A stretch of 64,000 bases of DNA from positions 6,769 through 70,768 of the forward strand of contig DASXTQ010000042.1 of assembly GCA_036505295.1 (NCBI GenBank), read 5' to 3'. A program made the position numbers and the translations under genes. The notes beneath the pieces are model-generated. The model saw only the letters and a list, made by a program, of their open reading frames with translations, did not search any database and had not been told where the DNA came from. Every line of letters starts with the position of its first letter. Positions within the stretch are counted from its first letter, which is position 1. This DNA is from Candidatus Eiseniibacteriota bacterium (GTDB lineage Bacteria > Eisenbacteria > RBG-16-71-46 > SZUA-252). Below, one piece after another: positions 1 to 64,000 of this stretch.

Positions 1-1
1 G

Positions 2-1006
2 GGCGCGCGAATCCGACTGCGCGATGGAACTTCGCTCGAGGCGCGCTGCGTGGTCCTCGCGATCGGAAACCCGCCCCCTTCCGATCCCCTGGGAGCCGGG
101 TCTCCTCCCTCGAGCCGCCGCTATGCGGGGGATCCCTGGGACCCGGCGGCGCTGGATGGCCTCGAGCCCGGCGATCCCGTGTTGACCATCGGATCGAATC
201 TGACCATGGTGGACATCGCGCTCGCGCTCGAGCACCGAAGCCACCGCGGGCCGATCATCGCGGTCTCGACGCACGGGCTCTTGCCCCACCCGCACGAGGA
301 GAAGCTCCCCCCGGCCTGGGAGCCACGCGTCGGCGGACCCGCGATGACCCCACGCCATCTCATCCGGGCGATGCGTGAGGAGGTGAGCGCCGCGGCCAAG
401 GCCGGCGTGGGGTGGCGATCGGTCGTGGATTCGATCCGGCCGAGGACGGGACAGATCTGGGCGTCCTGGCCGGAACGTGAGCGGAGGCGATTCCTGAGAC
501 ACGCACGGCCCTACTGGGAGGTCCACCGCCATCGCATGGCACCGGAAAACGCGAGGACGATCGCCGCGCTCCGCCGCTCGGGACAGCTTCGGGTCGAGGC
601 GGGACGCATCGTCGGAGTCCGCGAAGGGCGAAGCTCGATCGAGGTGCGCGTGATGCGGCGCGGCTCGGCGGCCCTGCAAACATTCGACGTGAGCCGGGTC
701 GTGAATTGCACGGGACCGGAGATGCAGTATCGGCTGTCCCGCGATCCTCTGGTTCGCGATCTATTCGCGCGGGGGCTCGCGCGGCCCGGACCGCTCGGGC
801 TGGGCTTCGACGCCGGCGAACGCGGGGCGCTCATCGGCACCGACGGCAGGCCATCCGCGGTGCTGTTCACATTGGGCCCGCCGCTCAAGGGGCTCTTCTG
901 GGAGACCACGGCGGTTCCCGAGATCCGCGAGCAAGCCGCGGCACTCGCCGCGCTGCTTGGGCCGCGGTTCTCCTCACCCGAGCCTCTTTCTCCAAAGCTC
1001 TCATGA
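2..1006 (+). CDS. FAD/NAD(P)-binding oxidoreductase (YdhS-like, PF13454-type), 5' partial at window edge
   Basis: ORF 50..1006 remains open back to position 2. Translation resembles FAD/NAD(P)-binding family proteins. No recognisable upstream start in window. Confidence 0.5.
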   Translation, partial: GARIRLRDGTSLEARCVVLAIGNPPPSDPLGAGSPPSSRRYAGDPWDPAALDGLEPGDPVLTIGSNLTMVDIALALEHRSHRGPIIAVSTHGLLPHPHEEKLPPAWEPRVGGPAMTPRHLIRAMREEVSAAAKAGVGWRSVVDSIRPRTGQIWASWPERERRRFLRHARPYWEVHRHRMAPENARTIAALRRSGQLRVEAGRIVGVREGRSSIEVRVMRRGSAALQTFDVSRVVNCTGPEMQYRLSRDPLVRDLFARGLARPGPLGLGFDAGERGALIGTDGRPSAVLFTLGPPLKGLFWETTAVPEIREQAAALAALLGPRFSSPEPLSPKLS

Positions 1007-1029
1007 AGGTCGCGTGAAACCGGAGGTGC

Positions 1030-2313
1030 ATGGCCAGGGAACCTAGCCGAAGCCGCTTCTTCTGGGGTGCGGGCACCTCCGCACACCAGGTCGAGGGCGG
1101 GAACGACCGGAACGACTGGTGGGATTGGGAGCAGCTACCCGGAAAGATCCGGGATGGGGACCGATCCGGCGCCGCTTGCCTTCATTGGGACCGGTACGAA
1201 GAGGATCTCGATCTTCTCCGCTCGCTCGGCCTCGACGCGTACCGGTTTTCGATCGAATGGAGCCGCATCGAACCGGAACCGGGGCGCTACGACGAAGGAG
1301 CGATCGAGCATTACCGCCGCGTTCTCATCGCGTGCCGCACGCGCGGCATTGCTCCGATGGTCACGCTGCACCATTTCACGAATCCGCGCTGGTTCGCCGC
1401 GCTCGGCGGATGGGAGGTCGCGCGCAATATCCCGCACTTCGTTCGCTTCGCGCGATTGGCCGGCGAGCGATACGGCGATCTCGTGGACGTGTGGGTCACG
1501 ATCAACGAGCCCGAGGTTCTGGCCTTCCACGGATACGACGAGGGCGTGTGGCCCCCCGGCGTGAAGGACCGCTCCCGCGCGCTCGGGGTCATCGCGAATC
1601 TCCTGGAGGCGCATGCCCTGGCCTCCGTCGCCCTGCGCGAGACGGACCGCGTGGACGCGGATGGAGACGGGATACCCGCGCTCATCGGGGTCGCGAAGCA
1701 CTGGGTCTTGCTCGAACCGCTGCACGCATGGTGGCCTTTCGAGTACGTATCCGCGGCGATCCAGCACGGCGTCTTCAACGTGGCCGTCGCGCGCGCGCTA
1801 CGGGGCGACCCGATCCATCTCGCGATCCCAGGTGTCCGCCCCGTTCGCCGGCAGGTCGATGCCCTGCGGGGCTCCTCGGATTTCATCGGCGTGAATTACT
1901 ACACGCGGTGGATGGTGAGTTTGATCGGGAAGGAGCCGCGCCAAGCGCGTCCCGGCGCCCCTCTGAGCGATCTCGGATGGGAGGTTTACCCGGAGGGCCT
2001 CGAGCGTGCGCTCATCGAATGCGCGGCATTCGGCCTCCCGCTCATCGTCACCGAGAACGGCATCGCCGACGCCGGCGACCGAAATCGCCCGGGGTTCATA
2101 CGAGAGAGCCTGGCCGCGCTCGATCGGGCGCGAGCCCGCGGCGTGGACGTGAGGGGATATTTCCACTGGTCGCTCTTCGACAACTTCGAATGGAACGACG
2201 GCTACCACGGACGATTCGGCCTCTTCGCGGTCGATTTCGAGAAGGCGGAGCGGCCCCGTTCTCCCAGGCAAAGCGCCCGGGTCTACGCCGACGAGGTCGC
2301 CCGCCGGCGCTGA
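1030..2313 (+). CDS. bglA: Glycoside hydrolase family 1 beta-glucosidase
   Basis: 427 aa with GH1 signatures: N-terminal FWGAGTSAHQVEGG, acid/base motif TINEP and nucleophile motif TENG. Confidence 0.9.
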   Translation: MAREPSRSRFFWGAGTSAHQVEGGNDRNDWWDWEQLPGKIRDGDRSGAACLHWDRYEEDLDLLRSLGLDAYRFSIEWSRIEPEPGRYDEGAIEHYRRVLIACRTRGIAPMVTLHHFTNPRWFAALGGWEVARNIPHFVRFARLAGERYGDLVDVWVTINEPEVLAFHGYDEGVWPPGVKDRSRALGVIANLLEAHALASVALRETDRVDADGDGIPALIGVAKHWVLLEPLHAWWPFEYVSAAIQHGVFNVAVARALRGDPIHLAIPGVRPVRRQVDALRGSSDFIGVNYYTRWMVSLIGKEPRQARPGAPLSDLGWEVYPEGLERALIECAAFGLPLIVTENGIADAGDRNRPGFIRESLAALDRARARGVDVRGYFHWSLFDNFEWNDGYHGRFGLFAVDFEKAERPRSPRQSARVYADEVARRR

Positions 2314-2387
2314 GCAGGCAATCCACATGCGATGCCCGCCGGGACGGAGGGCTATCGGCTCCTGTTACCCCCAATTACCCTCGCCGA

Positions 2388-2402
2388 TGGCATAGTGGTT
2401 GC
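2388..2402 (+). promoter_or_regulatory. Sigma54 (RpoN) -24/-12 promoter TGGCAT-N5-TTGC, about 80 nt upstream of the 2481 CDS
   Basis: Sequence gaTGGCATagtggTTGCtcctat matches the sigma54 consensus (TGGCAY-N5-TTGC, GG/GC spacing correct). Confidence 0.55.
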
Positions 2403-2480
2403 TCCTATACAGCTCCCGGACGGGGAAGGGCCACACTCAGTGGCTCTCACCAACGGTCGGCAAACTAGGAGGAAAAGACC

Positions 2481-2933
2481 ATGAGGCGATTACCCTTATG
2501 GATCGTGTGCTCCGCCATGGCGGTCTCGCTGACCGCGGCGGCGCCGAATGCGGGCGCGGGCACGAGTGTCTCCATCAACATGCGCGTGGGGGATCCCTAT
2601 CGCGGCCCTAGCCTTGAGTTCCGTCACGAGCCGGACGTCGTCTTGGTACCGGACACGCGCGTCTATTACGTTCGTGACTACGACTACGACATCTATCGGT
2701 ACGGCAACTATTGGTACTACACCTACGACGGAGGTTGGTACCGCGCGCGGCGCTACAATGGCCGCTACGTCTACATCGGCTATGAGTCGGTGCCACGCGC
2801 CGTGGTTATGGTGCCTGTGAAATACCGCAAGCACTGGCGCGAGCCGGGACACGGTAACGCTTACGGGCACTACAAAGATGCCCGCAACGACAAAGGGCAC
2901 GGGCGTGGCCGCGGGCGCGGACACGGGAATTAG
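2481..2933 (+). CDS. Secreted Tyr/Trp/Arg-rich protein of unknown function (paralog 1; VYYVRDYDYDIYRYG..WYY.YDGGWYRAR motif)
   Basis: ATG preceded by AGGAGG RBS. N-terminal signal peptide (MRRLPLWIVCSAMAVSLTAAAP). Shares about 60 aa of near-identical core with the ORF at 3217. Confidence 0.75.
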   Translation: MRRLPLWIVCSAMAVSLTAAAPNAGAGTSVSINMRVGDPYRGPSLEFRHEPDVVLVPDTRVYYVRDYDYDIYRYGNYWYYTYDGGWYRARRYNGRYVYIGYESVPRAVVMVPVKYRKHWREPGHGNAYGHYKDARNDKGHGRGRGRGHGN

Positions 2934-2965
2934 AAACGAGAACCACGCAGGATAGCGAACAACTG

Positions 2966-2990
2966 GGGCCCTCCTGGGGGGGCCCTTTTC
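2966..2990 (+). terminator. Rho-independent terminator (GGGCCC-8 nt loop-GGGCCC followed by TTTTC)
   Basis: GC-rich palindromic stem followed by T-tract 30 nt after the stop codon at 2933. Confidence 0.5.
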
Positions 2991-3139
2991 ATTACCGGGC
3001 GACCCCGGGACCCGGATTCGGCCCCTGTGGCCAATTAGCCACCCTTCGGTACGGTGAGTCTACAGGGGGACAGATACACACACCGGAGAGTCTGATATAA
3101 GTTAAGCGTATTCAATGTCTTACGCGCCAAAGGAGGCCG

Positions 3140-3154
3140 TGGCACAGGCATTGC
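3140..3154 (+). promoter_or_regulatory. Sigma54 (RpoN) -24/-12 promoter TGGCAC-N5-TTGC, about 63 nt upstream of the 3217 CDS
   Basis: Sequence cgTGGCACaggcaTTGCtctat is a perfect consensus match. The extended -12 region is the same as at 2399 and 47521. Confidence 0.6.
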
Positions 3155-3216
3155 TCTATCTATGGCCAGATCGCCCCCAGGGCGATGGTAGCAACCAAAG
3201 GAAAAGGAGGGTCCTC

Positions 3217-3804
3217 ATGAAACGGCTATTCAGTTGGACCGCATGCATGGCGTTCGCGCTCGCGCTGAGCTCCTTGACGTCGAGCGCGCTCGCGAGGACC
3301 AGCGTTTCGGTCGACCTGCATTTTGGTGACCGATACCGTGGCCCAGACGTCGTTTTTTATGATGATCCCGATGTCGTCGTGGTACCCGGCACGCGCGTCT
3401 ACTACGTCCGCGACTACGACTACGACATCTATCGGTGCGGCAGGTTCTGGTACTACAACTACGACGGCGGCTGGTACCGCGCGCGTAGTTACCGGGGCCC
3501 GTGGATCTATGTCGGGTATCGTTCCGTGCCGCGGGAGATAAGCTACGTGCCTCATCGCTATCGCAGGCACTGGAGCGACTTCCGCGCCGAGCCGAGGTAC
3601 ACGTATCGCGACTCACGTTCCCGTGACCGTACCTGGCAGGAACGGGATCGCGGCGTACAGAACCGGGATCGCGGCGTACAGAATCGGGATCGCGGCGGGC
3701 AGAATGATCGCGGCGGGCAGAATCGGGATCGGGGTGGGCAGAATCGGGATCGGCGTGATCGCGATCGCAATGACCGCGGCTGGGATGGAAGGCAAGATCG
3801 GTAA
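3217..3804 (+). CDS. Secreted Tyr/Trp/Arg-rich protein of unknown function (paralog 2) with C-terminal RDRG(V/G)QN heptad-repeat tail
   Basis: ATG with AGGAGG RBS (aaggagggtcctcATG) and signal peptide MKRLFSWTACMAFALALSSLTSSALA. Core VVVPGTRVYYVRDYDYDIYRCGRFWYYNYDGGWYRAR is shared with the 2481 ORF. Confidence 0.75.
   Translation: MKRLFSWTACMAFALALSSLTSSALARTSVSVDLHFGDRYRGPDVVFYDDPDVVVVPGTRVYYVRDYDYDIYRCGRFWYYNYDGGWYRARSYRGPWIYVGYRSVPREISYVPHRYRRHWSDFRAEPRYTYRDSRSRDRTWQERDRGVQNRDRGVQNRDRGGQNDRGGQNRDRGGQNRDRRDRDRNDRGWDGRQDR
3640..3762 (+). repeat. About six tandem copies of a 21-bp unit (aa(c/t)cgggatcgcggcg(t/g)(a/g)cag) encoding a (N)RDRG(V/G)Q low-complexity tail
   Basis: Directly visible tandem repetition in sequence. 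One unit is shortened to 18 bp. Confidence 0.8.
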
Positions 3805-4006
3805 CGACATCTCCGCCTGACCAAGTCACCGATGAGGGGGTCCCGCAATGGGACCCCCCTCTCTTTTTGGATGAGCCGCCCCCTGCCCATAATAAATCCG
3901 GTAGGATCGGTGCGTGGCCGGGCGCGTGGTGGCGGCAACGCGCCGACCCGACACGCTGTGCCGAATGAGTCCGGATACGCCGACCGAAGTACAGGGGGGA
4001 AGCGGC

Positions 4007-4327
4007 ATGACTCAAACGCAGCTATTGAAGAGGATCAAACGCGCGCACTGGCGGTCCCTGGAGCGGCTCCTACGTCGGGCGTATCAAGAGGGATTCAGTG
4101 CCGGGCTCGTTCGCGCACACGGTGCCGGTCGTCGAGGGCGCACGATCCGCGCGGACGCCCGTGTGGAAGGGCTCGTCCGCCAGATCGAGCAGCACTTCGG
4201 CCTCGACCGCTACGGCTTCGAGGTACGGGTGGTGCACCCGGGGTCGGGGAGAAGGATTCCCGCTCGAGATCTCCTCGCGAAATACATCATCGAGGACGGA
4301 ACTTCCCGAGATTCAGCAAGACCGTGA
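4007..4327 (+). CDS. Hypothetical small basic protein
   Basis: ORF from ATG (MTQTQLLKRIKR...) with a G-rich RBS-like stretch. No recognisable domain. Convergently overlaps the 3' end of the FG-GAP gene, so it may not be real. Confidence 0.25.
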   Translation: MTQTQLLKRIKRAHWRSLERLLRRAYQEGFSAGLVRAHGAGRRGRTIRADARVEGLVRQIEQHFGLDRYGFEVRVVHPGSGRRIPARDLLAKYIIEDGTSRDSARP

Positions 4328-5444
4328 CGGTGTTCGAAGCGGTGTTTGCGGTCACGAGATCCGGCCACCCGTCGAGGTTCAAGTCGCCCGCCGCGACCGA
4401 TTGAGGGTTCCGCCCGACTCCGAGAGGAATGGCCCGGCGAAATCCTCCGTCTCCTTTCCCCAGCAGGACCGAACAGGTGCTGGAAGCCAGATCCGACGAC
4501 GCAAAATCGGCTCGGCCGTCCGCGTTCAGGTCCAAGACGGCGAGTGCGTAAGGCTGGCGCCCGGTGGCGATCTCCCGTTTTCCCCGAAAGGAACCATTCC
4601 CGATCCCCAGAAGGACGGAGATGCTATTGGAAACCAGGTTCGTAACCGCCAGGTCCGGCCGGCGGTCCTCATTGAGGAATCCGACCGCGACCGAATAGGG
4701 GGAGACGCCGGTGGAATAGTCCCGCCGGCGGCGGAAGGTGCCGTCGCCGTTCCCGAGCAAGACAGAAACGCAGTTGGAGTTGAAGCACGCGACAACGAGG
4801 TCCGGCGCGTCATCCGCGTTGAGATTTGAGATCGTGACCGACCGCGGCCCATGAGCTGTCTGGTAGGCCGATGCCGTTTGGAATGATCCGTCCCCCCGCC
4901 CGAGAAGCACGGAAACCTTGTTGAGGTTCAGGTTCGCCGTGACGAGGTCCGGAATCCCGTCCGCATTCAAGTCGCCGATCGCGATCGAATAGGCCCCACC
5001 CCCTCCTTCCACATCTCGCCGCCCGCCAAACGTGCCGTCCCCTTCACCCAAGAGCACCGTCACGGTGCCGGTGCCCTCACTCGCCACGGCCAGATCCTCA
5101 CGACCGTCCTGGTTCAGGTCACCGATGGCGAGCGTGTAGGGGAGAAATGGGCCGGGGAATTCCTGCCGGGTCCGAAAGGTCCCGTCACCCTTCCCGAGAA
5201 GGACCGAGACTTTGTTCGAACCGTAGTTCGCGACCGCAAGATCCGGAATCGGATCCCCGTTCAAGCGGCCGATCACGACGGAACAGGGATAGTTGCCCGC
5301 TGGATACTCCACGCCCGCATCGAAATCAATCTCCTGGGACGGTCGTGTCGCCGCGACGGGCACGTCGATTCTTGGGATGGAATCCATGGGGGCCATGGCG
5401 AGGACCGATGCCGTGACGAGGGCGATCTTCATCCCGCTCATCAT
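4287..5444 (-). CDS. Secreted FG-GAP/VCBS-repeat beta-propeller protein
   Basis: Signal peptide followed by about 7 repeats of ...VAV.DLNADG.PDLV..N..S..VSVLLG.GDGTF... typical of FG-GAP repeats. Confidence 0.8.
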   Translation of the reverse strand: MMSGMKIALVTASVLAMAPMDSIPRIDVPVAATRPSQEIDFDAGVEYPAGNYPCSVVIGRLNGDPIPDLAVANYGSNKVSVLLGKGDGTFRTRQEFPGPFLPYTLAIGDLNQDGREDLAVASEGTGTVTVLLGEGDGTFGGRRDVEGGGGAYSIAIGDLNADGIPDLVTANLNLNKVSVLLGRGDGSFQTASAYQTAHGPRSVTISNLNADDAPDLVVACFNSNCVSVLLGNGDGTFRRRRDYSTGVSPYSVAVGFLNEDRRPDLAVTNLVSNSISVLLGIGNGSFRGKREIATGRQPYALAVLDLNADGRADFASSDLASSTCSVLLGKGDGGFRRAIPLGVGRNPQSVAAGDLNLDGWPDLVTANTASNTVTVLLNLGKFRPR

Positions 5445-5457
5445 CCGGCGCCCCGGC

Positions 5458-6126
5458 TCAGCGGATGGGGCGAAGAATTTGGCTGAATCGAGGCCAATTC
5501 CGATCGCCGTCCCAGGAGAAGTACCGGAAGATTGCTCTCCCTTTGACCAGCGCGATCGGCAAGGGACCCCAGAAGCGGCTGTCCAGGCTGTTGTCGCGGT
5601 TGTCCCCCATCATGAAGATGTGGTCTTTCGGCACGACGATCGGCCCGAAGTTGTCGCGCGGGCCGACGTCCCGCGGCAGAACACGATCGTCTTCGTGGAT
5701 GACGTACGGTTCGACCTGCTTCCTGCCGTCCACGTAGAGGGTCTTATCCTTCACCTCGACCGTCTGTCCCTCGACCGCAACGCAGCGCTTGATGAAGTCC
5801 TTCCGGAGATCGACGGGGTAGCGGAAGACGATAATGTCTCCCCGCTCCGGCTTCCTGAAACCCGGAAACCGGTGATGGTAGTACTGGTGGCCGCCCAGTC
5901 CGATGTCGATCTCGGGACCGTAGAGCATCTTGTTGATGTAGATGTAGTCGCCGACGAGAAGCGTCCGCTCCATCGAGCCGCTCGGGATCTGGTAGGCCTG
6001 GGCCACCATGCCGCGGAACACGAGCACGGCCAGGATTCCGATCGTGAGGGTCTTGAGCCACTCGCGAAGGTTGGACTTTTGGTTCTTCTTCGCACTCAAT
6101 TCAGGACTCCATGACCTTGGCCGCAA
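5458..6126 (-). CDS. lepB: Signal peptidase I
   Basis: N-terminal TM segment, catalytic Ser motif SGSMERTL and GDNRDNSLDSR box. Confidence 0.9.
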   Translation of the reverse strand: MRPRSWSPELSAKKNQKSNLREWLKTLTIGILAVLVFRGMVAQAYQIPSGSMERTLLVGDYIYINKMLYGPEIDIGLGGHQYYHHRFPGFRKPERGDIIVFRYPVDLRKDFIKRCVAVEGQTVEVKDKTLYVDGRKQVEPYVIHEDDRVLPRDVGPRDNFGPIVVPKDHIFMMGDNRDNSLDSRFWGPLPIALVKGRAIFRYFSWDGDRNWPRFSQILRPIR

Positions 6127-7114
6127 CCCGGGCCCTCGGCTCGGGCTCTCGAACCGGCTTCGCCGTCCCGGCCGGTTGGGCGAGGTCCGAGGGTAAACCT
6201 CCCGAGGCGTGCCGGGTCCACCAGTCCTCGACTCGGGGCCCGGCCCAGTAGGCCACGAACGTCAGCATGAATCCAGCGAGGATGTCGACGACCCAATGAT
6301 GGCGTAAGTATACCGTGCCGACGACGAGGCCTGTCGCGAAGGGCAGCTGGACCCAGAAGAACCAGCGCTGGTAACGCCATGCCAGGAGAACCGCGAGGAG
6401 CGCGACCGCGCAATGGAGCGACGGAAAGGCGCCATAAGCGGTCAGCGGGACCACGACCGTGGCGGTCCGCGTGAGATCCAGGAGCGGAGTGCCGTGCAGC
6501 GGAACCGAATAAGCGCCCGGCATGAAGAGCCTCGGCGCGGACGCCGGCCATGCGACGTACCCGATATATCCGAGATACAAGCAGAGAACGAGCGTGACCA
6601 TGGTATAGCGGAAGGCCCGGTGGTCTTTCCTGAGATAGAGGAAAAGTCCGAGCATCGGGCCGAGCACGTAGAAGAGCCAGTAGCATACGGTGAAGAAATC
6701 GGTGAGGAGCGGGCGCGCGAAACGCTCGGCCCATATCGTCGGCTCGAGGCCGAAGAGTGAGAGATCCCATTGGTAGAGCGCGCCCGTGATGTCCGGCGCG
6801 TGGAAAAAGCGGATCAGGTCATGAAGGCTGCCGTAGATGTTCGCGCAAAAGACGAACGGCATCGCGTCCCGGAAAAACGTCCACCGGGGTTTGGCCTTGA
6901 TGAGCCACGCGAAAAGGGCCGTCGACGAAAGGAGCAGGAGAAGGCGCGGAAGCGCGCCGGGATAGGACGCCGCCGGTCCGTCCAGGAGATCGGTCCGGGT
7001 GGCGCTCATGCGCGCGAGCGTGTAGGCCATCGGGAGGAAGAGCAGAAGGGTCGCGCACTCCTCCGGCCTGAGCGCGAACAGCGCGCGACGCCACCCTCTC
7101 CCCGACCCGCTCAC
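6101..7114 (-). CDS. PAP2-family (phosphatidic acid phosphatase type 2-like) integral membrane protein
   Basis: Multiple TM helices and PAP2 motifs (PSLH, YLRHHWVVDILAG). Confidence 0.7.
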   Translation of the reverse strand: MSGSGRGWRRALFALRPEECATLLLFLPMAYTLARMSATRTDLLDGPAASYPGALPRLLLLLSSTALFAWLIKAKPRWTFFRDAMPFVFCANIYGSLHDLIRFFHAPDITGALYQWDLSLFGLEPTIWAERFARPLLTDFFTVCYWLFYVLGPMLGLFLYLRKDHRAFRYTMVTLVLCLYLGYIGYVAWPASAPRLFMPGAYSVPLHGTPLLDLTRTATVVVPLTAYGAFPSLHCAVALLAVLLAWRYQRWFFWVQLPFATGLVVGTVYLRHHWVVDILAGFMLTFVAYWAGPRVEDWWTRHASGGLPSDLAQPAGTAKPVREPEPRARVAAKVMES

Positions 7115-9237
7115 GCGCCGCCGTCCGGGGCCAGCCGCACCCTCGCGTCCAGGACGACGCTCGGAGCGTCCCCCTGGAAAACCGCCACAGGATTCAGGTC
7201 GAGCTCCTGGAGGTTGGCCTGCTCCATCGCCATCCGCGAGACCCGGTGCAGGAGGTCGAGGAGGGCGGGCACGTTCGAGCGGGGCGCGCCCCGGTATCCG
7301 TCGAGGAGCGGGAATCCGCGGATCTCGCGCACCATCTCCTCGGCGTCGCGATCGGTGAGCGGCGCCACGCGCATGGAGACGTCCCGCAGGAGCTCGACGG
7401 CGACCCCGCCCAATCCGAAGAGCAAGACCGGCCCGAAGGAAGGGTCGCGGCTCACCCCGACGATCGCCTCGATGCCCCCTTGGATCATTCGTTCCACGGT
7501 GACCCCTTCGAAGCGGGCATTCGGCTTCTCGCGCGCCAGGGCGGTCCGGACCGCGTCGAAGGCGCGGGCCACTTCCTCCTCGCTTCCAAGACGGAGCCTC
7601 ACGCCGTCGACTTCGGTCTTGTGGACGACATCGGGCGAACGCACCTTGACCACGACCGGAAAGCCAATGCTCTTCGCCACCGAAGCGGCCTCGCCGCGGT
7701 TCCCCGCCGGGCGCGAGCGATTCGTAGGCACTCCGTAGGCGGCGAAAAGCTCGTTCATGCTCTCGGCATCCATCCAGCGCGGCCCGGGCTTGCCGGTCGA
7801 GAGCACCCTCGCGATGATCTCACGCCCACGCTCGGTCTCGATTCCGGGGAGCGCCGGCACCTTTCCCGGACCCTTGCTGCGCCAGACGCCATATCCCACG
7901 GCTCGGGCCAGGGTTTGCGCGGCCGATTCGGGGAAGGCATACGAGGGGATGTGCCCCTCCTGGAGGGAGCGAAGACTCTCGGGAACGCCGTGACTTCCCA
8001 TGAAGCAGGACAGGATCGGCTTCTTGCTCCCGGAGGCGCCCGCGAGAATCGCGCGCGCGACCTCCTCCGCGCCGGTAACGAGCGGCGGCACGAAAATCAC
8101 GATCACCGCGTCGACGTTCTTGTCCAGCGTGAGCATGCGAAGCGCCTTCTCGTAGGACGGCGCGTCGGCGGAAGCGATCATGTCGACAGGATTTTTGAAG
8201 CTGGCTTCCGAGGGCAGGAAGGACTTGAGCCCCTTCACCGTCTTCTGCTCGAGCGACGGGAGGGAAAGCCCCGCCGATTCACACGCGTCCGCGGCCATGA
8301 TGCCGGGACCACCGGCGTTCGTCAGGATCGCCACGTTCCGGCCGAGCGGCACGGGCTGTGACGCGAGGAGCATCGCGGTGTCGAACAGCTCCTCGATGGT
8401 GTTGGTTCGGATCACGCCGCTCTGGCGGAAGAGCGCGTCCACCGCCGCGTCCGAGCCGGCGAGCGCTCCGGTGTGCGAGGAAGCGGCCCGCGAGCCGCCG
8501 GGCGTGCGCCCGCTCTTCACCGCGATGATCGGCTTGGTGCGAGCGACCCGGCGGGCGAGCTGGGTGAACTTGTGCGGATTTCCGAATGACTCGAGGTAGA
8601 GAAGGATCAGATCCGTCCCGGGATCCTTCTCCCAGTACTCGATCAGGTCGTTACCGGAGACCTCGGCCTTGTTTCCCACGCTCACGAATTGCGAGATGCC
8701 GAGGTTGAGCTCGCGGGCGTAGTCGAGGATCGCGAGCCCCAACGCGCCGCTCTGGGATGAGAAGGCGACACGTCCCGCCGGAGGCCGCACGGGCGCGAAC
8801 GTCGCGTTCAGCGAGACCTTCGGATCGGTGTTCACGATCCCGAGGCAGTTCGGGCCGACGAGGCGCATATTGTAGCGGCGCGCGACGTCCAAAAGCGCGC
8901 GCTCGCGCTTCCGCCCCTCGTCCCCGGTTTCCTTGAACCCCGCGGAGATGACGATCAAAGCCTTGACGCCTTTCTCCCCGCAAGACGTCGCCGCCTCGAC
9001 CACGTGCTCGGCCGGGATGACGATGACTCCCAGATCGACCGGCCCTGCGATCGCGTTCACGCTCGGGTAGGCGGCGATCGACTGCACGTGGGTCGCGTTG
9101 GGATTGACCGGGTAGACCGGTCCCTGGAAGCCCTGGTCGATCAGGTTATGAAGGATCGCCCCGCCGATCGAGTCACGGCGGCGGGAGGCTCCGATCACCG
9201 CGACCGACCGGGGTTTCAGTAGCGGTTCCAGCGTCAT
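7111..9237 (-). CDS. Acetyl-CoA synthetase (ADP-forming) / acyl-CoA synthetase (NDP-forming), fused alpha-beta
   Basis: 708 aa. N-terminal CoA-binding domain (VAVIGASRRRDSIGG), succinyl-CoA-synthetase-like ligase domain and C-terminal ATP-grasp domain. 4-bp overlap with the upstream PAP2 gene. Confidence 0.8.
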   Translation of the reverse strand: MTLEPLLKPRSVAVIGASRRRDSIGGAILHNLIDQGFQGPVYPVNPNATHVQSIAAYPSVNAIAGPVDLGVIVIPAEHVVEAATSCGEKGVKALIVISAGFKETGDEGRKRERALLDVARRYNMRLVGPNCLGIVNTDPKVSLNATFAPVRPPAGRVAFSSQSGALGLAILDYARELNLGISQFVSVGNKAEVSGNDLIEYWEKDPGTDLILLYLESFGNPHKFTQLARRVARTKPIIAVKSGRTPGGSRAASSHTGALAGSDAAVDALFRQSGVIRTNTIEELFDTAMLLASQPVPLGRNVAILTNAGGPGIMAADACESAGLSLPSLEQKTVKGLKSFLPSEASFKNPVDMIASADAPSYEKALRMLTLDKNVDAVIVIFVPPLVTGAEEVARAILAGASGSKKPILSCFMGSHGVPESLRSLQEGHIPSYAFPESAAQTLARAVGYGVWRSKGPGKVPALPGIETERGREIIARVLSTGKPGPRWMDAESMNELFAAYGVPTNRSRPAGNRGEAASVAKSIGFPVVVKVRSPDVVHKTEVDGVRLRLGSEEEVARAFDAVRTALAREKPNARFEGVTVERMIQGGIEAIVGVSRDPSFGPVLLFGLGGVAVELLRDVSMRVAPLTDRDAEEMVREIRGFPLLDGYRGAPRSNVPALLDLLHRVSRMAMEQANLQELDLNPVAVFQGDAPSVVLDARVRLAPDGGA

Positions 9238-9240
9238 TCG

Positions 9241-9540
9241 CTACGCCGGCACCCCGGCCTTCTTGCGGATCTCCTCGATGCGACGGGCCAGTTCCACATC
9301 CTTGTCGGTGATCCCTCCCTGATCGTGCGTCACGAGGGCGAGCGTGATGTTGGAGTATCGTATGTCGATGTCCGGGTGGTGGTTCGCCAGCTCCGCCAGA
9401 TGCGCCACCGCGTTCACGAACACGATGGCTTCGGGGAAGGAGTCGTGCTTGAACGTCTTCGTGATCGCGCCGTCCTTCACCGTCCAGCCCGGAAGATCAC
9501 GGAGCGCTCGATCCAGCTCGGCCTGGGGCAGCTTGGGCAT
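9241..9540 (-). CDS. phhB: 4a-hydroxytetrahydrobiopterin dehydratase (pterin-4-alpha-carbinolamine dehydratase)
   Basis: Start MPKLPQAEL preceded by AGGAGG. PCD signature ...ELANHHPDIDIRYSNITL. Confidence 0.8.
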   Translation of the reverse strand: MPKLPQAELDRALRDLPGWTVKDGAITKTFKHDSFPEAIVFVNAVAHLAELANHHPDIDIRYSNITLALVTHDQGGITDKDVELARRIEEIRKKAGVPA

Positions 9541-9548
9541 GGTCCCTC

Positions 9549-9836
9549 CTACCAGCGACCCAGGAGACCGGGGTCGGGCATCATTTCCGGGGTCCACTGC
9601 TCGGCCAGGATCTCCACATCCGAGGCCTTCCCCGTCACGGTGCTGACGACTTCCTTCACTTGCTGGATGATCTGGGGAGCGTAGGGGCAGAACGGCGTCG
9701 TCAGCAACATGCGAACCACGAGCGGCTCGGCCGTCTGGTCGATCTCCCGCACCAGCCCCAGCTCGATGATGCTCAGGTTGATCTCTGGATCCATAACCTG
9801 CTCCAAGGCAGTCTTGATTTCCTCTTCGGTCGCCAT
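9549..9836 (-). CDS. sufT: DUF59/MIP18-family Fe-S cluster assembly protein (SufT-like)
   Basis: 95 aa. Conserved TTPFCPYAPQI motif of DUF59/SufT family. Confidence 0.75.
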   Translation of the reverse strand: MATEEEIKTALEQVMDPEINLSIIELGLVREIDQTAEPLVVRMLLTTPFCPYAPQIIQQVKEVVSTVTGKASDVEILAEQWTPEMMPDPGLLGRW

Positions 9837-9871
9837 CAGTTCCTCGCCGGTTGCGGGCCCTCCGGCCCTGG

Positions 9872-10195
9872 CTAGTCCGGAAGCCCGATGAAGAGCTCGT
9901 TTCCTTCCACGCGCACCGGATAGGACTCGACCGGCGTGACCGCGGGAAGCGTGAGCGCGTCTCCCGTCTTGATATTGAATCGCGCGCCGTGACGGGGGCA
10001 GATCACCTGGTCCTCCTCGATCTCTCCCTCTGCGAGAGGCCCGCCGTCGTGCGTGCAGATGTCCTCGATGGCGTAAAAGCCATCCTCGAGCCGGAAGACG
10101 GCGATCTTCCGGTCCTCGACGTCGAAGACCTCCGCGCGCCCGCCGGGTATGTCGCTCGCCTTTCCCACGCGCACGTAACGCGCCGTCCCGGTCAT
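9872..10195 (-). CDS. Rieske [2Fe-2S] domain protein (non-haem iron-sulfur ferredoxin-like)
   Basis: CTHDGGPL...CPRHGARF Rieske ligand boxes. Start taken at MTGTARYVRV, immediately after the sufU stop. Confidence 0.8.
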   Translation of the reverse strand: MTGTARYVRVGKASDIPGGRAEVFDVEDRKIAVFRLEDGFYAIEDICTHDGGPLAEGEIEEDQVICPRHGARFNIKTGDALTLPAVTPVESYPVRVEGNELFIGLPD

Positions 10196-10197
10196 CC

Positions 10198-10596
10198 CTA
10201 GTCTTCCTCGCCGGGCCAATTCTGCTGTACGCCGTAGACGCCCACCTTGAGCGTCTTCAGCGCGAGGAGTGCGCATTTGAGCCGGACGGGACCCAACTCG
10301 ATTCCAAGCATATCTAAAACGTCGTCCCGATTGATCAGTTTTACCTCGTCGAGCGTTTTTCCCTCGATCGCCTCCGTCAGCATGGAAGCGGCCGCGCGGC
10401 TGATCGAGCAGCCTTTGCCGCTGAACCGGACCGCATCGACCTTGTCGTCCTTGATCTTGAGATCGATCCGGATCTCGTCACCGCAGAGGGGATTTGCATC
10501 CTGGGCGGTGATATCCGGCTTCTCGAGGGTGCCCCAATTGCGTGGATTCTGGTAATGGTCGAGGATGGTCTCTCGGTAAAAGTCGTCGAGGCTCAT
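10198..10596 (-). CDS. sufU: SUF-system Fe-S cluster scaffold SufU (NifU/IscU-like)
   Basis: NPLCGDE...GCSIS...LKCALLAL conserved Cys ligands. Confidence 0.85.
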   Translation of the reverse strand: MSLDDFYRETILDHYQNPRNWGTLEKPDITAQDANPLCGDEIRIDLKIKDDKVDAVRFSGKGCSISRAAASMLTEAIEGKTLDEVKLINRDDVLDMLGIELGPVRLKCALLALKTLKVGVYGVQQNWPGEED

Positions 10597-11840
10597 CGGT
10601 GAAAGACTTGCTTCGCCTTCCGGACCCCTTCCACCAGGACCTCGATGTCGCAGGGCAGATTGTACACGTAGAAGCTGGCCCTCGTCGTCGCCGCCACACC
10701 GAGCTTCGCGTGGAGCGGCATGGCGCAGTGATGTCCGGCGCGCACGGCGACCCCCTCGTGATCCAGGACGGTCGCCACGTCGTGCGCGTGGATGTCGTCC
10801 AGAGTGAACGCGACGATGCCCCCTCGCTCAGCGGCGGGGGGGCCATAGATCGTCACGCCCGGAATCTCCCCCAGGGCCCGCATCGTCTCCGTGACCAGCC
10901 CGCGCGAGTGTTCCGCGATCGCGTCGAATCCGATCTTCTCGATGTAATCGATCGCGGTCCCGAACGCAATCGTGTCCGCGATGTTCATCGTGCCGGCCTC
11001 GAACTTCCAGGGGACCTCGTTCCACGTGGATCCCTCGAGCTTCACCTCGCGGATCATCTCACCGCCGCCCAGGAAGGGAGGCATGGATTCCAAATGTTCG
11101 CGCTTGCCGTAGAGCGCGCCGGTCCCGGTGGGGCCGAGCATCTTGTGCGCGGAGAACGCGAGAAAGTCGCAATCGAGCTGTCGCACGTCCACGCCGAGGT
11201 GCGGGAGGCTCTGGGCCGCGTCCACGAACACGAGCGCGCCTCGGGCGTGCGCCCTTCGGGCGATCTCGGCGACCGGGTTCACCGTGCCGAGCACGTTGGA
11301 CATGTGGGTGAGGGAGACGATCTTGACCGGGCCCTCGAGCAGCCGGTCGAGCCCGCTCAGGTCCAGCTTCCCCCTGGCATCGAATGGGATGTACCGAATC
11401 GCCGCGCCGCGCTCCTGGGCGAGCATCTGCCACGGAACAAGATTCGAGTGATGCTCCATCTCGGTGAGCACGATGACGTCGCCCGGGCCCACGTTCTTCC
11501 GGCCCCATGCGTTTGAGACCAGATTCACCGATTCCGTGGTGCCGCGGGTAAAGACGATCTCGTGCGAGGAGCGCGCATGAAGGATTCGCGCCACCTTCTC
11601 GCGGACCTCTTCGTATCGCGCGGTGGCCTCCTCGGCGATCGCGTAGACGCCCCGATGGATGTTGGCGTTATAGGTGCGGTAATAGTGCGCCAGGGCTTCG
11701 ATCACGGCGACAGGCTTTTGGGTCGTCGCCGTGCTGTCGAGGTAGATCAGCGGCTTCCCGTGAGCCTTCTGCTGGAAGATCGGGAAGTCGTTGCGGATCG
11801 CGGCGAAGTCCACGCGCCGCTCGGGGGCCAAGACCCTCAC
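10593..11840 (-). CDS. sufS: Cysteine desulfurase SufS (class V aminotransferase)
   Basis: 415 aa. PLP-dependent cysteine desulfurase family with SufS-type motifs (SAHKMLGPTG; C-terminal HHCAMP). Confidence 0.9.
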   Translation of the reverse strand: MRVLAPERRVDFAAIRNDFPIFQQKAHGKPLIYLDSTATTQKPVAVIEALAHYYRTYNANIHRGVYAIAEEATARYEEVREKVARILHARSSHEIVFTRGTTESVNLVSNAWGRKNVGPGDVIVLTEMEHHSNLVPWQMLAQERGAAIRYIPFDARGKLDLSGLDRLLEGPVKIVSLTHMSNVLGTVNPVAEIARRAHARGALVFVDAAQSLPHLGVDVRQLDCDFLAFSAHKMLGPTGTGALYGKREHLESMPPFLGGGEMIREVKLEGSTWNEVPWKFEAGTMNIADTIAFGTAIDYIEKIGFDAIAEHSRGLVTETMRALGEIPGVTIYGPPAAERGGIVAFTLDDIHAHDVATVLDHEGVAVRAGHHCAMPLHAKLGVAATTRASFYVYNLPCDIEVLVEGVRKAKQVFHR

Positions 11841-11841
11841 G

Positions 11842-13233
11842 TCACGCCGCGGCCTTCCGCTCCACGGCGGCGGTCACGGTCGTGCGGAGCGATTCGGCCG
11901 GAATCCTCTCGAGCACAGGTTCGAAGAACCCCTGGATGATCATCCGTTCCGCCTCCGGCCGCGGGAGGCCCCTCGACCTCAGATAGAAGAGCTGGTCCTC
12001 GTCGACCTGGCCGACGGTGGCCCCGTGCGTACATCGAACGTCGTTTGCCTCGATTTCCAGGCTCGGGATCGAGTCCGCACGCGCTCTCTCGGAGAGAAGG
12101 AGATTCCGGTTCGCCTGGTAGGCGTCCGAGCGCTGGGCATCCTTGTGCACCTTGATCAGGCCCTGGTAGACCATCCGCGCGCGGTCGCGAAGCGCGCCCT
12201 TGAACAGGAGGTCGCTGACCGAGTGACCGACGTTGTGGTTCTGGAAGGTGTGGAAATCGAAGTGCTGCGTCCCATTCCCGAAGTAGCAGCCGGAGAACTT
12301 GGCCTCGGTCCCCTCGCCGTCGAGGTGCATCTCCAGATCCAGCTTGGTGAGCTTTCCGCCCAGCGCGGTGTAGGTCCAATGGAACCGCGCGTCGCGCGCG
12401 ATCCGTACGCGCTCCGTGCCGAAGTGATGGATGTTGCCACCCCAGCGCTGGAAGGTGGCGAGATGGAGGCTCGCGGATTGCCCCACCGTGACCTCGGTCG
12501 CGCCGACGTTCACGCCCGCCCCCGGCTCGCCGTGCGAGACGTACTCCTCGATGACCGCCGCTTCGGACCCGTTCCCCATTGCGATGACCACGTGCGGGAA
12601 CGTCCCGAGCTCGGGCGTCTCGCGGGTGAAGAGAAGCTGGATCGGACGCGGAACCTTGACCCCATCCGGCACGTAAAGAAACGCTCCGCCGCTCTCCAGA
12701 GCGGCCGCGAGCCCCGTGAAGCGGTTCTCGTCGAAGCGGACCGTCCGTCCGAGGAAGCGCTCCACGAGCGCGGGGTGCGCGCGCGCGGCATCCCGGATCG
12801 GCATCAGGACGACGCCGAGCTTCGCAAGCTCCGGCTCCCGGTCGATCAGAATCGCATTCGAGTCGAGCTGGACGAGGAGCGCCGAGCGCTCCTCCGGCGG
12901 CCCGATCTCGGCGCGGACCGCCGCGGGAAGCGCGCTCGTAGAAGCGACGGCGGGGTGCGGCTCCCGCACCGCGAGGATCGACTCCCATTTGAAGGAGCTG
13001 ATGTCGGTCCGCCGCCACAGCTCTTCGGTGCGTGCGGGAAACGGCGTCTTCTCGCAGTACGCCCACGCCGCCGCACGGCGCCGCGCCAGAAATTCAGGCT
13101 CCTCGGCCCGCTTCGAGAGCGAGGCGATCTCGCCTGGGTTCAAAGCGCCGACGCGAACCGAGTCGAGCGTCCGCGGAGGCGCCAGGGTGTCGGATGGATT
13201 CACGCTTGATTCTCCATGGGTTCGGGCTGCCAT
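11842..13233 (-). CDS. sufD: Fe-S cluster assembly protein SufD
   Basis: 463 aa SufB/SufD-fold protein located between sufB and sufS. Confidence 0.8.
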   Translation of the reverse strand: MAARTHGESSVNPSDTLAPPRTLDSVRVGALNPGEIASLSKRAEEPEFLARRRAAAWAYCEKTPFPARTEELWRRTDISSFKWESILAVREPHPAVASTSALPAAVRAEIGPPEERSALLVQLDSNAILIDREPELAKLGVVLMPIRDAARAHPALVERFLGRTVRFDENRFTGLAAALESGGAFLYVPDGVKVPRPIQLLFTRETPELGTFPHVVIAMGNGSEAAVIEEYVSHGEPGAGVNVGATEVTVGQSASLHLATFQRWGGNIHHFGTERVRIARDARFHWTYTALGGKLTKLDLEMHLDGEGTEAKFSGCYFGNGTQHFDFHTFQNHNVGHSVSDLLFKGALRDRARMVYQGLIKVHKDAQRSDAYQANRNLLLSERARADSIPSLEIEANDVRCTHGATVGQVDEDQLFYLRSRGLPRPEAERMIIQGFFEPVLERIPAESLRTTVTAAVERKAAA

Positions 13234-13246
13234 TGAACGGGAGCGG

Positions 13247-14662
13247 TCAGCCGACCGATCCCTCCATTTGGAGTTGGATGAGACGGTTCATCTCGACCGC
13301 GTACTCCATGGGCAGCTCCTTCGTGATCGGTTCGATGAACCCGTTCACGATCATGGCGGATGCTTCCGCCTCCGGGATGCCGCGGCTCATGAGGTAAAAG
13401 ATCTGCTCGTCGCCGATCTTCGAGACCGTCGCCTCGTGTCCGATCGTGACCTGATCCTCCTCGATTTCCATGTACGGATAGGTGTCCGACCGGGAATGCT
13501 CGTCCAGAAGGAGCGCGTCGCAGCGAACGGTGGACTTGCTGCCCTTGGCCCCCTTCGCGACCTTGATGAGCCCGCGGTAGCCCGCGCGGCCGCCGTCCTT
13601 GCTGATCGACTTGGACACGACGCTCGAGGTGGTGTTCGGCGCGGCGTGGACCGCCTTGCCGCCGGCGTCCTGGTGCTGGCCCTTGCCGGCGAACGCGATC
13701 GAAAGGATCTCCGCGTGCGCGCCCGGCTCCATAAGGTAGACGCTCGGATATTTCATCGTGAGCTTGGACCCGAGGTTCGCGTCCACCCACTCCATCCGTG
13801 CGTTGCCGTAGGCCATGGCACGCTTGGTGACCAGGTTGTACACGTTGTTCGACCAGTTCTGGATCGTGGTGTAGCGGCAGTAGGCGCCGCGCTTCACGAT
13901 GATCTCGACCACAGCCGAGTGAAGCGAATCGCTCGCGTAGGTCGGAGCCGTGCAGCCCTCGACGTAATGCACCGAGGCGCCCTCGTCCACGATGATGAGG
14001 GTCCGCTCGAACTGACCCATGTCCTTCGCGTTGATCCGGAAGTACGCCTGAAGCGGGAGATCCACCTTCACGCCCTTCGGCACATAGATGAACGAGCCGC
14101 CGCTCCACACCGCGCTGTTCAGCGCGGCGAACTTATTGTCCGAAGGCGGAATGACCGTCCCGAAGTATTCCCGGAAAAGCTCCGGGTGCTCCTTCAGCGC
14201 GGTGCCCGTGTCGAGGAAGATGACGCCCTTCTCCGATAGGCTCGCCTTGATCTTGTGGTAGACCGTCTCGGAGTCGTACTGGGCGCCCACGCCGGAGAGA
14301 AACTTCTGCTCCGCCTCGGGAATGCCCAGACGATCGAAGGTCTTCTTGATGTCGGCCGGGACCTCGTCCCAGGTCTTGCTCTGCTCCTCGGCCGGCTTCA
14401 GGTAGTAATAGATGTTCTGGAAGTCGATCTCCTCGACCTTGCCCCCCCAGCGGGGCAGAGGCTTCTTCTCGAACTGCTCGAGCGCCTTCAGACGAAACTC
14501 CTTCATCCAGGCGGGCTCGTTCTTGATGTCGGAGATCTGCGAGACGACTTCCTTGTCGAGTCCGCGGCGCGTCTTGAAGACGGACTTCTCCTCGTCGTGG
14601 AAGCCGTACTTTTCCTTGTATCCTTCTCGGATATCCAGCGTCGGCTGCTGTGTCGTTGTCAT
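13247..14662 (-). CDS. sufB: Fe-S cluster assembly protein SufB
   Basis: 471 aa. Strongly conserved SufB sequence throughout. Confidence 0.9.
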
Positions 14663-14680
14663 GGTTGCCTCCCGGCCGCC

Positions 14681-15451
14681 CTAAGCGGCCTGGTCCTCGC
14701 GGATCCAGTCATATCCCTGCTTCTCGAGCTCGAGCGCAAGGTCGGCCCCGCCGGACTTGACGATCCGCCCGTCCACGAGCACGTGGACGAAGTGCGGCTT
14801 AATGTAGTTCAAGATCCTCTGGTAGTGCGTGATCAAGAGCACGCCCAGGTCCGGTCCCGTCAGCGCGTTCACGCCTTCGGAGACGATCCTGAGCGCGTCG
14901 ATGTCGAGTCCCGAATCGGTCTCGTCCAGAATCGCGATCTCGGGCCTTAGCACGGCCATCTGCAAGATTTCCGCGCGCTTCTTCTCACCGCCCGAGAAAC
15001 CGTCGTTCAGGTAACGGCCCGCGAACGACTCGTCCATCCTGAGTAGAGCCATCTTCTCCTTGACGAGCGTCCGGAATTCCTTGGGCGGGATCGGCTTCTC
15101 CTCGCCCAGCTCCTTCCGCCGCACGTTCAGCGCGTTCCGGAGGAAATTCGCGACGCTCACGCCCGGGATGGCCGTCGGGTACTGGAACGCGAGGAAGATG
15201 CCCTTCCGCGCGCGCTCGTCCGGGGAAAGCTCGAGGACGTCCTCGCCCTTGTAGAGGATCGTTCCGTCCGTCACCTCATATTTGGGATTCCCCATCAGCG
15301 CGTTCGCGAGCGTGCTCTTGCCCGATCCGTTCGGTCCCATCAGGGCGTGGATCTCACCCTTGTTCACGGCCAAGGAAAGGCCCTTCAATATGGGCTTCCC
15401 GTCGATCGAGATGTGCAGATTTCGAATCTCCAGCGTCGGTGTAGCGCTCAT
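14681..15451 (-). CDS. sufC: Fe-S cluster assembly ATPase SufC
   Basis: Start at [12 protein letters not shown] with AAGGAGA RBS. ABC ATPase with Walker [10 protein letters not shown] and ABC signature. Confidence 0.9.
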
Positions 15452-15474
15452 GTTCTCCTTCCGTGTGTTCTGGC

Positions 15475-15867
15475 CTAAAGTGTGAAGCTGTCCCCGCATC
15501 CGCACGTCTTCTTGACGCGCGGGTTCTTGAACTGGATCCCGGTCCCTAAGAGCCCGCGTTGGTAGTCGATCTCCGTCCCCGCGAGAACATCCAGCGAGCG
15601 CGGATCCACATAAACGGTCAAGTCCTCGTATTCGAGCACGGTGTCGCTGCCGCGACGTTCCGTCGTGAAACCAAGAAAGTAGCTGTACCCAGAGCAACCC
15701 CCCGCCTTGACCCCGATGCGAAGCGCCTGCCCTTCCTTGCCTTCGTTCCCGCGGATACGCTTCACGTAGTCCACGGCGGCAGGCGTGAGGGAGATGGAGC
15801 TCGTCCCCTGGGGTTCGCGGGTCTCGGTCTCCGTCGTGCGAATGTCGTTTGTTGGCTCTTCGCTCAT
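15475..15867 (-). CDS. sufA: A-type Fe-S carrier (HesB/IscA/SufA family)
   Basis: Conserved C-x(n)-CGCG ligand pattern (GGCSGYSY ... KTCGCGDSF). Confidence 0.85.
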
Positions 15868-16397
15868 GGGTTCTCCGGCGCGATGTGGAGCACGATCCTA
15901 TCGGATCGGCCCGGGTCGGTGTGGAAGCCCGCGACGAGCGCCGGCTCCTCCTTCATGCCATGATCCTCGGGGCAATGCGGGCAGTCCTGCTGCGTCGTTC
16001 GCGGCGGCCGGCATGCTTGGCAGGTACGCAGATACTCGAGCGTTCCTTCCAGCTCGCGCGCGAGCGTCTCGTACCGGATGATCGCCTGGCGCGTCTCCGT
16101 GAGCTTCTCCTGGAACGTTTCGCGCACGACGGCCATCGCCTCGGGGCCGTACCGGCTCCCGTGCCAGGCCTTGAGCAGGCCTTGAATCTGATGGAGCGAA
16201 AGCCCCGTTTCTTGGAGGAGCTCGATCCACCGGATTCGCGTGATGGCGGACTCGTCGTAGAGCCGAAATCCCCCGTTGCTGCGCGCAACCGGATGGAGCA
16301 GGTCGAGCTCCTCGTAGAGCCTGAGCGCCCGGACCGACTTGCCGGTCTGCCTTGCCAAGTCGCCAACCTTGAGGTGTTTTGAAACGACCGCTGCCAT
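15864..16397 (-). CDS. MerR-family transcriptional regulator with C-terminal Cys-rich cluster (C-x2-C-x10-C-x-H-C)
   Basis: N-terminal MerR HTH ([26 protein letters not shown]). Start at M7 (MAAVVSK) with GGGAGGG RBS. The first in-frame ATG at 16415 lies upstream of the predicted transcription start. Confidence 0.75.
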
Positions 16398-16419
16398 ACG
16401 ATCCCTCCCGTACATCTAC

Positions 16420-16450
16420 ATCTTACCCTTACGCGAAGGTTAGAGTCTAA
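16420..16450 (-). promoter_or_regulatory. MerR-type sigma70 promoter: -35 TTAGAC, 19-bp spacer carrying dyad CCTTCGCGTAAGG, -10 TAAGAT
   Basis: Read on minus strand. The 19-bp spacer is the hallmark of MerR-regulated promoters. Positioned about 7 nt before the merR RBS. Confidence 0.55.
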
Positions 16451-16666
16451 CTAAAATTTCGGCCGGGGAGCCTCGGGTGTTGAGCTGATTCAAAGGTTGG
16501 CGAGTGTCTGGGATAACTTGTTTATACGTATTAAGTTAGATGTTTCATTCCCGCATTCGGTTCATGCCGCTGGCCGCGACGGATGCCAACACAACCGGGG
16601 GTCACCGCAGTAGGCTCGGTGGTGTATATTGATGTGAGCCGGAGTCCATCCTTTCTGGAGGTTTTC

Positions 16667-17044
16667 ATGAAGCTGATCCAGGGCGCGCTGCTAGCCATCT
16701 TGATCCTCGTGCTCGGTGTTACAGCACTTTCTTGCAAGAAGAAGTCGAACCCCGTGGCACCCGGCGGTGGGGCCGACGTGACGATCGACATCGTCGCGGA
16801 CATGAACGCCGGGGCGTTCGGCGGCAAGCGTACCGTCGCCGTGGGCAAGACAGTTGCCTGGCGGAACACCCGCGGCACGACGCATACGTCCACCTCTGAA
16901 GGTGGCCCAGCAGGCGGCCAGTGGGACACCCAAGGGATCAGCCCAAGCGCCACGAGCGCGCCCATCCAAATGAACACGGTCGGAACGTACCCGTACGAGT
17001 GCACCATCCACCCGAGCATGAAAGACACGCTCGTGGTCCAGTAG
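16667..17044 (+). CDS. Cupredoxin-fold (plastocyanin/azurin-like) blue-copper lipoprotein
   Basis: GGAGG RBS. Lipoprotein signal (LGVTALSCKKK). C-terminal copper-ligand motif YPYECTIHPSMKD (Cys-x2-His-x2-Met) with upstream His. Confidence 0.7.
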   Translation: MKLIQGALLAILILVLGVTALSCKKKSNPVAPGGGADVTIDIVADMNAGAFGGKRTVAVGKTVAWRNTRGTTHTSTSEGGPAGGQWDTQGISPSATSAPIQMNTVGTYPYECTIHPSMKDTLVVQ

Positions 17045-17045
17045 G

Positions 17046-18527
17046 CTAGCGCGACCGGCCGGGTTTTCGTTTTGGTCGATGTGGCCGAGGGCCCGCGGAG
17101 CGGGGCCCGGTCTCGACAGTCGTCCAGCGCAGGAAGGGCAGGAGCCGGTGCACGCCGCCATGCGTCCCCACCAGGGATGGACTTTGGAGGGCTCCCAGGG
17201 GCGCGATGCGCGGAACCCCCATCGCCGCCAGGGCGGCGGCTAGGGCAGTCCTCTCCCGGCCCTTTGCCTCGAGCCCGATCGCCTCGATGAAGCGCGCGGC
17301 CGGCGCAAGCGCCGCCTCGACCTCCTCCACCCCGTCCACGGCATGGACGCGCACCGTGCGATACGAGGGGGTGGGCTCGAAGCGCGCGCCGTCCTCGTAG
17401 ACCAGCGTCCAGTCGGTCCCCTCGCTCGAGGCTAGAACCTGCGTGCCTCGACTTCCCGTCGCCTCCTCGAAATGCGCCTGCGCACGATAGAGCTGCACGC
17501 GCGCGGCTTGGCTCGCTTCGGGCTCGCTTCGGGGCAGTCCGTCGCGGAGCGACTCGAGCGCCCCGCCCAGAGCCGACGCGAACGCCGCGGGCCCGACGTC
17601 CCCACCGCGCTCGACGTAGAACGCGTGCGGCGAGAGGCAGCCCTGCTGATCGTAGAGCGCGACGTCGAACGCGGCCCGCGCGGCGAGGCTCCCCAGACCC
17701 GCGCGCGTGAGCGACGCACTGGAGATGTACGCGACGCTGACCTTCGAGCCGTGGATCACGACCTTGGCGTCCGGGCGCGTCTCCCGGGCGATGCTCATCG
17801 TCGAGTTCTCTCCTCCGAACGCGAGCACCGCGGGCGCACGCCGGACAGCCGCGCGATCGAGCTCGATGGTTCCCCCCTTCCACCACGCGACGACAATGCA
17901 GGCGCCGAGGTCTTCGTCCTCCTCGGCGATCGTCCTCGCGAGGAGCGGTGCTATGACCGGCTCCTGCGAGGAGGCCTTCGCGAAGAGCGCCGACTTCATG
18001 GCGAGCGCCGAGTAGAAGGGCCAAACCGGGAGTCCGGGCACGTTCCCCGCGTAGATCTGGAGCATCCACTCGGGACCACACGCCTGGCGCGGGATCCCTT
18101 TCCGATCGGGCGTGGGGCGGTCGAGCGCGGCCGCCGATCCCAACTCCGAGGCGACCCAGCGCGACACGCCGCCCGCCGCAAGGGGACCGAAGGTGTCCGT
18201 GAGCGCCCGCTCGATCATCGGGGTCGAGAAACGCCCGGAGCGCGCGAGCCACGCGATGGCGTTCCGGCGCACGGGACTCTGCGGGTCCAGGAACCGCTGC
18301 GCGACGCGCTCGAGCACGCGATGGATCTCGGCCGCGGGCCGGCGCGCAAGACGCTCCGCGCGCGCCGAGCGGATCGCCTCGACCCAGGTCTCGATCGAGG
18401 CCGGGGTGACGGTCGCGAGCCGCAGCTCGATCGCGTCGTGGGGCGGGCCGAACCGTTGGACGCTCGTCTCGGCGTCCCGCTCCACCTCGGGCGGAAGATA
18501 GAAAGCGTCGAAGAGCCCCTGCGTCAT
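17046..18527 (-). CDS. LuxC-like long-chain acyl-CoA reductase (aldehyde-forming)
   Basis: About 494 aa from MTQGLFDAFYLPPE. Resembles the LuxC acyl-CoA reductase family along its length. Start overlaps the upstream LuxE-like stop by 4 bp. Confidence 0.6.
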   Translation of the reverse strand: MTQGLFDAFYLPPEVERDAETSVQRFGPPHDAIELRLATVTPASIETWVEAIRSARAERLARRPAAEIHRVLERVAQRFLDPQSPVRRNAIAWLARSGRFSTPMIERALTDTFGPLAAGGVSRWVASELGSAAALDRPTPDRKGIPRQACGPEWMLQIYAGNVPGLPVWPFYSALAMKSALFAKASSQEPVIAPLLARTIAEEDEDLGACIVVAWWKGGTIELDRAAVRRAPAVLAFGGENSTMSIARETRPDAKVVIHGSKVSVAYISSASLTRAGLGSLAARAAFDVALYDQQGCLSPHAFYVERGGDVGPAAFASALGGALESLRDGLPRSEPEASQAARVQLYRAQAHFEEATGSRGTQVLASSEGTDWTLVYEDGARFEPTPSYRTVRVHAVDGVEEVEAALAPAARFIEAIGLEAKGRERTALAAALAAMGVPRIAPLGALQSPSLVGTHGGVHRLLPFLRWTTVETGPRSAGPRPHRPKRKPGRSR

Positions 18528-19702
18528 CGCGGCACGCCCGGCGCGCGCTCCGCTCGCGCCCCGCGTTCCCGCTCGAGAAATTGCTCGAACGGGAGCGAGC
18601 ACCCGCGCCGCTCCGCCTCGGGGAGGCGACCCTCGAGCGTGAGCCTGTTGCCCGCGGCGGCGCCGACATCCTCGGTCTGAATCGCGAGCGGCACGTCGAG
18701 ATTCGCGAGGTCGTAGTGGACCAGGAGCCCGGGCCTTCCTTCGGGCAGATCGAGCATCGTCTCCGGATCGAGCACGCGGGTGCGCACCCACGGAGGGATC
18801 ACGAACCCGCGCCTCGCCGGGCGCCGCTCGTGCGCGGCCAGGAGCGTGTCTTCATAGAACTGGCTTCCCATTTCCGCCATTCCGTATTCGTTCACAAGGT
18901 GCGTTCGCGGAATCCCGAACACGCGGTGAATGGAAGCGGCCATGTCGTCAGGGCGAAGCTCGACCCGCGTTCCCTTCGCCCCTCCGGTATCCATCGCCCG
19001 GCTTCCTGGGGGGAGCGCGAAACAGAGCCCCCTCCGATCGCACCGCTCGACATAGGCGCGGAGGAGAAGCGTGGTGCCGAGGAGGAGGACCGGCACCCTC
19101 CCGTCGAGGGAACGCGCGAGCTCCGCGTCGGCACGCTCCCATCGTGGTTCTCCGTGTTCGACGATCCATGAGGGGGCGTCACAGAGCCGGGCAGCGACAC
19201 GGTCGGCCATGAACCAGAGCGAGGAGCGCGGCGATTCGGCGCGCGTGGGCCCGAAGATGATCATCTTGAGCCGCGCACCGTCCGGCAGGAGGTGCCGGGT
19301 GAAGCTCTTGAGAAGCGACGTCTCGTAGAGATGGGTCGACGTGAGATGCACACGGCCCGGCCTCGTGATCGTCGTCCCGCTCGTCTCGAACGTGACGGTG
19401 GGGGATGCCGGCGCCGCGCCTCCACTCGTCCCCCCGTCCCCAACCCGCGCCGCGCTCAGACCGTGCTCTTTGAACGCCGAAGAGGGCACCGGCGGAATCT
19501 CGCGCCAATCACCCAACCCGCCGGGCCCGCGCCCGACATGCCGCGCGTACGCCCCGTACTCCGGTATCGTATCGCACTGGATGCGGAAGGACCGAATCGC
19601 GAGGTCCGAGAAGGCAGCCTCCGCCCCGCGCGCTTGCGCCGCCGGCTCCTCCCACCCCGCCGCCGAGATGAAGCGGGCGAGATCCGCCTCCATCTCGCGC
19701 AT
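18524..19702 (-). CDS. LuxE-like acyl-protein synthetase / PaaK-like adenylate-forming enzyme
   Basis: About 392 aa from MREMEADLARF. Adenylate-forming motif ETSGTTITRPG. Genomic pairing with the LuxC-like gene. Confidence 0.55.
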   Translation of the reverse strand: MREMEADLARFISAAGWEEPAAQARGAEAAFSDLAIRSFRIQCDTIPEYGAYARHVGRGPGGLGDWREIPPVPSSAFKEHGLSAARVGDGGTSGGAAPASPTVTFETSGTTITRPGRVHLTSTHLYETSLLKSFTRHLLPDGARLKMIIFGPTRAESPRSSLWFMADRVAARLCDAPSWIVEHGEPRWERADAELARSLDGRVPVLLLGTTLLLRAYVERCDRRGLCFALPPGSRAMDTGGAKGTRVELRPDDMAASIHRVFGIPRTHLVNEYGMAEMGSQFYEDTLLAAHERRPARRGFVIPPWVRTRVLDPETMLDLPEGRPGLLVHYDLANLDVPLAIQTEDVGAAAGNRLTLEGRLPEAERRGCSLPFEQFLERERGARAERAPGVPR

Positions 19703-19731
19703 CGGGCCGGTACCTGGGATGTCGCTGGCGG

Positions 19732-20265
19732 TCACGTTGGCTCCCCGCACGCGAGATCCGCCGCTTGCTCTGCGGTCGCGGCCAGATGCACGAGGGCGCG
19801 GATGCTGGGGTCCACTTCGAAGCTGCGCGATAGGGTGTCCAGCAAGTCCCGCCACGGCTCGCCCATCAGGATGAGCCTCCGGTTCATTCCTTTTCGGTGC
19901 ATGAGAAGGGTCCAGAGCCAGAAGACTTCGCTCAACGTGCCGACACCGCCCGGAAGCGCGATCGCGGCGCTCGTCCCTTCGAGCAGCCGCTCGATTCTGA
20001 CCGCAAGGCTCGGCGAAGGGACCACCTCGTCCAGGTGTGGATTCGGCGTTCTCGTCTCGTCGAACCAATCGAGGGTGCAGCCGACCACCCGGCCGCCCGC
20101 GCCCTTCATGCCCTCTGCAAGCGCCCCCATGACGCCGGCGTAGCCGCCGCACCGGACCTCGGCGCCTCGGCGAGCAAGGGCACGACCCAACTCCTGTGCG
20201 AGATCGTAGTTGGGGTCCCCGGGCGGCGTGCGGCTGCTCCCGAAGACAACGACCGACGTCTTCAT
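19732..20265 (-). CDS. LOG-family (TIGR00730) cytokinin riboside 5'-monophosphate phosphoribohydrolase-like protein
   Basis: Start MKTSVVVFGSS. Motifs GGYAGVMG and PGGVGTLSE characteristic of LOG family. Confidence 0.75.
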   Translation of the reverse strand: MKTSVVVFGSSRTPPGDPNYDLAQELGRALARRGAEVRCGGYAGVMGALAEGMKGAGGRVVGCTLDWFDETRTPNPHLDEVVPSPSLAVRIERLLEGTSAAIALPGGVGTLSEVFWLWTLLMHRKGMNRRLILMGEPWRDLLDTLSRSFEVDPSIRALVHLAATAEQAADLACGEPT

Positions 20266-20352
20266 TCTGCCTCGATCGACGCGGAGCGGCAACCCTTTGG
20301 GCTGCTTCCGTATCGGTGGCGCCGGACGGGCCAGCGTGGTACCATCGTTGCC

Positions 20353-22128
20353 GTGAAACGCCACAGCGATTCGCCCGCCGGCGATCGATCCGAGCGGATC
20401 GTCCGGCTCGCGCTGGCCCAGATCAATCCCACGGTCGGCGATCTCCCCGGAAACGCCAAGAAGGTCATCGAAACCATCGAGCGCGCCCGCGACCAGGGGA
20501 CGGACTTGATCGCCTTCCCCGAGCTTACGCTGACCGGGTATCCGCCCGAGGATCTTCTTTTGCGCCCGGAGTTCCTCGACCAGAACCAGGCGGCCCTGGA
20601 GGAGGTGGCGCGCGGCACCACCGGGATCACCGCGGTCGTGGGCTTCGCGCAGCGCGCGGACGACGTCTACAACGCGGCCGCGATCGCGCACGACGGCGAG
20701 GTGGTGGGAATCTACCAGAAGCGCCACCTGCCGAATTATGGGGTGTTCGACGAAGTGCGCTATTTTCGTCCCGGAAACGAGTGCTTCGTCTGCAAGCGAG
20801 GCGCGCTCACGTTCGGCGTGAACATCTGCGAGGACATCTTCACGCCCGTGGGTCCGACCGCTGCGCTCGCCGTCTACGGAGACGCAGAGGTGGTGATCAA
20901 CCTATCCTCGTCTCCCTTCCACGCCGGCAAATCCGCGGCCCGGGACCGCATGCTCTCCACCCGTGCCCTGGACGGCGTCTCGGTGGTCGCGTTCGTGAAC
21001 ACCGTCGGCGGCCAGGACGAGCTTGTCTTCGACGGCAACAGCCGCGTCTATGGGCCCCAAGGCGAGCTGTTGGCGCAGGCGCGCGCATTCGAGGAAGACC
21101 TGGTGATCGTGGACATCGATCTCGAGAGCGTTTTCCGCGCCCGCCTCCACGACCCCCGTAGCCGGATCGCGGCGCAACGCGACGACGCACCCGAGATGAG
21201 CGTGGTCACGCTGCGCCCGATACCCCGACGGGCACGCCCCAAGATCGGCGCCCGCAAGGTCACGACCCCGAGCGGGGCCGAGGAGATCTACCGGGCGCTC
21301 GTGCTCGGCACGCGCGATTACGTCGGCAAGAATGGATTCGAGCACGTGGTGATCGGACTGAGCGGCGGGATCGATTCCGCCCTCACCGCCTCGATCGCCA
21401 CGGACGCCTTGGGCCCGGGGCACGTGACCGGCGTGTTCATGCCTTCGGGAATCACCTCGCGGGAGAGCAGCGAGGACGCGGCGGCGCTCGCGAAGAACCT
21501 CAAGATCGATCTCCTCGCCGTGCCGATCGAATCGGAGATCGCCGCGTACCGCGAAAGCTTGAAGGAGATCTTCGCCTCGTCGCAGGAGGACGTGACCGAG
21601 GAAAACATCCAATCGAGAATCCGCGGAACCGTTCTGATGGCGCTCTCGAACAAGTTCTCCTGGCTCGTGCTCACCACCGGGAACAAGAGCGAGCTGTCGG
21701 TCGGCTACGCGACTCTCTACGGCGACATGGCCGGCGGCTTCTCGGTATTGAAGGACGTATCGAAGACGCTCGTATACGAGCTGGCCCGGCATCGGAATGG
21801 CGCGGCCCAGACGCCCTGGATCCCGGAACGGACGCTGACACGCGAGCCTACGGCGGAACTGAGGCCGGGGCAGCGCGATACGGACACCCTCCCGCCGTAC
21901 GACACGCTCGACCCCATTCTCAAGGCGTACGTCGAAGAGGACTCCGAGGTAGAGCGGATCGTCGCGATGGGGTACGATCGCGCCCTCGTGCAGCGGGTGA
22001 TCCGAATGGTGGACCGGGCCGAGTACAAGCGCCGCCAGGCGCCTCCCGGAATTCGGATCACACCACGCGCCTTGGGTAAGGACCGCCGACTCCCGATAAC
22101 GAACCGCCACCAACCCTGGCGTGACTGA
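20353..22128 (+). CDS. nadE: Glutamine-dependent NAD+ synthetase (CN-hydrolase + NAD synthetase domains)
   Basis: N-terminal nitrilase-type domain (FPEL...CKRG...ICED). C-terminal SGGIDS PP-loop. GTG start chosen because the 5' ORF extension would overlap the convergent LOG gene. Confidence 0.8.
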   Translation: MKRHSDSPAGDRSERIVRLALAQINPTVGDLPGNAKKVIETIERARDQGTDLIAFPELTLTGYPPEDLLLRPEFLDQNQAALEEVARGTTGITAVVGFAQRADDVYNAAAIAHDGEVVGIYQKRHLPNYGVFDEVRYFRPGNECFVCKRGALTFGVNICEDIFTPVGPTAALAVYGDAEVVINLSSSPFHAGKSAARDRMLSTRALDGVSVVAFVNTVGGQDELVFDGNSRVYGPQGELLAQARAFEEDLVIVDIDLESVFRARLHDPRSRIAAQRDDAPEMSVVTLRPIPRRARPKIGARKVTTPSGAEEIYRALVLGTRDYVGKNGFEHVVIGLSGGIDSALTASIATDALGPGHVTGVFMPSGITSRESSEDAAALAKNLKIDLLAVPIESEIAAYRESLKEIFASSQEDVTEENIQSRIRGTVLMALSNKFSWLVLTTGNKSELSVGYATLYGDMAGGFSVLKDVSKTLVYELARHRNGAAQTPWIPERTLTREPTAELRPGQRDTDTLPPYDTLDPILKAYVEEDSEVERIVAMGYDRALVQRVIRMVDRAEYKRRQAPPGIRITPRALGKDRRLPITNRHQPWRD

Positions 22129-22174
22129 CGTGACCGACGTGACCGACGACTCGAAGACGAAGACGGAGGATCCG

Positions 22175-24370
22175 ATGAAGAAGCTCGCCAGTCCGGCGAC
22201 CGCGAAAGCGGTCAGTCCGGCGGGAGGAGCGTCCCCCGCGTTTCCCGCCACGCCACGCGCCAACACCGAACGTCCCCAAACAAAAGGAATCCAAGTGAGC
22301 GAGCACCCGTACCCGTCCGTCGATCTCGAACCCTATCTGAGCGCTCGGGACCGCAAGGGCGGGAAACGAGTCCTTCGCGACCGCTCGGGCCGGATCGCGC
22401 TCGTCCGGGAGGACGCGCTCAACCAAGACCTGTTTCGCACGAATGGGGTCCCGCTTCACAACGTGGGCCGCCGCTTCCGCGTCGTCGGGGAAGACGGCAT
22501 CACGGAGCAGGAGCGCTGGATCGCCCCCTTCGACGTGATCCACCGCTCCCGCGAAAACCCGAAAAGTTTCGACGGACTCAAGCTCCCTTTGGGCGAGCTC
22601 GTCTACGACCACGGACTTTATCTTAAATTCAGCCCCGGGGTCGCGGAGCTGGGGGTGAACGACCGCGGCGACGTGCTATTGCGGCGCGATTCCTCCAGCG
22701 ATCCCACCATCGGGCCCGTGTGGAACTCCTTCAACACGGTAATCACCGGCCGGGCGAAACGCCTCGTCACCCGGACGACCCTCGACGCGCACCAGGCGGA
22801 TGTGAAGGAGGCGGCCGGCTGGCTCAAGGCGCTCGAAGCCGTCTCGAAGCGGAAGACCTTGATCAGCCGCTTCTCATGCGCGGGTGTGCAGTACACGCAC
22901 CGAGGGAACGTTCCGTATTTGAGGCGCACGTCGCAGACGAACTTCTTCCCGCCGCAAGACGCCGAGATGATGGTCATCGCGAAACAGATCGACCAGCGCT
23001 TCCGCGAGCGCGGCATGAAGAAGGCCCCGCGCGTCACGATCCTGTCGCTCATGGGAGTGCCGCGAAGCGAGGCCGAGCACGCGCAATTCTTGCGGCAGTT
23101 GAAGCGCGCCCGCGTCTCCGCGGAGAGGCTCGGGATTCCGGCGCGGCTCCGGGATTCCCGCTTGTGGGACCCGGATTCGAAAGCGGTCGTGACCTCGAAC
23201 TTCGTCTACTTCTGCCCCCTCTCCGATCTCAAGGACGAGGTCACGATCCTCACGGTGAACACGGACTACCACGGCGAGGTGAAGAGCCGCGGCGTGCTCT
23301 CGCCGCTCATGGCGATACTCTCCAAGGTCGACATCATTTCTGCGCACGCCGGAGCCGCGATCTTGAATCGCGAAGGAACCGCCACCACGTTCACGGGGCC
23401 GACCGGAACGGGCAAGACGACCGCGGGCGCTTTCTGGGCGGAGCGAAACGAGGTCTATCGTCGACTGGAGCTCAAGCGACGCTATCGGATCGACCTCGAG
23501 CGCGAGGGTTTGTCGGGGAACGAGCTGGAGGAGAAGCTCGAGCGGATCTTCCCGGAAATCGGGATCCTGTGCCAGGAAGACTGGATCGAGATCCTGAAGG
23601 ATTCGAAACGCGGGTGGGTGTTCTGGTCGACGGAGCGCTGCCTCTATGCCCGCACCGGGGGATTCCCGGGACTGAGATTCGTGCTCTCCGATAACGAGCC
23701 GATTTTGGAAAACGTCACCGCCGATTTCGGCGGCGGCGGAACGATCGACAAGCTCGGCCGGATCACGCACGACTATTTCCCCGAGCGGATTTTCTACGAT
23801 CCCACGTGGGGTCACCTGTTGTACGACAGAAAATCGCGGCCGATCGCGGCGAATGTCTTTCTGGAGCGGAACCCGAGCTTGGATTTCTGCGTCAAGCGCG
23901 TGGGACCGGACGAGGCGCTCCAGTGGCTCCTGATCGGTCGGACGCCGGGCGGAAAGCACGAGCCCCTGTACAACGCCTACCCCGATTTCAGCGGGCTCTT
24001 GATGACGAACGGGGTCGTGGGAGAAAAGCTCGTCGACGCGGTTCGCGCCGCGGAGCGGGGAGATCTCGGGCCGCTTGGAAACGGGGACGCGACCCTGGGT
24101 CGCGCGATTTACGACAAGCTCAAGATCCAGCTCGATCTCTGGCGCGAGAACTGCTCCCAGGTCCCGACCTACATCGTGAACGGGGCTGCCGGGCTCGAGA
24201 TGACGCAGGACATGAACTGGCTCCTGTCCGAGCATCCGGACGCGTTCGGTGATTGGAAAAAGGTCACGACCGTCGATTTCCAGCGCTACATGAACGAGCG
24301 CTACGGGGTCACGTATAGCGGGCGCGGGGCCTGGACGCACATCTCCCCGGCGCAGCGCATGGCGCGATAG
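22175..24370 (+). CDS. Large hypothetical protein with PEPCK/HprK-like P-loop kinase core
   Basis: GGAGGA RBS before MKKLASP. C-terminal half has FTGPTGTGKTTAGAF ... IGILCQEDW ... RCLYARTGG, resembling PEPCK-ATP kinase-1a/kinase-2 boxes (GLSGTGKTT / LIGDDEHGW / GGCYAKT). N-terminal about 400 aa unrecognised. Confidence 0.6.
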   Translation: MKKLASPATAKAVSPAGGASPAFPATPRANTERPQTKGIQVSEHPYPSVDLEPYLSARDRKGGKRVLRDRSGRIALVREDALNQDLFRTNGVPLHNVGRRFRVVGEDGITEQERWIAPFDVIHRSRENPKSFDGLKLPLGELVYDHGLYLKFSPGVAELGVNDRGDVLLRRDSSSDPTIGPVWNSFNTVITGRAKRLVTRTTLDAHQADVKEAAGWLKALEAVSKRKTLISRFSCAGVQYTHRGNVPYLRRTSQTNFFPPQDAEMMVIAKQIDQRFRERGMKKAPRVTILSLMGVPRSEAEHAQFLRQLKRARVSAERLGIPARLRDSRLWDPDSKAVVTSNFVYFCPLSDLKDEVTILTVNTDYHGEVKSRGVLSPLMAILSKVDIISAHAGAAILNREGTATTFTGPTGTGKTTAGAFWAERNEVYRRLELKRRYRIDLEREGLSGNELEEKLERIFPEIGILCQEDWIEILKDSKRGWVFWSTERCLYARTGGFPGLRFVLSDNEPILENVTADFGGGGTIDKLGRITHDYFPERIFYDPTWGHLLYDRKSRPIAANVFLERNPSLDFCVKRVGPDEALQWLLIGRTPGGKHEPLYNAYPDFSGLLMTNGVVGEKLVDAVRAAERGDLGPLGNGDATLGRAIYDKLKIQLDLWRENCSQVPTYIVNGAAGLEMTQDMNWLLSEHPDAFGDWKKVTTVDFQRYMNERYGVTYSGRGAWTHISPAQRMAR

Positions 24371-24386
24371 GGCGCGGCGCGGCTTA

Positions 24387-26786
24387 CTAACGCAGGATCA
24401 GCACCGGTCGCGCCGCCGTGCGGCTGCCGGCGCGCACGCGGAGCCAATAGCGGCCGGATCCCAGACGCCGGCCGCGGTCGTCCAAGCCGTCCCACGTACA
24501 ACGCACGAGACCCGAGGTCGACGGCTCCGTAGATGAAGGAACGACGGGGAGACTTCGCACCAGCCGTCCCTGAATATCGAACACCCTGGCTTCGATCCCG
24601 CCGACGCTCAAGCCCCCCGATGGATCGAACACGCGGATCTCTGCGCGTTCCGTCATGGGATTCGGCATCACCGAAACGGCGAGCTGCGGCGCCGGCGGAG
24701 GCGTCGGCTCCTCTCCCACCGCCACGATCGTCGCCAGGCCGGGACGCAGCAGCAGCGCCCGGGTACCGTCCGATACCAGAAGATCCGGAATCGGACCCAC
24801 CGTCCCCAAGAACCGAAGGGAGGTCGCGGAGGAGCTGGGCGCCCTATGCAAGGCGACCTCGAGCGCGCGCCCCTCGGTCCATAGTTGACCGCGCGCGAGC
24901 GTAACGGTCGCGGTATAGGGAGGGGACGCCGTGGGCGCGATCCGATCCAGCTCCGCCGCACCGGGGACGCGCATCAACGCGACACCGCCCGCACCCTGCG
25001 CCACGGCCACGTTTCCGGTCCACGTCCCGGCCAATCCAATCGCGGGCGCCGCGGTCTGCTGCGCCAGCACCAAGGCCGGCGCGCCCCCCAGTGGCGCGCG
25101 AACGATCTGCATCCCTCCAGCGGACGCGGCCACTGCGAGGTAGACGCTGTCGCGCGTGTTCGAGATCCAGGCGACGTCGCGGGCGTAGGGCGTGCCCCAC
25201 GCGGAGGAGAGCGCGACCGAACCGAGCGGCGCGAAGGTGACCACGGCCGGCGCGCCGGACCCGACGCTCAAGTGGTACACCGAGACGCCCGCGGCCCCGT
25301 CCGCAAGCGCGAGGTCGGGGGAGCCCGCGCCGGCGCGGCGAAGCTCGAGGTCCAACGCGCTCCCCGGGGTCGGCATTGTGCCCGCGGCATACGGGACGCC
25401 CCCGAGGGAATCGAACGCCGCAGTCACATCGATCGCGACGATGCCGGAGCCCGTGCCCGCGAGAACCGAGGCGGGATTGTAATCCGACGCCGTCGGCACC
25501 GAGCCGGTGTCGGCGTCGGCGACGAGCGCGACGATGCGCCCCGACGCGGCGCGGAACCACGCCACGTCGGTCGCGAACCCGGGAAGGGGAATCGTTCGCA
25601 GAATCCGATCGTCGATCCCGTTCATGTCCTGGTCGAAAAAATCCTCCCAGGTGCCGAACGGTGGATCGATCACGGTGCGCAGATCGAGGAGCATCAGCCC
25701 CGAACGCCCCGCCGCGAGCAGCCCGAGATCGAGCGTGTCCCCGGCGGGGCCCACGAATCCCGGCACGACCGCGACCGACGCGGCGTACGACGGAATGCGC
25801 ACCTGCCCCACCAGGCGGTCGTCCGTCCCATTTCCGTCCGTGTCGACCGCGCCGATTCGAGCGAGCGTCGTGCCCGCGGTCAGGACGCGCACGCCGTCGA
25901 GCCCGGCCGGGAGGAGCCACACGCCGCGCGCCGCAAGCTCCACCGGGCCGTCACGTCCTGCCGCAGGCTCTCCCAGGGGGGTCAAGCCCATAGGAACAAG
26001 CGCGGTTGGTAAGGACTCCGGAAGCGCCGCGGAGGAGAGCGCGTGGCCGATGGAGTTCGAGATGCCGCCGAGGCTCGTGACGCTGCATTGCAGGGCGTTG
26101 GCGTTCCCGCCGTAGGCGCTCCCCGCGATCGTCGTCGGGGCGCTTATCGTGACCGTGGCGCCTCCCGGCAGATCCACGTCCACCGGGGGCTCGGTGCCCG
26201 GGAAGATGCCGTCGGTGTTGTTGGGATCGGGATTGGTGCGGCCGTCCGTGACTTGGACGGACTCGGCGCTCGCCACCAGGCTGTGAATCTGAAACGAGAC
26301 CAGCCCCGAGGTGTTCGACGGAGCGGACCAGGAGAAAGGCGAAGGCCAGACCTCGGGCCTCCCGCCGGTCGCCGCGAAGATCGCCGAGATCGCCTTCGCC
26401 ACGTGCCCGCCGCCGATCTGATCGGTGAGCTCCACGGACAAAGACGCGCCGCCGAAGGCGAGTACCGGGACGGTCACCGAAAACGAAACGCGCCGGACGC
26501 TGTCCGGGGGTACCACGATCGAGCCGTTCAGCGGCGAGACGCCGAGCGCGAAGGCGCCTCCCGGGGTCGCGGCCCAGTTCAGGCTCGCGGGCGCGCCGTT
26601 CGCGCGGAGCGTCATCTCGATGGAATGCGTCGAGCCGGGAGCGAACGTGGCGCTCGGCAGGAGCACCGTGACCGGGCGCGGAGGGATCCAGCCGGTCCCC
26701 GCCCTCGCGGGGGGAGCGTGGATCGCCCCCGCGAGCAGCGGGATGAGGGCGAGCGTCAGCGCAGGATGTGGGGATCGTGCTCGCAT
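24387..26786 (-). CDS. Large secreted beta-propeller-like protein with C-terminal FlgD-Ig/T9SS-type sorting domain
   Basis: Signal peptide. 799 aa rich in Gly/Ala/Thr. C-terminal ...VFDIQGRLVRSLP...GSGRYWLRVRAG resembles FlgD Ig-like/Por C-terminal domains. Confidence 0.6.
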   Translation of the reverse strand: MRARSPHPALTLALIPLLAGAIHAPPARAGTGWIPPRPVTVLLPSATFAPGSTHSIEMTLRANGAPASLNWAATPGGAFALGVSPLNGSIVVPPDSVRRVSFSVTVPVLAFGGASLSVELTDQIGGGHVAKAISAIFAATGGRPEVWPSPFSWSAPSNTSGLVSFQIHSLVASAESVQVTDGRTNPDPNNTDGIFPGTEPPVDVDLPGGATVTISAPTTIAGSAYGGNANALQCSVTSLGGISNSIGHALSSAALPESLPTALVPMGLTPLGEPAAGRDGPVELAARGVWLLPAGLDGVRVLTAGTTLARIGAVDTDGNGTDDRLVGQVRIPSYAASVAVVPGFVGPAGDTLDLGLLAAGRSGLMLLDLRTVIDPPFGTWEDFFDQDMNGIDDRILRTIPLPGFATDVAWFRAASGRIVALVADADTGSVPTASDYNPASVLAGTGSGIVAIDVTAAFDSLGGVPYAAGTMPTPGSALDLELRRAGAGSPDLALADGAAGVSVYHLSVGSGAPAVVTFAPLGSVALSSAWGTPYARDVAWISNTRDSVYLAVAASAGGMQIVRAPLGGAPALVLAQQTAAPAIGLAGTWTGNVAVAQGAGGVALMRVPGAAELDRIAPTASPPYTATVTLARGQLWTEGRALEVALHRAPSSSATSLRFLGTVGPIPDLLVSDGTRALLLRPGLATIVAVGEEPTPPPAPQLAVSVMPNPMTERAEIRVFDPSGGLSVGGIEARVFDIQGRLVRSLPVVPSSTEPSTSGLVRCTWDGLDDRGRRLGSGRYWLRVRAGSRTAARPVLILR

Positions 26787-26861
26787 GTGCCTCGGTTGAA
26801 ACGAAGCGGGGGCCGGTAGAAACTCCGGCCCCCGTCCTCGCGTGCTTCGAACCTAGGGCGC

Positions 26862-29621
26862 TTACTTGAGAATCGTAATGCCCACCTTCTGTGAGAACCC
26901 ACCGGCATCGATCCGGGCGTAGTAGTGACCCGACGCGACACCGCGACCCGAATCATCCGTTCCGTTCCACACAGCGACGTGTGGCCCCGCCGGCTGATCG
27001 CCGTCCACGAGCTTGCGAACGAGACGGCCGTTCACGTCGTAGATCCGGAGCTTCACTCCGTAGCTCGCTCCACCGCTTCTCGGCAGCACATAGAGGAGCT
27101 TGGCTTGCGGGTTCGCCGGATTCGGTCCTGAGTTCGCGAACGCGAATCCATCCTCTCCAACCAAGCCGCCGATCCGGCCGGCCAGCGCGGGCGCCGCGAT
27201 CACGTTCGCGCTCAGGTTGTAGGTTTGTGGCACTCGTACACGGGGCACGCCGGTCGGAATGAAAAGCGACCCCTGGATATCCGTCACTTCCAGGAAGAAT
27301 TTTCTCGCCGTCTTGCTCTTCCCGGGCCCAGGCGGGGCCGTGAAGGAGATTTTCGGATTGAGCCCGCCGTTCGAGTCGTCGTCGAAGGCGACGAGGTCCC
27401 CGTTCTGGTCGAATAGGAACATCACGAGGTCCTGATCGTTCCTGCCGTCGAGACCCGTCGAGACGGCGCTAGCCTGGATCACATCGCCCGGTTTCGCGTT
27501 GAACAGGAAGTAATCCTGATCGCCCGCGGGCGAATAGGTCTCCGGCCGATTCACCGTCGGAAGGGTGAGCAGCTTCGCTTCCGTGGCATTGGCGCGGCCG
27601 TTGGGCTCATCCGCGTCCGGGTTCAGTCCCGTAATCGTCGTGTTGGACGTCAGGGTCTTGTGCCCTGCGTCGTCCACCGCCTGCACGAACCAGAGCTGGG
27701 TTCCACCCGGGAAGGCCGGAATCGTATCGGTCCTCATCGAGATGTGCTCGGAGGTGCCCGCGCTGCCGTCGGTCTCCAAAAGACCGGACGCGAGCCGGCG
27801 CACGAGGTCTACGTGGTCGGTCGAGCCCGGCGCCATCGGGAACCCGTCGAGCCGCTTATCGGCGGGATTGGAGTAGGTGAACTCGTATTTCGTCGCTCTC
27901 TGGTTCGTGCCCAGGTTCGCGACGGCCACGATCGGGGTCAGATCAGGTGACGCGAGTTGCGCGGTCATGCTGACCGCGACGTTCCGATCGATGAGGGTCC
28001 CGCCGGTCCCCGCCGTGCTGAGGCTGTAGTCGTTCGCGAAGAGCCCGCGCTCCATATCCAAGAAATCCATCCGGAGGAACGGGAAATTCGCCGGGAAGCT
28101 GGGGGGCTGGGCCGGGAACTGGATCGCCCAGAAGAGCACCTTGTCGGGGTCGTTGATGGTGACCCCGATGGGAATCTCGTTGGCGCCGTTCGGGCTCCCG
28201 ACAAAAGGCGCGATCTGGAAGAGCGGCGCCGCTAGGTTCGGGAGACCCGTCGCCGTGTTCAGCTCGCACAGCCGCACGCTCGGGAACGTCGCATCGAGCG
28301 GAGGCAGGCCGAGCTGGGCGTTGAACGTGAACGAGGGGAACGTCACCTTCGTGATCGTGTAGGGGGGCGTGAACGGAAGATCGAACCGTTTCGCCAGGAA
28401 TCCCGTGTTGCGGAAGGTCACAATGTTCTCGAACTGGCCGTACTGCGCGACGTCGACCTGGCCCGGGAACGTGTTCGTGATGAAATTGACCCCGCCGGCG
28501 TCGGAGCCGGAGCTCACGTTCACCGGGGTCGATTCGAACGCATGGTCCGTGAAGCCGTTGCCACCTTCGCTTGCACCGTTCCAGTACTCGACCTCGAAGT
28601 TGATGTCGATCCCGTTGAAGATCCCGCCGATGTTCGGATCGGCGGCGATCGTGTGAATCCCATCGAGTGGAACAATGCGGACGTCATAGGTGCCCGGCGG
28701 GAGACCGTGGATCGTGTATTCACCCTGTCCGTTCCGGACCGTCAGCTCGCCTGAGATCGCGCTGATGGAGTTGAGAGGATCCTGCAACGGACCCGGGGTG
28801 CCGGCGACCAGTGCCTCGACGTGCGCGCCGAAGACGGCCGAGGCGTCGAAGCCGCTCACGACCGTGCCGCTGATCGTTCCGGTCGTCGCCGCGAAATCAG
28901 CCGCACCGGGAGAAAGCCCACCTGGCCGGGAGGCGGATTCAGGGTAGATGGTCGAGTTGCCGGCCATATCGTCCAGCTCGAGAGTGCGCTGCCGCGTATC
29001 GCCGATGATGAACGGAATCATCGTCGCGTTCGCAATGCTCGTGTGGTCGAGACCGAAATAGTGGCCGTATTCGTGTGTGACGACCGACTGAAGATCCACG
29101 CTCGACTGGCCGGGAGGAGCCGGCGTGAGGTTCGGCGAGGACGTGGAGCAGAAGAAATCCCGGTCGTTGAACACCATGTCGGCGTCGAGCGTATGGCCGT
29201 CCGCCAGATCGATCGTGGAACGGACGAACGCGATCACCGTGCCGCCCGGCGCGAAATTCACGCCCGCGGTATCGAAGATCATGCTGTTCTGGCCGTCATT
29301 GGCATCGAGCGCGGGGGTGACCTGTCCCGGGGCCCCCGTGTATTCGACAGGGTTCACCGTGAAGAAGGATGTATTGATGTTCTCCCACGTTTCCGCGGAT
29401 GCCTGCACGACCGAAAGCGCTGTCGCCGATGGAATGTCGGCGTTGGTCGGGTTGATGACGCTCAGAAGCGGGAGCGAGGATTCGAGCCAATGAGCCTGGA
29501 CAATGCCGGTGTTCCCCTGGCGGGTCAGGCGGATGAACGCAGAAGCAGGACTGACCAGCGTGAGCGCGAAAACGAAAGCGCCGAGCGCGGCCAGGGCGAT
29601 ACGAATTCGATGCGATTTCAT
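26862..29621 (-). CDS. Secreted metzincin zinc metalloprotease with PPC (pre-peptidase C-terminal) and FlgD-Ig-like C-terminal domains
   Basis: Signal peptide. HEYGHYFGLDH (HExxHxxGxxH) zinc site. DQDYFLFNAKPGDVI PPC-like domain. C-terminal ...DVNGRLVRKLVDG...GHYYARIDAGG sorting-type domain. Confidence 0.8.
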   Translation of the reverse strand: MKSHRIRIALAALGAFVFALTLVSPASAFIRLTRQGNTGIVQAHWLESSLPLLSVINPTNADIPSATALSVVQASAETWENINTSFFTVNPVEYTGAPGQVTPALDANDGQNSMIFDTAGVNFAPGGTVIAFVRSTIDLADGHTLDADMVFNDRDFFCSTSSPNLTPAPPGQSSVDLQSVVTHEYGHYFGLDHTSIANATMIPFIIGDTRQRTLELDDMAGNSTIYPESASRPGGLSPGAADFAATTGTISGTVVSGFDASAVFGAHVEALVAGTPGPLQDPLNSISAISGELTVRNGQGEYTIHGLPPGTYDVRIVPLDGIHTIAADPNIGGIFNGIDINFEVEYWNGASEGGNGFTDHAFESTPVNVSSGSDAGGVNFITNTFPGQVDVAQYGQFENIVTFRNTGFLAKRFDLPFTPPYTITKVTFPSFTFNAQLGLPPLDATFPSVRLCELNTATGLPNLAAPLFQIAPFVGSPNGANEIPIGVTINDPDKVLFWAIQFPAQPPSFPANFPFLRMDFLDMERGLFANDYSLSTAGTGGTLIDRNVAVSMTAQLASPDLTPIVAVANLGTNQRATKYEFTYSNPADKRLDGFPMAPGSTDHVDLVRRLASGLLETDGSAGTSEHISMRTDTIPAFPGGTQLWFVQAVDDAGHKTLTSNTTITGLNPDADEPNGRANATEAKLLTLPTVNRPETYSPAGDQDYFLFNAKPGDVIQASAVSTGLDGRNDQDLVMFLFDQNGDLVAFDDDSNGGLNPKISFTAPPGPGKSKTARKFFLEVTDIQGSLFIPTGVPRVRVPQTYNLSANVIAAPALAGRIGGLVGEDGFAFANSGPNPANPQAKLLYVLPRSGGASYGVKLRIYDVNGRLVRKLVDGDQPAGPHVAVWNGTDDSGRGVASGHYYARIDAGGFSQKVGITILK

Positions 29622-29637
29622 GGTCTATCGTCCTCCG

Positions 29638-30237
29638 CTACTCGGTTGGGGGGTTGGGGTCGACCTGGATCTTCCCATCGGAATCCAGGCTCGTCTTGAT
29701 GCCGTCGAGGAACGCGTTCAACGGCATGTCCGGCGCCGTCGTCGCTTCGACATGGCCGCCGCTCTTCGTGAGGAACTCGGTGCCGGCGAGGTCGTTGCGG
29801 ACCATCTTCACGCCGTTCTTGGCGGTCATGACCGAGTACTTGCCCTGCTGGAGTCCCATCACCCACGGATAGCCCGCCGCATCCTTCTGGGTCAGGAATA
29901 CGACGACTTCCTCGCCCTTGCGGAAGCTCGGCATCCCGGGAACCACGGAGGCGATGTTGCCCACCGTGCCACCGATCTGACGAAGCGTGATCGTCGTGGT
30001 GCCCTTCGAGCCTTTCACGGGCTGGAGCACGCTCAGCGTGAAGTAGGTGTAGATCTCCTTGTGGGCGGCGTCCCAGCTCGAGACCGCGTCATCGACGCGC
30101 GCCATGACGATGGACTCCGATTTCTTGGTGAGTTCTTGGAGGGTGAGCTTCTGGACCGTGGTGGCGAAGGCCACCTGCGCGCCAACGAGCGCCAGCGCGG
30201 CGATTGCAATGACCAGGAAGAGTCCAAATCGATTCAT
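29638..30237 (-). CDS. Secreted hypothetical protein (first gene of protease operon)
   Basis: AGGAGA RBS. Start MNRFGLFLVIAIAALALVGAQVAFA signal peptide. Sits 16 bp upstream of the metalloprotease gene. Confidence 0.6.
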   Translation of the reverse strand: MNRFGLFLVIAIAALALVGAQVAFATTVQKLTLQELTKKSESIVMARVDDAVSSWDAAHKEIYTYFTLSVLQPVKGSKGTTTITLRQIGGTVGNIASVVPGMPSFRKGEEVVVFLTQKDAAGYPWVMGLQQGKYSVMTAKNGVKMVRNDLAGTEFLTKSGGHVEATTAPDMPLNAFLDGIKTSLDSDGKIQVDPNPPTE

Positions 30238-30570
30238 CGCCTGTTCTCCTGACGTGAGGATCTGCTTCGGCGGCCCCGATGGGTCGCGTGACACGTGAGA
30301 TGAGGCGTGACTGCGGCAAAAACGTGGAGTGGGGTCTTATCCGGCGATCACCTCCCCGCGGATCCAAAATGGATCCTGTTGCTGGAACGCCATGAAGTTT
30401 GGAAGCGAAGCGGTGGTCGCGGATCGGCAGGAGCTGCCGTGGGACTCGCGCGCTGTATGCCCCCGAAGTGGGCGGAATTATATCAAATGTCTTGAGTTAT
30501 GTCAACGTAGAGCGACGCGCTTTCCGTCACCTGGTGGGACATTTTGGACAGAAATGTCCCTGACCGACAG

Positions 30571-31503
30571 TCAGAGTGGCCACGATTGCAGACTTAGGTG
30601 TGTGGACTTTTCACCCTGTATCGCGAGGACATCGAGATTGTTGGCAAGGGTTTCGGGCGCGATGTAACCCATCCCCAGCCCTTCGCCGCTCCCCGGCTCC
30701 AAAGCTGTGCTGGTAACGTGGCCCGCGGCGATCCCACCGGACCGAAGCTCCGTCCCTTTCGGGATCGGCTCGCCGGACCATGGGAAGCGGAAGCCGACCC
30801 GCTGCCGTCGCACATGACCCCGATGTGTCGTGCGCGCCACCACTTCCTGCCCCACGTAACAACCTTTCGTGATCGATATGGCTTCCGGCAGGGCGAGCTC
30901 GGTGGCGATGCGATCCAGGTCGAGATCGACTCCTTGGAGCGGGAGGCCGACGCGGATCCGCCACGCCTGGAACGCAGCGGGATCGACCGAAGCCGGAATC
31001 GAGGCTTCGTCCGACTCGGCAGGAACCAACACGAAGGAGAGCGGCTCGGCATGGATCGCCAAAGCACCGGGGATCTTCGAGGCCACCGCATTGGCGAGAG
31101 GATCGCGCTCCGGCCCGGCGACACCGAGGAGTCGCGGCGCACCATCAGGACCCTCGAACTCGACGTCCTCCATGATGCGAAATCGCTCGAGGTGGGGCCT
31201 GAGACCTGCGTGGGCTCCTTCATCCGCGATGATCGTTGCCGAGCTTGAATCCGCGGCGAACGCGATCCATGCGAGCGCGACCGGGCGACCCTTCTCGGTG
31301 AGGAAGAGCGTTTGGGCCGCCGCTGCCGGCTCCGAGGCCGCCGCGAAATCCTGCGTCGCGGTTCCCTGCAAGAATTCGCGGGATTCGGGACCCCTGACCC
31401 GGATCACGGTCCACCGGCCGAGATCGACGACGGCGGCCGCCTCCTTGAGGGCGCGATACTCCTCCGTCAGCCGCTCAACCGAAGATGTGGCCGGACGCGT
31501 CAT
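30571..31503 (-). CDS. ygfZ: YgfZ/GcvT-family folate-binding Fe-S cluster repair protein
   Basis: Signature K-G-C-Y-V-G-Q-E motif (ITKGCYVGQEVVAR). Confidence 0.8.
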   Translation of the reverse strand: MTRPATSSVERLTEEYRALKEAAAVVDLGRWTVIRVRGPESREFLQGTATQDFAAASEPAAAAQTLFLTEKGRPVALAWIAFAADSSSATIIADEGAHAGLRPHLERFRIMEDVEFEGPDGAPRLLGVAGPERDPLANAVASKIPGALAIHAEPLSFVLVPAESDEASIPASVDPAAFQAWRIRVGLPLQGVDLDLDRIATELALPEAISITKGCYVGQEVVARTTHRGHVRRQRVGFRFPWSGEPIPKGTELRSGGIAAGHVTSTALEPGSGEGLGMGYIAPETLANNLDVLAIQGEKSTHLSLQSWPL

Positions 31504-31622
31504 GCTCCGACGATAGCACCACCCAGGGCGGGGCCGAAAAATCTTCTTGACGGCGTGGGCGCTTCTATCGTAGATTGACGATTAACGATTTTGCTGCGGT
31601 TCCTCTCCAGGAGGCGGTTCTT

Positions 31623-31970
31623 ATGGTCGATCGCATTGGTTTTTCGAAACGTCCTGCTTCGCCGCGGGGACGCCGTGTCCCTGCGAAGGGGGACGATGAT
31701 CTCGCGAGCCTCGCGTGGGGGCTCGCGCATCCCGCTCGGGCTGCGATCCTCCGTCTTCTGCTCGAGCGTGGGGAGTGTATCTGCGGAGCGATCGTCGACT
31801 CGATGCCGCTCGCGCAGGCGACGGTCTCGCAGCACCTCAAGGTGCTCAAGGAGACCGGATGGATTGAGGGGGAAATCGACGGGCCGCGGGTTTGCTACTG
31901 CCCGACGGCGGACGCGATGGCGCGGTTCAAGCAGTTACTGCAAAGCCTGGAGTCAGGCGAACGGAGGTAA
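31623..31970 (+). CDS. arsR: ArsR/SmtB-family metalloregulatory transcriptional repressor
   Basis: Winged HTH ([29 protein letters not shown]). Start at MVDRIG with GGAGG RBS. The ORF's TTG at 31575 is an alternative start. Confidence 0.8.
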
Positions 31971-31975
31971 ATGCG

Positions 31976-32749
31976 ATGGAAGCTAGAAGCGATGTTCGAA
32001 CAGCGGTTCGAGGACGATACGGGGCGATCGCGGAGGGTAAGGCGGGATGCTGCGGCTCGAGCGGGTCGGAATGCTGCGGCGGAACGGTCACCAGCGGGCT
32101 TGCCGAGCTGGGATACAGCGCGGCTGACGCGGCCGCGATACCGGAAGGCGCGAACTTGGGCCTGGGATGCGGAAACCCGATCGCGCTGGCGGAGGTAAGG
32201 CACGGCGAGACCGTGCTCGATCTCGGGTCGGGCGCGGGGGTCGACGCCTTCCTGGCGGCACGCGAGGTCGGACCGGAGGGGCACGTCATTGGCGTGGACA
32301 TGACGCCTGCGATGATCGACCGGGCCCGGGAAAACGCGGCCAAGGGAGACTACTCGAACGTCGAGTTCCGTCTCGGCGAAATCGAGCATCTGCCGGTGCC
32401 GGACGCGTCGGTCGATGTCATCGTGTCGAATTGCGTCGTGAACCTCTCCCCCGAGAAAGACCGCGTCTTCCGCGAGGCGTTTCGGGCGTTGAAACCGGGT
32501 GGGCGCATGCTGGTGAGCGACCTCGTTCTGGAGAAACCGCTTCCGGAGGAGACGCGCGAGTCGATCGAGGCCTACGTCGGCTGCATCGCGGGAGCCTCAC
32601 TCAAGGAGGACTATCTGCGTCTCATCCGCGAGGCCGGGTTTCAGGACGTCAAGATCCTGCGCGAGGGACGCTACGGGACTGAGCCGGTCACCTCAGTCCA
32701 GGTGCGCGGGGTGAAGACGCTGGGGCCGGACGCCGCGCCGGCGCGGTGA
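31976..32749 (+). CDS. arsM: Arsenite S-adenosylmethionine methyltransferase
   Basis: GGAGG RBS. SAM motif VLDLGSGAGVD. Conserved ArsM cysteines (GCCG..., CGNP, CV). Confidence 0.8.
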   Translation: MEARSDVRTAVRGRYGAIAEGKAGCCGSSGSECCGGTVTSGLAELGYSAADAAAIPEGANLGLGCGNPIALAEVRHGETVLDLGSGAGVDAFLAAREVGPEGHVIGVDMTPAMIDRARENAAKGDYSNVEFRLGEIEHLPVPDASVDVIVSNCVVNLSPEKDRVFREAFRALKPGGRMLVSDLVLEKPLPEETRESIEAYVGCIAGASLKEDYLRLIREAGFQDVKILREGRYGTEPVTSVQVRGVKTLGPDAAPAR

Positions 32750-32755
32750 GGCCAC

Positions 32756-33340
32756 CTACTCGCGGATGACCGCCTCCCCGGCGGCGTCGTAGCTCAAGAC
32801 GGCATGAATCGGGAGGGTCGAGCCCAACTTGGCCCTCCCGCCCAGGAACGCGATCTCCACGACGAACGCGAATCCGGCCGGCTTGCAGCCCAGCGTTTGG
32901 AGCAGCGCCAGCGAGGCGAGCGCGGTGCCGCCCGTCGCAATCACGTCATCGGCGATCAGGACGCGCGTCCCGGGCGCGAAAAGCCCGTGGTGCGTTTCGA
33001 TCGACGCGTTCCCGTACTCGAGCGTGAACTCCTCGCGCGCGGCCGATCCCGGGAGCTTCCCCGGCTTTCGCGCCAGCATGAGGCCCGCGCGCCACCGCGC
33101 CGCGAGCCCCGCCGCGACGAGAAACCCCCGCGCCTCGATCCCGAGAACGGCTTCGGGTGGAGCCTTGTCGAATGGGCGAGCGAGCGCGTCGAGCGCGCGC
33201 GCCCACGCCGCGCCGTCCGCCCAGAGCGGCGTCAGATCGCGGAAGAGAACGCCGCGCTGCGGGAAATCGGGGACAGCGCGTACCCACGCCGAGAGGGGCG
33301 CGTCGGGTGACGAAGGTTTCCTGAATCGAGACTCGGACGT
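32756..33340 (-). CDS. apt: Adenine phosphoribosyltransferase, lacking a canonical start codon (possible pseudogene or ACG/sequencing-error start)
   Basis: Frame open from anti-sigma stop (33347) with full APRT conservation (VPDFPQRGVLFRDLTP...GIEARGF...RKPGKLPG...VLIADDVIATGGT). Only in-frame ATG is internal (33079). An ACG at 33338-33340 sits where a start is expected. Confidence 0.55.
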   Translation of the reverse strand, partial: TSESRFRKPSSPDAPLSAWVRAVPDFPQRGVLFRDLTPLWADGAAWARALDALARPFDKAPPEAVLGIEARGFLVAAGLAARWRAGLMLARKPGKLPGSAAREEFTLEYGNASIETHHGLFAPGTRVLIADDVIATGGTALASLALLQTLGCKPAGFAFVVEIAFLGGRAKLGSTLPIHAVLSYDAAGEAVIRE

Positions 33341-33346
33341 GGGGGC

Positions 33347-34162
33347 CTATCCTCCCAAGGACCCGATCATGACGATCGGGCCGGTCGGCTCGTTCCGGGT
33401 AGGCGCCCCGCCCTGGGGCTCGAGAGAGATCGCGAACGCGGTCAGACCGGCCGGATCACCGATGTCTTCGATGCGGAGCACGGCGCGTCCGCTCGGATCG
33501 GGGCGAATGAGCCCGAGCGACACCGGCGTATTGCCGCGGAGAGCCCAAAGCTCGTAGTCGCGTCCGCTCGGAGCCTTGAAGTTCTGGAACACAAGGATCG
33601 CGCGGTGCGTTTCGGGATCCACCGTCGCGCGTGCGCGAAGCTCGGCCTCCCCGGCCGGTGTGAGCGAGAAGGAAGCGGTCCGGGCACCGGGCGAGGCCAG
33701 CACCGCGGCCCAACGCCGCTCGGCGTCGAGATCGCGCGTGAGGTTCTGGACCTGGTCGCGGGCGCGGTTCAAATCCTTCCTCAGGCGGGTCGTCGTCGTG
33801 AGAAGGATTCCCGTCGCGAGAAGGAAGCAGGCCGCCAGCGCCCAACCCAACTGGGGCGGCGGCGCCCACCGTTTCTTCGTCGGAAGGATCCGCCCATCCT
33901 TCGAGCGCCCGCCCTCCGCACCCGCATCGGCGCGCACCGCGGCGAGCACCCTCGCTTTGATCGCGGGGCTGGGCAGCGCCGGGGGGGCCGAGGCCGCAAG
34001 GAGCACCGCGCTACCGCCGAAATCGCGGAGCGCGCCCTCGCAGACGGGGCACGCTTCGCCGAGGTGCGCCTCGAGCCGGCTCCGGTCGGCCTCGTCGAGG
34101 CACCCGAGCACGTACGCCGCGCAAAGATCGAGATGCTCGTCGCGATGTTGGCTCACGCCCAC
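33347..34162 (-). CDS. Anti-sigma factor (zinc-finger anti-sigma N-domain + RskA-like C-terminal domain)
   Basis: N-terminal H-x3-C ... C-P-V-C zinc motif. Central TM segment. C-terminal anti-sigma-K/RskA-like domain. Overlaps the ECF sigma gene by 10 bp. Confidence 0.75.
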   Translation of the reverse strand: MGVSQHRDEHLDLCAAYVLGCLDEADRSRLEAHLGEACPVCEGALRDFGGSAVLLAASAPPALPSPAIKARVLAAVRADAGAEGGRSKDGRILPTKKRWAPPPQLGWALAACFLLATGILLTTTTRLRKDLNRARDQVQNLTRDLDAERRWAAVLASPGARTASFSLTPAGEAELRARATVDPETHRAILVFQNFKAPSGRDYELWALRGNTPVSLGLIRPDPSGRAVLRIEDIGDPAGLTAFAISLEPQGGAPTRNEPTGPIVMIGSLGG

Positions 34163-34710
34163 TCCTCGTGCGGTAGAAGCTCACGCAGCCTCGTGAGAGC
34201 CTGCCGCGTCCACGATTTCACGGTGCCGAGCGGCGCGCCGAGCCGCGCGGCGATCTCCATCTGGGAAAGTCCGTCGAAGTAGGCGCTCTCGAGCACGCGG
34301 CGGTGCTGCGGCTCGAGGGAGCCCAGCGCAATCCGGACGCGCTGGCCAATCTCGTTTCGCGCCGGGCGCGAAGAGGGATCCTCCGCCGGTTGAGGAAGAC
34401 TGGTTTCGGCCTGAGCCTCGGCGCGTTTGCGCGAAGCGGCGCTCCGATAGCGGTCGAGCGCCCGCGTGCGCGCCACGGTCAATAGCCAGCCCGCCACGGG
34501 ACCCCGCCGGCCGTCGTATGTCGATGCGGTCCGCCATACCTTGACCCAGGCTTCCTGCAGGGCGTCCTCCGCCTCGGCGCGCGAGCGCAGGATCCGCAGT
34601 ATCACCGGATAGATCAGCGGCGTGTACCGGTCGTAAAGCTCCTCCAGCGCGCGCGAATCGCCGGCGATCAAACGCCTGATGCTTGCGACGTCCTGCTCCT
34701 GCCGAGTCAT
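34153..34710 (-). CDS. ECF-subfamily RNA polymerase sigma-70 factor
   Basis: Region 2 (YDRYTPLIYPVILRIL...DALQEAWVKVW) and region 4 (DGLSQMEIAARLGAPLGTVKSW) motifs. Confidence 0.85.
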   Translation of the reverse strand: MTRQEQDVASIRRLIAGDSRALEELYDRYTPLIYPVILRILRSRAEAEDALQEAWVKVWRTASTYDGRRGPVAGWLLTVARTRALDRYRSAASRKRAEAQAETSLPQPAEDPSSRPARNEIGQRVRIALGSLEPQHRRVLESAYFDGLSQMEIAARLGAPLGTVKSWTRQALTRLRELLPHEEWA

Positions 34711-34842
34711 GGCCGGGGTTGAGCCTCGCGCGGATCGGGTCCCATTCTTCTCTTATACGTAGCTCGTGGGGGGATGGACCAGGGCCGCGGTGAAAGATAA
34801 GCCCCGGGCGGGCTTAGGGCAACGACATGGTATTCTTCTGCC

Positions 34843-36156
34843 ATGCGGAAGAAGCGGCTCCTGATCCTGGGCGGGGGATTCGCCGGCCTCGACATCGCCC
34901 GCTCCATCGGCAAGTCCCGGGCGGCCCGCGACCACTGGGACACGCTGCTCATCGACAAGGAGAACTTCTTTCAGTTCAACCCTCTCCTTCCCGCCGTCGC
35001 CGTGGGAGCCGTGGAGACACGGCACATCGTCTATCCGCTGCGCGACATGGCGCGACATCGTCAAATCCGATTCATCAAGAACAAAGCCACGCACATCGAC
35101 CTCACGCGGCGCGAGGTCCTGCTGCACAACAACCTCGTCATGCCGTACGACACGCTCGTCATCGCGGTCGGGAGCGTCACGAATTACTACAACGTCCCCG
35201 GAGCCCAGGAGCACACTCGCCCGTTCAAGACGATCGTGGACGCGATGTACCTTCGGGCGCGCGTCGTGGAGCTTTTTGAGATGGCCGAGCAGGCGGAGAC
35301 GGCGGAGCAGCGGGGGAAGCTACTATCCTTCGTGATCGTGGGAGGGGGTGTCACCGGCGTCGAGGTCGCGGCCGAGCTGATGGACATGGCACGCGACACC
35401 CTCCTTCCCAAGTACCCGCACCTCCATCGAAACGATCTCTCGGTAACGATCATCGAAGGGGGCGATCGCATCATCCCCGCGGCGCGGCCCGAGCACTCGG
35501 CCTACGTCTATCGCTTTCTCGTGCGCCGTGGGGTGCGGATGCTCATCGGGCGTCCGGCGGCCCGCGTGGAGCCCAAGGGCGTCCACCTCGCCGACGGAAG
35601 CAAGGTCGAGGGGTTCACGATCATCTGGACTGCGGGCGTCCGTCCTCCAGATCTCGTCACCGGCCTGCCGGTCCTCCACATCAAGGATGGCCGCGTTCGT
35701 GTAGACGACTACCTTCGGGCGCTCGATCCGGAGGGAAAACCGATCGAAGATGTGTTCGTGGCGGGGGACTGCGCGGCCTCACTACGCCCCGATGGCACCT
35801 ACCAACCAGCGTTGTCGCAAACGGGGGTTGCAATGGGGACCTACATCGGAGGGTCGCTCGTCAAGCGCGCCAAGGGAACGCCTGTGACGCCCTTCCGGTT
35901 CAAGCCGGCCGGCTACATCATCTCGCTCGGAAAGCACAGCTCCGTGCTGGAGCTGTTCGGGGTGCCGCTCTCGGGGAAGCTCGCATGGCTCATGTGGGCG
36001 GCGGCTTACCTGATCAAAATGGTCGGGTTTCGAAAGCAGCTGGAGGTGGGAATCGATCACCTCACGCATCTGATTTTTGAGCATGACTCGTCCCAGATCT
36101 TGAACCGGAGGCAGATCCTCTCCGATGAGGAGCTGAATCTTTCGCTGGGGCGGTAA
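34843..36156 (+). CDS. ndh: Type II NADH:quinone oxidoreductase (NDH-2) / FAD-dependent pyridine nucleotide-disulfide oxidoreductase
   Basis: Two Rossmann motifs (LILGGGFAG, FVIVGGGVTGVE) and overall NDH-2 architecture. Confidence 0.75.
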   Translation: MRKKRLLILGGGFAGLDIARSIGKSRAARDHWDTLLIDKENFFQFNPLLPAVAVGAVETRHIVYPLRDMARHRQIRFIKNKATHIDLTRREVLLHNNLVMPYDTLVIAVGSVTNYYNVPGAQEHTRPFKTIVDAMYLRARVVELFEMAEQAETAEQRGKLLSFVIVGGGVTGVEVAAELMDMARDTLLPKYPHLHRNDLSVTIIEGGDRIIPAARPEHSAYVYRFLVRRGVRMLIGRPAARVEPKGVHLADGSKVEGFTIIWTAGVRPPDLVTGLPVLHIKDGRVRVDDYLRALDPEGKPIEDVFVAGDCAASLRPDGTYQPALSQTGVAMGTYIGGSLVKRAKGTPVTPFRFKPAGYIISLGKHSSVLELFGVPLSGKLAWLMWAAAYLIKMVGFRKQLEVGIDHLTHLIFEHDSSQILNRRQILSDEELNLSLGR

Positions 36157-36354
36157 AAACCGAGCCGGCTGAGGAAGGAAGGCCTCCAGAAGGAGGCCAG
36201 GTTGTGTCACGACGGTGCGGTTCCAGGCGTATACTGGTAATCGGATACGCTGCCCGAACCGGGGACATGGACCTGGCGCGCGCCCGATGTGTTTGTGGAG
36301 GTAGAGGGTTTTTCGGGCAGCACGTGCGACAACCCATCCAGGAAGGAGTCTTAC

Positions 36355-36732
36355 ATGAAGCGAATTCTCGGAGCGTGTCTGGTTTTGGCCGTGGCACTCT
36401 TCCTTTTCGGCGTTTTGGCCTACGCCGCGGAGAAGCCTGCGGCCGCATCGAAGACCCTGACGGGCGAGGTCGTGGATTTGGGCTGCTATCTCGGGAGCGG
36501 TATGAAGGGCGCCGGCCACAAGGAGTGCGCCTCGACCTGTATCACGAAAGGGGGCCCGATGGGGCTCCTCACCAGCAAGGGCCTTCTCTACGTTCTCACG
36601 ATGAATCACGACAGCGCGGACGCCTTCAACCAGGCGAAGCAGTACGCTGGAGGACAGGTCAAGATCACGGGCCCGGTCACGATGAGGAGCGGGACGAGGT
36701 CTCTGCAAGTAGACACCGTCGCGGCGATGTAA
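36355..36732 (+). CDS. Secreted small Cys/His-containing hypothetical protein
   Basis: AGGAAGGAG RBS. Signal peptide MKRILGACLVLAVALFLFGVLAYAA. Motif GCYLGSGMKGAGHKECASTC. Confidence 0.55.
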   Translation: MKRILGACLVLAVALFLFGVLAYAAEKPAAASKTLTGEVVDLGCYLGSGMKGAGHKECASTCITKGGPMGLLTSKGLLYVLTMNHDSADAFNQAKQYAGGQVKITGPVTMRSGTRSLQVDTVAAM

Positions 36733-36772
36733 CGAGTCGGCCCGCCGGCATGAATCCAAATCGGCGCGTGGG

Positions 36773-37597
36773 GTGCCCTCCGGTATCCCCCGCGCCATTC
36801 TATTTGTGAAGCGATTCCTCCAGCTGCTGGTGCTCTTTTCGCTGGCGGCGCTCGCGCTCTGGACCACGCTGCTCCGACCCAAGCTCACCCCGGTGGAGCG
36901 CGGCCGCCGTCTCGCAGAGGCGACCGGATGCTTCGGGTGCCACGGCCCGGAGGGGATGGAAGGCACGGCGAATCCCGGGCGCGCCGAAAAAACGGTTCCC
37001 TCCTTCAAAGCACTCATGATGTACGCGAAAAGCGAGCAGGAGGTGCGCGAGTGGATCCGCGACGGTGTAACAACTGCGCGATCGAAGAGCCAGAGCTGGC
37101 GGGCGGATCGCGAGGCCGGCGCGCTACGAATGCCAGCCTTTGGAAAACGCCTCAAACCGCGCCAGATCGACGACCTCGTCGCGTTTGTGATGGTGGCCTC
37201 CGGCGAAAACTCCCCCGAGGACTCCCTCGCGCTCGCGGGGCGCGCCCGCATCCAGGCGCTCGGCTGCACGGGTTGCCATGGCCGTGACGGCCGGTACGCG
37301 CGGCCGAATCCGGGCTCGCTCAAGGGATACATTCCACCCTGGGACGGTGAGGACTTCGCCGAGCTGGTGCGGGACCGAAAAGAGTTCGACGAGTGGGTAC
37401 GCCGGGGCAATACCGGTCGATTCGAGACCAATCCGCTGGCGATGTACTTCCTGCGTCGAGCCGCGGTGCATATGCCGGCGTTTGAGCGGTTCCTGGAGCC
37501 CGGCGACCTCGACGCGCTCTGGGCTTACGTGGGCTGGCTCCGCGGACGTTCTAAGGGTGGGACGGCGTCCGACGGGCCACCACCAGAATCTCCGTAA
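36773..37597 (+). CDS. Dihaem c-type cytochrome
   Basis: Two CxxCH motifs (CFGCH, CTGCH). N-terminal TM anchor. Exact start uncertain (ATG 36773 or GTG 36809). Confidence 0.75.
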   Translation: MPSGIPRAILFVKRFLQLLVLFSLAALALWTTLLRPKLTPVERGRRLAEATGCFGCHGPEGMEGTANPGRAEKTVPSFKALMMYAKSEQEVREWIRDGVTTARSKSQSWRADREAGALRMPAFGKRLKPRQIDDLVAFVMVASGENSPEDSLALAGRARIQALGCTGCHGRDGRYARPNPGSLKGYIPPWDGEDFAELVRDRKEFDEWVRRGNTGRFETNPLAMYFLRRAAVHMPAFERFLEPGDLDALWAYVGWLRGRSKGGTASDGPPPESP

Positions 37598-38333
37598 GGT
37601 AAAAGAAGAGCTTTCCTCCACGCCACTCCGGCGCGAGCGCTTCGGCCGCACCGGGCGGCGCTGTCTCGAGCCTTCGCATGAGCTCCGCCTTCACCGGGTC
37701 GCCCACGGTTTGCAATCCCGCCCACGCCTCGAAATCGCGTGCCTTCCGGAACGTTTCGGTCGCCTCGATTTGGAAGCCGGCGTCCTGAAAGAATCGCAGC
37801 CACGCAGTCGCGGTGTACGCCCGGACATGGCTCGGATCGCGGTATTTCTCGAAATCATTGATGTAATCCGCGGTCGGGCGGTCTTCGGGAACGAGGTTGT
37901 CGATCATGGCGGCGATTCCTGCGGGCTTGAGCACGCGCGCCATCTCGCGGACGAATCGGGCGCAATCGGCAAAGTGGTGCGGTGCCACGCGGCAGGTGAC
38001 GAGGTCGAACTCGGCATCTTGGAAGGGTAGGGAGCAGGCGTCGGCTTCACTGAAGCGCACGTTTGTGACACCCTTGCCGCGGATGAACCGCTCCGAGGCA
38101 TCGAGCATCTCCTGCGTGAGGTCGGTCGCGACGACCTCGCTCACGCGCGTGGAGAAGGCAAGCGCCGTGTGGCCGCCCCCGGTCGCGATATCGAGCACGC
38201 GCCAGTCCCGTTTGGGATCGACCAGCTCGAGCATCCGGTCGAGGCTTTCGCCTTTCGAATGGTCGGTGCTCGATACGTAGCGCTCGGCGTTTAAGCCGAA
38301 TTGCCGTTTGACGAGATCGTGGAGATCGGTCAA
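37551..38333 (-). CDS. Class I SAM-dependent methyltransferase (UbiE/COQ5-like)
   Basis: Motif I VLDIATGGGHTALA. Start set at TTG just downstream of the upstream gene stop. The long 5' ORF extension is low-complexity and overlaps the neighbouring gene. Confidence 0.65.
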   Translation of the reverse strand: MTDLHDLVKRQFGLNAERYVSSTDHSKGESLDRMLELVDPKRDWRVLDIATGGGHTALAFSTRVSEVVATDLTQEMLDASERFIRGKGVTNVRFSEADACSLPFQDAEFDLVTCRVAPHHFADCARFVREMARVLKPAGIAAMIDNLVPEDRPTADYINDFEKYRDPSHVRAYTATAWLRFFQDAGFQIEATETFRKARDFEAWAGLQTVGDPVKAELMRRLETAPPGAAEALAPEWRGGKLFFYLTEILVVARRTPSHP

Positions 38334-38338
38334 CCGGG

Positions 38339-38911
38339 TTACTTCTTCTTGGCGGCGCGGCGACGGCCCGCCATCGGGCGGCGACGGCGACTCGCCCTCG
38401 CCGCGACAATGCGGCCCTTGCCCATCCCAGCCGCCGCGCGGCCCCGGCGACCCCGGCGACCGGACTTCGCCGCTCCCGGCAGGGCCTTGAGCTGACGCTT
38501 CCCCATCGAGCGCATGCGCCGCCACGATTCGAGTGCCTTCCGGCGTGGCCTCGTGCGCCCCGTCTCCCATCCAAAAATCGACTGCGCCGAAACCCCGACG
38601 AGCTTTGCGTAGACACGCCGGCTCATACCGAGCTTCTTCCGATGCGCCTTGACCCATTGCGGAGAAAATCGGATCTGGGGATCTTCGGACGGGGCCGCCA
38701 CCGTCTTCCGTGCGGAAGCGATGGAGCGCTTCGCCGCTCGCTCCATTTCGGCCATGAGCCTGCGTTGTTCCGCGATCCGGCGGCGCAGCGCGGTCACGAG
38801 CTTCCGGAGAGGTTTGACGGAAGCTCTAACTTCTTTGCGCGCTAAACGGCGGATCTCGCCTTTCAATACACCTGCCAAATTCGGCACGATGACCTCCGGG
38901 TGAATTTGCAA
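38339..38911 (-). CDS. HTH-domain DNA-binding protein with coiled-coil N-terminus and highly basic Arg/Lys/Ala tail
   Basis: Central HTH-like segment MSRRVYAKLVGVSAQSIFGWETGRTRP. C-terminal RRGRRGRAAAGMGKGR...RRRAAKKK. Confidence 0.45.
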   Translation of the reverse strand: MQIHPEVIVPNLAGVLKGEIRRLARKEVRASVKPLRKLVTALRRRIAEQRRLMAEMERAAKRSIASARKTVAAPSEDPQIRFSPQWVKAHRKKLGMSRRVYAKLVGVSAQSIFGWETGRTRPRRKALESWRRMRSMGKRQLKALPGAAKSGRRGRRGRAAAGMGKGRIVAARASRRRRPMAGRRRAAKKK

Positions 38912-38983
38912 AAACGCCGAAGCATGGTTCGCTCGGTTTGCGGGGTGATTGGAGTATAAATCCTCGCGGCGTTCTTTGCAGAA

Positions 38984-41149
38984 CTAGTCTTTGTAGAACG
39001 ACCGCCCGCTCAGCGCCATTTGCTGCAATCGCCCGCAGGGGCCTGCGGGTGCGCCCTCTTGCTGCCGGCGCGCGAGCCTCTCGACGATCGGTCCAATTCC
39101 CACTGTGTCGGCGTACCGGAGGAGCCCGCCGCGGAATGGTGGAAACCCTGTCCCAAACACCATCGCGAGGTCCACGTCCTCAGGGCGCGCGACGACGTGC
39201 TCTTCGAGCGCGAGCCCAGCCTCGTTCACCATCGTGTCGACCAGTCGATTCGCGATCTGCTGGGGCGTGAGGGGGCCCTCCTCCGGCGTCCCGGACTCGA
39301 TGGCAGGGTTCACGCCCTTGCGCCGGCCGCCTTCATAGCAATAAAAACCAAGCTCCGTTTTCCTCCCAAGCTCCCCCGCAGCCACAAGCCTGTCGATCAA
39401 GGGGATCTGCGATAGACGGTTCCCGAACGAATCGTGTAACACGTGCGCCACCTTGCGGGCGACGTCGAGGCCGATCTCATCGAGCAACTCGAGCGGGCCG
39501 ACCGGCATCCCGAAATCCCGGAGCGCGCGGTCCACGGCGCGCACGGGCTGTCCTCGGTCCACCAGCGCGACGGCTTCGCTCAGATAGGGCATCAGCACAC
39601 GGTTCACGAGAAACCCCGGCGCATCCGCGACCAACACGGGCGTCTTCCCCAGGCGCCGCGCGAGCGCGATCACGGTTTGGACCGCTGTCGGGTCGCTCAA
39701 ATCCGTCCGGATCACCTCGACGAGCGGCATGCGGGTCGCCGGATTGAAGAAATGCATCCCAACGACGCGCCCGGGAACGCGGAGCCCCTTCGACATCGCG
39801 CGCACCGAAAGTGAGGATGTGTTGGTCGCGAACACGCATCCGTCCGGAACCTGCGCTTCCAGCTCGCGGAAAAGCGCCTGCTTCACCGGTTGGTCCTCGA
39901 CTACAGCCTCCAAGACGAGATCGATCCGCTTGAGCCCCGAGAGGTCGAACACGGGCTCGATCCTTCCGAGCGCCCGCTGCAGCTCGGCCCTCGTGAGTCG
40001 ACCGCGCGAGACCTCGCGATCGAAAAGCGACCGCGCGTGGGCAAGCGAGCGAAGGAGCGGCTCGGGCTTGAGATCGCGAAGCCGCACGCGCGCGCCGCGA
40101 CTCGAGAACAGATAGGCAATCTCGCCCCCCATCGTTCCCGCGCCCATGACTGCGACGCGATCCACATTGCGGGCGAGCGGCGTCTCTGGCCTGCGCTTCG
40201 CATCCTCACGCAGGGTGAAGATCCGACGCAGGCTCTTGGATTCGGGGGTGAAGAGTAGCCGCGCGACCGTTTCACGCTCCACCTTGAGACCATCCGCCGA
40301 GGAAGCGCCCCAGGTGGTGCGAAGAACGCCGATGATCTCGAGCGGCGCAGGATAGTAGCCGTGAGTCTCCCGGAGCACGCGCCGGCGCGCCTGCGAGAGG
40401 ATGGCTGCGCGCAGCGGCGCGATCGCCTCGACGACGCGGAGACCGAGCGGCGGACCCCGGCGCTTCACTCCGCGCGGATCTTGGAGCAGCGCCTCGGTCC
40501 ACTGGATCGCTCGCTCCGAGAAACGCTCGTGAGGCAGGACCGCATCGACCAGCCCCACGCGGTAGGCGCGCCGCGAATCGAGCGAGCGGCCCGTGAGAAG
40601 GAGATCGAGCGAAGGCAGGAGACCGATCAGCCGCGGGAGCCTCTGCGTTCCGCCGAATCCGGGAAGGATCCCAAGCTGCACCTCGGGGAGCCCAATCGCC
40701 ACCTTCCGCGCGTTCGATGCGATGCGGTAGCGCATCGCGAGCGCAAGCTCTGTTCCGCCGCCGAGGCAGGGTCCGTTGATCGCGGCAACCGTGGGATACG
40801 GCAGGAGAGAGAACTCTTCGAAGAGTTGCTGGGCCTCGCGGGACTTGGCTTCCGCTTCTTCCGGGCTCGTGAGGCGGTCGAACTCGGCGACGTCTGCGCC
40901 CGCGATGAACTGCTGGTCCTTGCCGCTCAAGAGGATCAGCGCACGGGGATAGGCCTGATCGCTCCGCTGCCTCAGCGCGTCGAGCACCCGCCGGAGCGCG
41001 GTCAGCGATTCGGAATCGAGGAGGTTCACCTTCCGCGCCGGGTCGTCGAACCACACGAGCGCGATCCCGGAAGCGTGCGCTTCGAGCCGGAGCGGTCCGT
41101 GCTCGGTGCGGCCAGTCTCTTCCTCGGGCTCCCGGAAGGCGAGGCTCAC
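38984..41149 (-). CDS. fadJ: Fatty-acid oxidation complex alpha subunit (enoyl-CoA hydratase / 3-hydroxyacyl-CoA dehydrogenase)
   Basis: N-terminal crotonase domain. Central NAD-binding VAVMGAGTMGGEIA and 3HCDH C-terminal domains. Start set at GTG after the upstream thiolase stop. Confidence 0.85.
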   Translation of the reverse strand: MSLAFREPEEETGRTEHGPLRLEAHASGIALVWFDDPARKVNLLDSESLTALRRVLDALRQRSDQAYPRALILLSGKDQQFIAGADVAEFDRLTSPEEAEAKSREAQQLFEEFSLLPYPTVAAINGPCLGGGTELALAMRYRIASNARKVAIGLPEVQLGILPGFGGTQRLPRLIGLLPSLDLLLTGRSLDSRRAYRVGLVDAVLPHERFSERAIQWTEALLQDPRGVKRRGPPLGLRVVEAIAPLRAAILSQARRRVLRETHGYYPAPLEIIGVLRTTWGASSADGLKVERETVARLLFTPESKSLRRIFTLREDAKRRPETPLARNVDRVAVMGAGTMGGEIAYLFSSRGARVRLRDLKPEPLLRSLAHARSLFDREVSRGRLTRAELQRALGRIEPVFDLSGLKRIDLVLEAVVEDQPVKQALFRELEAQVPDGCVFATNTSSLSVRAMSKGLRVPGRVVGMHFFNPATRMPLVEVIRTDLSDPTAVQTVIALARRLGKTPVLVADAPGFLVNRVLMPYLSEAVALVDRGQPVRAVDRALRDFGMPVGPLELLDEIGLDVARKVAHVLHDSFGNRLSQIPLIDRLVAAGELGRKTELGFYCYEGGRRKGVNPAIESGTPEEGPLTPQQIANRLVDTMVNEAGLALEEHVVARPEDVDLAMVFGTGFPPFRGGLLRYADTVGIGPIVERLARRQQEGAPAGPCGRLQQMALSGRSFYKD

Positions 41150-41168
41150 AGGGTCCCCACGGAACCGC

Positions 41169-42455
41169 TCACGCCGCGCGCTCCAGGACGAGGGCCGCTC
41201 CCTGGCCGCCGCCCACGCAGAGCGTCGCGAGCCCCAGCGGCACGTCGCGCTTCCGCATCTCGCGTAAGAGGGTGAGGGTGAGCCGCGTGCCCGAAACTCC
41301 CACTGGGTGACCGAGCGCAATCGCGCCCCCGTTCACGTTCATGATGGAGCGGTCGATCTCGCCGATGGGGCCATCGAGCCCGAGCTTCTCGCGGCAGTAC
41401 TTCGCGGACGCCATCGCAATCTCGTTCGCGATGACCTGCGCCGCGAAGGCCTCGTTCAGCTCGATCAGCCCAATGTCCTTGAACGCAACCCCCGCGCGCT
41501 TGAGCGCGACAGGCGTGGCGTGGGTCGGGCCCAGGCCCATCCGCGCCGGGTCGAGCCCCACGAACGCGTACCCTTTGATGCGTCCCGTGGGCTTCAACCC
41601 AAGCTCGCGCGCCTTCTCGGCGGACGCGACCAGGATCGCCGCCGCGCCGTCTGTAATAGGGCAGGAGTTTCCGACCGTGACGGTTCCGTAGCGGCGGTCG
41701 AAGTAGGGCTTCAACTTCGCGAGCGCCTCAAGCGTCTGGCCCCTGCGCGGGCCCACGTCCTCGGTGACCGCCTGTTTGTAGGGCGGCTCGAACACCGAGA
41801 CAATCTCCTGCGCCATGCGCCCCGATTCCATCGCCGCCACCGTGCGGCGGTGGCTCTGGAGCGCGAAGTCATCCTGCGCCTCGCGCGAGACCCCGAACTC
41901 CTTCGCCAAGATCTCCGCCGTCTCTCCCATGTTGAGGCCCGAGACAGGGTCGGTGAGCCCCTCGGCAAGCGCGATGCGCGGCTTCAAGTCGCGCGGCCGC
42001 ACCGTCGAGAGCGCAGCGAGCTTGTCGCCCGGCGACTTTGCGCGCGCGAGCCGCTCGAACATGTGGGTCAGCCCCTCGCTCATGTAGAGCGGGATCCGGC
42101 TCATCGATTCCGCACCGCCCGCGATAATGAGGTCGGCGTCCCCCGCCGCGATCTTTTGGTGCGCCTGGGCGATCGATTCCAACCCTGAGGCGCAGTTTCG
42201 CTGCACGGTAAAGGCGGGAACGCGCTCGGGGATCCCGGAGAGGAGAGCTACGACGCGTGCGATGTTCGTGGACTCGGAAGGCTGGGCCACGTTCCCCAGC
42301 ACAACTTCGTCGATCTCGGCGGGGTCCACACCCGAGCGGGCGAGAAGCTCGGTGACGGCGACGCGGCCAAGCTCGCGGGCGGAGACATCGGCGAGCGCCG
42401 TGCCTGCCTTGGCGAAGGGGGTCCGGTATCCGTCGATCAGGACGACTTCGCGCAT
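41169..42455 (-). CDS. fadA: Acetyl-CoA C-acyltransferase (3-ketoacyl-CoA thiolase)
   Basis: Thiolase family with Cys/His catalytic regions (VQRNCASGL ... NVNGGAIALGHPVGVSG ... CVGGGQG). Confidence 0.9.
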   Translation of the reverse strand: MREVVLIDGYRTPFAKAGTALADVSARELGRVAVTELLARSGVDPAEIDEVVLGNVAQPSESTNIARVVALLSGIPERVPAFTVQRNCASGLESIAQAHQKIAAGDADLIIAGGAESMSRIPLYMSEGLTHMFERLARAKSPGDKLAALSTVRPRDLKPRIALAEGLTDPVSGLNMGETAEILAKEFGVSREAQDDFALQSHRRTVAAMESGRMAQEIVSVFEPPYKQAVTEDVGPRRGQTLEALAKLKPYFDRRYGTVTVGNSCPITDGAAAILVASAEKARELGLKPTGRIKGYAFVGLDPARMGLGPTHATPVALKRAGVAFKDIGLIELNEAFAAQVIANEIAMASAKYCREKLGLDGPIGEIDRSIMNVNGGAIALGHPVGVSGTRLTLTLLREMRKRDVPLGLATLCVGGGQGAALVLERAA

Positions 42456-42540
42456 GGTCTCTTGCGAGGATCGGGCGGAATACGATCGAGTCTAGCCACG
42501 CTTTCCGTACTGTGTCACAGTGCCGGGAGGAGGTCAACGC

Positions 42541-44211
42541 ATGGACGTTCGCACGGTTCCCGACCTGCTCCGCCACGCTCTCGAAGTACACAGGAAGCCG
42601 GACGCGTTCTTGGTGAAGCGCGAGGGCCTGTGGGTTCCGGTTTCGATCGATTCGTTCGCGAATCAAGTGCGTGCGCGGGCGGCGGATCTCACCAGGCGCG
42701 GCGTCGTACGCGGAGACCGCGTGGCCATCTTCTCCGAGAACCGGATCGATTGGGCGGTTGCGGACCAGGCGGTGCTCTCGATCGGTGCTGTGTGCGTCCC
42801 GATCTATGCGACCTTGCCCGCGGACCACGTGGGCCCCTTGCTCGCCGATTGCGGTGCAGTTGGAGCCTTCGTGTCGAGCGAGGCGCAGCGCGCGAAGGTG
42901 GAGTCGGTGCGCCCGCAAACGCCCGGGCTCAAGTGGGTGGTGAGCTTTGACGTGGACGGGGCACCGCAAGCAGGGTCGCCGGCCGCGCCAGCCGCGACGC
43001 CCCCGGGCCCCGACGACCTCGCGACCATCATCTACACCTCAGGCACGACCGGCGTCCCCAAAGGCGTCATGCTCACGCACGGCAATCTTGTCTCGAACGC
43101 GCTCGCCTCCTTGACCGCGCTCGACCTGGGACCCACCGACGTCCACCTCTCCTTCCTTCCTCTGAACCACATCTTCGAGCGCACCGCGGGCTACAACGTC
43201 ATGGTCTACGCAGGAGCGACGATCGCCTACGCCGAGTCGATTGAAAAGGCTGCGGCCAATCTGATGGAGGTGCGGCCCACGTTGCTGCTCGCGGTTCCGC
43301 GCTTCTACGAGAAGTTGATCGATCGCATCATGGAGGTGGCGAAGGCGGCCGGGTTCCCACGGGACGTGATGGCGGTTTGGGGGCGCAACGTGGCCCAGAA
43401 GTGGGCGGCCCTCAAGCTCGGGGGGCGACCGATCCCGCCTGGCATCGCGCTCCAGCACGCGCTCGCGAACGTCTTGGTCTATCCGGTCCTGCGCCGCCGG
43501 CTCGGTGGTCGCATCCGATATTGCTTCTCCGGCGGCGCTGCACTGCCGCGCGAGATCGGACTTTTCTTCTACGGCGTGGGCATGCCCGTCATGGAGGGCT
43601 ATGGCTTGACCGAGACGTCGCCCGTGATCGCCGTGAACACGGAGAAGCGCTACAAGCTCGGGACGGTCGGGTGTCCCATTCCCGGGGTGGACGTGCGCAT
43701 CGCGGAGGACGGAGAGATCCTCGTGCGCGGCCCGTCCGTAATGAAGGGCTACTGGAATCGGTCCGAAGAAACCGCGACCGCTTTGGAGGGCGGGTGGTTC
43801 CACACCGGCGACATCGGCGAGATCGACGCGGACGGGTTCCTGCGCATCACGGATCGCAAGAAGGACCTCATCGTCACGAGCGGCGGAAAGAAGATCGCGC
43901 CGCAGCCGATCCAGAACGCGCTCAAGAAATCTCCGCGGATCCTGGAAGCGATCGTGGTCGGCGACGGCCGGAAATACGCAACCGCGCTGATCGTCGCGGC
44001 CAACGGAGCGACGCGCGAGGCAATCGCCGCGGACGTGGACAGCGTGAACAAGACGCTTGCTTCCTATGAGACGATCAAGCGCTTCGAGCTCATCCCAAAC
44101 GATCTGACGGTTGAGAACGGCTCGTTGAGCCAAAAGTTGGAAGTGAAGCGCCGCGTGATCTCGGATCGGTACCGAGATCTGATCGAGAAGATGTACCATG
44201 GGGAAGAGTGA
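42541..44211 (+). CDS. fadD: Long-chain-fatty-acid--CoA ligase (AMP-dependent synthetase)
   Basis: AMP-binding motif IIYTSGTTGVPKGV. Typical FadD length. Confidence 0.85.
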   Translation: MDVRTVPDLLRHALEVHRKPDAFLVKREGLWVPVSIDSFANQVRARAADLTRRGVVRGDRVAIFSENRIDWAVADQAVLSIGAVCVPIYATLPADHVGPLLADCGAVGAFVSSEAQRAKVESVRPQTPGLKWVVSFDVDGAPQAGSPAAPAATPPGPDDLATIIYTSGTTGVPKGVMLTHGNLVSNALASLTALDLGPTDVHLSFLPLNHIFERTAGYNVMVYAGATIAYAESIEKAAANLMEVRPTLLLAVPRFYEKLIDRIMEVAKAAGFPRDVMAVWGRNVAQKWAALKLGGRPIPPGIALQHALANVLVYPVLRRRLGGRIRYCFSGGAALPREIGLFFYGVGMPVMEGYGLTETSPVIAVNTEKRYKLGTVGCPIPGVDVRIAEDGEILVRGPSVMKGYWNRSEETATALEGGWFHTGDIGEIDADGFLRITDRKKDLIVTSGGKKIAPQPIQNALKKSPRILEAIVVGDGRKYATALIVAANGATREAIAADVDSVNKTLASYETIKRFELIPNDLTVENGSLSQKLEVKRRVISDRYRDLIEKMYHGEE

Positions 44212-44531
44212 GGCCGCAGCTCTTGGATTGAGGCCGCCGGGCCGCCCACTGAAGTGGGTACCCACTGCCGGCTTGTGTTCGATGCTCTAATCCGCTATAC
44301 TGCCGGCGTTTCCGCTCCAACTCCCACGGAGCAGTCGAACGGGGGTGCGATGGCCCGCTTCTCCTACTACCTCAGCAGGCAGTGCCTCCACGGGATCATA
44401 TCGCGTTCCATTGATTCATCTGGTCCGCTCGGTTACGCGCATCTTGCTTTGACACGCGGGCTCCGGGCCATGGAATGGCCACTGGCCTCCCCCGGCCAGA
44501 GCCCTCGCCGGCAGGAAAGTTGGTTAGTGAT

Positions 44532-44855
44532 ATGAAAAGGGATCGCGGGTTTGCTCTGCTGCTGCGATTGCTCGTTGGCTTCATTTTCGCGGCCGCACTT
44601 GCGTTGGCAGTTGCTTCGGCGTCACCGCCAGGCGCGTGGGCCAGGACTGCGCCCACGACCGTGGCGTCGGGGGATCCAACGGGCGGAGAGGATTCTCCGA
44701 GCCCGGGACCGAAAAAGGCCACAACGCTAAGAATCGGATCTCAGGGAAGCTCGACCTCGAGCGCTATGCCGTCAGCCCGCCGATACTCAATTTGGCACTG
44801 GTTGGATGACTGGAAAGTGATCGTCGACTCGATTCGAGCAAGGTACCCACTCTAG
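44532..44855 (+). CDS. Hypothetical small membrane/secreted protein
   Basis: ATG with hydrophobic N-terminus (MKRDRGFALLLRLLVGFIFAAALALAVASA). Weak RBS. No homology recognised. Confidence 0.3.
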   Translation: MKRDRGFALLLRLLVGFIFAAALALAVASASPPGAWARTAPTTVASGDPTGGEDSPSPGPKKATTLRIGSQGSSTSSAMPSARRYSIWHWLDDWKVIVDSIRARYPL

Positions 44856-44963
44856 GCCGCTCGAGATCAGGAACGAATCCTTGAAAACGCCCTCTTTACA
44901 TCATGCTCTTAGAGAGATCCGCGATGCCCTTGACAAGGGCATGTACAAAGAGGCGTTGGACTA

Positions 44964-47168
44964 TTGCGAGCGCATTGCCCTGAATCTGGTCACGCCCCAG
45001 AGGTAACAGGTCGGATCGGCGCCCTCAAGCTCGATGCATTCGCAGGACTGGGTCGTTGGCGAGAACTGGTTGCGCTCGGCTCCACCTTGATCGCCGGTTT
45101 AACCTCAAACCGAGAAAGCGAGGCCCTGGGTCGCGTTCACGGACTTACGGGCTTCGGCTATCTGAGACTTGGTGAAATGCGTCTGGCCGAACGCCACCTT
45201 CGAGCCGCCATTCACGTCTACACATGGGATTTGGATGACCTGCCTGCGGCGCTTCGTCAACAGCGGCGACTTTCACTTCTGTACCTCAGTTTGGGTCTCC
45301 TACGCCAATCCTGTTCTGAAATGGAGACCGCCATAGAGATTTCCGATAAGAATTCATGCACATCGGAATCTGGCATCCTGCGGGTCAACCTAGCCGTAGC
45401 GATGAGTAAGCTTGGTACCTTGGAGAAGGTACCCAAATACCTCGACGAGGCGGATGAACTCCTCAGGAGCGCTTCCCGCAAGAAATGGCTCTTGCTTTCA
45501 GCCCTCGTTCGGGCGAATTACCTACGCATCACAGGGCACCCCACGAAGGCGCTCGAAATCCTCGTGCCCGCACTTCAGATGACACGTGAGCAGCGTTACT
45601 CGCGTGAAGAGGCAATTGCTCTCGAATACATCGGCGATTGTTACCTCGCGAAGAGAGATTACAAGCAGGCGCTGGAGCAGTATGAAGGCGCGCTCAAGAT
45701 TGCGGAAGTGACCGCTCCTGATGGCGACCTTATACCCGAACTGAGCCACCGGATGGGCGAGACGTTCATCCGCCTCGGCGATCCGAACGCCGCGATTCTA
45801 CTTTGTGAGCGTGGATTCCGCGTGGCCCGAGCTTTGGGCGATCGGTACGAAGAATGTGCGACCCATCGCGTCTACGCCATGGCGCATCGTGCCGCGGGGA
45901 ATCCCAAGAAGGCGCTCCGTATCGTTGATGAAGGAATCGATCTTGGCAGACAGTACGATATTCCATACGAACTCGGCCGGGCGCTCACATGGGCAGGTGA
46001 GACGCGGTTGCAAGAGCTGGGCCCCGATGAGCAAGCACACGGTAGGCAGCAACTCTGGGAAGCGCGCGCGATATTCGAACGCATGGGACTGCTACCTTGG
46101 GTTCGATCGGTAGATCGCCTGCTCGGATTTGAATCCCAGCCCGAGGCTGCTCTCGATCAGCCGAGCATATCCGCGCTGGATAATCTCGGTGACCTTGATC
46201 GGGGTGCGCTTCGCTTCGGCATCGTTACTTGCAATCGTAAGGTTCGCGAAGCCGTGGAAATTCTGCAGAGCGTCGCACCGAGCCAGATTCCTGTCCTTAT
46301 CACGGGCGAGAGCGGAGTGGGTAAAGAGCTACTTGCTCAGGCGCTCCATCAGATGGGTCCTCGTCGAAAGGAACCCTTCGTACCGGTGAACTGTGGGGCC
46401 ATCTCGGTCAATCTTCTCGATAGCGAATTCTTCGGACATGAACGAGGGGCGTTTACCGGTGCCATTTCGTCCCGTGAGGGTCTGCTCGCCTCCTCCGACA
46501 AGGGGACCCTGTTTCTCGACGAGGTCGGGGAGCTTCCCTCACAAGTTCAGGCCGCCCTACTTCGGGTGTTGGAGACCGGCGAGTTGCGTGCGGTCGGACG
46601 GGACGACGTTAGGAAAATCGAGCTTCGAATCGTTGCGGCTACCAACACGAGGCTTGAGGATCTTGTCGATCGCGGGCTCTTCCGCCAGGACCTCTTCTAC
46701 AGACTCAACGGCATTCGCGTCACAATTCCTCCGCTCCGCGAGCGTGAAGAAGACATAAGGGCATTGTTCCGCTACTTCTGGTCCCAAGCGACCACGGCTG
46801 CAAAGAAGCGCCTCACGATCGAGGACGGCGTCGAGACGGTGCTCTGCGCGTATGACTGGCCCGGTAACGTGCGAGAGCTTCGGCACGAGATCGCTCGCGT
46901 CGTCGCGCTCGCACCCGATAGGTCATTGGTTCGAGGTGAGTCGTTCTTGCCCCAAGTCCAGCGAAAGGACATCGCCTCTCTTCGTCGGGATCGCGAACGG
47001 CGTGATGAAGTGGCGGAGGAACGGTTGCAGATTCTATCGGCTTTGCGCGCCCATCGCGGGAACAAGGCTGAGGCCGCCCGGAGCCTGGGAGGGATGAAAC
47101 GCACCACTCTGATCTACAAAATCGAGCGCTTGGGAATCCGACCCGAGGAGTACCAAGTTAAGGAATAG
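44964..47168 (+). CDS. Sigma54-dependent transcriptional activator (bEBP) with N-terminal TPR-like sensor domain instead of a receiver domain
   Basis: AAA+ sigma54-interaction domain (GESGVGKE, GAFTGA, ...VRELR). C-terminal Fis-type HTH. N-terminal about 400 aa of TPR-like repeats. 5' end probably continues upstream in another frame (see findings). Confidence 0.8.
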   Translation: MRAHCPESGHAPEVTGRIGALKLDAFAGLGRWRELVALGSTLIAGLTSNRESEALGRVHGLTGFGYLRLGEMRLAERHLRAAIHVYTWDLDDLPAALRQQRRLSLLYLSLGLLRQSCSEMETAIEISDKNSCTSESGILRVNLAVAMSKLGTLEKVPKYLDEADELLRSASRKKWLLLSALVRANYLRITGHPTKALEILVPALQMTREQRYSREEAIALEYIGDCYLAKRDYKQALEQYEGALKIAEVTAPDGDLIPELSHRMGETFIRLGDPNAAILLCERGFRVARALGDRYEECATHRVYAMAHRAAGNPKKALRIVDEGIDLGRQYDIPYELGRALTWAGETRLQELGPDEQAHGRQQLWEARAIFERMGLLPWVRSVDRLLGFESQPEAALDQPSISALDNLGDLDRGALRFGIVTCNRKVREAVEILQSVAPSQIPVLITGESGVGKELLAQALHQMGPRRKEPFVPVNCGAISVNLLDSEFFGHERGAFTGAISSREGLLASSDKGTLFLDEVGELPSQVQAALLRVLETGELRAVGRDDVRKIELRIVAATNTRLEDLVDRGLFRQDLFYRLNGIRVTIPPLREREEDIRALFRYFWSQATTAAKKRLTIEDGVETVLCAYDWPGNVRELRHEIARVVALAPDRSLVRGESFLPQVQRKDIASLRRDRERRDEVAEERLQILSALRAHRGNKAEAARSLGGMKRTTLIYKIERLGIRPEEYQVKE

Positions 47169-47509
47169 GTCGTCCCGAGAGGGCAGTCGCCACCCGCCTT
47201 TGTCCTCAATCTATTGCCGCTGAATAGATTATCCCCGATTTCTTGGGGTCAATGACCCCGACCGCCGCGTGAGCCAATTCTCGCTTTTTCTGGCTCTCAC
47301 GAGCCAGTCTGCCTAAGCCATTGTTCCGTATCAGGTAAGCCTCGATAACGGAGCCGCATCACGCTGTCCCCCGTTCATGTGGGGGAGATTCCCCCAATCT
47401 TTCCCACGGTCATCAGGCTGGCAGATTTTTGGCCGATTAGGGTGGTCCGTAAGTAACTGACTAGCAGCAAGTTGTGTTTGTCCGCGTCAAACCCGCTTCC
47501 GACGCCCTG

Positions 47510-47524
47510 TGGCACCTGCGTTGC
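47510..47524 (+). promoter_or_regulatory. Sigma54 (RpoN) -24/-12 promoter TGGCAC-N5-TTGC, 58 nt upstream of the lipoprotein ATG
   Basis: ctgTGGCACctgcgTTGCcctat is a perfect consensus match. Located directly downstream of the bEBP gene. Confidence 0.65.
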
Positions 47525-47581
47525 CCTATTGGCTGGCCAGGAATGAGGGCCACGGAGGGCGGTGAAACAAGGAGGCGGGCA

Positions 47582-47785
47582 ATGGAACGGACCAGGAACT
47601 TGAAAAACGGACTCAAGGCAGCGACGGTGGCGTTCTTCCTCGCGGCAGCTCTTCTCTCCACGGGTTGCAGCAACAACGCGCTGATGAACCCGCAGCCAGA
47701 CTTGGGCGCGCAGGGCAGCCAGACGGCGCACCCGACGGGTGGAAACGAACTCAACCCGACTGGCGGTAACGAGCTGAATCCGTAG
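47582..47785 (+). CDS. Small lipoprotein with tandem PTGGNELN repeats
   Basis: AAGGAGG RBS. Lipobox LLSTGC. C-terminal two exact 24-bp/8-aa repeats. Confidence 0.65.
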   Translation: MERTRNLKNGLKAATVAFFLAAALLSTGCSNNALMNPQPDLGAQGSQTAHPTGGNELNPTGGNELNP

Positions 47786-47791
47786 GCCCCG

Positions 47792-50700
47792 TCAAGATAC
47801 GGGCGCCTTTGGAGTGATCGCCGACAGAGTGGAGGACACATGAGGACTCCCGAGGTAGGTCTTGCGGTCGTCAGCATTGAGTCTACCGGCAATCTCTCGG
47901 ATGATCCTCAGAGCATGGGTCGAACGCGATTGCGCGGCCCTTACGTCCCCGCGTTGGGAAGCAAGCCTTCCCAATGCATAGCTCATTTTCCACGCGGCCT
48001 CCAACACTCCAGCAGTTTCCGCGTAGGCGAGAGCGCGCTCCATCGTCGGCACCAAGACGCTGGCACTGTCGATGTAGGGGTTCTCAGTTATGATCTCAGC
48101 CAGGGCTACACCTCCATGGATCTGGATGAGAACGAGACCTTGGGATTCGGCATTCAGAATCAGGCTGATGATCGCCCCTACCGCAGCATTTGGATCAAGT
48201 TTGGAATTCAACCTCTGCATTTCGATCTGGACCCCAGGTAGATCCTCCCAGTCCAACGTTTCGAGCAAGGCTTTCTCGGCCTTCGCGAGGAAACTCCTCG
48301 CTGCTTCTGGATCGCCCTGAATCGACGCAATTCTCCCGAGTAACCAATCCAACCTGGGCTTTACTTCAAGCGAGCCGTAATCATTCACAATTCGCTGAGC
48401 ATCCCGCACCAGCGTCTCCGCTTCGGCATATGAGCCAATGTGAAACAAGGTCAAAGCTTCCAGCTCCATAGCTTTGGCCATTTGGCCGAGGTCGTTCAAC
48501 GCCTCAGCCGTAGCCCTTCCGTGCCGCGCCATGTCGATCGCCTCCATATACTCAGCAAGGAGGATCCGGTTGATGGCAGCCCCTGAACAGGCGGCAACGA
48601 ATTCGAATGCACTTCCCATACGGACCGCCCAACGAGACGACAACGCGTGCTGATCAACCGCTTCGCGGATTCTGCCGAGTGCGTATAGGATTCCGCCACG
48701 ATTGGAGAGGATGCGAGCCTTGAATGAGTCGTAGCCGGACCTCTCCGCGATATCCCATGCTTCTGTGATCCAATCCAGTGATTCTGGCACCTTGCTTGAA
48801 TAGAACGCAGCTGTTGAAAGGGCATTGCAGATACGCATCCGCCAGTAATCGTTACAGTTGAATTCGAGCCCTCTTTCCAGGATCCGTGTGGCTTCTGCAC
48901 GCTCTCCCGTCCGTACCAGCGCTGCCCCAAGCCCATATGTCAGGGAGGCCAACTCATCATCGATGCCGGGCGTGCCCTCGTAAAGCTCCAGGATCTTGCG
49001 AATCCTCTCTATCGCTGCACGCCGAGTCTCACCCCCTCGGTGCCGCCACTCTATCTCTGCGAGTCCCGCGTGGCTGCGCAGAAGCAAGACGGGATCAGGA
49101 TTCCCACGTGCGAGATCTATCGCGCTTGAAAACCGCACGCCGGCCTCATCTAGTCTCCCCAACGATGCGAATATGACGCCCAATTGGTACTCACGTGATG
49201 CCCTTAGCGGCCCGGAATCTGGTTCGGTCTCCCAGGGAAATTGCTCGCGCAGATAAGACTCTGCTCGTTTGTCATCGCCGGCCTTATGGAGAATCTCGGA
49301 AAGCATTAGGGATACTTCGCGCGCCAATTTGATGTCCTTGGTTTCAGTTACGATTCCAAGGCAGCGCTCAAGTCGGGAACCGGCTCGGCGATAATCCCCC
49401 CGCTTCGCAGCCTCCTCTGAGGCCCATAGGCCTTCGCGCAAGGCCCCGGAATCTGGTTGATAGGCCAAAGCGAGGTCCGCTCTTTCCTCCCTACTCAGGG
49501 GTCCATCTCCCAAGGCGAGTAGGGAGAGCGCGCAGCGCTCTCGCAGCACCTCCCCGGCCCTCTCGCGAACGACCACGCGTATACCTTCAGAAGAGATCTT
49601 CACTCGCGATCCAGACAACCTAATCCATCCCTTCGCGTGTAACCCGGCGAGTAGGTCAGGCCCCAGATCACGGTCGAATATCAATTCACTCTGGGTTGAA
49701 GGAACCCCCGAAGGCAGGATCTCTAGAGTTACGAGGGTCCGCTTCTCATTCTCGCTTAGCCGATCCCAGGCCGAAGACCAGGGATCCAGGATCCCAGGAA
49801 TCTGGATTGACTGAATTTGCTGATTCTCCCGGAAGAACCAACAGTTCTCGCGACGTGCAATGAGGTGCTGCTTGATGAGCGAAAGTATCGCGGCGCTAAG
49901 GGCCCGGCCGTTCCCACCTGAGATCTCGTTGATCTTAGAAACAAGAGGCCTTTCAAATCGGGAACCGCCCAGATATCCATTTACAAATCCAGGGATATCG
50001 ACCAGAGAAAACGGTGGCAGTATTAGTTCGCTCTCAAATGATTCGAGCTGGGTGATAGGAATTGTTGTAAGAGCGACGAGCAGTACCCTTCTTCTCTCGG
50101 ATCGCTCAAGAGAAAGGGCCCACAAGTACCGCGCTAGCGGGCGAAATACCCCAACCATCGCATCTGCATCATCGGAAGATGGCGTTGTCCAGACGATGAT
50201 AGAATCATCGCTCGCTGAGGCCCACAGTTCCTCCGCGATGCCAGCAGGGCTCTCACCGCTCTCGGTCACAGCGTTCCCCAATAGCTGACGAATCTGGACC
50301 GCCAGGGTTGAATCCGTAGCGAGAGATAATTGAACAGGCCGAGCACCCCTGGAGATCGCCCGTTGCGCGACCTCCTCCATCAGGGCCCTTTTCCCAATCC
50401 CCGGTTCCCCTGTGACATAGAGCAAAGTCGGCGTGCCGGGCTCCTCCGAGAACAGCAATCTCTCGATCTCCGCAATTTCCTTCTCGCGTCCGACGAGCTT
50501 CCCGCCAAGGATCTCACCAATGCGATCCTCGACGCCGAAGCCCTCCATGAATTCGTCGGCGCTGCCCTGCCTGAGCCCGGGCTGGCGCTCCAGCGCGCGC
50601 ATGACGACACGCTCGAGATCCACGGGCACTCGAACGCCATGCACGCCCGGCGAAGGAACCCAACCCTCGAGTTGCCCCGAGATCACTTCTCGTACGGTAC

Positions 50701-51298
50701 GTCCCTCGAAAGGATGCTTGCCGGTAAGGGCTTCATACGCCATCACGCCGACCGAATACAGATCACTCCGAACATCGGCGGGCGCGCCCTCCCAGACTTC
50801 GGGAGCCGCATACCCGGGCGTCCCGGAGAGTCCAGCCGCGGATCCGCCGCTCCCTCCCATTCCGACGTCGGTGATCTTCACGACCCCACCGGCGCCCAAC
50901 AGAATGTTTCCGGGCTTCAAGTCCCCGTGGATTTCTCCGTGGCAGTGGAGGTGCGCGAGCCCGCGTAGGAGGCTTGTCAAAATGCGCCGGACCTCATCCG
51001 CGGACTGCGGCTCGCCCATTTTCCGTACCCAATCGGCCCCCTCGATGAACTCCATCGTGTAGTAGGCCTCGCCGGAGGGCAGCGCGCCCCAGTCGAAGAC
51101 CTGGATCAGGTTCTCGTGGCGTATTTGGCGGAGGGTGTCGAACTCGCGTCGAAGGAACGCTGATTCGGCGGGTGTGACCAGCTTCAACGCAAGCTCGCGA
51201 TCGCGTATCGAGTCATAAACCCGATACACGCGGCTCGAGCCCCCCTCACCGAGGAGGGAACGGACTTCGTAACGCTTTGGAATCGACGGGGATGTCAT
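47792..51298 (-). CDS. Multidomain Ser/Thr protein kinase - AAA/STAND ATPase - TPR repeat protein
   Basis: Hanks kinase motifs (VYRVYD...ALKLV, HGDLKPGNILL, DVGMGG, GTPGYAAPE). P-loop GEPGIGKR. Extensive C-terminal TPR-like repeats. 1168 aa. Confidence 0.85.
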   Translation of the reverse strand: MTSPSIPKRYEVRSLLGEGGSSRVYRVYDSIRDRELALKLVTPAESAFLRREFDTLRQIRHENLIQVFDWGALPSGEAYYTMEFIEGADWVRKMGEPQSADEVRRILTSLLRGLAHLHCHGEIHGDLKPGNILLGAGGVVKITDVGMGGSGGSAAGLSGTPGYAAPEVWEGAPADVRSDLYSVGVMAYEALTGKHPFEGRTVREVISGQLEGWVPSPGVHGVRVPVDLERVVMRALERQPGLRQGSADEFMEGFGVEDRIGEILGGKLVGREKEIAEIERLLFSEEPGTPTLLYVTGEPGIGKRALMEEVAQRAISRGARPVQLSLATDSTLAVQIRQLLGNAVTESGESPAGIAEELWASASDDSIIVWTTPSSDDADAMVGVFRPLARYLWALSLERSERRRVLLVALTTIPITQLESFESELILPPFSLVDIPGFVNGYLGGSRFERPLVSKINEISGGNGRALSAAILSLIKQHLIARRENCWFFRENQQIQSIQIPGILDPWSSAWDRLSENEKRTLVTLEILPSGVPSTQSELIFDRDLGPDLLAGLHAKGWIRLSGSRVKISSEGIRVVVRERAGEVLRERCALSLLALGDGPLSREERADLALAYQPDSGALREGLWASEEAAKRGDYRRAGSRLERCLGIVTETKDIKLAREVSLMLSEILHKAGDDKRAESYLREQFPWETEPDSGPLRASREYQLGVIFASLGRLDEAGVRFSSAIDLARGNPDPVLLLRSHAGLAEIEWRHRGGETRRAAIERIRKILELYEGTPGIDDELASLTYGLGAALVRTGERAEATRILERGLEFNCNDYWRMRICNALSTAAFYSSKVPESLDWITEAWDIAERSGYDSFKARILSNRGGILYALGRIREAVDQHALSSRWAVRMGSAFEFVAACSGAAINRILLAEYMEAIDMARHGRATAEALNDLGQMAKAMELEALTLFHIGSYAEAETLVRDAQRIVNDYGSLEVKPRLDWLLGRIASIQGDPEAARSFLAKAEKALLETLDWEDLPGVQIEMQRLNSKLDPNAAVGAIISLILNAESQGLVLIQIHGGVALAEIITENPYIDSASVLVPTMERALAYAETAGVLEAAWKMSYALGRLASQRGDVRAAQSRSTHALRIIREIAGRLNADDRKTYLGSPHVSSTLSAITPKAPVS

Positions 51299-51398
51299 GA
51301 GAAAGGGCGCGCCTAGCCGGCCGGACGCGGAGCTAGACCCTACGCCCGGCTCGGCGAGGCGTCAACCAAGGCGCGGGCTGGCGCGGACAAGGGCTCAT

Positions 51399-51989
51399 TC
51401 ACCCGCCCGCCGCTATGGATTCAAGGCGAGCTTTGACCGCGGGCCACTCATCGTCCGTAATGCTGAAATAGACCGTGTCGCGCACGACCCCCCGGTCGCT
51501 GATCGCATGCTTACGAAGGGTACCTTCCTCCTTCGCACCAATTCGGAGAATCGCGTCTCGCGAACGACGGTTGAGCGCGTTCGTCTTGAGCTCGACGCGC
51601 CGGCAGTGCCAAGTGTCAAAGGCGTGGCTCAGCATCAGGTATTTCGCCTCGGAATTCACGTGGGTGCGCTGAAAGGTTCGGCCGACCCAAGTCCATCCGA
51701 TCTCGACCCGGCCGTGGTTGGGCTCGATGCTGCCGAAACGGGTGCACCCGAGAACTCGCCCGGTCACGCGATCCACCGTCGCGAACGGGAGCGCCTTCCT
51801 CTCGGCCTGCGCGCGGAGCGCCTCCTCCAGATACCGCAGAAGATCGTCACGTGTGTCCACAACATTGAGCGTCCAGCGCCATAGCTCGGGATCCAGGCCG
51901 ATTTCAGCCAGCCCCTCGAAATGCCGATCGAGCGTGAGCGGCTCCAGGCGGATGCGGATGCCCTGCAGGGTTACGGGGATGATTTCCAT
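51399..51989 (-). CDS. GNAT-family N-acetyltransferase (RimJ/RimL-like)
   Basis: Start MEIIPVTLQGIRIRLEPL. Acetyltransferase-3-type core (RVELKTNALNRRSRDAILRIGAKEEG). Confidence 0.7.
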   Translation of the reverse strand: MEIIPVTLQGIRIRLEPLTLDRHFEGLAEIGLDPELWRWTLNVVDTRDDLLRYLEEALRAQAERKALPFATVDRVTGRVLGCTRFGSIEPNHGRVEIGWTWVGRTFQRTHVNSEAKYLMLSHAFDTWHCRRVELKTNALNRRSRDAILRIGAKEEGTLRKHAISDRGVVRDTVYFSITDDEWPAVKARLESIAAGG

Positions 51990-52221
51990 GGGTGGCCCGA
52001 TATAGCCAGATGCAAGGGGCAACGTCCCCATCATTTTGCGAGGCCTGGCACGCGGCAAGCCGGAACTCCAAGCCCGACAACGGGGCCGACGGCCTACCCG
52101 TCCGGCACGCGCCATGCGAATTGACCGGTGCGAGTCCCTCCCTGAAGTTGGCCACTCCAACTTCGACGGATTGACGCAAGCGTACCCTAGGCGGCAAGGC
52201 AGAAGGGAATCGGAGGAGATC

Positions 52222-52605
52222 ATGAGGACTGTACTGAGAAGCGAAGGTGGTTTCACCCTGATCGAGCTGGTGATCGTCATCGTAATCCTTGGCATTCTGG
52301 CGTCGGTCGCGATCCCGAGATACGAGGACATGCGCGAGCAGGCGCGGGTGTCCACGCTCAAGGGGCAGCTGGGTTCGATCCGCTCCGCGGTTGCGATTCA
52401 GTACGCCCGCAACGCGCTGACCAGCAGCGCCGGGTTCCCCACGCTCGACGGAACGATTTTCGCGGATGCCCGTGTCCCCAAAGAGCCGGTGATGAACTCG
52501 AACGCGGTAAAGACGACCGCCGGTGTCGACAACGCGGGTGGCTGGCAGTACACCCAGACGAGCGGCATGGTGAAGGCCAACCTGAACGCCTATTCAAGCT
52601 ACTGA
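52222..52605 (+). CDS. Type IV pilin / pseudopilin-like protein with prepilin-type N-terminal methylation motif
   Basis: GGAGG RBS. N-terminal GGFTLIELVIVIVILGILASVAIPRY (class III signal peptide, G-F-T-L-I-E). Confidence 0.75.
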   Translation: MRTVLRSEGGFTLIELVIVIVILGILASVAIPRYEDMREQARVSTLKGQLGSIRSAVAIQYARNALTSSAGFPTLDGTIFADARVPKEPVMNSNAVKTTAGVDNAGGWQYTQTSGMVKANLNAYSSY

Positions 52606-52718
52606 TAAACGCCGTCGAGGGCGCGGGCGAGCGGCGGAGCGCAGCCGTTCGCCCGATTTTTTTGCTCGCCGGACGGGGCAGGGCCACGGCATGTATCGCC
52701 CGAATGCCCCGGTGACTG

Positions 52719-53726
52719 CTACTTCCGCTTGGCGCGTTGCCCGGTGGGCGGGCCCTTGAGCGCTTCGTCCGGTCGCCTCGCGGGCCTTTGAATCACCTTC
52801 GCTACGGCCTTGGCCTCCCGCATCACGGAGAGCTGAAACACATCGGGTCGCGCGTAATGGCCAGCGACGTCGAGCATCCATCGGGCGCCCGCCAGCGTGC
52901 GCGGGTCGACTTCGGCGTAGAGGATGCCTTCCTCTTCGTGGAGTGGGCCGGCGATGAATTTTCCTTCCGGATCGATGATCGCGCTGTCCCCGGCGTTGAT
53001 CCATTGTCGCTCTTCCGGGTAGAAGCGCTTGTGTCCGTACCGGTCGGGGATGTCGTTCCGGTGAAAGGCCTGGCAGGAGTTGACCACCCACACGCCCCCT
53101 TCCCTGGCGATGTGTCGCACGGTGGAGAGCCAGGGCTCGCCGCGGTCCCAAGTCGATGCCACATGGATGCGCGAGCCCCACGCGTACATGGCGTAGCGCG
53201 CGAGCGGCATGTAGTTCTCCCAGCAGATGAGGCCGCTCATCTTGCCGATCGGCGTGTCGTAAACCTGTAACGTGCTCCCGTCCCCTTGGCCCCACATGAG
53301 ACGCTCGCCGCCGGTGGGAACGAGCTTCCGATGGCGGCCGACGAGCTTCCCCTTCGGGTCAACGAAAAGGAGCGTGTTGTAGAGCGACGCGCCGCTCGCC
53401 TCGGTGTTCCGCTCGTTCACGCCGATCACGAGAAAGACGCCGGCATCACGCGCCTCATCGCAGAGACGGCGGGTGGCTTCGCCCGGGATCTCCACCGAGT
53501 TCTCGACCAGCTCTGCGTAGAGCTCATCGATGAGGGGCTCGCGGGCAGGGAGCGTCCAGACCCAATCGGGATAACCGGGGATGAGAGCCTCCGGGAACAC
53601 GACGAGCTTCGCGCCGGCCGCGGCCGCTTCGCGCAGGTAGCGGCAGGCCTTCTCGACGGTACCCTCGCGACTCAGGAAGACGGGTGCGATCTGAACGGCG
53701 GCGATTTTGTAAGGCGCGGATGTCAC
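52719..53726 (-). CDS. Nitrilase/cyanide hydratase-family carbon-nitrogen hydrolase
   Basis: Catalytic triad context FPE ... RHRK ... GLICWEN. GTG start with GGAGG RBS immediately after the upstream gene stop. Confidence 0.75.
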   Translation of the reverse strand: MTSAPYKIAAVQIAPVFLSREGTVEKACRYLREAAAAGAKLVVFPEALIPGYPDWVWTLPAREPLIDELYAELVENSVEIPGEATRRLCDEARDAGVFLVIGVNERNTEASGASLYNTLLFVDPKGKLVGRHRKLVPTGGERLMWGQGDGSTLQVYDTPIGKMSGLICWENYMPLARYAMYAWGSRIHVASTWDRGEPWLSTVRHIAREGGVWVVNSCQAFHRNDIPDRYGHKRFYPEERQWINAGDSAIIDPEGKFIAGPLHEEEGILYAEVDPRTLAGARWMLDVAGHYARPDVFQLSVMREAKAVAKVIQRPARRPDEALKGPPTGQRAKRK

Positions 53727-53739
53727 GAGACCTCCGCCT

Positions 53740-54849
53740 CTAGGAAATCGCGCAGCGGTTCGCGCCGGCCTCGAGCTCCGTGGGATCTCCTTGCGGAAAG
53801 GCGCCCGACTCGTTGAGGCGTACGATCTCGAGGTGATGGGGCGGCGTCGCGGGAATGCGCGACAGAAGGGTCTCGACGAAGCCTTCCTCGGTTGCGCGCA
53901 GCATCTCAACCTGCCGGATCACTTCGGCCAGCGCCGCTCCGCACGGCTTCCCGTCGAACGGGATCGGCTCGCTCGTGTGGCATGGAAGAATCCACGTGTC
54001 GGGCGGCAGCTTGACGATCCGCTGCAGCGTTCCATAGAGCGCGTGTGCCCTCTGCCGCGCCTCGGCCGCGTTCGCCGCCAGGTCGGGGCGCCCCACAGCC
54101 CCGGGGAAGAGCGTGTCGCCGGTCAAGAGCGCCCGCCCATCAACCAGATAGCACGTGCTCTCCAGCGTGTGACCGGGAGTGTGGAGCACCTGGATTGCGG
54201 ATGTGCCGATCGTGATGGTGTCGCCTTCCTTGAGCGGGAGGAACGGATACGTGATGCGGTCCTGAGCGGGGAGATAGATCTTCGCCTGACATCGTTCGGC
54301 GAGCGGCCGCGAGCGCGAGAGATGGTCCGCGTGAACGTGGGTATCGATCACGTGGGTGATGGTGAATCCCCGCTCCTTCGCGATCCGAAGATAGATGTCC
54401 GGATCGACCGATGCATCGACGACCGCGGCTTCGCTTCCGCTGCCGACGATATAGGAGAGACAGCCCTTTCCCGTCCGGCGCACCTGAATGATCTGCGCGT
54501 TCGAGCGAATCGGAGTCACCTCCGCGAGATTCCACGCAAGGCTCCACGCCTTCATTCCACCCTTCAGCGAGAGCGCCTGAACGCCGCGCTCTCGAAGCGC
54601 GCGCACAGCCAGGAGGCTGGTGTTCCCTCTGGCGCAAACCGCAACGACCGGCTGCCCGGGCGGCAGCGACACGCCGGCGAACGGCGAGGCGCTACTCGTG
54701 CGCAGCGCCACGTGCGGATCGAGGTGGAGACTTCCGGGGATGCTCCACTCCTCCCGCTCCACGGCGGGGCGAATATCAAGCACCGTCACCGGGCGGCCGC
54801 TCTCGAGCCAATCCCTGAGCGCATCTACACCGATGTCAATCGACTCCAC
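53740..54849 (-). CDS. Rhodanese domain fused to MBL-fold (persulfide dioxygenase/ETHE1-like) metallo-hydrolase
   Basis: Rhodanese active-site loop CARGNTS. MBL motifs HVHADH and HTPGHT. Confidence 0.7.
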   Translation of the reverse strand: MESIDIGVDALRDWLESGRPVTVLDIRPAVEREEWSIPGSLHLDPHVALRTSSASPFAGVSLPPGQPVVAVCARGNTSLLAVRALRERGVQALSLKGGMKAWSLAWNLAEVTPIRSNAQIIQVRRTGKGCLSYIVGSGSEAAVVDASVDPDIYLRIAKERGFTITHVIDTHVHADHLSRSRPLAERCQAKIYLPAQDRITYPFLPLKEGDTITIGTSAIQVLHTPGHTLESTCYLVDGRALLTGDTLFPGAVGRPDLAANAAEARQRAHALYGTLQRIVKLPPDTWILPCHTSEPIPFDGKPCGAALAEVIRQVEMLRATEEGFVETLLSRIPATPPHHLEIVRLNESGAFPQGDPTELEAGANRCAIS

Positions 54850-55012
54850 AGATGCCTCCGATGGAACAACGCTGGCCTCGTCGGGACGAAGGGTTCGGCC
54901 CGCCTATGATAGGCGACCCGCGGTCCCTGGGGGAAGGTCGATGCTCATGCCCCGATTCGCGGTGGCGGACTGCCCGTAAATAGCCTAGGGTAGCGGTGTT
55001 GGACTCGAAGGA

Positions 55013-56113
55013 ATGGAGCCCCCCAAAGATCATGCGATGACCGGCGCGCGCGCGCGGTTCCTCCCTTACGCTCCCGGTCTCGTTCTCGCCGTAGCCTGCG
55101 CGATCACCGCCCGCCTGCTGCACGGGCTCCTTCCCCCCAAGCCCGCCGCCGTACTCGGCGAGGTCGTGGTCGCGGTGCTCCTCGGCCTCATCATCGGAAA
55201 CGCAATCGCGCTTCCGCGTCTTTTCGCACCGGGAATCCGGTTCTCCTTCCATTCGCTTCTCCGCGTGGCCATCGTGATCCTCGGAGCCCAATTCTCATTC
55301 ATGCAGGTCGTGGCCATCGGCGGGAAAGCCGTGGTCATGATCGTGATCTTGATGACGCTCGCCCTCACCGTCGCCCACGTCCTGGGCCGCGTCGCCGGTG
55401 TTCCTCGCAGGCTGGCCACCTTGATCGGCGTGGGCACCGCGGTCTGCGGCAACACCGCGATCACGGCGACGGCACCGGTCATCCGGGCCGAGGACGAGGA
55501 AGTTTCGTTCGCCGTTGCGACCAACACCCTCTTCGGTACAGCCGCGGTATTCCTTTATCCGATGCTGGGACACTGGATCGGGCTTTCGAGCGCGGCCTTC
55601 GGCACCTGGGCGGGCACCGCGGTCAACGACACCTCCCAGGTAGTCGCGACGGGCTTCGCGTACAGCGACATGGCCGGAAGGGTCGCGACGGCCGTGAAGC
55701 TCACACGGAACGCGCTCATGGGCGCGGTCATTCTGGTGATCGGGCTGATCTACGCCCGGGATGCGGCCGTCGGGGCGAGCGGCGGCTCCACCCAGGGCAC
55801 GTTCGCGACCTGGACCCGCGTCCGACAGTCCATCCCCGGGTTTGTGCTCGGTTTTCTGCTCCTGGCCCTCCTCAACACCGTGGGAGCGATCGCCCGGATG
55901 GGAATGCTCATCGGAAGGGACCTTTCTCACGACCTCCAGACGATCTCGCGGTTTTTGATCCTCGTCGCGCTAGCGGGGGTGGGTCTCAGCACGCGCGTGA
56001 GCGCCATGAAACGGATCGGCGCGACCCCGTTCCTTGTTGGATTCGCCACGGCGGCGACGACCGCCGTCGCAAGCTATCTATTGATTCGTTGGCTGGGTCC
56101 GGCCGGAGGTTGA
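55013..56113 (+). CDS. YeiH/UPF0324-family putative sulfate/sulfite exporter (integral membrane)
   Basis: About 10 TM helices and characteristic YeiH-family sequence. Confidence 0.7.
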   Translation: MEPPKDHAMTGARARFLPYAPGLVLAVACAITARLLHGLLPPKPAAVLGEVVVAVLLGLIIGNAIALPRLFAPGIRFSFHSLLRVAIVILGAQFSFMQVVAIGGKAVVMIVILMTLALTVAHVLGRVAGVPRRLATLIGVGTAVCGNTAITATAPVIRAEDEEVSFAVATNTLFGTAAVFLYPMLGHWIGLSSAAFGTWAGTAVNDTSQVVATGFAYSDMAGRVATAVKLTRNALMGAVILVIGLIYARDAAVGASGGSTQGTFATWTRVRQSIPGFVLGFLLLALLNTVGAIARMGMLIGRDLSHDLQTISRFLILVALAGVGLSTRVSAMKRIGATPFLVGFATAATTAVASYLLIRWLGPAGG

Positions 56114-56739
56114 TCGGGCAGGCCGCCGGCCGAATCTGGAATGGACGACCCTGCCGCAGGGGTGCGCCCTCCACTCCGAAGATACGGCGCAAGCCTTTGG
56201 TGAATTCTCTGAAACGGCTGCATCAGGAGCATTCCGAAAAAAACAATCGCCACGGTAACCGCGAAGGTCCAAACCCAATGACGCAGGCGGAAGCGCCGGG
56301 CGGTCGGGGCTGCGATGATGAGCCCGAGAATGGCCGCAATCAGAACCATCGCGTCGAAGCTCCCGCGCTGCCAGTAGACGTCGTCGAGGTGAAGCCACAT
56401 CCCGAACTCGTCGAACGTCAGGGCGAGCCCGACGCCGTAGAGAATCGCCGCCCGGGCGATACCACGGCTGTCCGGACGGAGGAAGATCAGGTAGGCGCCC
56501 ACCCCAACCAGGATGAAAATCCCGTAGTTCAGGTGATGAACGTGGGTTTGCCCGAAGCGGAGATAGAAGTCACGCATGAACCCGATGGCCATCATGAGGG
56601 CCATGCTACGAGCAATCGCGAATGTGAGGATGAAGGCAACGAACACACGGCGCGCGAGCCGTGTCGGACCCATGGGTTGTTCTTCGGGCGGAAGGTCGTT
56701 CGGCTCGATCTCGCGAGGGGCGTCGGTGATCACGGCCAC
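56074..56739 (-). CDS. Hypothetical integral membrane protein
   Basis: Multiple hydrophobic helices. No assignable family. Confidence 0.45.
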   Translation of the reverse strand: MAVITDAPREIEPNDLPPEEQPMGPTRLARRVFVAFILTFAIARSMALMMAIGFMRDFYLRFGQTHVHHLNYGIFILVGVGAYLIFLRPDSRGIARAAILYGVGLALTFDEFGMWLHLDDVYWQRGSFDAMVLIAAILGLIIAAPTARRFRLRHWVWTFAVTVAIVFFGMLLMQPFQRIHQRLAPYLRSGGRTPAAGSSIPDSAGGLPDQPPAGPSQRINR

Positions 56740-56840
56740 ATGCTAACGGGGCCGGGGGCGAGTGTGAAGGGGGAAGCGGGGCCGATAACTCGGTCGAAAT
56801 CGACGAGACGGCTGGAGAGGGCGATGGTACCTTTTTCCAC

Positions 56841-57437
56841 GTGAGAGCCGCGACGATGGAACACACGAGGGTGCTGAGCCCGGAAGCCATGTGGACGGCG
56901 TTCCGCCGGGGGGATTCGCGGTACGACGGCCGCTTCGTGACCGCCGTGCGCACGACCGGCATCTTCTGCAGGCCGTCCTGTACCTGCCGCAAGCCCCGCC
57001 TGGAGAACGTCCGCTTCTATCGCTCTCCCAACGATGCGGCCCGCGCGGGCTACCGCCCCTGCAAGAGGTGCCGCCCCGAGTTGCGGGGGGGGCCGGCCGA
57101 GGCAGACGGTGCGATGGTCGCGAAGGCGCTCGGGTTCATGCGAGCCCATCTGGAGTCCCAGCTTTACGCGAAGGACATCGCCGCCGCGGTCGCGGTCAGC
57201 CCTTCGCACTTCGCGCGACGGTTCCGCGCAACGGACGGACGAACGCCCATGCGCGCCCTCGCCGATCTCCGCGCCGAAAGAGCTGAAACCTTGCTCCGCC
57301 AGGGAACGATCGGCACCCTCGACGCTGGATTCGCGGCCGGGTTCCAAAGCACGTCCGCATTCACTCGGGCATTTCGAAGAAGGACCGGGCTGCCGCCCGC
57401 CTCGTGGCGGCGATCCTTGAAAGGAGAACGAAGATGA
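56841..57437 (+). CDS. ada: Ada-family methylphosphotriester-DNA methyltransferase/AraC-type transcriptional regulator (N-terminal Ada part)
   Basis: Ada Zn-binding Cys4 motif ([11 protein letters not shown]...YRPCKRCRP) followed by AraC HTH. Confidence 0.8.
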
Positions 57438-58030
57438 CACGCAAGATCTCTGGCACGGGGCACCGAAAGGTGGTTCGCCCCCGCGAAGCACGGATTGACA
57501 TGGCGACGGTGCGCACGCGTTTGGGGACGTTTGCCGTGGCGGCCACGCCTCGCGGCCTCGCGGCCCTATTCCCGCTCCCGCGCGGACCGGTCACCTCCAC
57601 GCGCGCCGGGCGCGATCCCGCGCTCGCCCGCCGAATCCGCGGGGGTGCTCGACTCGTGATTCATCGCGGCCGCGATTCCTACCCTCCCGCGCTCGCCCGC
57701 GCGGCCGCCGCGCTCCACGCCTACGCTTCCGGTAAGGTACGCGCGGTCCGCCCGGTGCTCGACCTGGACGGAACGCCGTTTCAACGGGCGGTGTGGAAGC
57801 GCCTCTGCGCCATTCCCACGGGGAAGACGATCTCCTACGGAGCGCTCGCGGCTTCGATCGGGCGGCCCCGCGCGGCGCGCGCCGTGGGCGCGGCCGTTGG
57901 AGCGAACCCGGTGCCGATTCTCGTGCCATGCCACCGGGTCATCGGCCAGGACGGCTCGCTCACCGGGTTCGGCTTGGGGCTGCCGATGAAACGCGCCCTG
58001 CTGCTCCATGAGGGAAATCGTACGAGGTAA
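57434..58030 (+). CDS. ogt: Methylated-DNA--protein-cysteine methyltransferase
   Basis: Active-site PCHRV motif. 4-bp overlap with ada. Confidence 0.85.
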
Positions 58031-58084
58031 AACTGAGCCGCGCCGTGGCGTGAACCGCGGGAGGCATGGTACCGTTATCGGTCC

Positions 58085-59365
58085 ATGTCTCTCGCGACCA
58101 TCCGCGGCAACCTTCGAAGCAGCTTCCGCGCGTTAGGTCACCGCAATTATCGCCTCTACTGGACCGGCCAGCTCGTCTCACTGATCGGAACCTGGATGCA
58201 GAGCGTCGCGCAAGGCTGGCTCATGCACCGCCTGACCGGCTCGGCGCTCATGCTTGGTTTTCTCGGCTTCGCGCAGTTTCTGCCGGTCCTCCTGCTCTCG
58301 CTCTGGGCGGGCGTGATCGTAGATTCGATGGACAAGCGGCGCCTCCTGCTCGCCACACAGACCGCGTTTCTGATCCAGGCGGCCCTGCTTGCCGCGGCCG
58401 TGAGCACCGGCGTCGTGCAACCGTGGATGGTTCTCGCGCTCGCGTTCGTCTTCGGCACGATCAACGCGCTCGATCTCCCGGCCCGGCAATCCTTCGTTGT
58501 GGAGCTGGCGGGGAAAGAGGATCTCTCGAACGCGATCGCGCTCAACTCCGCGGCGTTCAACACGGCGCGGCTTGTGGGACCCGCGATCGCGGGGATTCTG
58601 CTTGCCACCGTCGGTGAAGCGGCCTGCTTCTGGGTGAACGCTCTCTCCTACGTTGCCGTGATCGTGAGCATCTGGCGCATAGATCTCCCCGCGAGACCAG
58701 GCGTCCGGTTCGCGGCGAGGAGCGCGGTCGAGACGATGATGGAGGGGGTTCGCTACGCGAGGGGCGTCCGGCCGCTTCGAAATCTTCTGACCCTGCTCGG
58801 GGTGACCGCGGGGCTCGGGTTCCAGTACATGATCCTTCTTCCGGTCTACGCGCGGGAGATCCTCCACGCCGGGCCAAAGGGATACGGCCTCCTCGTCTCC
58901 GCGTTCGGACTGGGCTCGCTGGTGTCGGCGGCCTGGATGACTCGAAAGCTCGACCGCTGGACCATGCGTCGCAATCTATTCGTCGGGCTCTTGACGGCGG
59001 CGATCGGCATGGGGACGTTCGCGTGGTCACGCACACTGGAGCTCAGCGTGGCGATGGGATTCCTAGCGGGCTTCGGCCTCATTCTCTACATCGCGACGAC
59101 CAATACCCTGATCCAGGTAACGACCGAGGATCGCTTCCGGGGACGGGTGATGAGCCTCTACACCCTCATGTTCGTGGGGACCGCTCCCATCGGAGCGCTC
59201 GTGTCGGGCACGATCGCGCAGCATTTCTCCGCGCCGGTCGCGACGTCTGTCAGCGCGCTCGTGTTGTTGGGCGGGGCCCTTTGGATGGTGCGGCGGTTGC
59301 GCCTGCTGGCCGCGCGCGAAGCTGTCTCCGCCACGGTCCCCGCGGCCACCGAGAAGGTCGGATAG
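58085..59365 (+). CDS. MFS transporter (EntS/enterobactin-exporter-like)
   Basis: 12 predicted TM helices. MFS motif GxxxDxxxRR-like (VDSMDKRRLL). Confidence 0.75.
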   Translation: MSLATIRGNLRSSFRALGHRNYRLYWTGQLVSLIGTWMQSVAQGWLMHRLTGSALMLGFLGFAQFLPVLLLSLWAGVIVDSMDKRRLLLATQTAFLIQAALLAAAVSTGVVQPWMVLALAFVFGTINALDLPARQSFVVELAGKEDLSNAIALNSAAFNTARLVGPAIAGILLATVGEAACFWVNALSYVAVIVSIWRIDLPARPGVRFAARSAVETMMEGVRYARGVRPLRNLLTLLGVTAGLGFQYMILLPVYAREILHAGPKGYGLLVSAFGLGSLVSAAWMTRKLDRWTMRRNLFVGLLTAAIGMGTFAWSRTLELSVAMGFLAGFGLILYIATTNTLIQVTTEDRFRGRVMSLYTLMFVGTAPIGALVSGTIAQHFSAPVATSVSALVLLGGALWMVRRLRLLAAREAVSATVPAATEKVG

Positions 59366-59385
59366 CGGGCGGGGCGAAGCCGAAG

Positions 59386-59826
59386 CTATCCCGGGTATTT
59401 CCCCGTGATGTAGTCCGTGAGGTACTTGATCTCGTATTTTTGGTCTTGCGAGATCTGCTTCACCAGATCGCCGATCGACACGAGACCTACGAGCTTCCCC
59501 TTTTCGACAACCGGCAGGTGGCGGATCCGCTTTGCCGTCATGATCGCCATGCACTTTTCGACGGCGTAATTCGGGTCGATGCAGATGACCTGGCTCGTCA
59601 TGATCTCGCGGACTTGCGTCGTCTTGGAGGTTCGCCCTTCGAGGACGATGTGGCGCAGGTAGTCTCGCTCGGTGATGATGCCGCAAATCTCGTCCCCCTG
59701 CGTGACGAGAAGCGACCCGGTGTTGCGTTCCACCATCTTCTTCACCGCATCATAAACAGTCGCGGTCCTCTCGATCGTGTAAACCTCGTTGCCTTTCTTT
59801 GCGAGCAGGTCTGCGATCCTTCCCAT
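59386..59826 (-). CDS. CBS-pair domain protein
   Basis: Two CBS motifs (GSLLV...GIITERD; HLPVVEKGKLVGLVSIGDL). Confidence 0.8.
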   Translation of the reverse strand: MGRIADLLAKKGNEVYTIERTATVYDAVKKMVERNTGSLLVTQGDEICGIITERDYLRHIVLEGRTSKTTQVREIMTSQVICIDPNYAVEKCMAIMTAKRIRHLPVVEKGKLVGLVSIGDLVKQISQDQKYEIKYLTDYITGKYPG

Positions 59827-59891
59827 GGCGAACCTCCCGTGGGAATTTCAGCGGAATCCCCACGTCTCGAAGCCTAGCACGGGGCCCGGGC

Positions 59892-61490
59892 TCAGGGAAT
59901 GGGCTTGCCGGCGTGGGGGGAGGGTCTGTAGATGCGCGATCCATCGGGCAATATCTCAGGTCCTGAGAATCCCGCGGGGGCCGCGTTCCGATCCATCGTT
60001 CTCACCCAGGCGGAGTCGGCGTCCGACACGTTTCGCTGTCGCGCCGCCGGCGAGAGCCAGATCGCGGCGACGGGTCTTGTCAAGCTCAACGAGTCGAGCT
60101 GGTTCATGAGCGGCAGGAAGAGCGCGGGGCGATCCAAATGCCAGGCCGCCCAATCGGGCGCGTCGGACAGGATCATGCCCCCGCGGGGCCATTCCCGCGC
60201 ACGCTCGGTGAGGGTGGACTGGGCGGTCGGCCCCACGGGCGGGAAGCGCCGGGACGCGTCGCCGTGCTGGAAGGTCACGTTGGCGCCGCGCTCCAGCACC
60301 ACCGCCGCGAGGACCGCGATCATCAGGCCCCTCCGTTCGATGCGCGCGAGGACCGGCACGGCGGCGATGCCGAGAACGACGCACACAAGCGGGAATACCG
60401 GCACCAGGAACCGCGGGCTCCGCTCGAGGGCCGACATGGCCAGGATCTGCCACGCGATCGCGGCGAGGAGCGGCGCCAGGTTGCGGCGCGTGCGGAGCAC
60501 CGAGCCATTCCGGCCGACCGCGATTCCGGCGACTCCGGCTCCGAGCGCCAGGGGCCCCAGCGCTGCGAATAGATCAAGGAGGTACCCCGCGATGTCCTTC
60601 ATGTAGCGGAGCGCGAATGCTCCCGGATGTTGAAGGACGTATTCTATGACACCCGGCAGGTGCGCGCCGAGCATCCGCGATGACGAATACCCGGGATACT
60701 GCGGCGTGTAGAGGAGCATGGGATTCCCTTGGATTGCGAATCCGTCGCGCGCTTGATGCACGATGACGAGCCAAGGCAGGCAGAGCGCCGCGTACACGGT
60801 GCCGAACGCGACGGCGCGCGTCCAGCGGGGTGCGCCTGCGGAAGCGGCGGGCGCCGCGGGATCGGGACTCGCCGCGATCCAGAGCCAGATCGGGACGAAG
60901 AGAAGGGATTCGCCGCGCAGGTGCCACGCGGCGGCCGCGGCAAGCGCCGCCGCGCCGGCAGCGAGCGCTCCGCGTGAGCCGAGCAGAATGATCCACACCG
61001 CGAGGCCAAGCGCGGCCGCGGGTGCCTGGCTCATCCCGGGGTTGTAGAAATCAAGCAGAAGGGGACTCGCGAGCGCGCATGCGGCGGCCCACGATCCGGC
61101 GCGGTCCGAATGAAGCCTTGCGCCGAGCCAGTAAGTCATCGCGACAAGAAGCGCATGGGCCACCGCGCCCATGTAGAGGAAACCGCCGGGAAGCGGGATC
61201 CCGAGCTTGAGTAGGAGCGCGCCGAGCGCGGCGTATAGCGGCATGCGCCAGGGCACGGGAAACGGCGCGACTTCGTGGCCGAGGAAAACGGGATAGGTGT
61301 AAAGCGATGTGAAGCCTTCGCCGCGCGCGATCTGGCGGGACTCCTGAGAATAATCCCAGAGATCGCTCGCGGGCGCGATTCCCGGGATCACCGCCCGGGT
61401 CAAGAGCGCCGCAGCGGCCAACGCGAGAATTCCCCAGAGAAGCGCGGTTCGCCATCGTGCTCCGCCCTCGGCCGTTTCCTGGGATTGCAT
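59892..61490 (-). CDS. Polytopic membrane protein, possibly PMT/ArnT-like (GT-C) glycosyltransferase
   Basis: Many TM helices with Ala/Leu-rich composition. Assignment to GT-C fold is tentative. Confidence 0.35.
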   Translation of the reverse strand: MQSQETAEGGARWRTALLWGILALAAAALLTRAVIPGIAPASDLWDYSQESRQIARGEGFTSLYTYPVFLGHEVAPFPVPWRMPLYAALGALLLKLGIPLPGGFLYMGAVAHALLVAMTYWLGARLHSDRAGSWAAACALASPLLLDFYNPGMSQAPAAALGLAVWIILLGSRGALAAGAAALAAAAAWHLRGESLLFVPIWLWIAASPDPAAPAASAGAPRWTRAVAFGTVYAALCLPWLVIVHQARDGFAIQGNPMLLYTPQYPGYSSSRMLGAHLPGVIEYVLQHPGAFALRYMKDIAGYLLDLFAALGPLALGAGVAGIAVGRNGSVLRTRRNLAPLLAAIAWQILAMSALERSPRFLVPVFPLVCVVLGIAAVPVLARIERRGLMIAVLAAVVLERGANVTFQHGDASRRFPPVGPTAQSTLTERAREWPRGGMILSDAPDWAAWHLDRPALFLPLMNQLDSLSLTRPVAAIWLSPAARQRNVSDADSAWVRTMDRNAAPAGFSGPEILPDGSRIYRPSPHAGKPIP

Positions 61491-61564
61491 CAGGGCAGAA
61501 TACAGCAGAAAGCCCCGCCGACGTTCGCCGGCGGGGCATCGTGCAACCCAGTGGACTGAAGCGG

Positions 61565-62605
61565 CTACGGCCTCTCGGACGACGCCAGGAAGCTAGGGTA
61601 GGAAGCGAAAGGGATTCCCCATGTCGTGGAATTGTAGTCGTCGTCCGTTTCGTTCTGCAGGCAGCGCGAGTTGAGGACGTCGACCGCGATGTGGTTTCGA
61701 CCTTGATTGCGAACCGTCCAGGTCGCCGTAAAGGTCCCATCTCCCGGCGTCACGTCACCGTGCGTCCCGTCGTCGTACATGAGTACCCGGATCCAGTCCA
61801 GGGGACCCGGAAACGCCCGGTCTGAGGTAGGCGCGTGCAGGTAGACAAAGGTGGGGGGGACGAGACCTTGATCCGTATTCGTTATGGACGCCTCGACCTT
61901 GACACTTTCTCCAGCACGAAAGATCGGGAGCAGTCCCGTCGAATGCCCGAGCGAAAGGAGCGCGGCCGGATCCGTGATCGTCACGTGGGTCCGCTCACCG
62001 GTCAATGTGACCGAGTGGATGTTCACGGTCTGACGTGCGGGATCGATCATCGTGAACTCGGCGGGCGAGACCGCGACGAGCCGCCAACCGAAAACCGAAT
62101 CGGTTGAGGTGCTGTCGGGGTGAAACCAGATCTTCTTGAATAGCGCGTAGCGGGTCTTTTGATCGCGCAGCGGCTTCTTGCCGGGGTTTCGCATTCCGTC
62201 GTCGGTCAGATCCACGAAGAACCAGCCGTCATACTTGACGTTGACCTTCACGAGCGCCCGGTCGCCGTCCGGCGGGGTCAGAAACGTGATCGTGCGGACC
62301 GGGGGATGGTTGGGCGGCACCCGCCAGCGTCCCCAATGGACGGGAAGGACCGCGGTGCTCTCCGCCTGCGCGGATTGAGTCCCGGCGGCTACCGGGGCGA
62401 TCCCGTCTCCGAGCAGCTCGCCACCATCATCGAACGAGACCTCGAACTCGGGGGCGGCCGCAACCAGATTATCGATCGCGGTCCGATCGGCGTTTTGCCG
62501 AGCTTCTTGGGGCTTGGTCACTCCTTGCGTGCTGCAACCGGACAGGCAAATGGCAGAGATCAGGGGGAGCACGGCCGTAAGGCATCGGTGTGGTGTCATA
62601 GGCAT
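61565..62605 (-). CDS. Hypothetical lipoprotein
   Basis: Lipobox LSGC after signal peptide. 346 aa. No recognised domain. Confidence 0.55.
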   Translation of the reverse strand: MPMTPHRCLTAVLPLISAICLSGCSTQGVTKPQEARQNADRTAIDNLVAAAPEFEVSFDDGGELLGDGIAPVAAGTQSAQAESTAVLPVHWGRWRVPPNHPPVRTITFLTPPDGDRALVKVNVKYDGWFFVDLTDDGMRNPGKKPLRDQKTRYALFKKIWFHPDSTSTDSVFGWRLVAVSPAEFTMIDPARQTVNIHSVTLTGERTHVTITDPAALLSLGHSTGLLPIFRAGESVKVEASITNTDQGLVPPTFVYLHAPTSDRAFPGPLDWIRVLMYDDGTHGDVTPGDGTFTATWTVRNQGRNHIAVDVLNSRCLQNETDDDYNSTTWGIPFASYPSFLASSERP

Positions 62606-62784
62606 TCTCCTTTGGGCTGTCTACAATCTCCCGACGCGAAGAGGTTGGGGTTCCACCCCAAGGCACGCAGGCGCTTGCACCGGGCATGCCACGATCAGCC
62701 GTCCGGCACTCTGCGTCCGTATCCTTCTGGTATCCGATTCCTTACCGGTTTGCCGGCTTCCAAAGAGCCCTGCCCGCTCCGGCG

Positions 62785-64000
62785 TCAGAGACCGCCTGGT
62801 GTCAACTTTGGGGCGACGGTGTCCCCTGTTCGCCACACTCGATCGAATGCCCAAAACAGTGCGCTCACGATGAGCCCCGCATAGATCGGCTCCAAAGCGA
62901 GGAAATATGCCCCACTCGAGCCGGGCCGGTATCGCGACAGCAGCCAGGCCAAGGACACCGCTCCGCTTGCCGCGATGCACCACGTCGCTACGGCCGGGCG
63001 CATCCTCCATCGCGGGTGGTAGGAGCTTGCGAGAGGGACGAGGAGTGCCGGGACTCCAACCGAGCCCACGTCGTGCCATAGGTCCACGGCGGAGCGGAAA
63101 AACAGGGCGAGCACGACCGCGACGACCGCAGTCACCAGAAACCCGACTTGGGCGTAGCGGTTCACTCGCGATTCATCCGCCTCCCGGCGCCAACGCCAGA
63201 TCAAGTCCCTTCCGAAATTCACGCCGCCGATAAACGTATAGCCGTCCACCGTCGACATCACGGTCGCAAGAAGGCCGAGGTAAAAAATGCCCTGCACCAC
63301 CGGAGGGAGATAGGTGATCGCGAGCGCCGGGTAGGAGGCGGTCGGGTTTGACAGCGCCGGCATGAGCGCGCGTGCGTACATACCGGTGAACGTGGTGAGA
63401 AAATCAAAAAGCATCCAGAAGCCGATCGAGACGAGCACGCCGCGTTGGGCGGTCCTTTCATCCTTCGCCGCGAAGCAGCGTTGATAGAACGCGGGCTCGA
63501 CCAAGGTCTGGAGGGCGATGAAATACCAGACGAATATGTACTGGGGCGCGTTCCCCCCGTGCCAGACGAAATGCGTCGCGGGGAGATGCCCCCGCAAGAA
63601 GTCGAGCCCCCCGAAACGAGCGGCCAATAGCGGCAGCGCCACCAGAAATCCCAGGTACATGAGAATGAATTGGACGTTGTCGGCGTTCACCACCGAGCGC
63701 ATTCCGCCCCGGAAGGAGTAGGCCGTGGAGAAGAATGTCCCCACGAGCACAGCCGGCAGGAGGGCCCAACCGAAGATCATCTGGATCAGGATGCCGAGCA
63801 TGAGGACGTACGGTGCCGGCGACGAAAGGACCTGGATGATTCCCGCCCCGAGGAGCGCCGCGGGACGGCCGTACGCGCGGTCCAGCTGGTCGGGGACCGT
63901 GAAAAGCTCCGAGCGCCTGGCGCGGCGGGCGAAGAAGATCGCAAAAAGGGCGGCGCCCAGGTAATACGGCACGCCGAAGACGAGCCAGTTTGAGATCCCG
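62785..64000 (-). CDS. Sodium:solute symporter (SSF) family transporter, N-terminus beyond window edge
   Basis: SSF-like TM pattern. Frame remains open to position 64000. The first start candidate inside the window is GTG at 63972. Confidence 0.6.
   Translation of the reverse strand, partial: GISNWLVFGVPYYLGAALFAIFFARRARRSELFTVPDQLDRAYGRPAALLGAGIIQVLSSPAPYVLMLGILIQMIFGWALLPAVLVGTFFSTAYSFRGGMRSVVNADNVQFILMYLGFLVALPLLAARFGGLDFLRGHLPATHFVWHGGNAPQYIFVWYFIALQTLVEPAFYQRCFAAKDERTAQRGVLVSIGFWMLFDFLTTFTGMYARALMPALSNPTASYPALAITYLPPVVQGIFYLGLLATVMSTVDGYTFIGGVNFGRDLIWRWRREADESRVNRYAQVGFLVTAVVAVVLALFFRSAVDLWHDVGSVGVPALLVPLASSYHPRWRMRPAVATWCIAASGAVSLAWLLSRYRPGSSGAYFLALEPIYAGLIVSALFWAFDRVWRTGDTVAPKLTPGGL

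What the first reader, a model, noticed from the sequence alone, without database searches (positions are those of the whole stretch)
9241..16397. Extended SUF supercluster including SufA, SufU, a Rieske protein, SufT and a pterin dehydratase
The gene order merR-sufA-sufC-sufB-sufD-sufS-sufU-Rieske-sufT(DUF59)-phhB is tightly packed, with 4-bp overlaps or short gaps, on one strand. Having both an A-type carrier and a U-type scaffold plus a Rieske ferredoxin in one operon is uncommon. The trailing 4a-hydroxytetrahydrobiopterin dehydratase (PCD) has no obvious Fe-S role. It may be a moonlighting or DCoH-like partner.
Basis: partly seen in the sequence, partly recalled or inferred. Interest (0 to 1): 0.5.

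Follow-up and report, generated by a model that had tools for sequence, protein, structure and literature searches.

The report
Eisenbacterial SUF operon with MerR regulator
This is the iron-sulfur-cluster assembly (SUF) operon of an uncultured soil bacterium (Candidatus Eisenbacteria). Its extra Rieske and pterin-dehydratase genes are lineage-specific add-ons, and its first gene belongs to an apparently undescribed family of cysteine-rich MerR regulators that also heads ISC iron-sulfur operons in another phylum.

Summary
Window 9241-16397 (minus strand) encodes merR-sufA-sufC-sufB-sufD-sufS-sufU-Rieske-sufT-PCD, with junctions from a 4-nt overlap to a 35-nt gap. The source is Candidatus Eisenbacteria. 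All 27 related genome loci that reach the region keep the order.

The co-directional run continues into an ADP-forming acyl-CoA synthetase, a PAP2 phosphatase and signal peptidase. The upstream LuxE/LuxC and cupredoxin-like genes are equally syntenic. Conserved adjacency alone therefore says little.

Rieske ferredoxins in suf clusters are already documented. PCD keeps its full catalytic motif and always sits 3-39 nt after sufT. A deeper Eisenbacteria clade has the same operon but ends at sufT. PCD is best read as a clade-specific, co-transcribed enzyme, not a shown Fe-S factor.

The MerR protein has an invariant C-terminal CxxC-x9-10-CxxC motif. It is followed by sufA or sufC in all 71 metagenome loci with enough downstream DNA. 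At 43-52% identity (two loci are named Polyangiaceae) it heads iscS-iscU-iscA-hscB-hscA-fdx in 9 of 9 loci. A conserved dyad, ACyCTnACG-N4-CGTAAGGGT, lies upstream of merR. I propose a MerR-type Fe-S homeostasis sensor. The cofactor and the sign of regulation are untested.

The parts
16420..16450 (-). Conserved promoter/operator block upstream of merR. It reads TAGACT (-35-like, 16449-16444), then an 18-nt spacer holding the imperfect dyad ACTCTAACC-TTCG-CGTAAGGGT (16446-16425), then TAAGAT (-10-like, 16425-16420).
   Evidence: Sequence. The same block is seen in 12 loci. ACGTAAGGGT with at most 1 mismatch lies upstream of merR in 82 of 101 merR loci. The 9-mer CGTAAGGGT occurs essentially once per locus, and in the loci checked it lies just upstream of merR. 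The promoter hexamers are consensus readings, not evidence of function.
15864..16397 (-). MerR-family regulator, 177 aa, with C-terminal C126-x2-C129-x9-C139-x2-C142. [quoted passage not shown]
   Evidence: Pfam MerR_1, MerR and MerR-DNA-bind. All named NCBIfam equivalogs (CueR, ZntR, SoxR, MerR) score below cutoff. The four Cys and P152 are invariant in 26 and in 55 homologs. AF2 places C126 at the end of the long dimerisation helix. Start 16397 follows a GGAGGG RBS and agrees with the JGI call.
15475..15867 (-). A-type Fe-S carrier (SufA/IscA/ErpA family), 130 aa
   Evidence: PF01521. TIGR00049 scores 110.7 bits against a cutoff of 58.8. The SufA, IscA and ErpA equivalogs score below cutoff. 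The C-terminal CGCG motif is present.
14681..15451 (-). SufC ATPase, 256 aa
   Evidence: TIGR01978 scores 363 bits against a cutoff of 212.8.
13247..14662 (-). SufB scaffold, 471 aa
   Evidence: TIGR01980 scores 734 bits against a cutoff of 346.
11842..13233 (-). SufD, 463 aa (the JGI call uses a later start, 453 aa)
   Evidence: TIGR01981 scores 287.8 bits against a cutoff of 222. Gene call.
10593..11840 (-). SufS, SufS-family (group II) cysteine desulfurase, 415 aa
   Evidence: TIGR01979 scores 585.8 bits against a cutoff of 475.
10198..10596 (-). SufU sulfur-transfer protein, short form, 132 aa
   Evidence: TIGR01994 scores 114 bits against a cutoff of 92.5. The best solved relatives are B. 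subtilis Zn-SufU 1xjs and 5xt5. It has 'RLKC' rather than the IscU 'HC' and lacks the Firmicute insertion.
9872..10195 (-). Soluble Rieske [2Fe-2S] ferredoxin, 107 aa (C-T-H ... C-P-R-H)
   Evidence: PF00355, PF13806 and PF22543. The closest solved relatives are dioxygenase ferredoxins TodB, CarAc and BphF. It is present between sufU and sufT in both Eisenbacteria clades.
9549..9836 (-). DUF59 protein (SufT-like), 95 aa, with the TTPFCP cysteine
   Evidence: PF01883. TIGR02945 scores 58 bits, below the cutoff of 143.
9241..9540 (-). Pterin-4a-carbinolamine dehydratase (PCD), 99 aa, the last gene of the suf transcription unit in this clade
   Evidence: PF01329. NF002017 scores 114.5 bits against a cutoff of 80. 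The catalytic motif is complete and largely invariant. It matches solved PCDs. The gap from sufT is 3-39 nt in 27 loci.
7111..9237 (-). ADP-forming acyl-CoA synthetase, 708 aa. It is the adjacent downstream gene and probably a separate or separable unit.
   Evidence: Pfam CoA_binding, Succ_CoA_lig and ATP-grasp_5. The PCD-to-ACD gap ranges from -4 to 216 nt. In L082 an opposite-strand HNH-like ORF of 430 aa separates the two genes.

Best explanation
The region is the SUF iron-sulfur cluster biogenesis operon of a Candidatus Eisenbacteria (Eiseniibacteriota) bacterium. It is probably transcribed as one unit from a promoter upstream of merR.

**Core steps (inferred from membership in well-characterised families).**
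- SufS removes sulfur from cysteine and passes it to SufU.
- SufB, SufC and SufD form the ATP-dependent scaffold.
- The Rieske ferredoxin probably supplies electrons.
- The A-type carrier and the DUF59/SufT protein deliver or mature clusters.

**Control (inferred from comparative evidence).** The first gene encodes a MerR-family regulator. Its canonical sensor position, the loop after the dimerisation helix, carries an invariant Cys4 site. The regulator most likely binds the conserved dyad ACyCTnACG-N4-CGTAAGGGT at its own promoter. It would tune operon expression to Fe-S or redox status. My preferred reading is that it holds an Fe-S cluster supplied by the machinery it controls, as IscR, SufR and RisR do.

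**PCD.** The terminal gene encodes a catalytically intact pterin-recycling or pterin-repair enzyme. One Eisenbacteria clade appended it to the operon. It is co-expressed with SUF but is not shown to take part in Fe-S assembly.
For: **Gene identities and packing.**

**Source organism.** (names given by sources).

**Operon conservation.** All 27 Eisenbacteria-like genome loci keep the order wherever the contig reaches it, and 11 of them carry the full run from merR to PCD. Median gaps are -4 to 25 nt for most junctions (sufA to sufC about 65 nt). merR overlaps sufA by 4 nt in 10 of 11 loci.

**Regulator.**
- The four Cys are invariant in 26 sequences at 30-61% identity and in 55 sequences.
- 86 of the 150 best 50%-identity cluster representatives carry CxxC-x6-14-CxxC.
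- merR is followed directly by sufA (70 loci) or sufC (1 locus) in all 71 metagenome loci with enough downstream DNA.
- Homologs at 43-52% identity, two named Polyangiaceae, head iscS-iscU-iscA-hscB-hscA-fdx in 8 loci. A ninth locus is truncated after a cysteine-desulfurase-type gene.
- The operator motif lies upstream of merR in 82 of 101 loci, in both SUF and ISC contexts.
- AF2 puts C126 at the end of helix 84-126, where MerR-family sensor loops sit.

**PCD.**
- The gap from sufT is always 3-39 nt.
- PCD stays with sufT when an HNH-like gene is inserted between PCD and ACD in L082.
- It is absent after sufT in the deeper clade: L108 is followed by convergent OMP and GT2 genes, and L116 by DUF218.
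Against: - There are no transcript data. Promoter and terminator scans were uninformative, so co-transcription is inferred from spacing alone.
- The nature of the Cys4 site is unknown. Two CxxC pairs about 10 residues apart are also typical of structural Zn sites. AF2 confidence there is only 66-75.
- The operator position differs between lineages. In the window's clade it lies between -35-like and -10-like hexamers with an 18-nt spacer. In the deeper clade and the ISC loci it lies downstream of, or overlapping, a TTGACn-17-TAnnTT promoter. The sign of regulation therefore cannot be called.
- In some loci the right half-site doubles as a possible Shine-Dalgarno sequence.
- The regulator's divergent neighbour in this clade is a cupredoxin-like gene, so a copper link is not excluded.
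- For PCD, conserved tight linkage in more than 30 loci could still reflect a real functional tie that I cannot see.
Confidence: 0.65

Rival explanations
1. PCD is a true SUF accessory factor. It would be a moonlighting or DCoH-like protein partner of a Suf protein, or an enzyme that links Fe-S supply to a pterin or molybdopterin cofactor pathway.
For: - PCD lies immediately after sufT (3-39 nt) in all 27 genome loci, 4 metagenome loci and the window.
- It stays linked to sufT when ACD is displaced by an inserted gene.
- COG2154 proteins in organisms without aromatic amino-acid hydroxylases have been assigned 'a role in Moco metabolism' (PMC3223725). Moco synthesis needs Fe-S enzymes; that last point is from my own knowledge.
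Against: - PCD is absent from the otherwise identical operon of the deeper Eisenbacteria clade.
- None of 12 distant PCD loci is in a suf operon. In L030, opposite-strand ORFs separate PCD from sufCB.
- The catalytic residues are fully conserved, which points to ordinary enzymology.
- The unrelated neighbours LuxC, ACD and PAP2 are just as syntenic.
- No paper links PCD to suf.
Confidence: 0.15
2. The MerR protein is an ordinary CueR-like copper or heavy-metal sensor. It would control the divergent cupredoxin-like gene, and its position before suf would be incidental.
For: - The best NCBIfam hit is CueR, and several sources annotate homologs as 'copper efflux regulator'.
- A cupredoxin-like lipoprotein gene lies divergently upstream in the window and throughout the window's clade.
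Against: - The CueR score is 61 bits against a cutoff of 147. No known metal-site pattern is matched.
- The gene overlaps sufA by 4 nt.
- It is followed by sufA or sufC in 71 of 71 informative loci and by iscS in 9 of 9 loci at 43-52% identity, where tblastn finds no homolog of the cupredoxin-like gene.
- The deeper Eisenbacteria clade also shows no homolog of the cupredoxin-like gene upstream.
Confidence: 0.08
3. The Cys4 site is a structural or thiol-redox Zn(Cys)4 site. The regulator would then sense oxidants through thiol oxidation, or sense nothing through this site, rather than holding an Fe-S cluster.
For: - Two CxxC knuckles separated by about 10 residues are a common zinc-binding arrangement (my own knowledge).
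- There is a weak zf-CXXC-like Pfam hit in one homolog, E = 0.099.
- The loop is modelled without regular secondary structure.
Against: - The exclusive association with both unrelated Fe-S assembly systems, SUF and ISC, is most simply explained by sensing their product.
- NreB binds an Fe-S cluster through four Cys of its PAS domain (PMC4601167). From memory its spacing is CxxC-x11-CxxC, so the motif is compatible with a cluster.
Confidence: 0.25
4. The conserved dyad is an RNA leader element, a hairpin that sequesters the ribosome-binding site, and not a protein operator.
For: - In the deeper clade and in the ISC loci the motif lies downstream of a strong sigma-70-like promoter and 5-30 nt before the start codon.
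- AAGGG could serve as a Shine-Dalgarno sequence.
Against: - The right half-site CGTAAGGGT is nearly invariant, while the left half varies without compensating changes.
- In the window's clade the motif lies about 25-35 nt upstream of a separate GGAGG ribosome-binding site and is flanked by promoter-like hexamers.
- The 9-4-9 dyad geometry resembles the 7-4-7 mer operator (my own knowledge).
Confidence: 0.07

Closest known systems
SufU-type SUF operons: Bacillus subtilis sufCDSUB, Mycobacterium sufRBDCSUT and Myxococcus xanthus risR-sufBCDSUT (the last in PMC9973013)
   Same: [quoted passage not shown]
   Different: Here the order is sufC-sufB-sufD. An A-type carrier precedes the scaffold genes and a Rieske ferredoxin sits between sufU and sufT. 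The regulator is MerR-type rather than Rrf2 (RisR) or SufR. A PCD gene is appended.
Streptomyces suf cluster with the Rieske-type ferredoxin SpFdx4 (PMC12979805), and Rieske-SufT fusion proteins (PMC4982691)
   Same: A small dioxygenase-type Rieske [2Fe-2S] ferredoxin is encoded inside a suf cluster and co-regulated with it. The Rieske and DUF59 modules are adjacent or fused.
   Different: The lineage, the gene position and the regulator (SufR) all differ. I could not compare the sequence directly with SpFdx4.
IscR, RisR (Rrf2 family) and SufR, the Fe-S-cluster-containing regulators encoded as the first gene of isc or suf operons
   Same: The regulator holds the same genomic position, as first gene of an ISC or SUF operon. 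It has a conserved Cys ligand set and a palindromic site at its own promoter. The proposed feedback logic is the same.
   Different: The fold is unrelated: MerR winged-HTH plus coiled coil. The Cys pattern is different. Cluster binding has not been shown.
SoxR, the only well-known MerR-family regulator with an Fe-S cluster
   Same: It shares the MerR architecture, with the sensor site in the loop directly after the dimerisation helix and four Cys ligands.
   Different: The SoxR motif is CX2CXCX5C (my own knowledge), whereas here it is CX2CX9-10CX2C. The SoxR equivalog scores 38.9 bits against a cutoff of 116.9. SoxR controls soxS or efflux genes, not Fe-S assembly operons.
Bacterial pterin-4a-carbinolamine dehydratase (PhhB/COG2154)
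   Same: The Pfam and NCBIfam matches are above cutoff. The catalytic motif is complete. It resembles solved PCDs 3jst, 1uso and 2ebb.
   Different: It is not next to a phenylalanine hydroxylase or to Moco genes. It is the last gene of a suf operon. No such context was found in the literature searched.

Membership tests
SUF Fe-S assembly system (SufBC2D + SufS/SufU) | SufB, SufC and SufD homologs encoded together | tested here: met
   TIGR01980, TIGR01978 and TIGR01981 all score above their curated cutoffs.
SUF Fe-S assembly system (SufBC2D + SufS/SufU) | A SufS-family (group II) cysteine desulfurase with a dedicated sulfur acceptor, SufE or SufU | tested here: met
   SufS: TIGR01979 scores 585.8 against 475. 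SufU: TIGR01994 scores 114 against 92.5. Cys38, Asp40, Cys63 and Cys108 are present, with Lys rather than His before the last Cys. The best PDB match is Zn-SufU. No SufE is present in the cluster.
SUF Fe-S assembly system (SufBC2D + SufS/SufU) | Biochemical cluster assembly activity | not testable with these tools
   This needs an experiment.
SufA (proteobacterial equivalog) / A-type carrier | A-type carrier fold with three conserved Cys (C ... CGC) | tested here: met
   PF01521 hits, and TIGR00049 scores 110.7 against 58.8. The CGCG motif is at the C-terminus. The SufA, IscA and ErpA equivalog models score below cutoff, so only family-level membership is shown.
SufT (DUF59 Fe-S maturation factor) | A DUF59 domain with the conserved reactive Cys, encoded with sufBC | tested here: met
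   PF01883 scores 58.5 against 23.5. The TTPFCP cysteine is present. The gene lies in the suf cluster.
SufT (DUF59 Fe-S maturation factor) | A match to the curated SUF-associated equivalog TIGR02945 | tested here: not met
   58 bits against a cutoff of 143.4.
Rieske-type [2Fe-2S] ferredoxin | A Rieske fold with CxH ... CxxH ligands in a small soluble protein | tested here: met
   PF00355, PF13806 and PF22543 hit. CTH and CPRH are present. The protein is 107 aa, and the nearest solved proteins are TodB, CarAc and BphF.
Pterin-4a-carbinolamine dehydratase (PCD/DCoH, COG2154) | Family profile match above the curated cutoff | tested here: met
   PF01329 scores 105.9 against 26. NF002017 scores 114.5 against 80.
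Pterin-4a-carbinolamine dehydratase (PCD/DCoH, COG2154) | Catalytic motif [EDKH]-x3-H-[HN]-[PCS]-x5,6-[YWF]-x9-[HW]-x8,15-D (motif recalled from Naponelli et al. 2008, which could not be read here) | tested here: met
   The window has E50-LAN-H54-H55-P56-DIDIR-Y62-x9-H72-x8-D81. E50, H54, H55, P56, H72 and D81 are invariant in 18 homologs, and Y62 is nearly invariant.
Pterin-4a-carbinolamine dehydratase (PCD/DCoH, COG2154) | Dehydratase activity, and a pterin-dependent partner enzyme in the genome | not testable with these tools
   No whole Eisenbacteria genome could be scanned. Nothing pterin-related was seen among the window genes I annotated.
MerR family of transcriptional regulators | An N-terminal winged HTH plus a long antiparallel coiled-coil dimerisation helix | tested here: met
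   Pfam MerR_1, MerR and MerR-DNA-bind hit. The AF2 model has helix 84-126. The top Foldseek hits are BmrR, MtaN, CadR, SoxR and CueR.
MerR family of transcriptional regulators | A dyad operator inside an over-long (19-20 bp) -35/-10 spacer | tested here: inconclusive
   In the window's clade a 9-4-9 dyad lies between TrGACy and TAnGAT with an 18-nt spacer. In the deeper clade and the ISC loci the dyad lies downstream of, or overlapping, a 17-nt-spacer promoter. These are consensus readings only.
SoxR ([2Fe-2S] MerR regulator) | CX2CXCX5C cluster-binding motif, and the equivalog score | tested here: not met
   The motif here is CX2C-x9-CX2C. TIGR01950 scores 38.9 against 116.9.
CueR/ZntR/MerR metal sensors | Equivalog score and the characteristic metal-ligand Cys pattern | tested here: not met
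   CueR scores 61 against 147, ZntR 47 against 168, and MerR 44.5 against 151.
IscR/RisR (Rrf2) and SufR Fe-S biogenesis regulators | An Rrf2 or SufR-type DNA-binding domain | tested here: not met
   Only MerR-family domains were found. The resemblance is in genomic position and proposed logic, not in ancestry.

The most novel reading that the evidence does not exclude
The Cys4 MerR proteins are a previously undescribed class of Fe-S-cluster-sensing (or Fe-S-status-sensing) transcription factors. On this reading the class took over the role of IscR, SufR or RisR independently. It would autoregulate the SUF operon in Eiseniibacteriota and the ISC operon in Polyangia-type Myxococcota through a shared dyad operator. 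A secondary and much less likely novelty is that PCD is a real SUF accessory enzyme in one Eisenbacteria clade.
Probability: 0.4. Interest if true: 0.7.

Novelty: new variant of a known kind. Interest (0 to 1): 0.5.

Why it matters
Control of Fe-S cluster biogenesis is understood through a handful of regulators (IscR, SufR, RisR, Fur, OxyR). These were studied in a few model bacteria.

A MerR-type regulator with an invariant Cys4 site is found at the head of two evolutionarily unrelated assembly systems in two phyla. If confirmed, it would add a new sensor architecture and, after SoxR, another example of a MerR protein using an Fe-S cluster. It would also give a directly testable system: the operator sequence, the ligand residues and culturable Polyangia hosts are all in hand.

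The operon composition documents how accessory electron carriers (the Rieske ferredoxin) and unrelated enzymes (PCD) are recruited to suf operons in a poorly known soil phylum. By itself, the extended gene list is an ordinary lineage-specific variation.

Tried and rejected
1. **Promoter and terminator scans** of 5000-18000 gave no promoter hits, and terminator-like sites were at chance level. They were of no use for operon boundaries.
2. **Rfam and tRNA scans** of the window found nothing.
3. **L030 (Longimicrobiales).** PCD lies 8 kb from sufCB there. I rejected this as linkage because long opposite-strand ORFs lie between them. This rests on the ORF list only.
4. **PCD family review.** The Naponelli 2008 paper (PMC2287330) is not held. 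I relied on a secondary citation and on memory for the motif.
5. **Metagenome scan with A3.** A closer 8-sequence alignment, A4, worked.
6. **A Pfam domain for the Cys4 tail.** None exists in the library. There were only sub-threshold zf-CXXC noise hits.
7. **Foldseek of the AF2 model against PDB.** It gave only generic MerR-family hits and no specific relative for the sensor loop.
8. **CueR-like copper sensor and RNA-hairpin readings** of the regulator and the dyad. I considered both and down-weighted them; see the rival explanations.
9. **Aromatic amino-acid hydroxylase or Moco genes in Eisenbacteria.** I could not test for them.
10. **Rarity of SufA plus SufU.** I did not survey how rare it is to find both in one operon.

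Full report
**1. Observation**

- a MerR-family regulator (15864-16397)
- an A-type carrier (15475-15867)
- SufC (14681-15451)
- SufB (13247-14662)
- SufD (11842-13233)
- SufS (10593-11840)
- SufU (10198-10596)
- a 107-aa Rieske ferredoxin (9872-10195)
- a DUF59/SufT protein (9549-9836)
- a 99-aa pterin-4a-carbinolamine dehydratase, PCD (9241-9540)

The ORFs are and the sequence. Pfam supports all ten. [quoted passage not shown] Junctions run from a 4-nt overlap to a 35-nt gap. JGI gene calls on a near-identical 87-kb contig give the same genes.

An ADP-forming acyl-CoA synthetase (ACD) starts 3 nt after the PCD stop. A PAP2 phosphatase, signal peptidase and an FG-GAP protein follow on the same strand.

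**2. Source and conservation**

PCD is 100% identical to proteins that sources name Candidatus Eisenbacteria.

A scan of one genome per species with a PCD alignment returned 39 loci. I compared them with the window proteins by tblastn.
- All 27 Eisenbacteria-like loci (PCD 65-99% identical, SufD down to about 62%) keep merR-sufA-sufCBD-sufS-sufU-Rieske-sufT-PCD-ACD-PAP2 as far as each contig reaches.
- The 12 more distant PCDs (34-51%) are not in suf operons. In L030, PCD is 8 kb from sufCB with opposite-strand ORFs between them.

Spacing:

| Junction | Number of loci | Gap |
|---|---|---|
| sufT to PCD | 27 | 3-39 nt, median 9 |
| PCD to ACD | 26 | -4 to 216 nt |
| merR to sufA | 11 | 4-nt overlap in 10 |

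In locus L082 a 430-aa opposite-strand ORF sits between PCD and ACD, while PCD stays 8 nt from sufT. The ORF carries an HNH-like signature and has lower GC3 than its neighbours. PCD is therefore the terminal gene of the suf unit, and ACD is separable.

The upstream LuxE/LuxC pair and a divergent cupredoxin-like gene are just as syntenic across this clade. Collinearity alone is thus weak evidence for function.

**3. A deeper clade lacks PCD**

A metagenome scan anchored on the regulator (analysed) found a second group. Its MerR is 50-57% identical and its SufD about 45%. A member of its SufB 90%-identity cluster is named Candidatus Eiseniibacteriota.

Three of its loci reach the 3' end: L107, L108 and L116. 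They have merR-(sufA)-sufC-sufB-sufD-sufS-sufU-Rieske-sufT but no PCD and no ACD.
- L108 continues with convergent outer-membrane and glycosyltransferase genes.
- L116 continues with DUF218.

The Rieske gene is therefore an old, conserved member of the operon in this phylum. PCD was appended in one clade.

**4. What the accessory genes are**

*Rieske.* The protein has the CTH and CPRH ligands. It is closest to the dioxygenase ferredoxins TodB, CarAc and BphF. Rieske ferredoxins in suf clusters are documented: SpFdx4 of Streptomyces peucetius is encoded in the suf cluster and de-repressed with it in a sufR mutant (PMC12979805). SufT proteins fused to Rieske or U-type domains have also been catalogued (PMC4982691). 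By analogy with Fdx in ISC, an electron-donor role is the likeliest. This is inference.

*SufU.* It is the short form. Its best solved relatives are B. subtilis Zn-SufU. It has Lys-Cys instead of the His-Cys of IscU, and it lacks the Firmicute insertion.

*PCD.* It has the complete catalytic motif, and the motif's key residues are invariant in 18 homologs. It resembles solved PCDs. No paper in the library links PCD with suf. COG2154 proteins have been assigned a role in Moco metabolism (PMC3223725). I found no pterin-related gene among the window genes I annotated, and I could not scan a whole Eisenbacteria genome.

The best reading is a catalytically ordinary PCD co-transcribed with SUF in one clade. 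A direct Fe-S role is possible but unsupported (about 0.15).

**5. The regulator**

The MerR protein matches only generic MerR models. CueR, ZntR, MerR and SoxR equivalogs are all far below cutoff.

Its C-terminus reads C126-QA-C129-x9-C139-PH-C142, followed by DHGM..PALVAGF.
- These four Cys and P152 are invariant in 12 orthologs, in 26 family members at 30-61% identity and in 55 members.
- An exhaustive HMMER search found 544 cluster representatives at E <= 1e-10. Of the best 150, 86 carry CxxC-x6-14-CxxC.
- No Pfam model covers the region.
- AF2 (mean pLDDT 83.5) places C126 at the end of the long helix 84-126. That is the position of the sensor loop in MerR-family proteins. The loop itself is modelled at pLDDT 66-75.
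- Foldseek finds only generic MerR structures.

**6. Genomic association of the regulator**

In all 71 metagenome loci with enough downstream DNA, merR is followed directly by sufA (70) or sufC (1).

A profile search gave 2252 family members. Some at 47-48% identity are named Polyangiaceae. I looked up nine of these more distant members (43-52% identical by tblastn).
- In eight, merR is the first gene of merR-iscS-iscU-iscA-hscB-hscA-fdx. Frataxin often lies just upstream.
- The ninth contig ends inside a cysteine-desulfurase-type gene.

The same regulator family thus heads the two evolutionarily unrelated Fe-S assembly systems, in the slot that IscR, SufR or RisR occupy elsewhere (PMC9973013). 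Four literature searches found no description of a MerR-type regulator of isc or suf. The library covers open-access papers only.

**7. Operator**

Upstream of merR lies a conserved imperfect dyad, ACyCTnACG-N4-CGTAAGGGT.
- ACGTAAGGGT with at most 1 mismatch is present upstream of merR in 82 of 101 loci, in both SUF and ISC contexts.
- The 9-mer CGTAAGGGT occurs essentially once per locus, and in the loci checked it lies just upstream of merR.
- In the window it is at 16425-16446, between TAGACT and TAAGAT with an 18-nt spacer. That layout resembles a MerR-type promoter.
- In the deeper Eisenbacteria clade and in the ISC loci, a strong TTGACn-17-TAnnTT promoter lies upstream. The dyad there overlaps the -10 region or the early transcript. 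That is a repressor-like position.
- The right half is almost invariant and the left half varies without compensation. This argues for a protein site rather than an RNA hairpin.

The sign of regulation cannot be decided from sequence.

**8. Mechanism proposed**

*Shown:*
- gene content, order and spacing;
- conservation across relatives;
- the invariant Cys4;
- the exclusive association of the regulator with suf or isc operons;
- the conserved dyad.

*Inferred:*
- a single transcript from merR to PCD;
- autoregulation through the dyad;
- the Cys4 site as the sensor.

My preferred model is an Fe-S cluster on the Cys4 site, delivered by the machinery under control, giving feedback (about 0.4-0.45). 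NreB shows that four Cys can hold an Fe-S cluster (PMC4601167); its CxxC-x11-CxxC spacing is from memory. The alternatives are a Zn(Cys)4 thiol switch or structural site (about 0.25) and a CueR-like metal sensor tied to the divergent cupredoxin-like gene (under 0.1).

**9. Verdict**

- The Rieske gene is a conserved but already known type of suf accessory gene.
- PCD is a clade-specific terminal gene with no evidence of moonlighting.
- The extended gene list is a lineage-specific variant of a known system.
- The element worth following up is the Cys4 MerR regulator family.

Noticed in passing
L120-L128 (e.g. L121:10001-15662, Polyangiaceae GCA_046351475.1): Homologs of the window's Cys4 MerR (43-52% identity) are the first gene of merR-iscS-iscU-iscA-hscB-hscA-fdx operons. 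Frataxin (CyaY) and DUF525 genes lie just upstream in four of the loci (L120-L122; frataxin at the edge of L126).
   Followed up: yes
window 16583-17044 (+): A 153-aa lipoprotein-like ORF ends in a type-1-copper-like motif (Y-x-C-x2-H-x2-M) and has no Pfam hit. It is transcribed divergently from merR. It is conserved (32-71% identity) upstream of merR throughout the window's Eisenbacteria clade, but not in the deeper clade or the ISC loci. It could share the merR operator.
   Followed up: partly
window 17046-20152 (-): A LuxC-like acyl-CoA reductase and a LuxE-like acyl-protein synthetase lie upstream of the suf region. LuxC is syntenic with it in about 30 related loci (41-96% identity).
   Followed up: partly
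L082:10227-11519 (-): A 430-aa ORF with an HNH-endonuclease-like signature and lower GC3 (0.75 against 0.83-0.88 in its neighbours) is inserted between PCD and the acyl-CoA synthetase in one groundwater Eisenbacteria contig. It has no Pfam hit.
   Followed up: partly
window 44000-50500: A lower-GC segment (0.54-0.60 against about 0.65 elsewhere) encodes two large regulators. One is a 734-aa TPR-sigma54 activator (44964-47168, +). The other is a 1168-aa Ser/Thr kinase-AAA-TPR protein (47792-51298, -).
   Followed up: partly
window 11833-11842 (-), 27647-27656 (+), 47937-47946 (-): Three further one-mismatch matches to the operator half-site ACGTAAGGGT. That makes 4 in the window against 1.1 expected. 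One lies at the sufD/sufS junction. I did not examine them as possible regulon sites.
   Followed up: no
L006, L008, L017, L021, L022, L023, L026: These contigs carry the Eisenbacteria-type cluster at 65-82% PCD identity. Their MAGs are labelled Binatia, Dormiibacterota, Omnitrophota, Acidobacteriota, Limnocylindrales, Bacteroidota or Hyphomicrobiales. The likely cause is mis-binned contigs or mislabelled MAGs.
   Followed up: no
window 7111-9237 (-) and 6101-7114 (-): The ADP-forming acyl-CoA synthetase and the PAP2 phosphatase overlap by 4 nt under my gene model. The JGI call starts PAP2 later, leaving an 80-nt gap. They follow PCD in every locus of the window's clade. The reason for this conserved pairing is unknown.
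   Followed up: no

What the first reader, a model, noticed from the sequence alone, without database searches (positions are those of the whole stretch)
15864..16450. MerR-family regulator with SoxR-like C-terminal Cys cluster heading the suf operon, with a 19-bp-spacer MerR promoter
The first gene of the 10-gene suf cluster is a MerR HTH protein that ends in C-QA-C-x10-C-PH-C. This is reminiscent of, but spaced differently from, the SoxR [2Fe-2S] motif CX2CXCX5C. Immediately upstream on the same strand lies a promoter with -35 TTAGAC, a 19-bp spacer containing the dyad CCTTCGCGTAAGG, and -10 TAAGAT. That is the geometry MerR regulators need for DNA-distortion activation. A redox or Fe-S-sensing MerR regulator that autoregulates and controls suf would be a regulatory solution distinct from IscR and SufR.
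Basis: partly seen in the sequence, partly recalled or inferred. Interest (0 to 1): 0.7.

Follow-up and report, generated by a model that had tools for sequence, protein, structure and literature searches.

The report
New MerR-type regulator of Fe-S assembly
The first gene of this iron-sulfur-cluster assembly (suf) operon encodes an undescribed kind of MerR-family regulator with four invariant cysteines; its relatives head suf or isc operons in at least two bacterial phyla, behind one conserved 22-bp operator, so it looks like a third type of dedicated Fe-S biogenesis regulator beside IscR and SufR.

Summary
The gene lies on the minus strand (16397..15864) and encodes a 177-aa MerR-fold protein. 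Its stop codon overlaps the sufA start. It heads the cluster merR-sufA-sufCBDSU-Rieske-sufT. The cysteine motif is C126-x2-C129-x9-C139-x2-C142 (x9, not x10), and 35 more residues follow it.

Comparative data are strong:
- All 75 informative loci out of 80 genomes carry an Fe-S biogenesis gene directly downstream. These are SUF operons in Eisenbacteria and complete iscS-iscU-iscA-hscBA-fdx operons in Myxococcota.
- Six of eight more distant family members that I sampled show the same linkage.
- A 22-bp palindrome, ACCCTTACG-N4-CGTAAGGGT, sits upstream of essentially every member. In the window it is unique: 29.6 bits, against a best shuffle score of 13.8.

The promoter reading is only partly supported:
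- The operator does fill the spacer.
- The better -35 register (TAGACT) gives 18 bp, not 19.
- In most relatives the operator lies downstream of a canonical 17-bp promoter, which is repressor geometry.

The protein is closest to the metal-sensing MerRs (CadR, PbrR, CueR), not to SoxR. Whether the four cysteines hold an Fe-S cluster is untested; a zinc or thiol switch is the main rival. No curated family model or paper that I could find describes this family. I judge it a new variant of a known kind. Interest 0.7.

The parts
15864..16397 (-). CDS of the Cys4 MerR-family regulator (177 aa); its stop overlaps the sufA start
   Evidence: ORF and translation. Pfam MerR_1, MerR and MerR-DNA-bind. 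340 or more homologues.
16167..16370 (-). Winged helix-turn-helix DNA-binding domain (residues 10-77)
   Evidence: PF13411 covers residues 10-77. AF2 pLDDT is above 90 here. This is the most conserved block across both phyla.
16014..16148 (-). Long dimerisation helix alpha5 (residues 84-128), ending in Y122-L123-x2-C126
   Evidence: AF2 helix H84-128. Foldseek matches CadR, CueR, PbrR and HiNmlR.
15972..16022 (-). Four-cysteine site C126-x2-C129-x9-C139-x2-C142, at the position of the MerR-family metal-binding loop
   Evidence: The four Cys are invariant in alignments A1, A2 and A3. The same holds in 80 genome loci. CX2-3C-X6-12-CX2C is present in at least 112 of 150 cluster representatives. 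C129 and C139 align with the PbrR loop cysteines.
15924..15971 (-). Conserved tail P143-E-D-H-G...P152-A-L-V-A-G-F158, with a short helix at 153-156
   Evidence: Invariant among close relatives. P-x-L-V-A-G is conserved into the Myxococcota. AF2 gives helix 153-156 at low confidence.
16425..16446 (-). 22-bp palindromic operator ACTCTAACCTTCGCGTAAGGGT (family consensus ACCCTTACG-N4-CGTAAGGGT)
   Evidence: Found upstream of merR in nearly all loci. Scores 29.6 bits and is unique in the window. All 87 sites of 16 bits or more in 775 kb of loci lie within 320 nt upstream of merR.
16444..16450 (-). -35-like element: TAGACT (16449-16444; 4 of 6; 18-bp spacer) or TTAGAC (16450-16445; 2 of 6; 19-bp spacer)
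   Evidence: T(A/G)G immediately 5' of the operator is conserved in at least 80% of the core Eisenbacteria clade but not in the Myxococcota.
16420..16425 (-). -10-like hexamer TAAGAT; its first base is the last base of the operator
   Evidence: TA[ACT]GAT occurs in 30 of 30 core-clade loci and is absent at this position in the Myxococcota.
16403..16409 (-). Shine-Dalgarno GGGAGGG, 5 nt upstream of the ATG at 16397
   Evidence: Read directly from the sequence. GGAGG is conserved at this position in close relatives.
16455..16483 (-). Weak alternative upstream promoter, or an UP-like block: TCAACA-N17-GAAATT, ending 8 nt before the operator
   Evidence: It occupies the position of the canonical promoter in relatives. 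The GCCGA+A/T-rich block is conserved in the core clade. Its function is not resolved.
15475..15867 (-). sufA (A-type Fe-S carrier), translationally coupled to the regulator
   Evidence: PF01521; TIGR00049 at 110.7 bits.
14681..15451 (-). sufC
   Evidence: TIGR01978 at 363 bits.
13247..14662 (-). sufB
   Evidence: TIGR01980 at 734 bits.
11842..13233 (-). sufD
   Evidence: TIGR01981 at 287.8 bits.
10593..11840 (-). sufS cysteine desulfurase
   Evidence: TIGR01979 at 585.8 bits.
10198..10596 (-). sufU
   Evidence: TIGR01994 at 114.1 bits.
9872..10195 (-). Rieske-type [2Fe-2S] ferredoxin; its start overlaps the sufU stop
   Evidence: PF00355. It is conserved after sufU in every sufficiently long Eisenbacteria locus.
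9549..9836 (-). SufT-like (DUF59 / FeS_assembly_P) gene
   Evidence: PF01883 at 58.5 bits.

Best explanation
The ORF encodes a member of a compact, unnamed MerR subfamily that acts as a dedicated regulator of Fe-S cluster biogenesis. The dimer binds the 22-bp palindrome at 16446-16425. That palindrome fills the spacer of the operon's own promoter, so the protein controls merR-sufA-sufCBDSU-Rieske-sufT together with its own synthesis.

I infer that the four invariant cysteines ligate an Fe-S cluster delivered by the machinery the protein controls. They sit exactly where CueR, ZntR, CadR and SoxR hold their metal or cluster. On this reading, cluster occupancy reports Fe-S supply:
- The cluster-bound form holds the promoter shut.
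- Loss or oxidation of the cluster relieves repression, and in this clade it may also re-phase the over-long spacer.

Functionally this is an IscR/SufR analogue built on a MerR scaffold.

Shown here: the fold, the Cys4 conservation, the synteny with SUF and ISC operons, operator conservation and uniqueness, and operator position.
Inferred: DNA binding at the operator, the Fe-S cofactor, and the sign of regulation.
For: Fold and placement of the sensor site:
- MerR fold.
- Cys4 is invariant and sits at the end of alpha5, in the metal-binding-loop position.

Family size:
- 192 clusters (50% identity) at E <= 1e-30, well separated from the 6,949 generic MerR hits at 1e-10.
- The motif is present in at least 112 of 150 representatives.

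Synteny:
- 75 of 75 informative genome loci have the Fe-S operon immediately downstream: 41 are ISC, starting with iscS, and 34 are SUF.
- The Sandaracinus locus reads merR-iscS-iscU-iscA-hscB-hscA-fdx, which puts the regulator in the slot that IscR holds in E. coli.
- Six of eight distant representatives (36-46% identity) sit upstream of iscS, sufB or an A-type carrier gene.

Operator:
- Conserved across both phyla and in the distant members.
- Unique in the window, and found nowhere else in 775 kb of loci.

Repressor logic:
- Most relatives have a canonical 17-bp promoter ending 8-15 nt upstream of the operator.
- The title of Hidalgo & Demple 1997, as listed in PMC9909328, says that promoter-element spacing converts SoxR from an activator into a repressor. 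That shorter spacers do this is my recollection of the paper, not read here.

Precedent for the motif:
- A twin-CX2C sensory Fe-S site exists in S. carnosus NreB, where CX2CX11CX2C binds [4Fe-4S] (PMC13478379).

Other:
- merR is translationally coupled to the A-type carrier gene sufA.
Against: - There is no biochemical evidence of any kind.
- By sequence alone, CX2C-loop-CX2C with a variable loop is most typical of zinc ribbons and knuckles. The only weak PDB look-alikes of the module, none significant, are zinc sites.
- The AF2 model is of low confidence over the Cys loop (pLDDT 61-72), and I could not measure any cofactor geometry.
- Classical MerR proteins stay bound to DNA in both states and activate when liganded. 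That would give the wrong sign for Fe-S homeostasis unless this family behaves differently.
- One distant member heads an ECF sigma factor gene rather than Fe-S genes.
- The left operator half-site in the window is degenerate (6 of 9).
- All Eisenbacteria data come from metagenome-assembled genomes (MAGs).
Confidence: 0.55

Rival explanations
1. Zinc/thiol redox switch. The four cysteines bind Zn(II), as in RsrA, Hsp33 or the structural site of Fur. Oxidants form CX2C disulfides and expel the zinc, which changes DNA binding or DNA distortion. The operon would then be induced by oxidative stress rather than by Fe-S demand as such.
For: - The motif CX2C-X6-12-CX2C, with its variable loop, is the commonest zinc-knuckle pattern.
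- The only weak PDB resemblances of the module are zinc sites: Fur, DC1, the Gag knuckle, bL32 and Nop10 (none significant).
- SUF systems are classically induced by oxidative stress (established knowledge, E. coli OxyR/IscR).
- One family member controls an ECF sigma factor.
Against: - The tight linkage to housekeeping ISC operons, in the IscR slot, across the Myxococcota fits supply sensing better than stress sensing.
- The dedicated regulators of these operons with a known signal (IscR, SufR, both from established knowledge) read an Fe-S cluster.
- The same motif type binds [4Fe-4S] in NreB.
Confidence: 0.2
2. The protein is a classical MerR-type activator. It sits in an over-long (19-bp) spacer, represses when un-triggered, and on oxidation or loss of its cofactor untwists the DNA to align -35 and -10. 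Activation would then be the main regulatory output.
For: - The operator fills the spacer and overlaps both hexamers, as at PcopA and PzntA (comparison from memory).
- The flanking T(A/G)GAC and TA[ACT]GAT are conserved in 30 of 30 core-clade loci.
- No 16-18-bp consensus promoter is detected in the region.
- MerR promoters typically have 19-20-bp spacers (PMC9909328).
Against: - TTAGAC matches the -35 consensus at 2 of 6 positions. TAGACT matches at 4 of 6 and gives 18 bp. Among the spacings counted, TTGACn...TAnnnT matches in the Eisenbacteria sequences peak at a 17-bp spacer (6 matches, 0-1 at any other spacing), so the merR promoter is one bp longer.
- The same protein family uses an operator downstream of a canonical promoter in most lineages.
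- A weak alternative promoter upstream of the operator cannot be excluded.
Confidence: 0.3
3. Direct metal sensor of the CueR/ZntR/CadR type. The Cys4 loop binds a free metal ion, either Fe(II) or a thiophilic toxic metal such as Cu(I), Cd(II), Zn(II) or Co(II) that attacks Fe-S clusters. The protein would switch the assembly operon on in response.
For: - The best-scoring curated models are CueR, ZntR, CadR-PbrR and MerR.
- The nearest solved structures are CadR, PbrR, CueR and MerR.
- C129 and C139 align with the PbrR loop cysteines.
- JGI auto-annotation calls many members 'copper efflux regulator'.
Against: - All of those models fall far below their cut-offs (61 against 147 bits for CueR).
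- No efflux ATPase or metal transporter is ever adjacent. Every informative locus carries Fe-S biogenesis genes instead.
- No cysteine aligns with PbrR Cys78, the N-terminal alpha5 ligand that divalent-metal sensors contribute (the identification of that ligand is from memory).
- Repressor geometry in most lineages does not fit metal-triggered activation.
Confidence: 0.1

Closest known systems
SoxR ([2Fe-2S] MerR-family redox sensor, TIGR01950)
   Same: - MerR fold.
- Four cysteines from one subunit, directly after the dimerisation helix.
- Operator inside the promoter spacer.
- It is the only established MerR-family protein with an Fe-S cluster listed in PMC9909328.
   Different: - SoxR's motif is CX2CXCX5C; here it is CX2C-X9-CX2C plus a conserved 35-residue tail.
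- The SoxR model scores 39 bits against a cut-off of 116.9.
- SoxR's target is soxS or a few redox genes, never suf or isc operons.
- SoxR is not encoded as the first gene of its target operon.
CueR / ZntR / CadR / PbrR / MerR (metal-sensing MerR regulators)
   Same: - Closest by sequence and by fold.
- The sensor loop is in the same position. C129 and C139 align with the loop cysteines of PbrR.
- The 22-bp palindrome overlaps the -35, as at PzntA (from memory).
   Different: - Two extra cysteines make twin CX2C pairs.
- No cysteine aligns with PbrR Cys78 at the N-terminus of alpha5.
- No model reaches its cut-off.
- The genomic partners are Fe-S assembly genes, not efflux pumps.
- The spacer is 18-19 bp, not 19-20.
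IscR (Rrf2 family, [2Fe-2S])
   Same: - First gene of the isc operon in E. coli. This family holds that very slot in the Myxococcota (merR-iscS-iscU-iscA-hscBA-fdx).
- Autoregulatory.
- Presumed to read out cluster occupancy.
   Different: - Unrelated fold: Rrf2 winged helix against MerR. No Rrf2 hit was found.
- IscR uses 3 Cys + 1 His as ligands (established knowledge).
- The operator sequence is different.
SufR (cyanobacterial and actinobacterial [4Fe-4S] repressor of suf)
   Same: - Encoded at the head of the suf operon.
- Represses suf and its own gene (as summarised in PMC11631912).
- Four-Cys cluster site.
   Different: - Unrelated DNA-binding fold.
- Cys spacing is C-X12-C-X13-C-X14-C (from memory).
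- No sequence similarity was detected.
NreB PAS-domain Fe-S site
   Same: A twin-CX2C sensory motif, CX2CX11CX2C, binds a labile [4Fe-4S] cluster in S. carnosus NreB (PMC13478379). This shows that motifs of this type can hold a sensing cluster.
   Different: NreB is a histidine kinase with a PAS domain, not a DNA-binding protein. There is no homology; the resemblance is in the motif only.
[quoted passage not shown]
   Same: A MerR-family protein linked to iron homeostasis in the FCB group. [quoted passage not shown]
   Different: MliR lacks an effector domain and has no cysteines. It is not linked to suf or isc operons.

Membership tests
MerR family of transcription regulators | N-terminal winged HTH of MerR type (PF13411 / PF00376) | tested here: met
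   PF13411 at 51.6 bits (cut-off 21.6) and PF00376 at 38.3 bits (cut-off 28.2).
MerR family of transcription regulators | Long antiparallel coiled-coil dimerisation helix followed by a C-terminal effector site | tested here: met
   PF09278 at 28.4 bits (cut-off 25.4). AF2 helix 84-128 with pLDDT about 90. Foldseek probability 1.00 to CadR, CueR, PbrR and BmrR.
MerR family of transcription regulators | Palindromic operator inside an over-long (19-20 bp) -35/-10 spacer | tested here: inconclusive
   The operator fills the spacer. The spacer is 18 bp in the better register and 19 bp in the poorer one. In most relatives the operator lies downstream of a 17-bp promoter.
SoxR (TIGR01950) | Scores above the equivalog cut-off | tested here: not met
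   39.0 bits against a cut-off of 116.9.
SoxR (TIGR01950) | CX2CXCX5C cluster motif | tested here: not met
   The motif here is CX2C-X9-CX2C. Across the family it is CX2-3C-X6-12-CX2C.
SoxR (TIGR01950) | Binds a redox-active [2Fe-2S] cluster | not testable with these tools
   Needs purified protein with UV-vis, EPR and metal analysis.
CueR / ZntR / CadR-PbrR / MerR metal sensors (TIGR02044, 02043, 02047, 02051) | Scores above the equivalog cut-off | tested here: not met
   CueR 61.1 against 147.4; ZntR 47.4 against 168; CadR-PbrR 48.9 against 151.5; MerR 44.6 against 150.9.
CueR / ZntR / CadR-PbrR / MerR metal sensors (TIGR02044, 02043, 02047, 02051) | Adjacent or target gene is a metal efflux or detoxification gene | tested here: not met
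   All 75 informative loci carry suf or isc genes downstream. No transporter is present.
IscR (Rrf2 family) | Rrf2-type winged-helix fold | tested here: not met
   No Rrf2 hit in Pfam or NCBIfam. The fold is MerR.
IscR (Rrf2 family) | First gene of, and autoregulator of, an Fe-S biogenesis operon | tested here: met
   The position is met. Autoregulation is inferred from the conserved operator upstream of the regulator's own gene and was not shown directly.
SufR | SufR-type DNA-binding domain and sequence family | tested here: not met
   No such hit in Pfam or NCBIfam.
Proposed Cys4-MerR Fe-S biogenesis regulator family (unnamed) | MerR fold + CX2-3C-X6-12-CX2C + P-x-L-V-x-G tail + ACCCTTACG-N4-CGTAAGGGT operator + suf/isc gene immediately downstream | tested here: met
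   The window protein and locus show all five features.

The most novel reading that the evidence does not exclude
This is a third structural class of dedicated Fe-S-cluster biogenesis regulator, after the Rrf2-type (IscR, RirA) and SufR. It would be a MerR-fold protein whose twin-CX2C loop carries an Fe-S cluster that reads out cluster supply. It was recruited to control SUF in Eisenbacteria and ISC in Myxococcota (Polyangia). It uses one conserved operator in two different promoter geometries: inside the spacer in one group, and as a downstream roadblock in the other.
Probability: 0.5. Interest if true: 0.8.

Novelty: new variant of a known kind. Interest (0 to 1): 0.7.

Why it matters
How cells match Fe-S cluster synthesis to demand is understood mainly through IscR and SufR, and many phyla have neither regulator in front of their suf or isc operons.

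A MerR-scaffold regulator in that slot would show convergent evolution of 'cofactor senses its own supply' control. It would add a second Fe-S-bearing MerR type beside SoxR.

It would also offer a natural experiment. The same protein and operator work inside a promoter spacer in one phylum and downstream of a canonical promoter in another. That bears directly on how MerR proteins switch between repression and activation.

The idea is testable now, because cultured carriers exist: Sandaracinus amylolyticus (WP_236604908.1 / AKF07563.1) and a Nannocystaceae isolate (L068).

It would also correct the widespread automatic annotation of these genes as 'copper efflux regulator' or 'mercuric resistance regulator'.

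Tried and rejected
1. C-terminal Cys4 module searched alone (alignment A4) against 5.8 billion proteins. It returned only truncated gene calls of the same family, for example L093, where the fragment is followed by iscS and iscU. No other domain architecture turned up.
2. The same module against PDB sequences. Nothing was significant (E >= 0.58), so it gives no cofactor assignment.
3. Rfam scan of the merR leader and intergenic region. No RNA element.
4. The sigma-70 consensus scanner finds no 16-18-bp promoter in 15800-16800. This is uninformative, because the candidate scores 8 of 12, below the tool's threshold.
5. I looked for tRNA genes to calibrate promoters. There are none in the window. 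I used spacer-length counts instead. The numbers are small: 6 hits at 17 bp, and 4 of them are merR promoters of relatives.
6. Literature: eight queries combining MerR with suf, isc, SufR, IscR, hscA, Myxococcus or iron-sulfur found no description of such a regulator. The library holds open-access papers only, so absence is not proof.
7. PF28507.1, precomputed for one Myxococcales homologue, is not in the local Pfam copy, so its meaning is unknown.
8. AF2 returned no coordinates, so I could not measure Cys-Cys distances.
9. SoxR membership was considered and rejected. CueR-type copper-sensor membership was also considered and rejected.
Full report
**What is in the sequence**

The feature lies on the minus strand. 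An ORF runs from the ATG at 16397 to the TGA at 15864 and encodes 177 aa. A strong Shine-Dalgarno sequence, GGGAGGG, lies at 16409-16403. The alternative ATG at 16415 lies only 5 nt after the putative -10 hexamer, so it is unlikely to be the start.

The protein hits the MerR HTH models PF13411 and PF00376 and the MerR dimerisation model PF09278. Its stop codon overlaps the start of the next gene (ATGA).

Downstream on the same strand, with tiny gaps or overlaps, come:
- sufA (A-type carrier), sufC, sufB, sufD, sufS and sufU;
- a Rieske ferredoxin;
- a SufT-like DUF59 gene;
- then a pterin-4a-carbinolamine dehydratase (PCD) and an ADP-forming acyl-CoA synthetase.

The cysteine motif is C126-QA-C129[10 protein letters not shown]139-PH-C142. 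The loop is nine residues, not ten. These are the only cysteines in the protein, and 35 more residues follow.

- TTAGAC at 16450-16445;
- 19 nt of spacer;
- TAAGAT at 16425-16420.

**Is it more than chance?**

A search of 5.8 billion proteins returned 340 homologues. The best 120 are 63-95% identical, and none carries a functional name beyond 'MerR family' or an automatic 'copper efflux regulator' label.

In alignments of close relatives (A1) and of relatives from two phyla (A2, A3), C126, C129, C139 and C142 are invariant. So are Y122, P152 and G157. Among close relatives the whole stretch C-x2-C-RPPRTT-x2-D-CP-x-CP-x-DHG-x4-PALVAGF is essentially fixed.

An exhaustive profile search of 1.84 billion cluster representatives found 192 clusters at E <= 1e-30, against 6,949 at 1e-10. 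The family is therefore a compact island inside the large MerR family. At least 112 of the top 150 representatives carry CX2-3C-X6-12-CX2C. Most of the remainder are fragments.

**Genomic context of relatives**

A scan of one genome for each of 185,579 species found 254 relatives, of which 80 loci were kept. The closest, at 95% identity, is a Candidatus Eisenbacteria MAG. The window therefore almost certainly comes from that phylum.

Using the window's Suf proteins and Isc proteins from one locus as tblastn probes, I found the following:
- 75 of the 80 loci have an Fe-S biogenesis gene as the first gene downstream, on the same strand.
- In the other five loci the contig ends within 183 nt of merR.
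- That makes 75 of 75 informative loci.

Two architectures appear:
- In the Eisenbacteria the order is merR-sufA-sufC-B-D-S-U-Rieske.
- In the Myxococcota (Polyangia, Nannocystaceae, Sandaracinaceae, Haliangiales; 45-53% identity) the order is merR-iscS-iscU-iscA-hscB-...

NCBIfam confirmed IscS, IscU, IscA, HscB, HscA and the ISC ferredoxin in a Sandaracinus locus. That is exactly the slot IscR holds in E. coli.

I sampled eight more distant representatives (36-46% identity):
- Six sit directly upstream of iscS, sufB or a lone A-type carrier gene.
- One could not be read, because its contig is too short.
- One precedes an ECF sigma factor.

**The operator**

Lining up the regions upstream of merR reveals a 22-bp palindrome with consensus ACCCTTACG-N4-CGTAAGGGT. 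It occurs in almost every locus of both phyla and in the distant members, including the one linked to an ECF sigma factor.

The window copy is ACTCTAACCTTCGCGTAAGGGT (16446-16425). Its right half is perfect, and its left half matches 6 of 9 positions.

- A weight matrix built from 67 other loci scores the window site at 29.6 bits.
- The next independent site in the 64-kb window scores -3.1.
- The best score in 50 shuffles is 13.8.
- In 775 kb of fetched loci, all 87 sites of 16 bits or more lie within 320 nt upstream of merR, and none lies elsewhere. The matrix came from these same sites, so only the absence of sites elsewhere is informative.

**Promoter geometry**

In the core Eisenbacteria clade (the window plus about 29 loci) the operator is flanked by T(A/G)G on the 5' side and by A-n-GAT on the 3' side in at least 80% of loci. 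This gives T(A/G)GAC(T/C) ... TA(A/T/C)GAT. These flanks are absent in the Myxococcota. They are therefore lineage-specific promoter elements, not part of the protein's recognition site.

The register matters:
- TTAGAC matches TTGACA at 2 of 6 positions and gives a 19-bp spacer.
- TAGACT matches at 4 of 6 positions and gives an 18-bp spacer.

Counting TTGACn-spacer-TAnnnT matches by spacer length in 383 kb of Eisenbacteria sequence gives a peak at 17 bp. There are 6 such hits, and 4 of them are merR promoters of relatives. The window also contains one perfect TTGACA-N17-TATAAT, at 30505. The phylum therefore appears to use canonical promoters, and the suf promoter is one bp, possibly two, longer than the 17-bp spacing that predominates among those matches.

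In the Myxococcota, the deep-branching Eisenbacteria (L030-L033, L035) and several distant members, a good TTGACx-N17-TAnnnT promoter ends 8-15 nt upstream of the operator. The operator then covers roughly +2 to +30, which is ordinary repressor (roadblock) geometry.

In the window a weak equivalent exists: TCAACA-N17-GAAATT at 16483-16455, ending 8 nt before the operator. Its A/T-rich part is conserved (GCCGA + A/T), and it could equally be an UP element. I cannot decide between these two readings without a mapped transcription start.

The MerR review read here lists Hidalgo & Demple 1997, whose title says that the spacing of promoter elements converts SoxR from an activator into a repressor (PMC9909328). 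From memory, the conversion came from shortening the 19-bp soxS spacer. An 18-bp spacer is therefore compatible with this protein being mainly a repressor, like its relatives.

**Structure and nearest relatives**

AlphaFold2, run with a 50-sequence alignment, gives a confident MerR fold (mean pLDDT 81):
- the HTH region has pLDDT above 90;
- helix alpha5 spans residues 84-128;
- the Cys loop is modelled at low confidence (pLDDT 61-72);
- a short helix forms at 153-156.

Foldseek against the PDB returns CadR, a B. cereus MerR-family protein, HiNmlR, MtaN, BmrR, CueR, PbrR and SoxR. All align over the N-terminal 120-130 residues only.

By sequence, the best solved relatives are Bacillus MerR (4ua1), PbrR (5gpe), MtaN, CadR and CueR. 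SoxR is much weaker, at E = 7.6e-9. In the PbrR alignment C129 and C139 fall on the metal-binding-loop cysteines.

The Cys4 site therefore sits where this family always places its effector. It is a twin-CX2C elaboration of that loop, and no cysteine aligns with the N-terminal alpha5 position that supplies a ligand (Cys78) in PbrR.

No NCBIfam equivalog reaches its cut-off. CueR scores 61 against 147, and SoxR 39 against 117.

**Mechanism**

Shown by the data:
- the fold;
- the position and invariance of the sensor site;
- obligatory linkage to SUF or ISC operons;
- one conserved operator that is unique in each locus;
- the position of that operator relative to promoter elements.

Inferred:
- that the dimer binds this operator;
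- that it autoregulates;
- what it senses.

My preferred reading (confidence about 0.55 for the whole chain) is that the four thiolates hold an Fe-S cluster supplied by the machinery the protein controls. The cluster-bound form would keep the promoter closed, and cluster loss or oxidation would relieve repression. In the Eisenbacteria it may also re-phase the slightly over-long spacer. This is the homeostatic logic of IscR and SufR.

Reasons for this reading:
- The protein holds the IscR slot.
- It is linked to both SUF and ISC operons.
- It is translationally coupled to the A-type carrier gene sufA. One lineage even has a minimal merR + A-type-carrier pair.
- A twin-CX2C sensory cluster has a precedent in S. 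carnosus NreB, where CX2CX11CX2C binds [4Fe-4S] (PMC13478379).

Reasons against:
- By sequence alone the motif looks most like a zinc knuckle pair.
- The only weak, non-significant PDB look-alikes are zinc sites.
- Nothing biochemical is known.

Rivals:
- a Zn/thiol redox switch that senses oxidants (0.2);
- a free-metal sensor of the CueR/ZntR type (0.1);

**Novelty**

Eight literature queries found no description of a MerR-type regulator heading suf or isc operons.
- A 2021 review lists only SoxR and NmlR as redox-responsive MerR proteins.
- Database names are generic or wrong: 'copper efflux regulator' and 'mercuric resistance operon regulatory protein'.

I classify this as a new variant of a known kind: a MerR scaffold and a cofactor-sensing Fe-S regulator in a new combination with its own motif and operator. 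The library searched holds open-access papers only, so a description in a subscription journal cannot be excluded.

**Caveats**

- All Eisenbacteria sequences come from MAGs.
- Several near-identical operons sit in bins labelled as other phyla, which points to mis-binning or horizontal transfer.
- Start codons in some relatives were assigned automatically, so their operator-to-start distances are approximate.
- The spacer-length statistics rest on few sites.

Noticed in passing
L032:7809-10292 (Eisenbacteria MAG DASXTP010000157.1): SufB carries an in-frame insertion of about 350 aa, bounded by ...VEG|CLPPGE... and ...AVHN|CTAPIY... This is the signature of an intein splitting SufB.
   Followed up: partly
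L081:65-1164 (also L082, L083): A distant Cys4-MerR family member (36% identity) is followed by an ECF sigma factor gene with overlapping stop and start, instead of Fe-S genes. It keeps the same 22-bp operator downstream of a TTGACA-N17-TAGGTT promoter.
   Followed up: partly
L085:1212-2086; L089:1026-2888: Two other family architectures turned up. One is merR plus a lone A-type carrier gene, followed by rplM. The other is merR-sufB with a divergently transcribed NifU-like gene.
   Followed up: partly
window:16455-16483 (-): Two blocks are conserved in the core clade: CTCAAC, then 17-18 nt, then GCCGA + A/T-rich, ending 7-8 nt upstream of the operator. They could be an UP element, a second (upstream) promoter, or another factor's binding site.
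   Followed up: partly
window:16667-17044 (+): A 125-aa lipoprotein-like ORF is transcribed divergently from merR. It ends ...YECTIHPSMKDTLVVQ, a cupredoxin-like C-x2-H-x4-M pattern. It has no Pfam hit.
   Followed up: partly
window:30477-30505 (-): A perfect consensus promoter, TTGACA-N17-TATAAT. A leader of about 200 nt follows, with no Rfam match, before a secreted 218-aa ORF (30294..29638) and a 919-aa protein with an HExxH-type metalloprotease motif and an N-terminal signal-like sequence (29621..26862).
   Followed up: partly
window:17046-20152 (-): A LuxC-like acyl-CoA reductase and a LuxE-like acyl-protein synthetase form a pair upstream of the suf locus.
   Followed up: no
window:7111-9540 (-): A pterin-4a-carbinolamine dehydratase and a 708-aa ADP-forming acyl-CoA synthetase follow sufT with gaps of only a few bases. 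They may be co-transcribed with the suf operon. No terminator was found between the Rieske gene and PCD.
   Followed up: partly
L004, L011, L014, L019, L024, L030, L043 (and proteins P0006, P0094, P0316): Near-identical merR-suf operons sit in MAGs labelled Binatia, Hyphomicrobiales, Limnocylindrales, Bacteroidota, Acidobacteriota, Saccharimonadales, Omnitrophota, Methylomirabilota and Dormibacteraeota. This points to contig mis-binning or horizontal transfer.
   Followed up: no
P0138 (Myxococcales homologue; same contig JASFKR010000004.1, 71,736 bp, as L039): This protein carries a precomputed Pfam hit, PF28507.1, that is missing from the local Pfam copy. It is listed for only one of the 120 homologues, so it is probably incidental. 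Its identity is unknown.
   Followed up: partly

What the first reader, a model, noticed from the sequence alone, without database searches (positions are those of the whole stretch)
17046..20265. LuxC/LuxE-like fatty-acyl reductase pair without luciferase genes, followed by a LOG-family gene
A LuxE-like acyl-protein synthetase/adenylating enzyme (18524-19702) overlaps by 4 bp a LuxC-like acyl-CoA reductase (17046-18527). The 4-bp overlap indicates translational coupling. There is no luxAB or luxD in the window, suggesting a fatty-aldehyde-generating system with a non-bioluminescent role (e.g. wax ester, alkane or signalling-lipid synthesis). A LOG-family nucleotide hydrolase lies just upstream on the same strand.
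Basis: partly seen in the sequence, partly recalled or inferred. Interest (0 to 1): 0.6.

Follow-up and report, generated by a model that had tools for sequence, protein, structure and literature searches.

The report
LuxE/LuxC-type acid reductase pair, Eisenbacteria
This is a real, conserved pair of enzymes that most likely turns a carboxylic acid into an aldehyde using ATP and NAD(P)H, found in an uncultured soil bacterium (Candidatus Eisenbacteria); such light-unrelated copies of the bioluminescence enzymes LuxE and LuxC are already known to be common, so the finding is sound but fairly ordinary.

Summary
Three co-oriented minus-strand genes encode a LOG-family protein (19732-20265), a LuxE-family acyl-protein synthetase (18524-19702) and a LuxC-family acyl-thioester reductase (17046-18527). 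LuxE and LuxC overlap by ATGA. Both match only the P. phosphoreum LuxC-LuxE complex (7XC6) in the PDB by sequence. The acyl-carrying cysteines and adenylation motifs are invariant across homologues, and dN/dS is 0.14-0.35.

No luciferase, LuxD, ACP or wax-ester synthase family was found among the roughly 55 ORFs scanned (the largest and the coding-like ones).

The window comes from Candidatus Eisenbacteria. There nadE | LOG-LuxE-LuxC | cupredoxin | MerR-suf is syntenic down to 57% LuxC identity.

The family is large: 2485 clusters at 50% identity. In 84 loci from other phyla LuxE sits directly upstream of LuxC in 60. The neighbours are aldehyde-using enzymes (class-III aminotransferase, Zn-ADH, SDR) and solute transporters. 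LOG is never nearby.

Within Eisenbacteria LOG usually abuts LuxE and is fused to it in one lineage. It is missing in two lineages and separated by inserted genes in three.

Verdict: a non-luminescent member of the known LuxE/LuxC acid-reductase kind. The substrate is unknown, and "fatty" is unproven. Interest is modest.

The parts
19732..20265 (-). LOG-family (TT1887-like, SLOG cluster 4) gene of 177 aa. It is the first gene of the co-oriented trio.
   Evidence: PF03641 59.9 bits and PF18306 56.8 bits. TIGR00730 scores 74.1, below its cut-off of 96.35. The best PDB match is 1WEH, T. thermophilus TT1887, E=3.5e-28. The PGGVGTLSE motif is present. dN/dS is 0.19-0.25.
18524..19702 (-). LuxE-family acyl-protein synthetase (adenylating enzyme) of 392 aa. 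An alternative in-frame GTG start at 19735 overlaps the LOG stop codon.
   Evidence: PF04443 39.2 bits. A profile of 24 orthologues matches only 7xc6_E in the PDB, E=4.7e-24, over nearly the full length. Invariant motifs are FETSGT, TGGAK (K243), NEYGMAE, QTED, GR (R359) and RGCSL (C368). The AlphaFold model has pLDDT 84.9 and its best fold match is PaaK1, 2Y27. The alternative start is shown.
17046..18527 (-). LuxC-family acyl-thioester (acyl-CoA/acyl-protein) reductase of 493 aa.
   Evidence: PF05893 222.7 bits. The only PDB sequence hit is 7xc6_A, with YDQQGCLS aligned to the catalytic YDQQACFS. C297 is invariant in 19 Eisenbacterial sequences and its column is invariant in 20 distant ones. 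Foldseek's top hit is 7xc6_A at E=7e-21 and TM 0.70, against 1e-12 or worse for ALDHs. dN/dS is 0.14-0.19.
18524..18527 (-). ATGA junction where the LuxE stop codon overlaps the LuxC start codon.
   Evidence: Read directly from the sequence. The same 4-bp junction is called in L001, L002, L004 and L036.
20266..20352 (.). 87-bp divergent intergenic region between LOG (minus strand) and nadE (plus strand, GTG start at 20353). It is the presumed promoter region for the trio.
   Evidence: Sequence. The gene calls in L001 give the same 87-bp spacing. No sigma-70 consensus match was found, so its promoter role is inferred only.

Best explanation
The LuxE-like and LuxC-like genes encode a two-protein, ATP- and NAD(P)H-dependent carboxylic-acid reductase that is not part of any light-producing system.

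Inferred mechanism, by homology to the P. phosphoreum LuxC-LuxE complex:
1. The LuxE-like enzyme adenylates a carboxylic acid.
2. It moves the acyl group onto its own C-terminal cysteine (C368, in RGCSL).
3. It hands the acyl group to C297 of the LuxC-like reductase.
4. NAD(P)H reduces that thioester and releases the aldehyde.

The ATGA overlap couples translation of the two proteins, which fits a complex of fixed stoichiometry. The pair is a vertically inherited chromosomal feature of Candidatus Eisenbacteria.

The substrate and the fate of the aldehyde are unknown. A long-chain fatty acid is possible but not indicated.

The upstream LOG-family gene is a lineage-specific operon neighbour. It is usually abutting and once fused, but it is dispensable for keeping the pair.

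Shown here: family membership, catalytic motifs, coupling, conservation and purifying selection. Inferred: the chemistry, the acyl relay between the two proteins, and co-transcription with LOG.
For: Family and structure:
- Pfam LuxC and LuxE scores are above their cut-offs.
- By sequence, 7XC6 chains A and E are the only PDB matches, with both acyl-cysteine motifs aligned.
- The LuxC model is closest to 7xc6_A. The LuxE model has the PaaK-type adenylating fold.
- The residues that PMC9157457 reports as essential in LuxE (Lys238, Arg355, Cys364) have invariant counterparts K243, R359 and C368.

Coupling and conservation:
- The ATGA overlap is in the sequence.
- LuxE lies directly upstream of LuxC in all Eisenbacterial loci with sequence there, and in 60 of 84 loci from other phyla.
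- dN/dS is 0.14-0.35.

Support for an aldehyde product:
- In other phyla the pair's neighbours are aldehyde consumers: class-III aminotransferase, Zn-ADH and SDR.
Against: - No biochemical data exist for any member of this clade.
- Identity to characterised LuxC and LuxE is only about 18-20%.
- No counterpart was found for the C-terminal segment of P. phosphoreum LuxC that closes its long acyl cleft (PMC9157457). The sequence alignment stops at chain residue 443 of 477. The window protein's last 25 residues are unconserved and have low pLDDT.
- No aldehyde-using enzyme is adjacent in Eisenbacteria.
- In Gemmatimonadota-type loci LuxC and LuxE lie 3-5 kb apart, so tight pairing is not universal.
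Confidence: 0.78

Rival explanations
1. The pair is a true long-chain fatty-acid reductase whose fatty aldehyde feeds wax-ester, fatty-alcohol, alkane, ether-lipid or lipid-signal synthesis.
For: The only characterised relatives reduce myristic acid (PMC9157457). A beta-oxidation and acyl-CoA synthetase cluster lies about 20 kb away at 38984-44211.
Against: - No wax synthase, decarbonylase, ACP, LuxD-type acyltransferase or fatty-alcohol reductase was found in the scanned ORFs of the window.
- The NCBIfam long-chain LuxC and LuxE equivalogs score far below their cut-offs.
- No counterpart of the cleft-closing C-terminal segment of LuxC was found.
- The nearest relatives sit beside SSF or NitT/TauT-type transporters and ArgD-like aminotransferases, which points to soluble substrates.
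Confidence: 0.25
2. LOG, LuxE and LuxC form one three-enzyme module peculiar to Eisenbacteria. The LOG domain would either hydrolyse a nucleoside monophosphate linked to the reaction (for example the AMP released by LuxE, or a nucleotide-borne acid) or sense a nucleotide ligand that controls acyl activation.
For: - LOG is co-oriented with and directly abuts LuxE in about 18 of 23 informative Eisenbacterial loci. Stop and start codons overlap in L002 and L004, and possibly in the window.
- A single 571-aa LOG-LuxE fusion ORF occurs in two metagenome assemblies.
- LOG is under purifying selection.
Against: - LOG is absent between nadE and LuxE in L008 and L010, although LuxE-LuxC are intact there.
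- Unrelated genes are inserted between LOG and LuxE in L014 and L015, and directly upstream of LuxE in L013.
- None of 84 LuxC-family loci from other phyla has a LOG gene within 7-8 kb.
- The whole region is syntenic across the phylum, so adjacency alone is weak evidence.
Confidence: 0.13
3. The two enzymes do not relay an acyl group to each other. LuxC acts as a stand-alone acyl-CoA reductase, and the LuxE-like protein is an independent PaaK-like ligase or acyltransferase.
For: LuxC can use acyl-CoA in vitro (PMC9157457). The fold of the LuxE-like protein is closest to the PaaK ligases. The two genes are separated in some Gemmatimonadota loci.
Against: - The LuxE-like protein has no ANL C-terminal (CoA-thioesterification) subdomain. 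It ends in the LuxE-specific GC-x-L tail with an invariant cysteine.
- ATGA coupling, and adjacency in 60 of 84 loci from other phyla.
Confidence: 0.08

Closest known systems
LuxC-LuxE fatty acid reductase of the lux operon (Photobacterium phosphoreum, PDB 7XC6; PMC9157457)
   Same: - Same two Pfam families.
- The catalytic Cys of LuxC lies in a DQQxC motif.
- LuxE has the adenylation motifs, Lys/Arg counterparts and the short C-terminal tail with a GC-x-L cysteine in place of the ANL C-terminal subdomain.
- It is the closest solved structure for LuxC.
   Different: - About 18-20% identity, and far below the NCBIfam equivalog cut-offs.
- No luxA, luxB or luxD nearby.
- The gene order is LuxE then LuxC with a 4-bp overlap, instead of luxC...luxE separated by luxDAB.
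- No counterpart of the C-terminal oligomerisation and cleft segment of LuxC was found.
- The substrate is unknown.
Non-luminescent LuxE/LuxC homologues in surface-glycan loci: Aeromonas flagellin glycosylation islands (PMC7874193) and the LuxE domain of Vibrio cholerae RfbN in O-antigen tetronate synthesis (as cited in PMC4772473)
   Same: LuxE- and LuxC-family genes acting without luciferase, presumed to activate or reduce an acyl group for a non-light purpose.
   Different: Those loci also carry ACP, FabG-like, glycosyltransferase and sugar-synthesis genes. The Eisenbacterial locus has none of these. It sits between nadE and a cupredoxin/MerR-suf block, with a LOG gene upstream.
LuxE-LuxC pairs of other soil phyla (Pseudarthrobacter, TA06, Chloroflexota, NC10, Gemmatimonadota), annotated only as 'acyl-CoA reductase'
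   Same: These are the nearest sequence relatives. They are co-linear over residues 4-479 at 33% profile identity and usually share the LuxE-upstream-of-LuxC arrangement.
   Different: They are flanked by a class-III aminotransferase, Zn-ADH, SDR, or SSF or NitT/TauT-type transporters, and never by LOG.
Carboxylic acid reductases (CAR: A-PCP-R single polypeptides). This comparison rests on general knowledge.
   Same: The same net chemistry: acid + ATP + NADPH gives an aldehyde through an enzyme-bound thioester.
   Different: CARs carry the acyl group on a phosphopantetheine arm and use an SDR-type reductase domain. Here the carriers are protein cysteines and the reductase is ALDH-like.
Thermus thermophilus TT1887 (PDB 1WEH) and the LOG cytokinin riboside 5'-monophosphate phosphoribohydrolases
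   Same: TT1887 is the best PDB match of the upstream gene product (E=3.5e-28). The PGGxGTxxE motif is conserved.
   Different: The protein scores below the cut-offs of TIGR00730 and of the cytokinin-LOG equivalog. No function is known for the TT1887-type subgroup.

Membership tests
LuxC family (PF05893, acyl-CoA/acyl-protein reductase) | Profile HMM score above the curated cut-off over the whole domain | tested here: met
   222.7 bits against 21, covering model positions 7-401 of 401.
LuxC family (PF05893, acyl-CoA/acyl-protein reductase) | Acyl-accepting catalytic cysteine | tested here: met
   C297 in YDQQGCLS aligns to YDQQACFS of 7xc6_A. It is invariant in alignment A1 (19 sequences), and the matching column is invariant in A2 (20 sequences from other phyla).
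LuxC family (PF05893, acyl-CoA/acyl-protein reductase) | ALDH-like fold that is closer to LuxC than to aldehyde dehydrogenases | tested here: met
   Model pLDDT 75. Foldseek gives 7xc6_A at E=7e-21 and TM 0.70. The next hits are ALDHs at E=1e-12 or worse.
LuxC family (PF05893, acyl-CoA/acyl-protein reductase) | C-terminal oligomerisation segment that closes the L-shaped acyl cleft (P460-P488 in PMC9157457) | tested here: inconclusive
   The phmmer alignment ends at chain residue 443 of 477. Window residues 469-493 are a basic tail, unconserved among orthologues, with pLDDT below 50. Relatives in other phyla end a few residues after the RWxDxE motif. However, the Foldseek alignment to 7xc6_A spans 491 columns and its C-terminal register was not inspected, so absence of the segment is likely but not shown.
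LuxC of the bioluminescence system (NCBIfam equivalog NF052251) | Score at or above the equivalog cut-off | tested here: not met
   68.2 bits against 750.
LuxE family (PF04443, acyl-protein synthetase) | Profile HMM score above the cut-off, with similarity over the full length | tested here: met
   For the single sequence, 39.2 bits against 24.9, covering the C-terminal half only. A profile of 24 orthologues matches 7xc6_E at E=4.7e-24, profile positions 22-360 against chain residues 31-368, with no other significant PDB hit.
LuxE family (PF04443, acyl-protein synthetase) | Adenylate-forming core without the ANL C-terminal subdomain, ending in a short tail with the conserved acyl-cysteine (TRxxKGCxLS) | tested here: met
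   The 392-aa protein ends 24 residues after RGCSL. C368, G367 and L370 are invariant. The TR part of the motif is not conserved. The fold matches the N-terminal domain of PaaK1.
LuxE family (PF04443, acyl-protein synthetase) | Counterparts of the catalytic Lys238 and Arg355 (PMC9157457) | tested here: met
   K243 in TGGAK is one position off in the pairwise alignment. R359 in GR aligns. Both are invariant in alignment A3.
LuxE of the bioluminescence system (NCBIfam equivalog NF052244) | Score at or above the equivalog cut-off | tested here: not met
   32.1 bits against 550.
LuxC-LuxE fatty acid reductase complex | Physical complex, acyl relay between the two cysteines, NADPH-dependent aldehyde release, and preference for long-chain acids | not testable with these tools
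   Only indirect support: the ATGA overlap, conserved adjacency and aldehyde-using neighbours in other phyla.
lux operon (bacterial bioluminescence system) | Luciferase genes luxA and luxB, and the acyltransferase luxD, in the same locus | tested here: not met
   No PF00296 or LuxD-type family among about 55 ORFs scanned across the 64-kb window. None appears in the syntenic loci L002-L004 or L036 either. The rest of the genome was not examined.
LOG family (PF03641 / TIGR00730; cytokinin riboside 5'-monophosphate phosphoribohydrolase) | Pfam score above the cut-off and the PGGxGTxxE nucleotide-binding/catalytic motif | tested here: met
   59.9 bits against 27. LPGGVGTLSE is present. The first glycine-rich motif is the variant CGGYAGVMG.
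LOG family (PF03641 / TIGR00730; cytokinin riboside 5'-monophosphate phosphoribohydrolase) | Score at or above the NCBIfam cut-offs (TIGR00730 subfamily; cytokinin-LOG equivalog NF058542) | tested here: not met
   74.1 bits against 96.35, and 54.8 bits against 300. The closest structure is the uncharacterised TT1887.

The most novel reading that the evidence does not exclude
In Candidatus Eisenbacteria a LOG-type nucleotide hydrolase or sensor has been recruited to a LuxE/LuxC acid reductase. It is fused to LuxE in one lineage. This would make a three-part module that links nucleotide cleavage or sensing to aldehyde formation, for example producing or controlling a nucleobase- or ribose-phosphate-related aldehyde signal. 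No such combination has been described.
Probability: 0.12. Interest if true: 0.55.

Novelty: new member of a known kind. Interest (0 to 1): 0.28.

Why it matters
LuxE/LuxC-type reductases are one of the few natural routes from a free acid to an aldehyde. Outside bioluminescence, none of the thousands of homologues has a defined substrate.

This locus adds a well-delimited, strongly conserved example from an uncultured phylum. The comparison made here shows that the wider clade repeatedly sits beside transaminases, alcohol dehydrogenases and solute transporters. That gives concrete hypotheses (acid to aldehyde to amine or alcohol) and candidate biocatalysts.

For this window itself the finding mainly corrects an annotation. 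It is not a cryptic lux system, and there is no evidence yet that it makes lipids.

Tried and rejected
- An Rfam scan of the whole window found nothing.
- The sigma-70 promoter and terminator scan of 15400-20600 gave no more hits than shuffled sequence.
- PADLOC gave no defence-system match for the trio or its neighbours, so a SLOG-type anti-phage system was rejected.
- The genome-contig scan used peptide patterns so specific that only Eisenbacteria were recovered. Wider context came from a profile of distant representatives.
- Literature searches for a described LOG/SLOG-LuxE link found nothing relevant.
- A tambjamine paper turned out to concern an ALDH-like reductase (TabE) that its authors do not place in any recognised acyl-CoA reductase family and that has no LuxE partner.
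- All-against-all clustering of neighbouring ORFs was contaminated by shadow ORFs in these high-GC loci. Only clusters checked with Pfam are used.
- I considered whether LOG is tied to nadE rather than to LuxE. LOG loss in L008 and L010 leaves both neighbours intact, so this could not be decided.
- Foldseek could not rank 7xc6_E for the LuxE model, because only 118 of its residues are resolved (PMC9157457).
Full report
**Observation**

The three minus-strand ORFs are present as described. They are LuxC-like at 17046-18527 (493 aa), LuxE-like at 18524-19702 (392 aa) and LOG-like at 19732-20265 (177 aa). Their third-position GC is 0.81-0.87, the coding signature in this 65% GC window.

Pfam assigns all three above the curated cut-offs. 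LuxC PF05893 scores 222.7 bits, LuxE PF04443 39.2 bits, and LOG PF03641 59.9 bits with PF18306 56.8 bits. The LuxE stop and LuxC start share ATGA at 18527-18524.

LOG ends at 19732. The annotated LuxE ATG is 29 nt downstream. An in-frame GTG at 19735 overlaps the LOG stop as GTGA and is preceded by GGGGAG, so the whole trio may be translationally coupled. nadE starts divergently at 20353, leaving an 87-bp intergenic region.

Pfam scans of about 55 ORFs across the window (the largest and the coding-like ones) found no luciferase, LuxD, ACP or wax-ester synthase family.

**What the proteins are**

By sequence, the only PDB match of the LuxC-like protein is chain A of 7XC6, the P. phosphoreum LuxC-LuxE complex. 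YDQQGCLS aligns to the catalytic YDQQACFS. The LuxE-like protein likewise matches only chain E, with RRGCSL aligned to the acyl-cysteine motif KGCSL.

A profile of 24 orthologues matches LuxE over almost its whole length at E=4.7e-24, and matches nothing else in the PDB. In that alignment several elements are invariant:
- the P-loop FETSGT;
- TGGAK (K243);
- NEYGMAE;
- QTED;
- GR (R359);
- RGCSL (C368).

PMC9157457 shows that the corresponding Lys238, Arg355 and Cys364 are needed for adenylation and thioesterification in LuxE.

The AlphaFold model of the LuxC-like protein (pLDDT 75) is closest to 7xc6_A, at E=7e-21 and TM 0.70. Aldehyde dehydrogenases follow at E=1e-12 or worse. The LuxE-like model (pLDDT 85) has the PaaK-type adenylating fold. 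This is the similarity the cryo-EM paper itself describes.

Neither protein is an orthologue of the luminescence enzymes. NCBIfam's long-chain LuxC and LuxE equivalogs score 68 against 750, and 32 against 550.

No counterpart was found for the C-terminal segment that closes the long acyl cleft in P. phosphoreum LuxC. The sequence alignment stops before it. The window protein ends in an unconserved, low-confidence basic tail, and relatives in other phyla simply end there. The C-terminal register of the Foldseek alignment was not inspected, so this absence is likely rather than shown.

All three genes are under purifying selection, with dN/dS of 0.14-0.35 against three orthologous loci.

**Whose genome, and how conserved**

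The best genomic match is a Candidatus Eisenbacteria MAG at 94% identity. Most of the 27 GTDB species-representative loci recovered carry an Eisenbacteria label; the six labelled otherwise that extend far enough show the same gene order.

The arrangement PEPCK-like, nadE | LOG, LuxE, LuxC | small cupredoxin on the opposite strand | MerR, sufA, sufCBDS is kept down to 57% LuxC identity. The pair is therefore a vertically inherited core feature of this phylum. Because the whole region is syntenic, the local neighbours say little about function.

**The wider family**

An exhaustive search of representatives at 50% identity finds 2485 LuxC-family clusters at E of 0.001 or better. The Eisenbacterial clade is well separated, with its next relatives at 39% identity or less. 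Those relatives come from TA06, Chloroflexota, Gemmatimonadota, NC10, Tectomicrobia and cultured Arthrobacter/Pseudarthrobacter.

I examined 84 such loci:
- LuxE lies directly upstream of LuxC on the same strand in 60.
- LuxE lies elsewhere in the flank in 9.
- No LuxE was found in 5 despite room upstream.
- The contig is too short upstream in 10.

The recurrent neighbours, checked with Pfam and NCBIfam, are these:
- an ArgD/LysJ-like class-III aminotransferase, directly adjacent in about 14 loci;
- a Zn alcohol dehydrogenase, in frame with LuxE in L087;
- a FabG-like SDR;
- a NitT/TauT-type ABC transporter, or an SSF transporter.

These neighbours are what one expects around an enzyme that makes an aldehyde from an imported acid. 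They support the inferred chemistry and argue against assuming a lipid role.

**The LOG gene**

Its best structural relative is the uncharacterised T. thermophilus TT1887. It keeps the PGGxGTxxE motif but scores below the NCBIfam LOG cut-offs.

For a functional link with LuxE:
- It abuts LuxE in about 18 of 23 informative Eisenbacterial loci.
- Stop and start codons overlap in several of them.
- One lineage carries a single 571-aa LOG-LuxE ORF, seen in two assemblies.

Against a functional link:
- L008 and L010 have no LOG between nadE and LuxE.
- L014 and L015 have unrelated secreted-protein genes inserted between LOG and LuxE, and L013 has one directly upstream of LuxE.
- None of the 84 loci from other phyla has a LOG gene nearby.

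I therefore treat LOG as a lineage-specific operon neighbour. A true functional partnership remains a minority possibility, at about 0.12.

**Comparison with what is known**

LuxE- and LuxC-family genes without luciferase have been reported before:
- in Aeromonas flagellin glycosylation islands, alongside ACP and FabG-like genes (PMC7874193);
- in Vibrio cholerae RfbN, for the tetronate substituent of the O antigen;
- in Riemerella, where a luxE-homologue mutant changes virulence (PMC4772473).

The present locus is another non-luminescent member, in a new phylum and a different gene context. It is not a new kind of system.

**Verdict**

The most likely function is an ATP- and NAD(P)H-dependent acid-to-aldehyde reductase working by a Cys-to-Cys acyl relay (confidence about 0.78 for the chemistry). 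The substrate is unknown. The fatty-acid/lipid reading is possible (about 0.25) but has no specific support.

Novelty: a new member of a known kind. Interest: about 0.28.

Noticed in passing
window 16583-17044 (+): A 153-aa lipoprotein-like cupredoxin. It has a lipobox-like LSC, a C-terminal C-x2-H-x2-M copper motif, and an amicyanin NCBIfam hit at E=7.6e-8. It is convergent with LuxC, and the two stop codons are 1 nt apart, leaving no room for a terminator. It is also divergent from a CueR-like MerR gene (15864-16415) across a 167-bp spacer, which suggests MerR-type metal or redox control. It is conserved in every Eisenbacterial locus.
   Followed up: partly
L036 6001-7716 and L037 6001-7716 (protein P0504): A natural in-frame LOG-LuxE fusion ORF of 571 aa, seen in two JGI metagenome assemblies and followed by LuxC with a 4-bp overlap.
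   Followed up: partly
L044 4567-5817; L057 8427-9653; L087 4509-6893; L086 8397-10959; L032 5366-10327: In other phyla the LuxE-LuxC pair is flanked by an ArgD/LysJ-like class-III aminotransferase, a Zn alcohol dehydrogenase (in frame with LuxE in L087), a FabG-like SDR, a NitT/TauT-type ABC transporter or an SSF transporter. This suggests acid to aldehyde to amine or alcohol pathways acting on imported substrates.
   Followed up: partly
window 22121-24370 (+): A 749-aa protein whose only family signal is a roughly 60-residue match to the nucleotide-binding part of PEPCK_ATP. It overlaps the nadE stop by 8 nt and is conserved next to nadE in most of the Eisenbacterial loci that extend that far. 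Its function is unknown.
   Followed up: no
window 7111-16415 (-): A long co-oriented run: MerR, SufA, SufC, SufB, SufD, SufS, NifU-N, Rieske ferredoxin, FeS_assembly_P, pterin-4a-carbinolamine dehydratase and an ADP-forming acyl-CoA synthetase. It lies immediately downstream of the trio and is syntenic across the phylum.
   Followed up: partly
window 44000-50000: A GC dip (0.56-0.59 against about 0.65). It contains a TPR-sigma54 activator (44964-47168) and a 1168-aa Ser/Thr kinase-AAA_16-TPR protein (47792-51298). It may be acquired DNA or simply genes of different composition.
   Followed up: no
window 24387-29621 (-): Two very large proteins (799 and 919 aa) ending in a FlgD_ig-like domain, one of them with a matrixin (M10) protease domain. 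Orthologues are present in the syntenic Eisenbacterial loci. They are probably secreted or surface proteins carrying a C-terminal sorting domain.
   Followed up: no
window 38984-44211: A beta-oxidation set about 20 kb from the trio: a FadB-like multifunctional enzyme, a thiolase and an acyl-CoA synthetase. No evidence links it to LuxE/LuxC.
   Followed up: no
L014 7717-8916; L015 7126-8865; L013 46-789: Unrelated genes encoding hypothetical proteins (a signal peptide is apparent in the L015 one) are inserted between LOG and LuxE in L014 and L015. In L013 an ORF resembling the C-terminal part of the L015 insert lies directly upstream of LuxE, and the contig ends before any LOG gene.
   Followed up: partly
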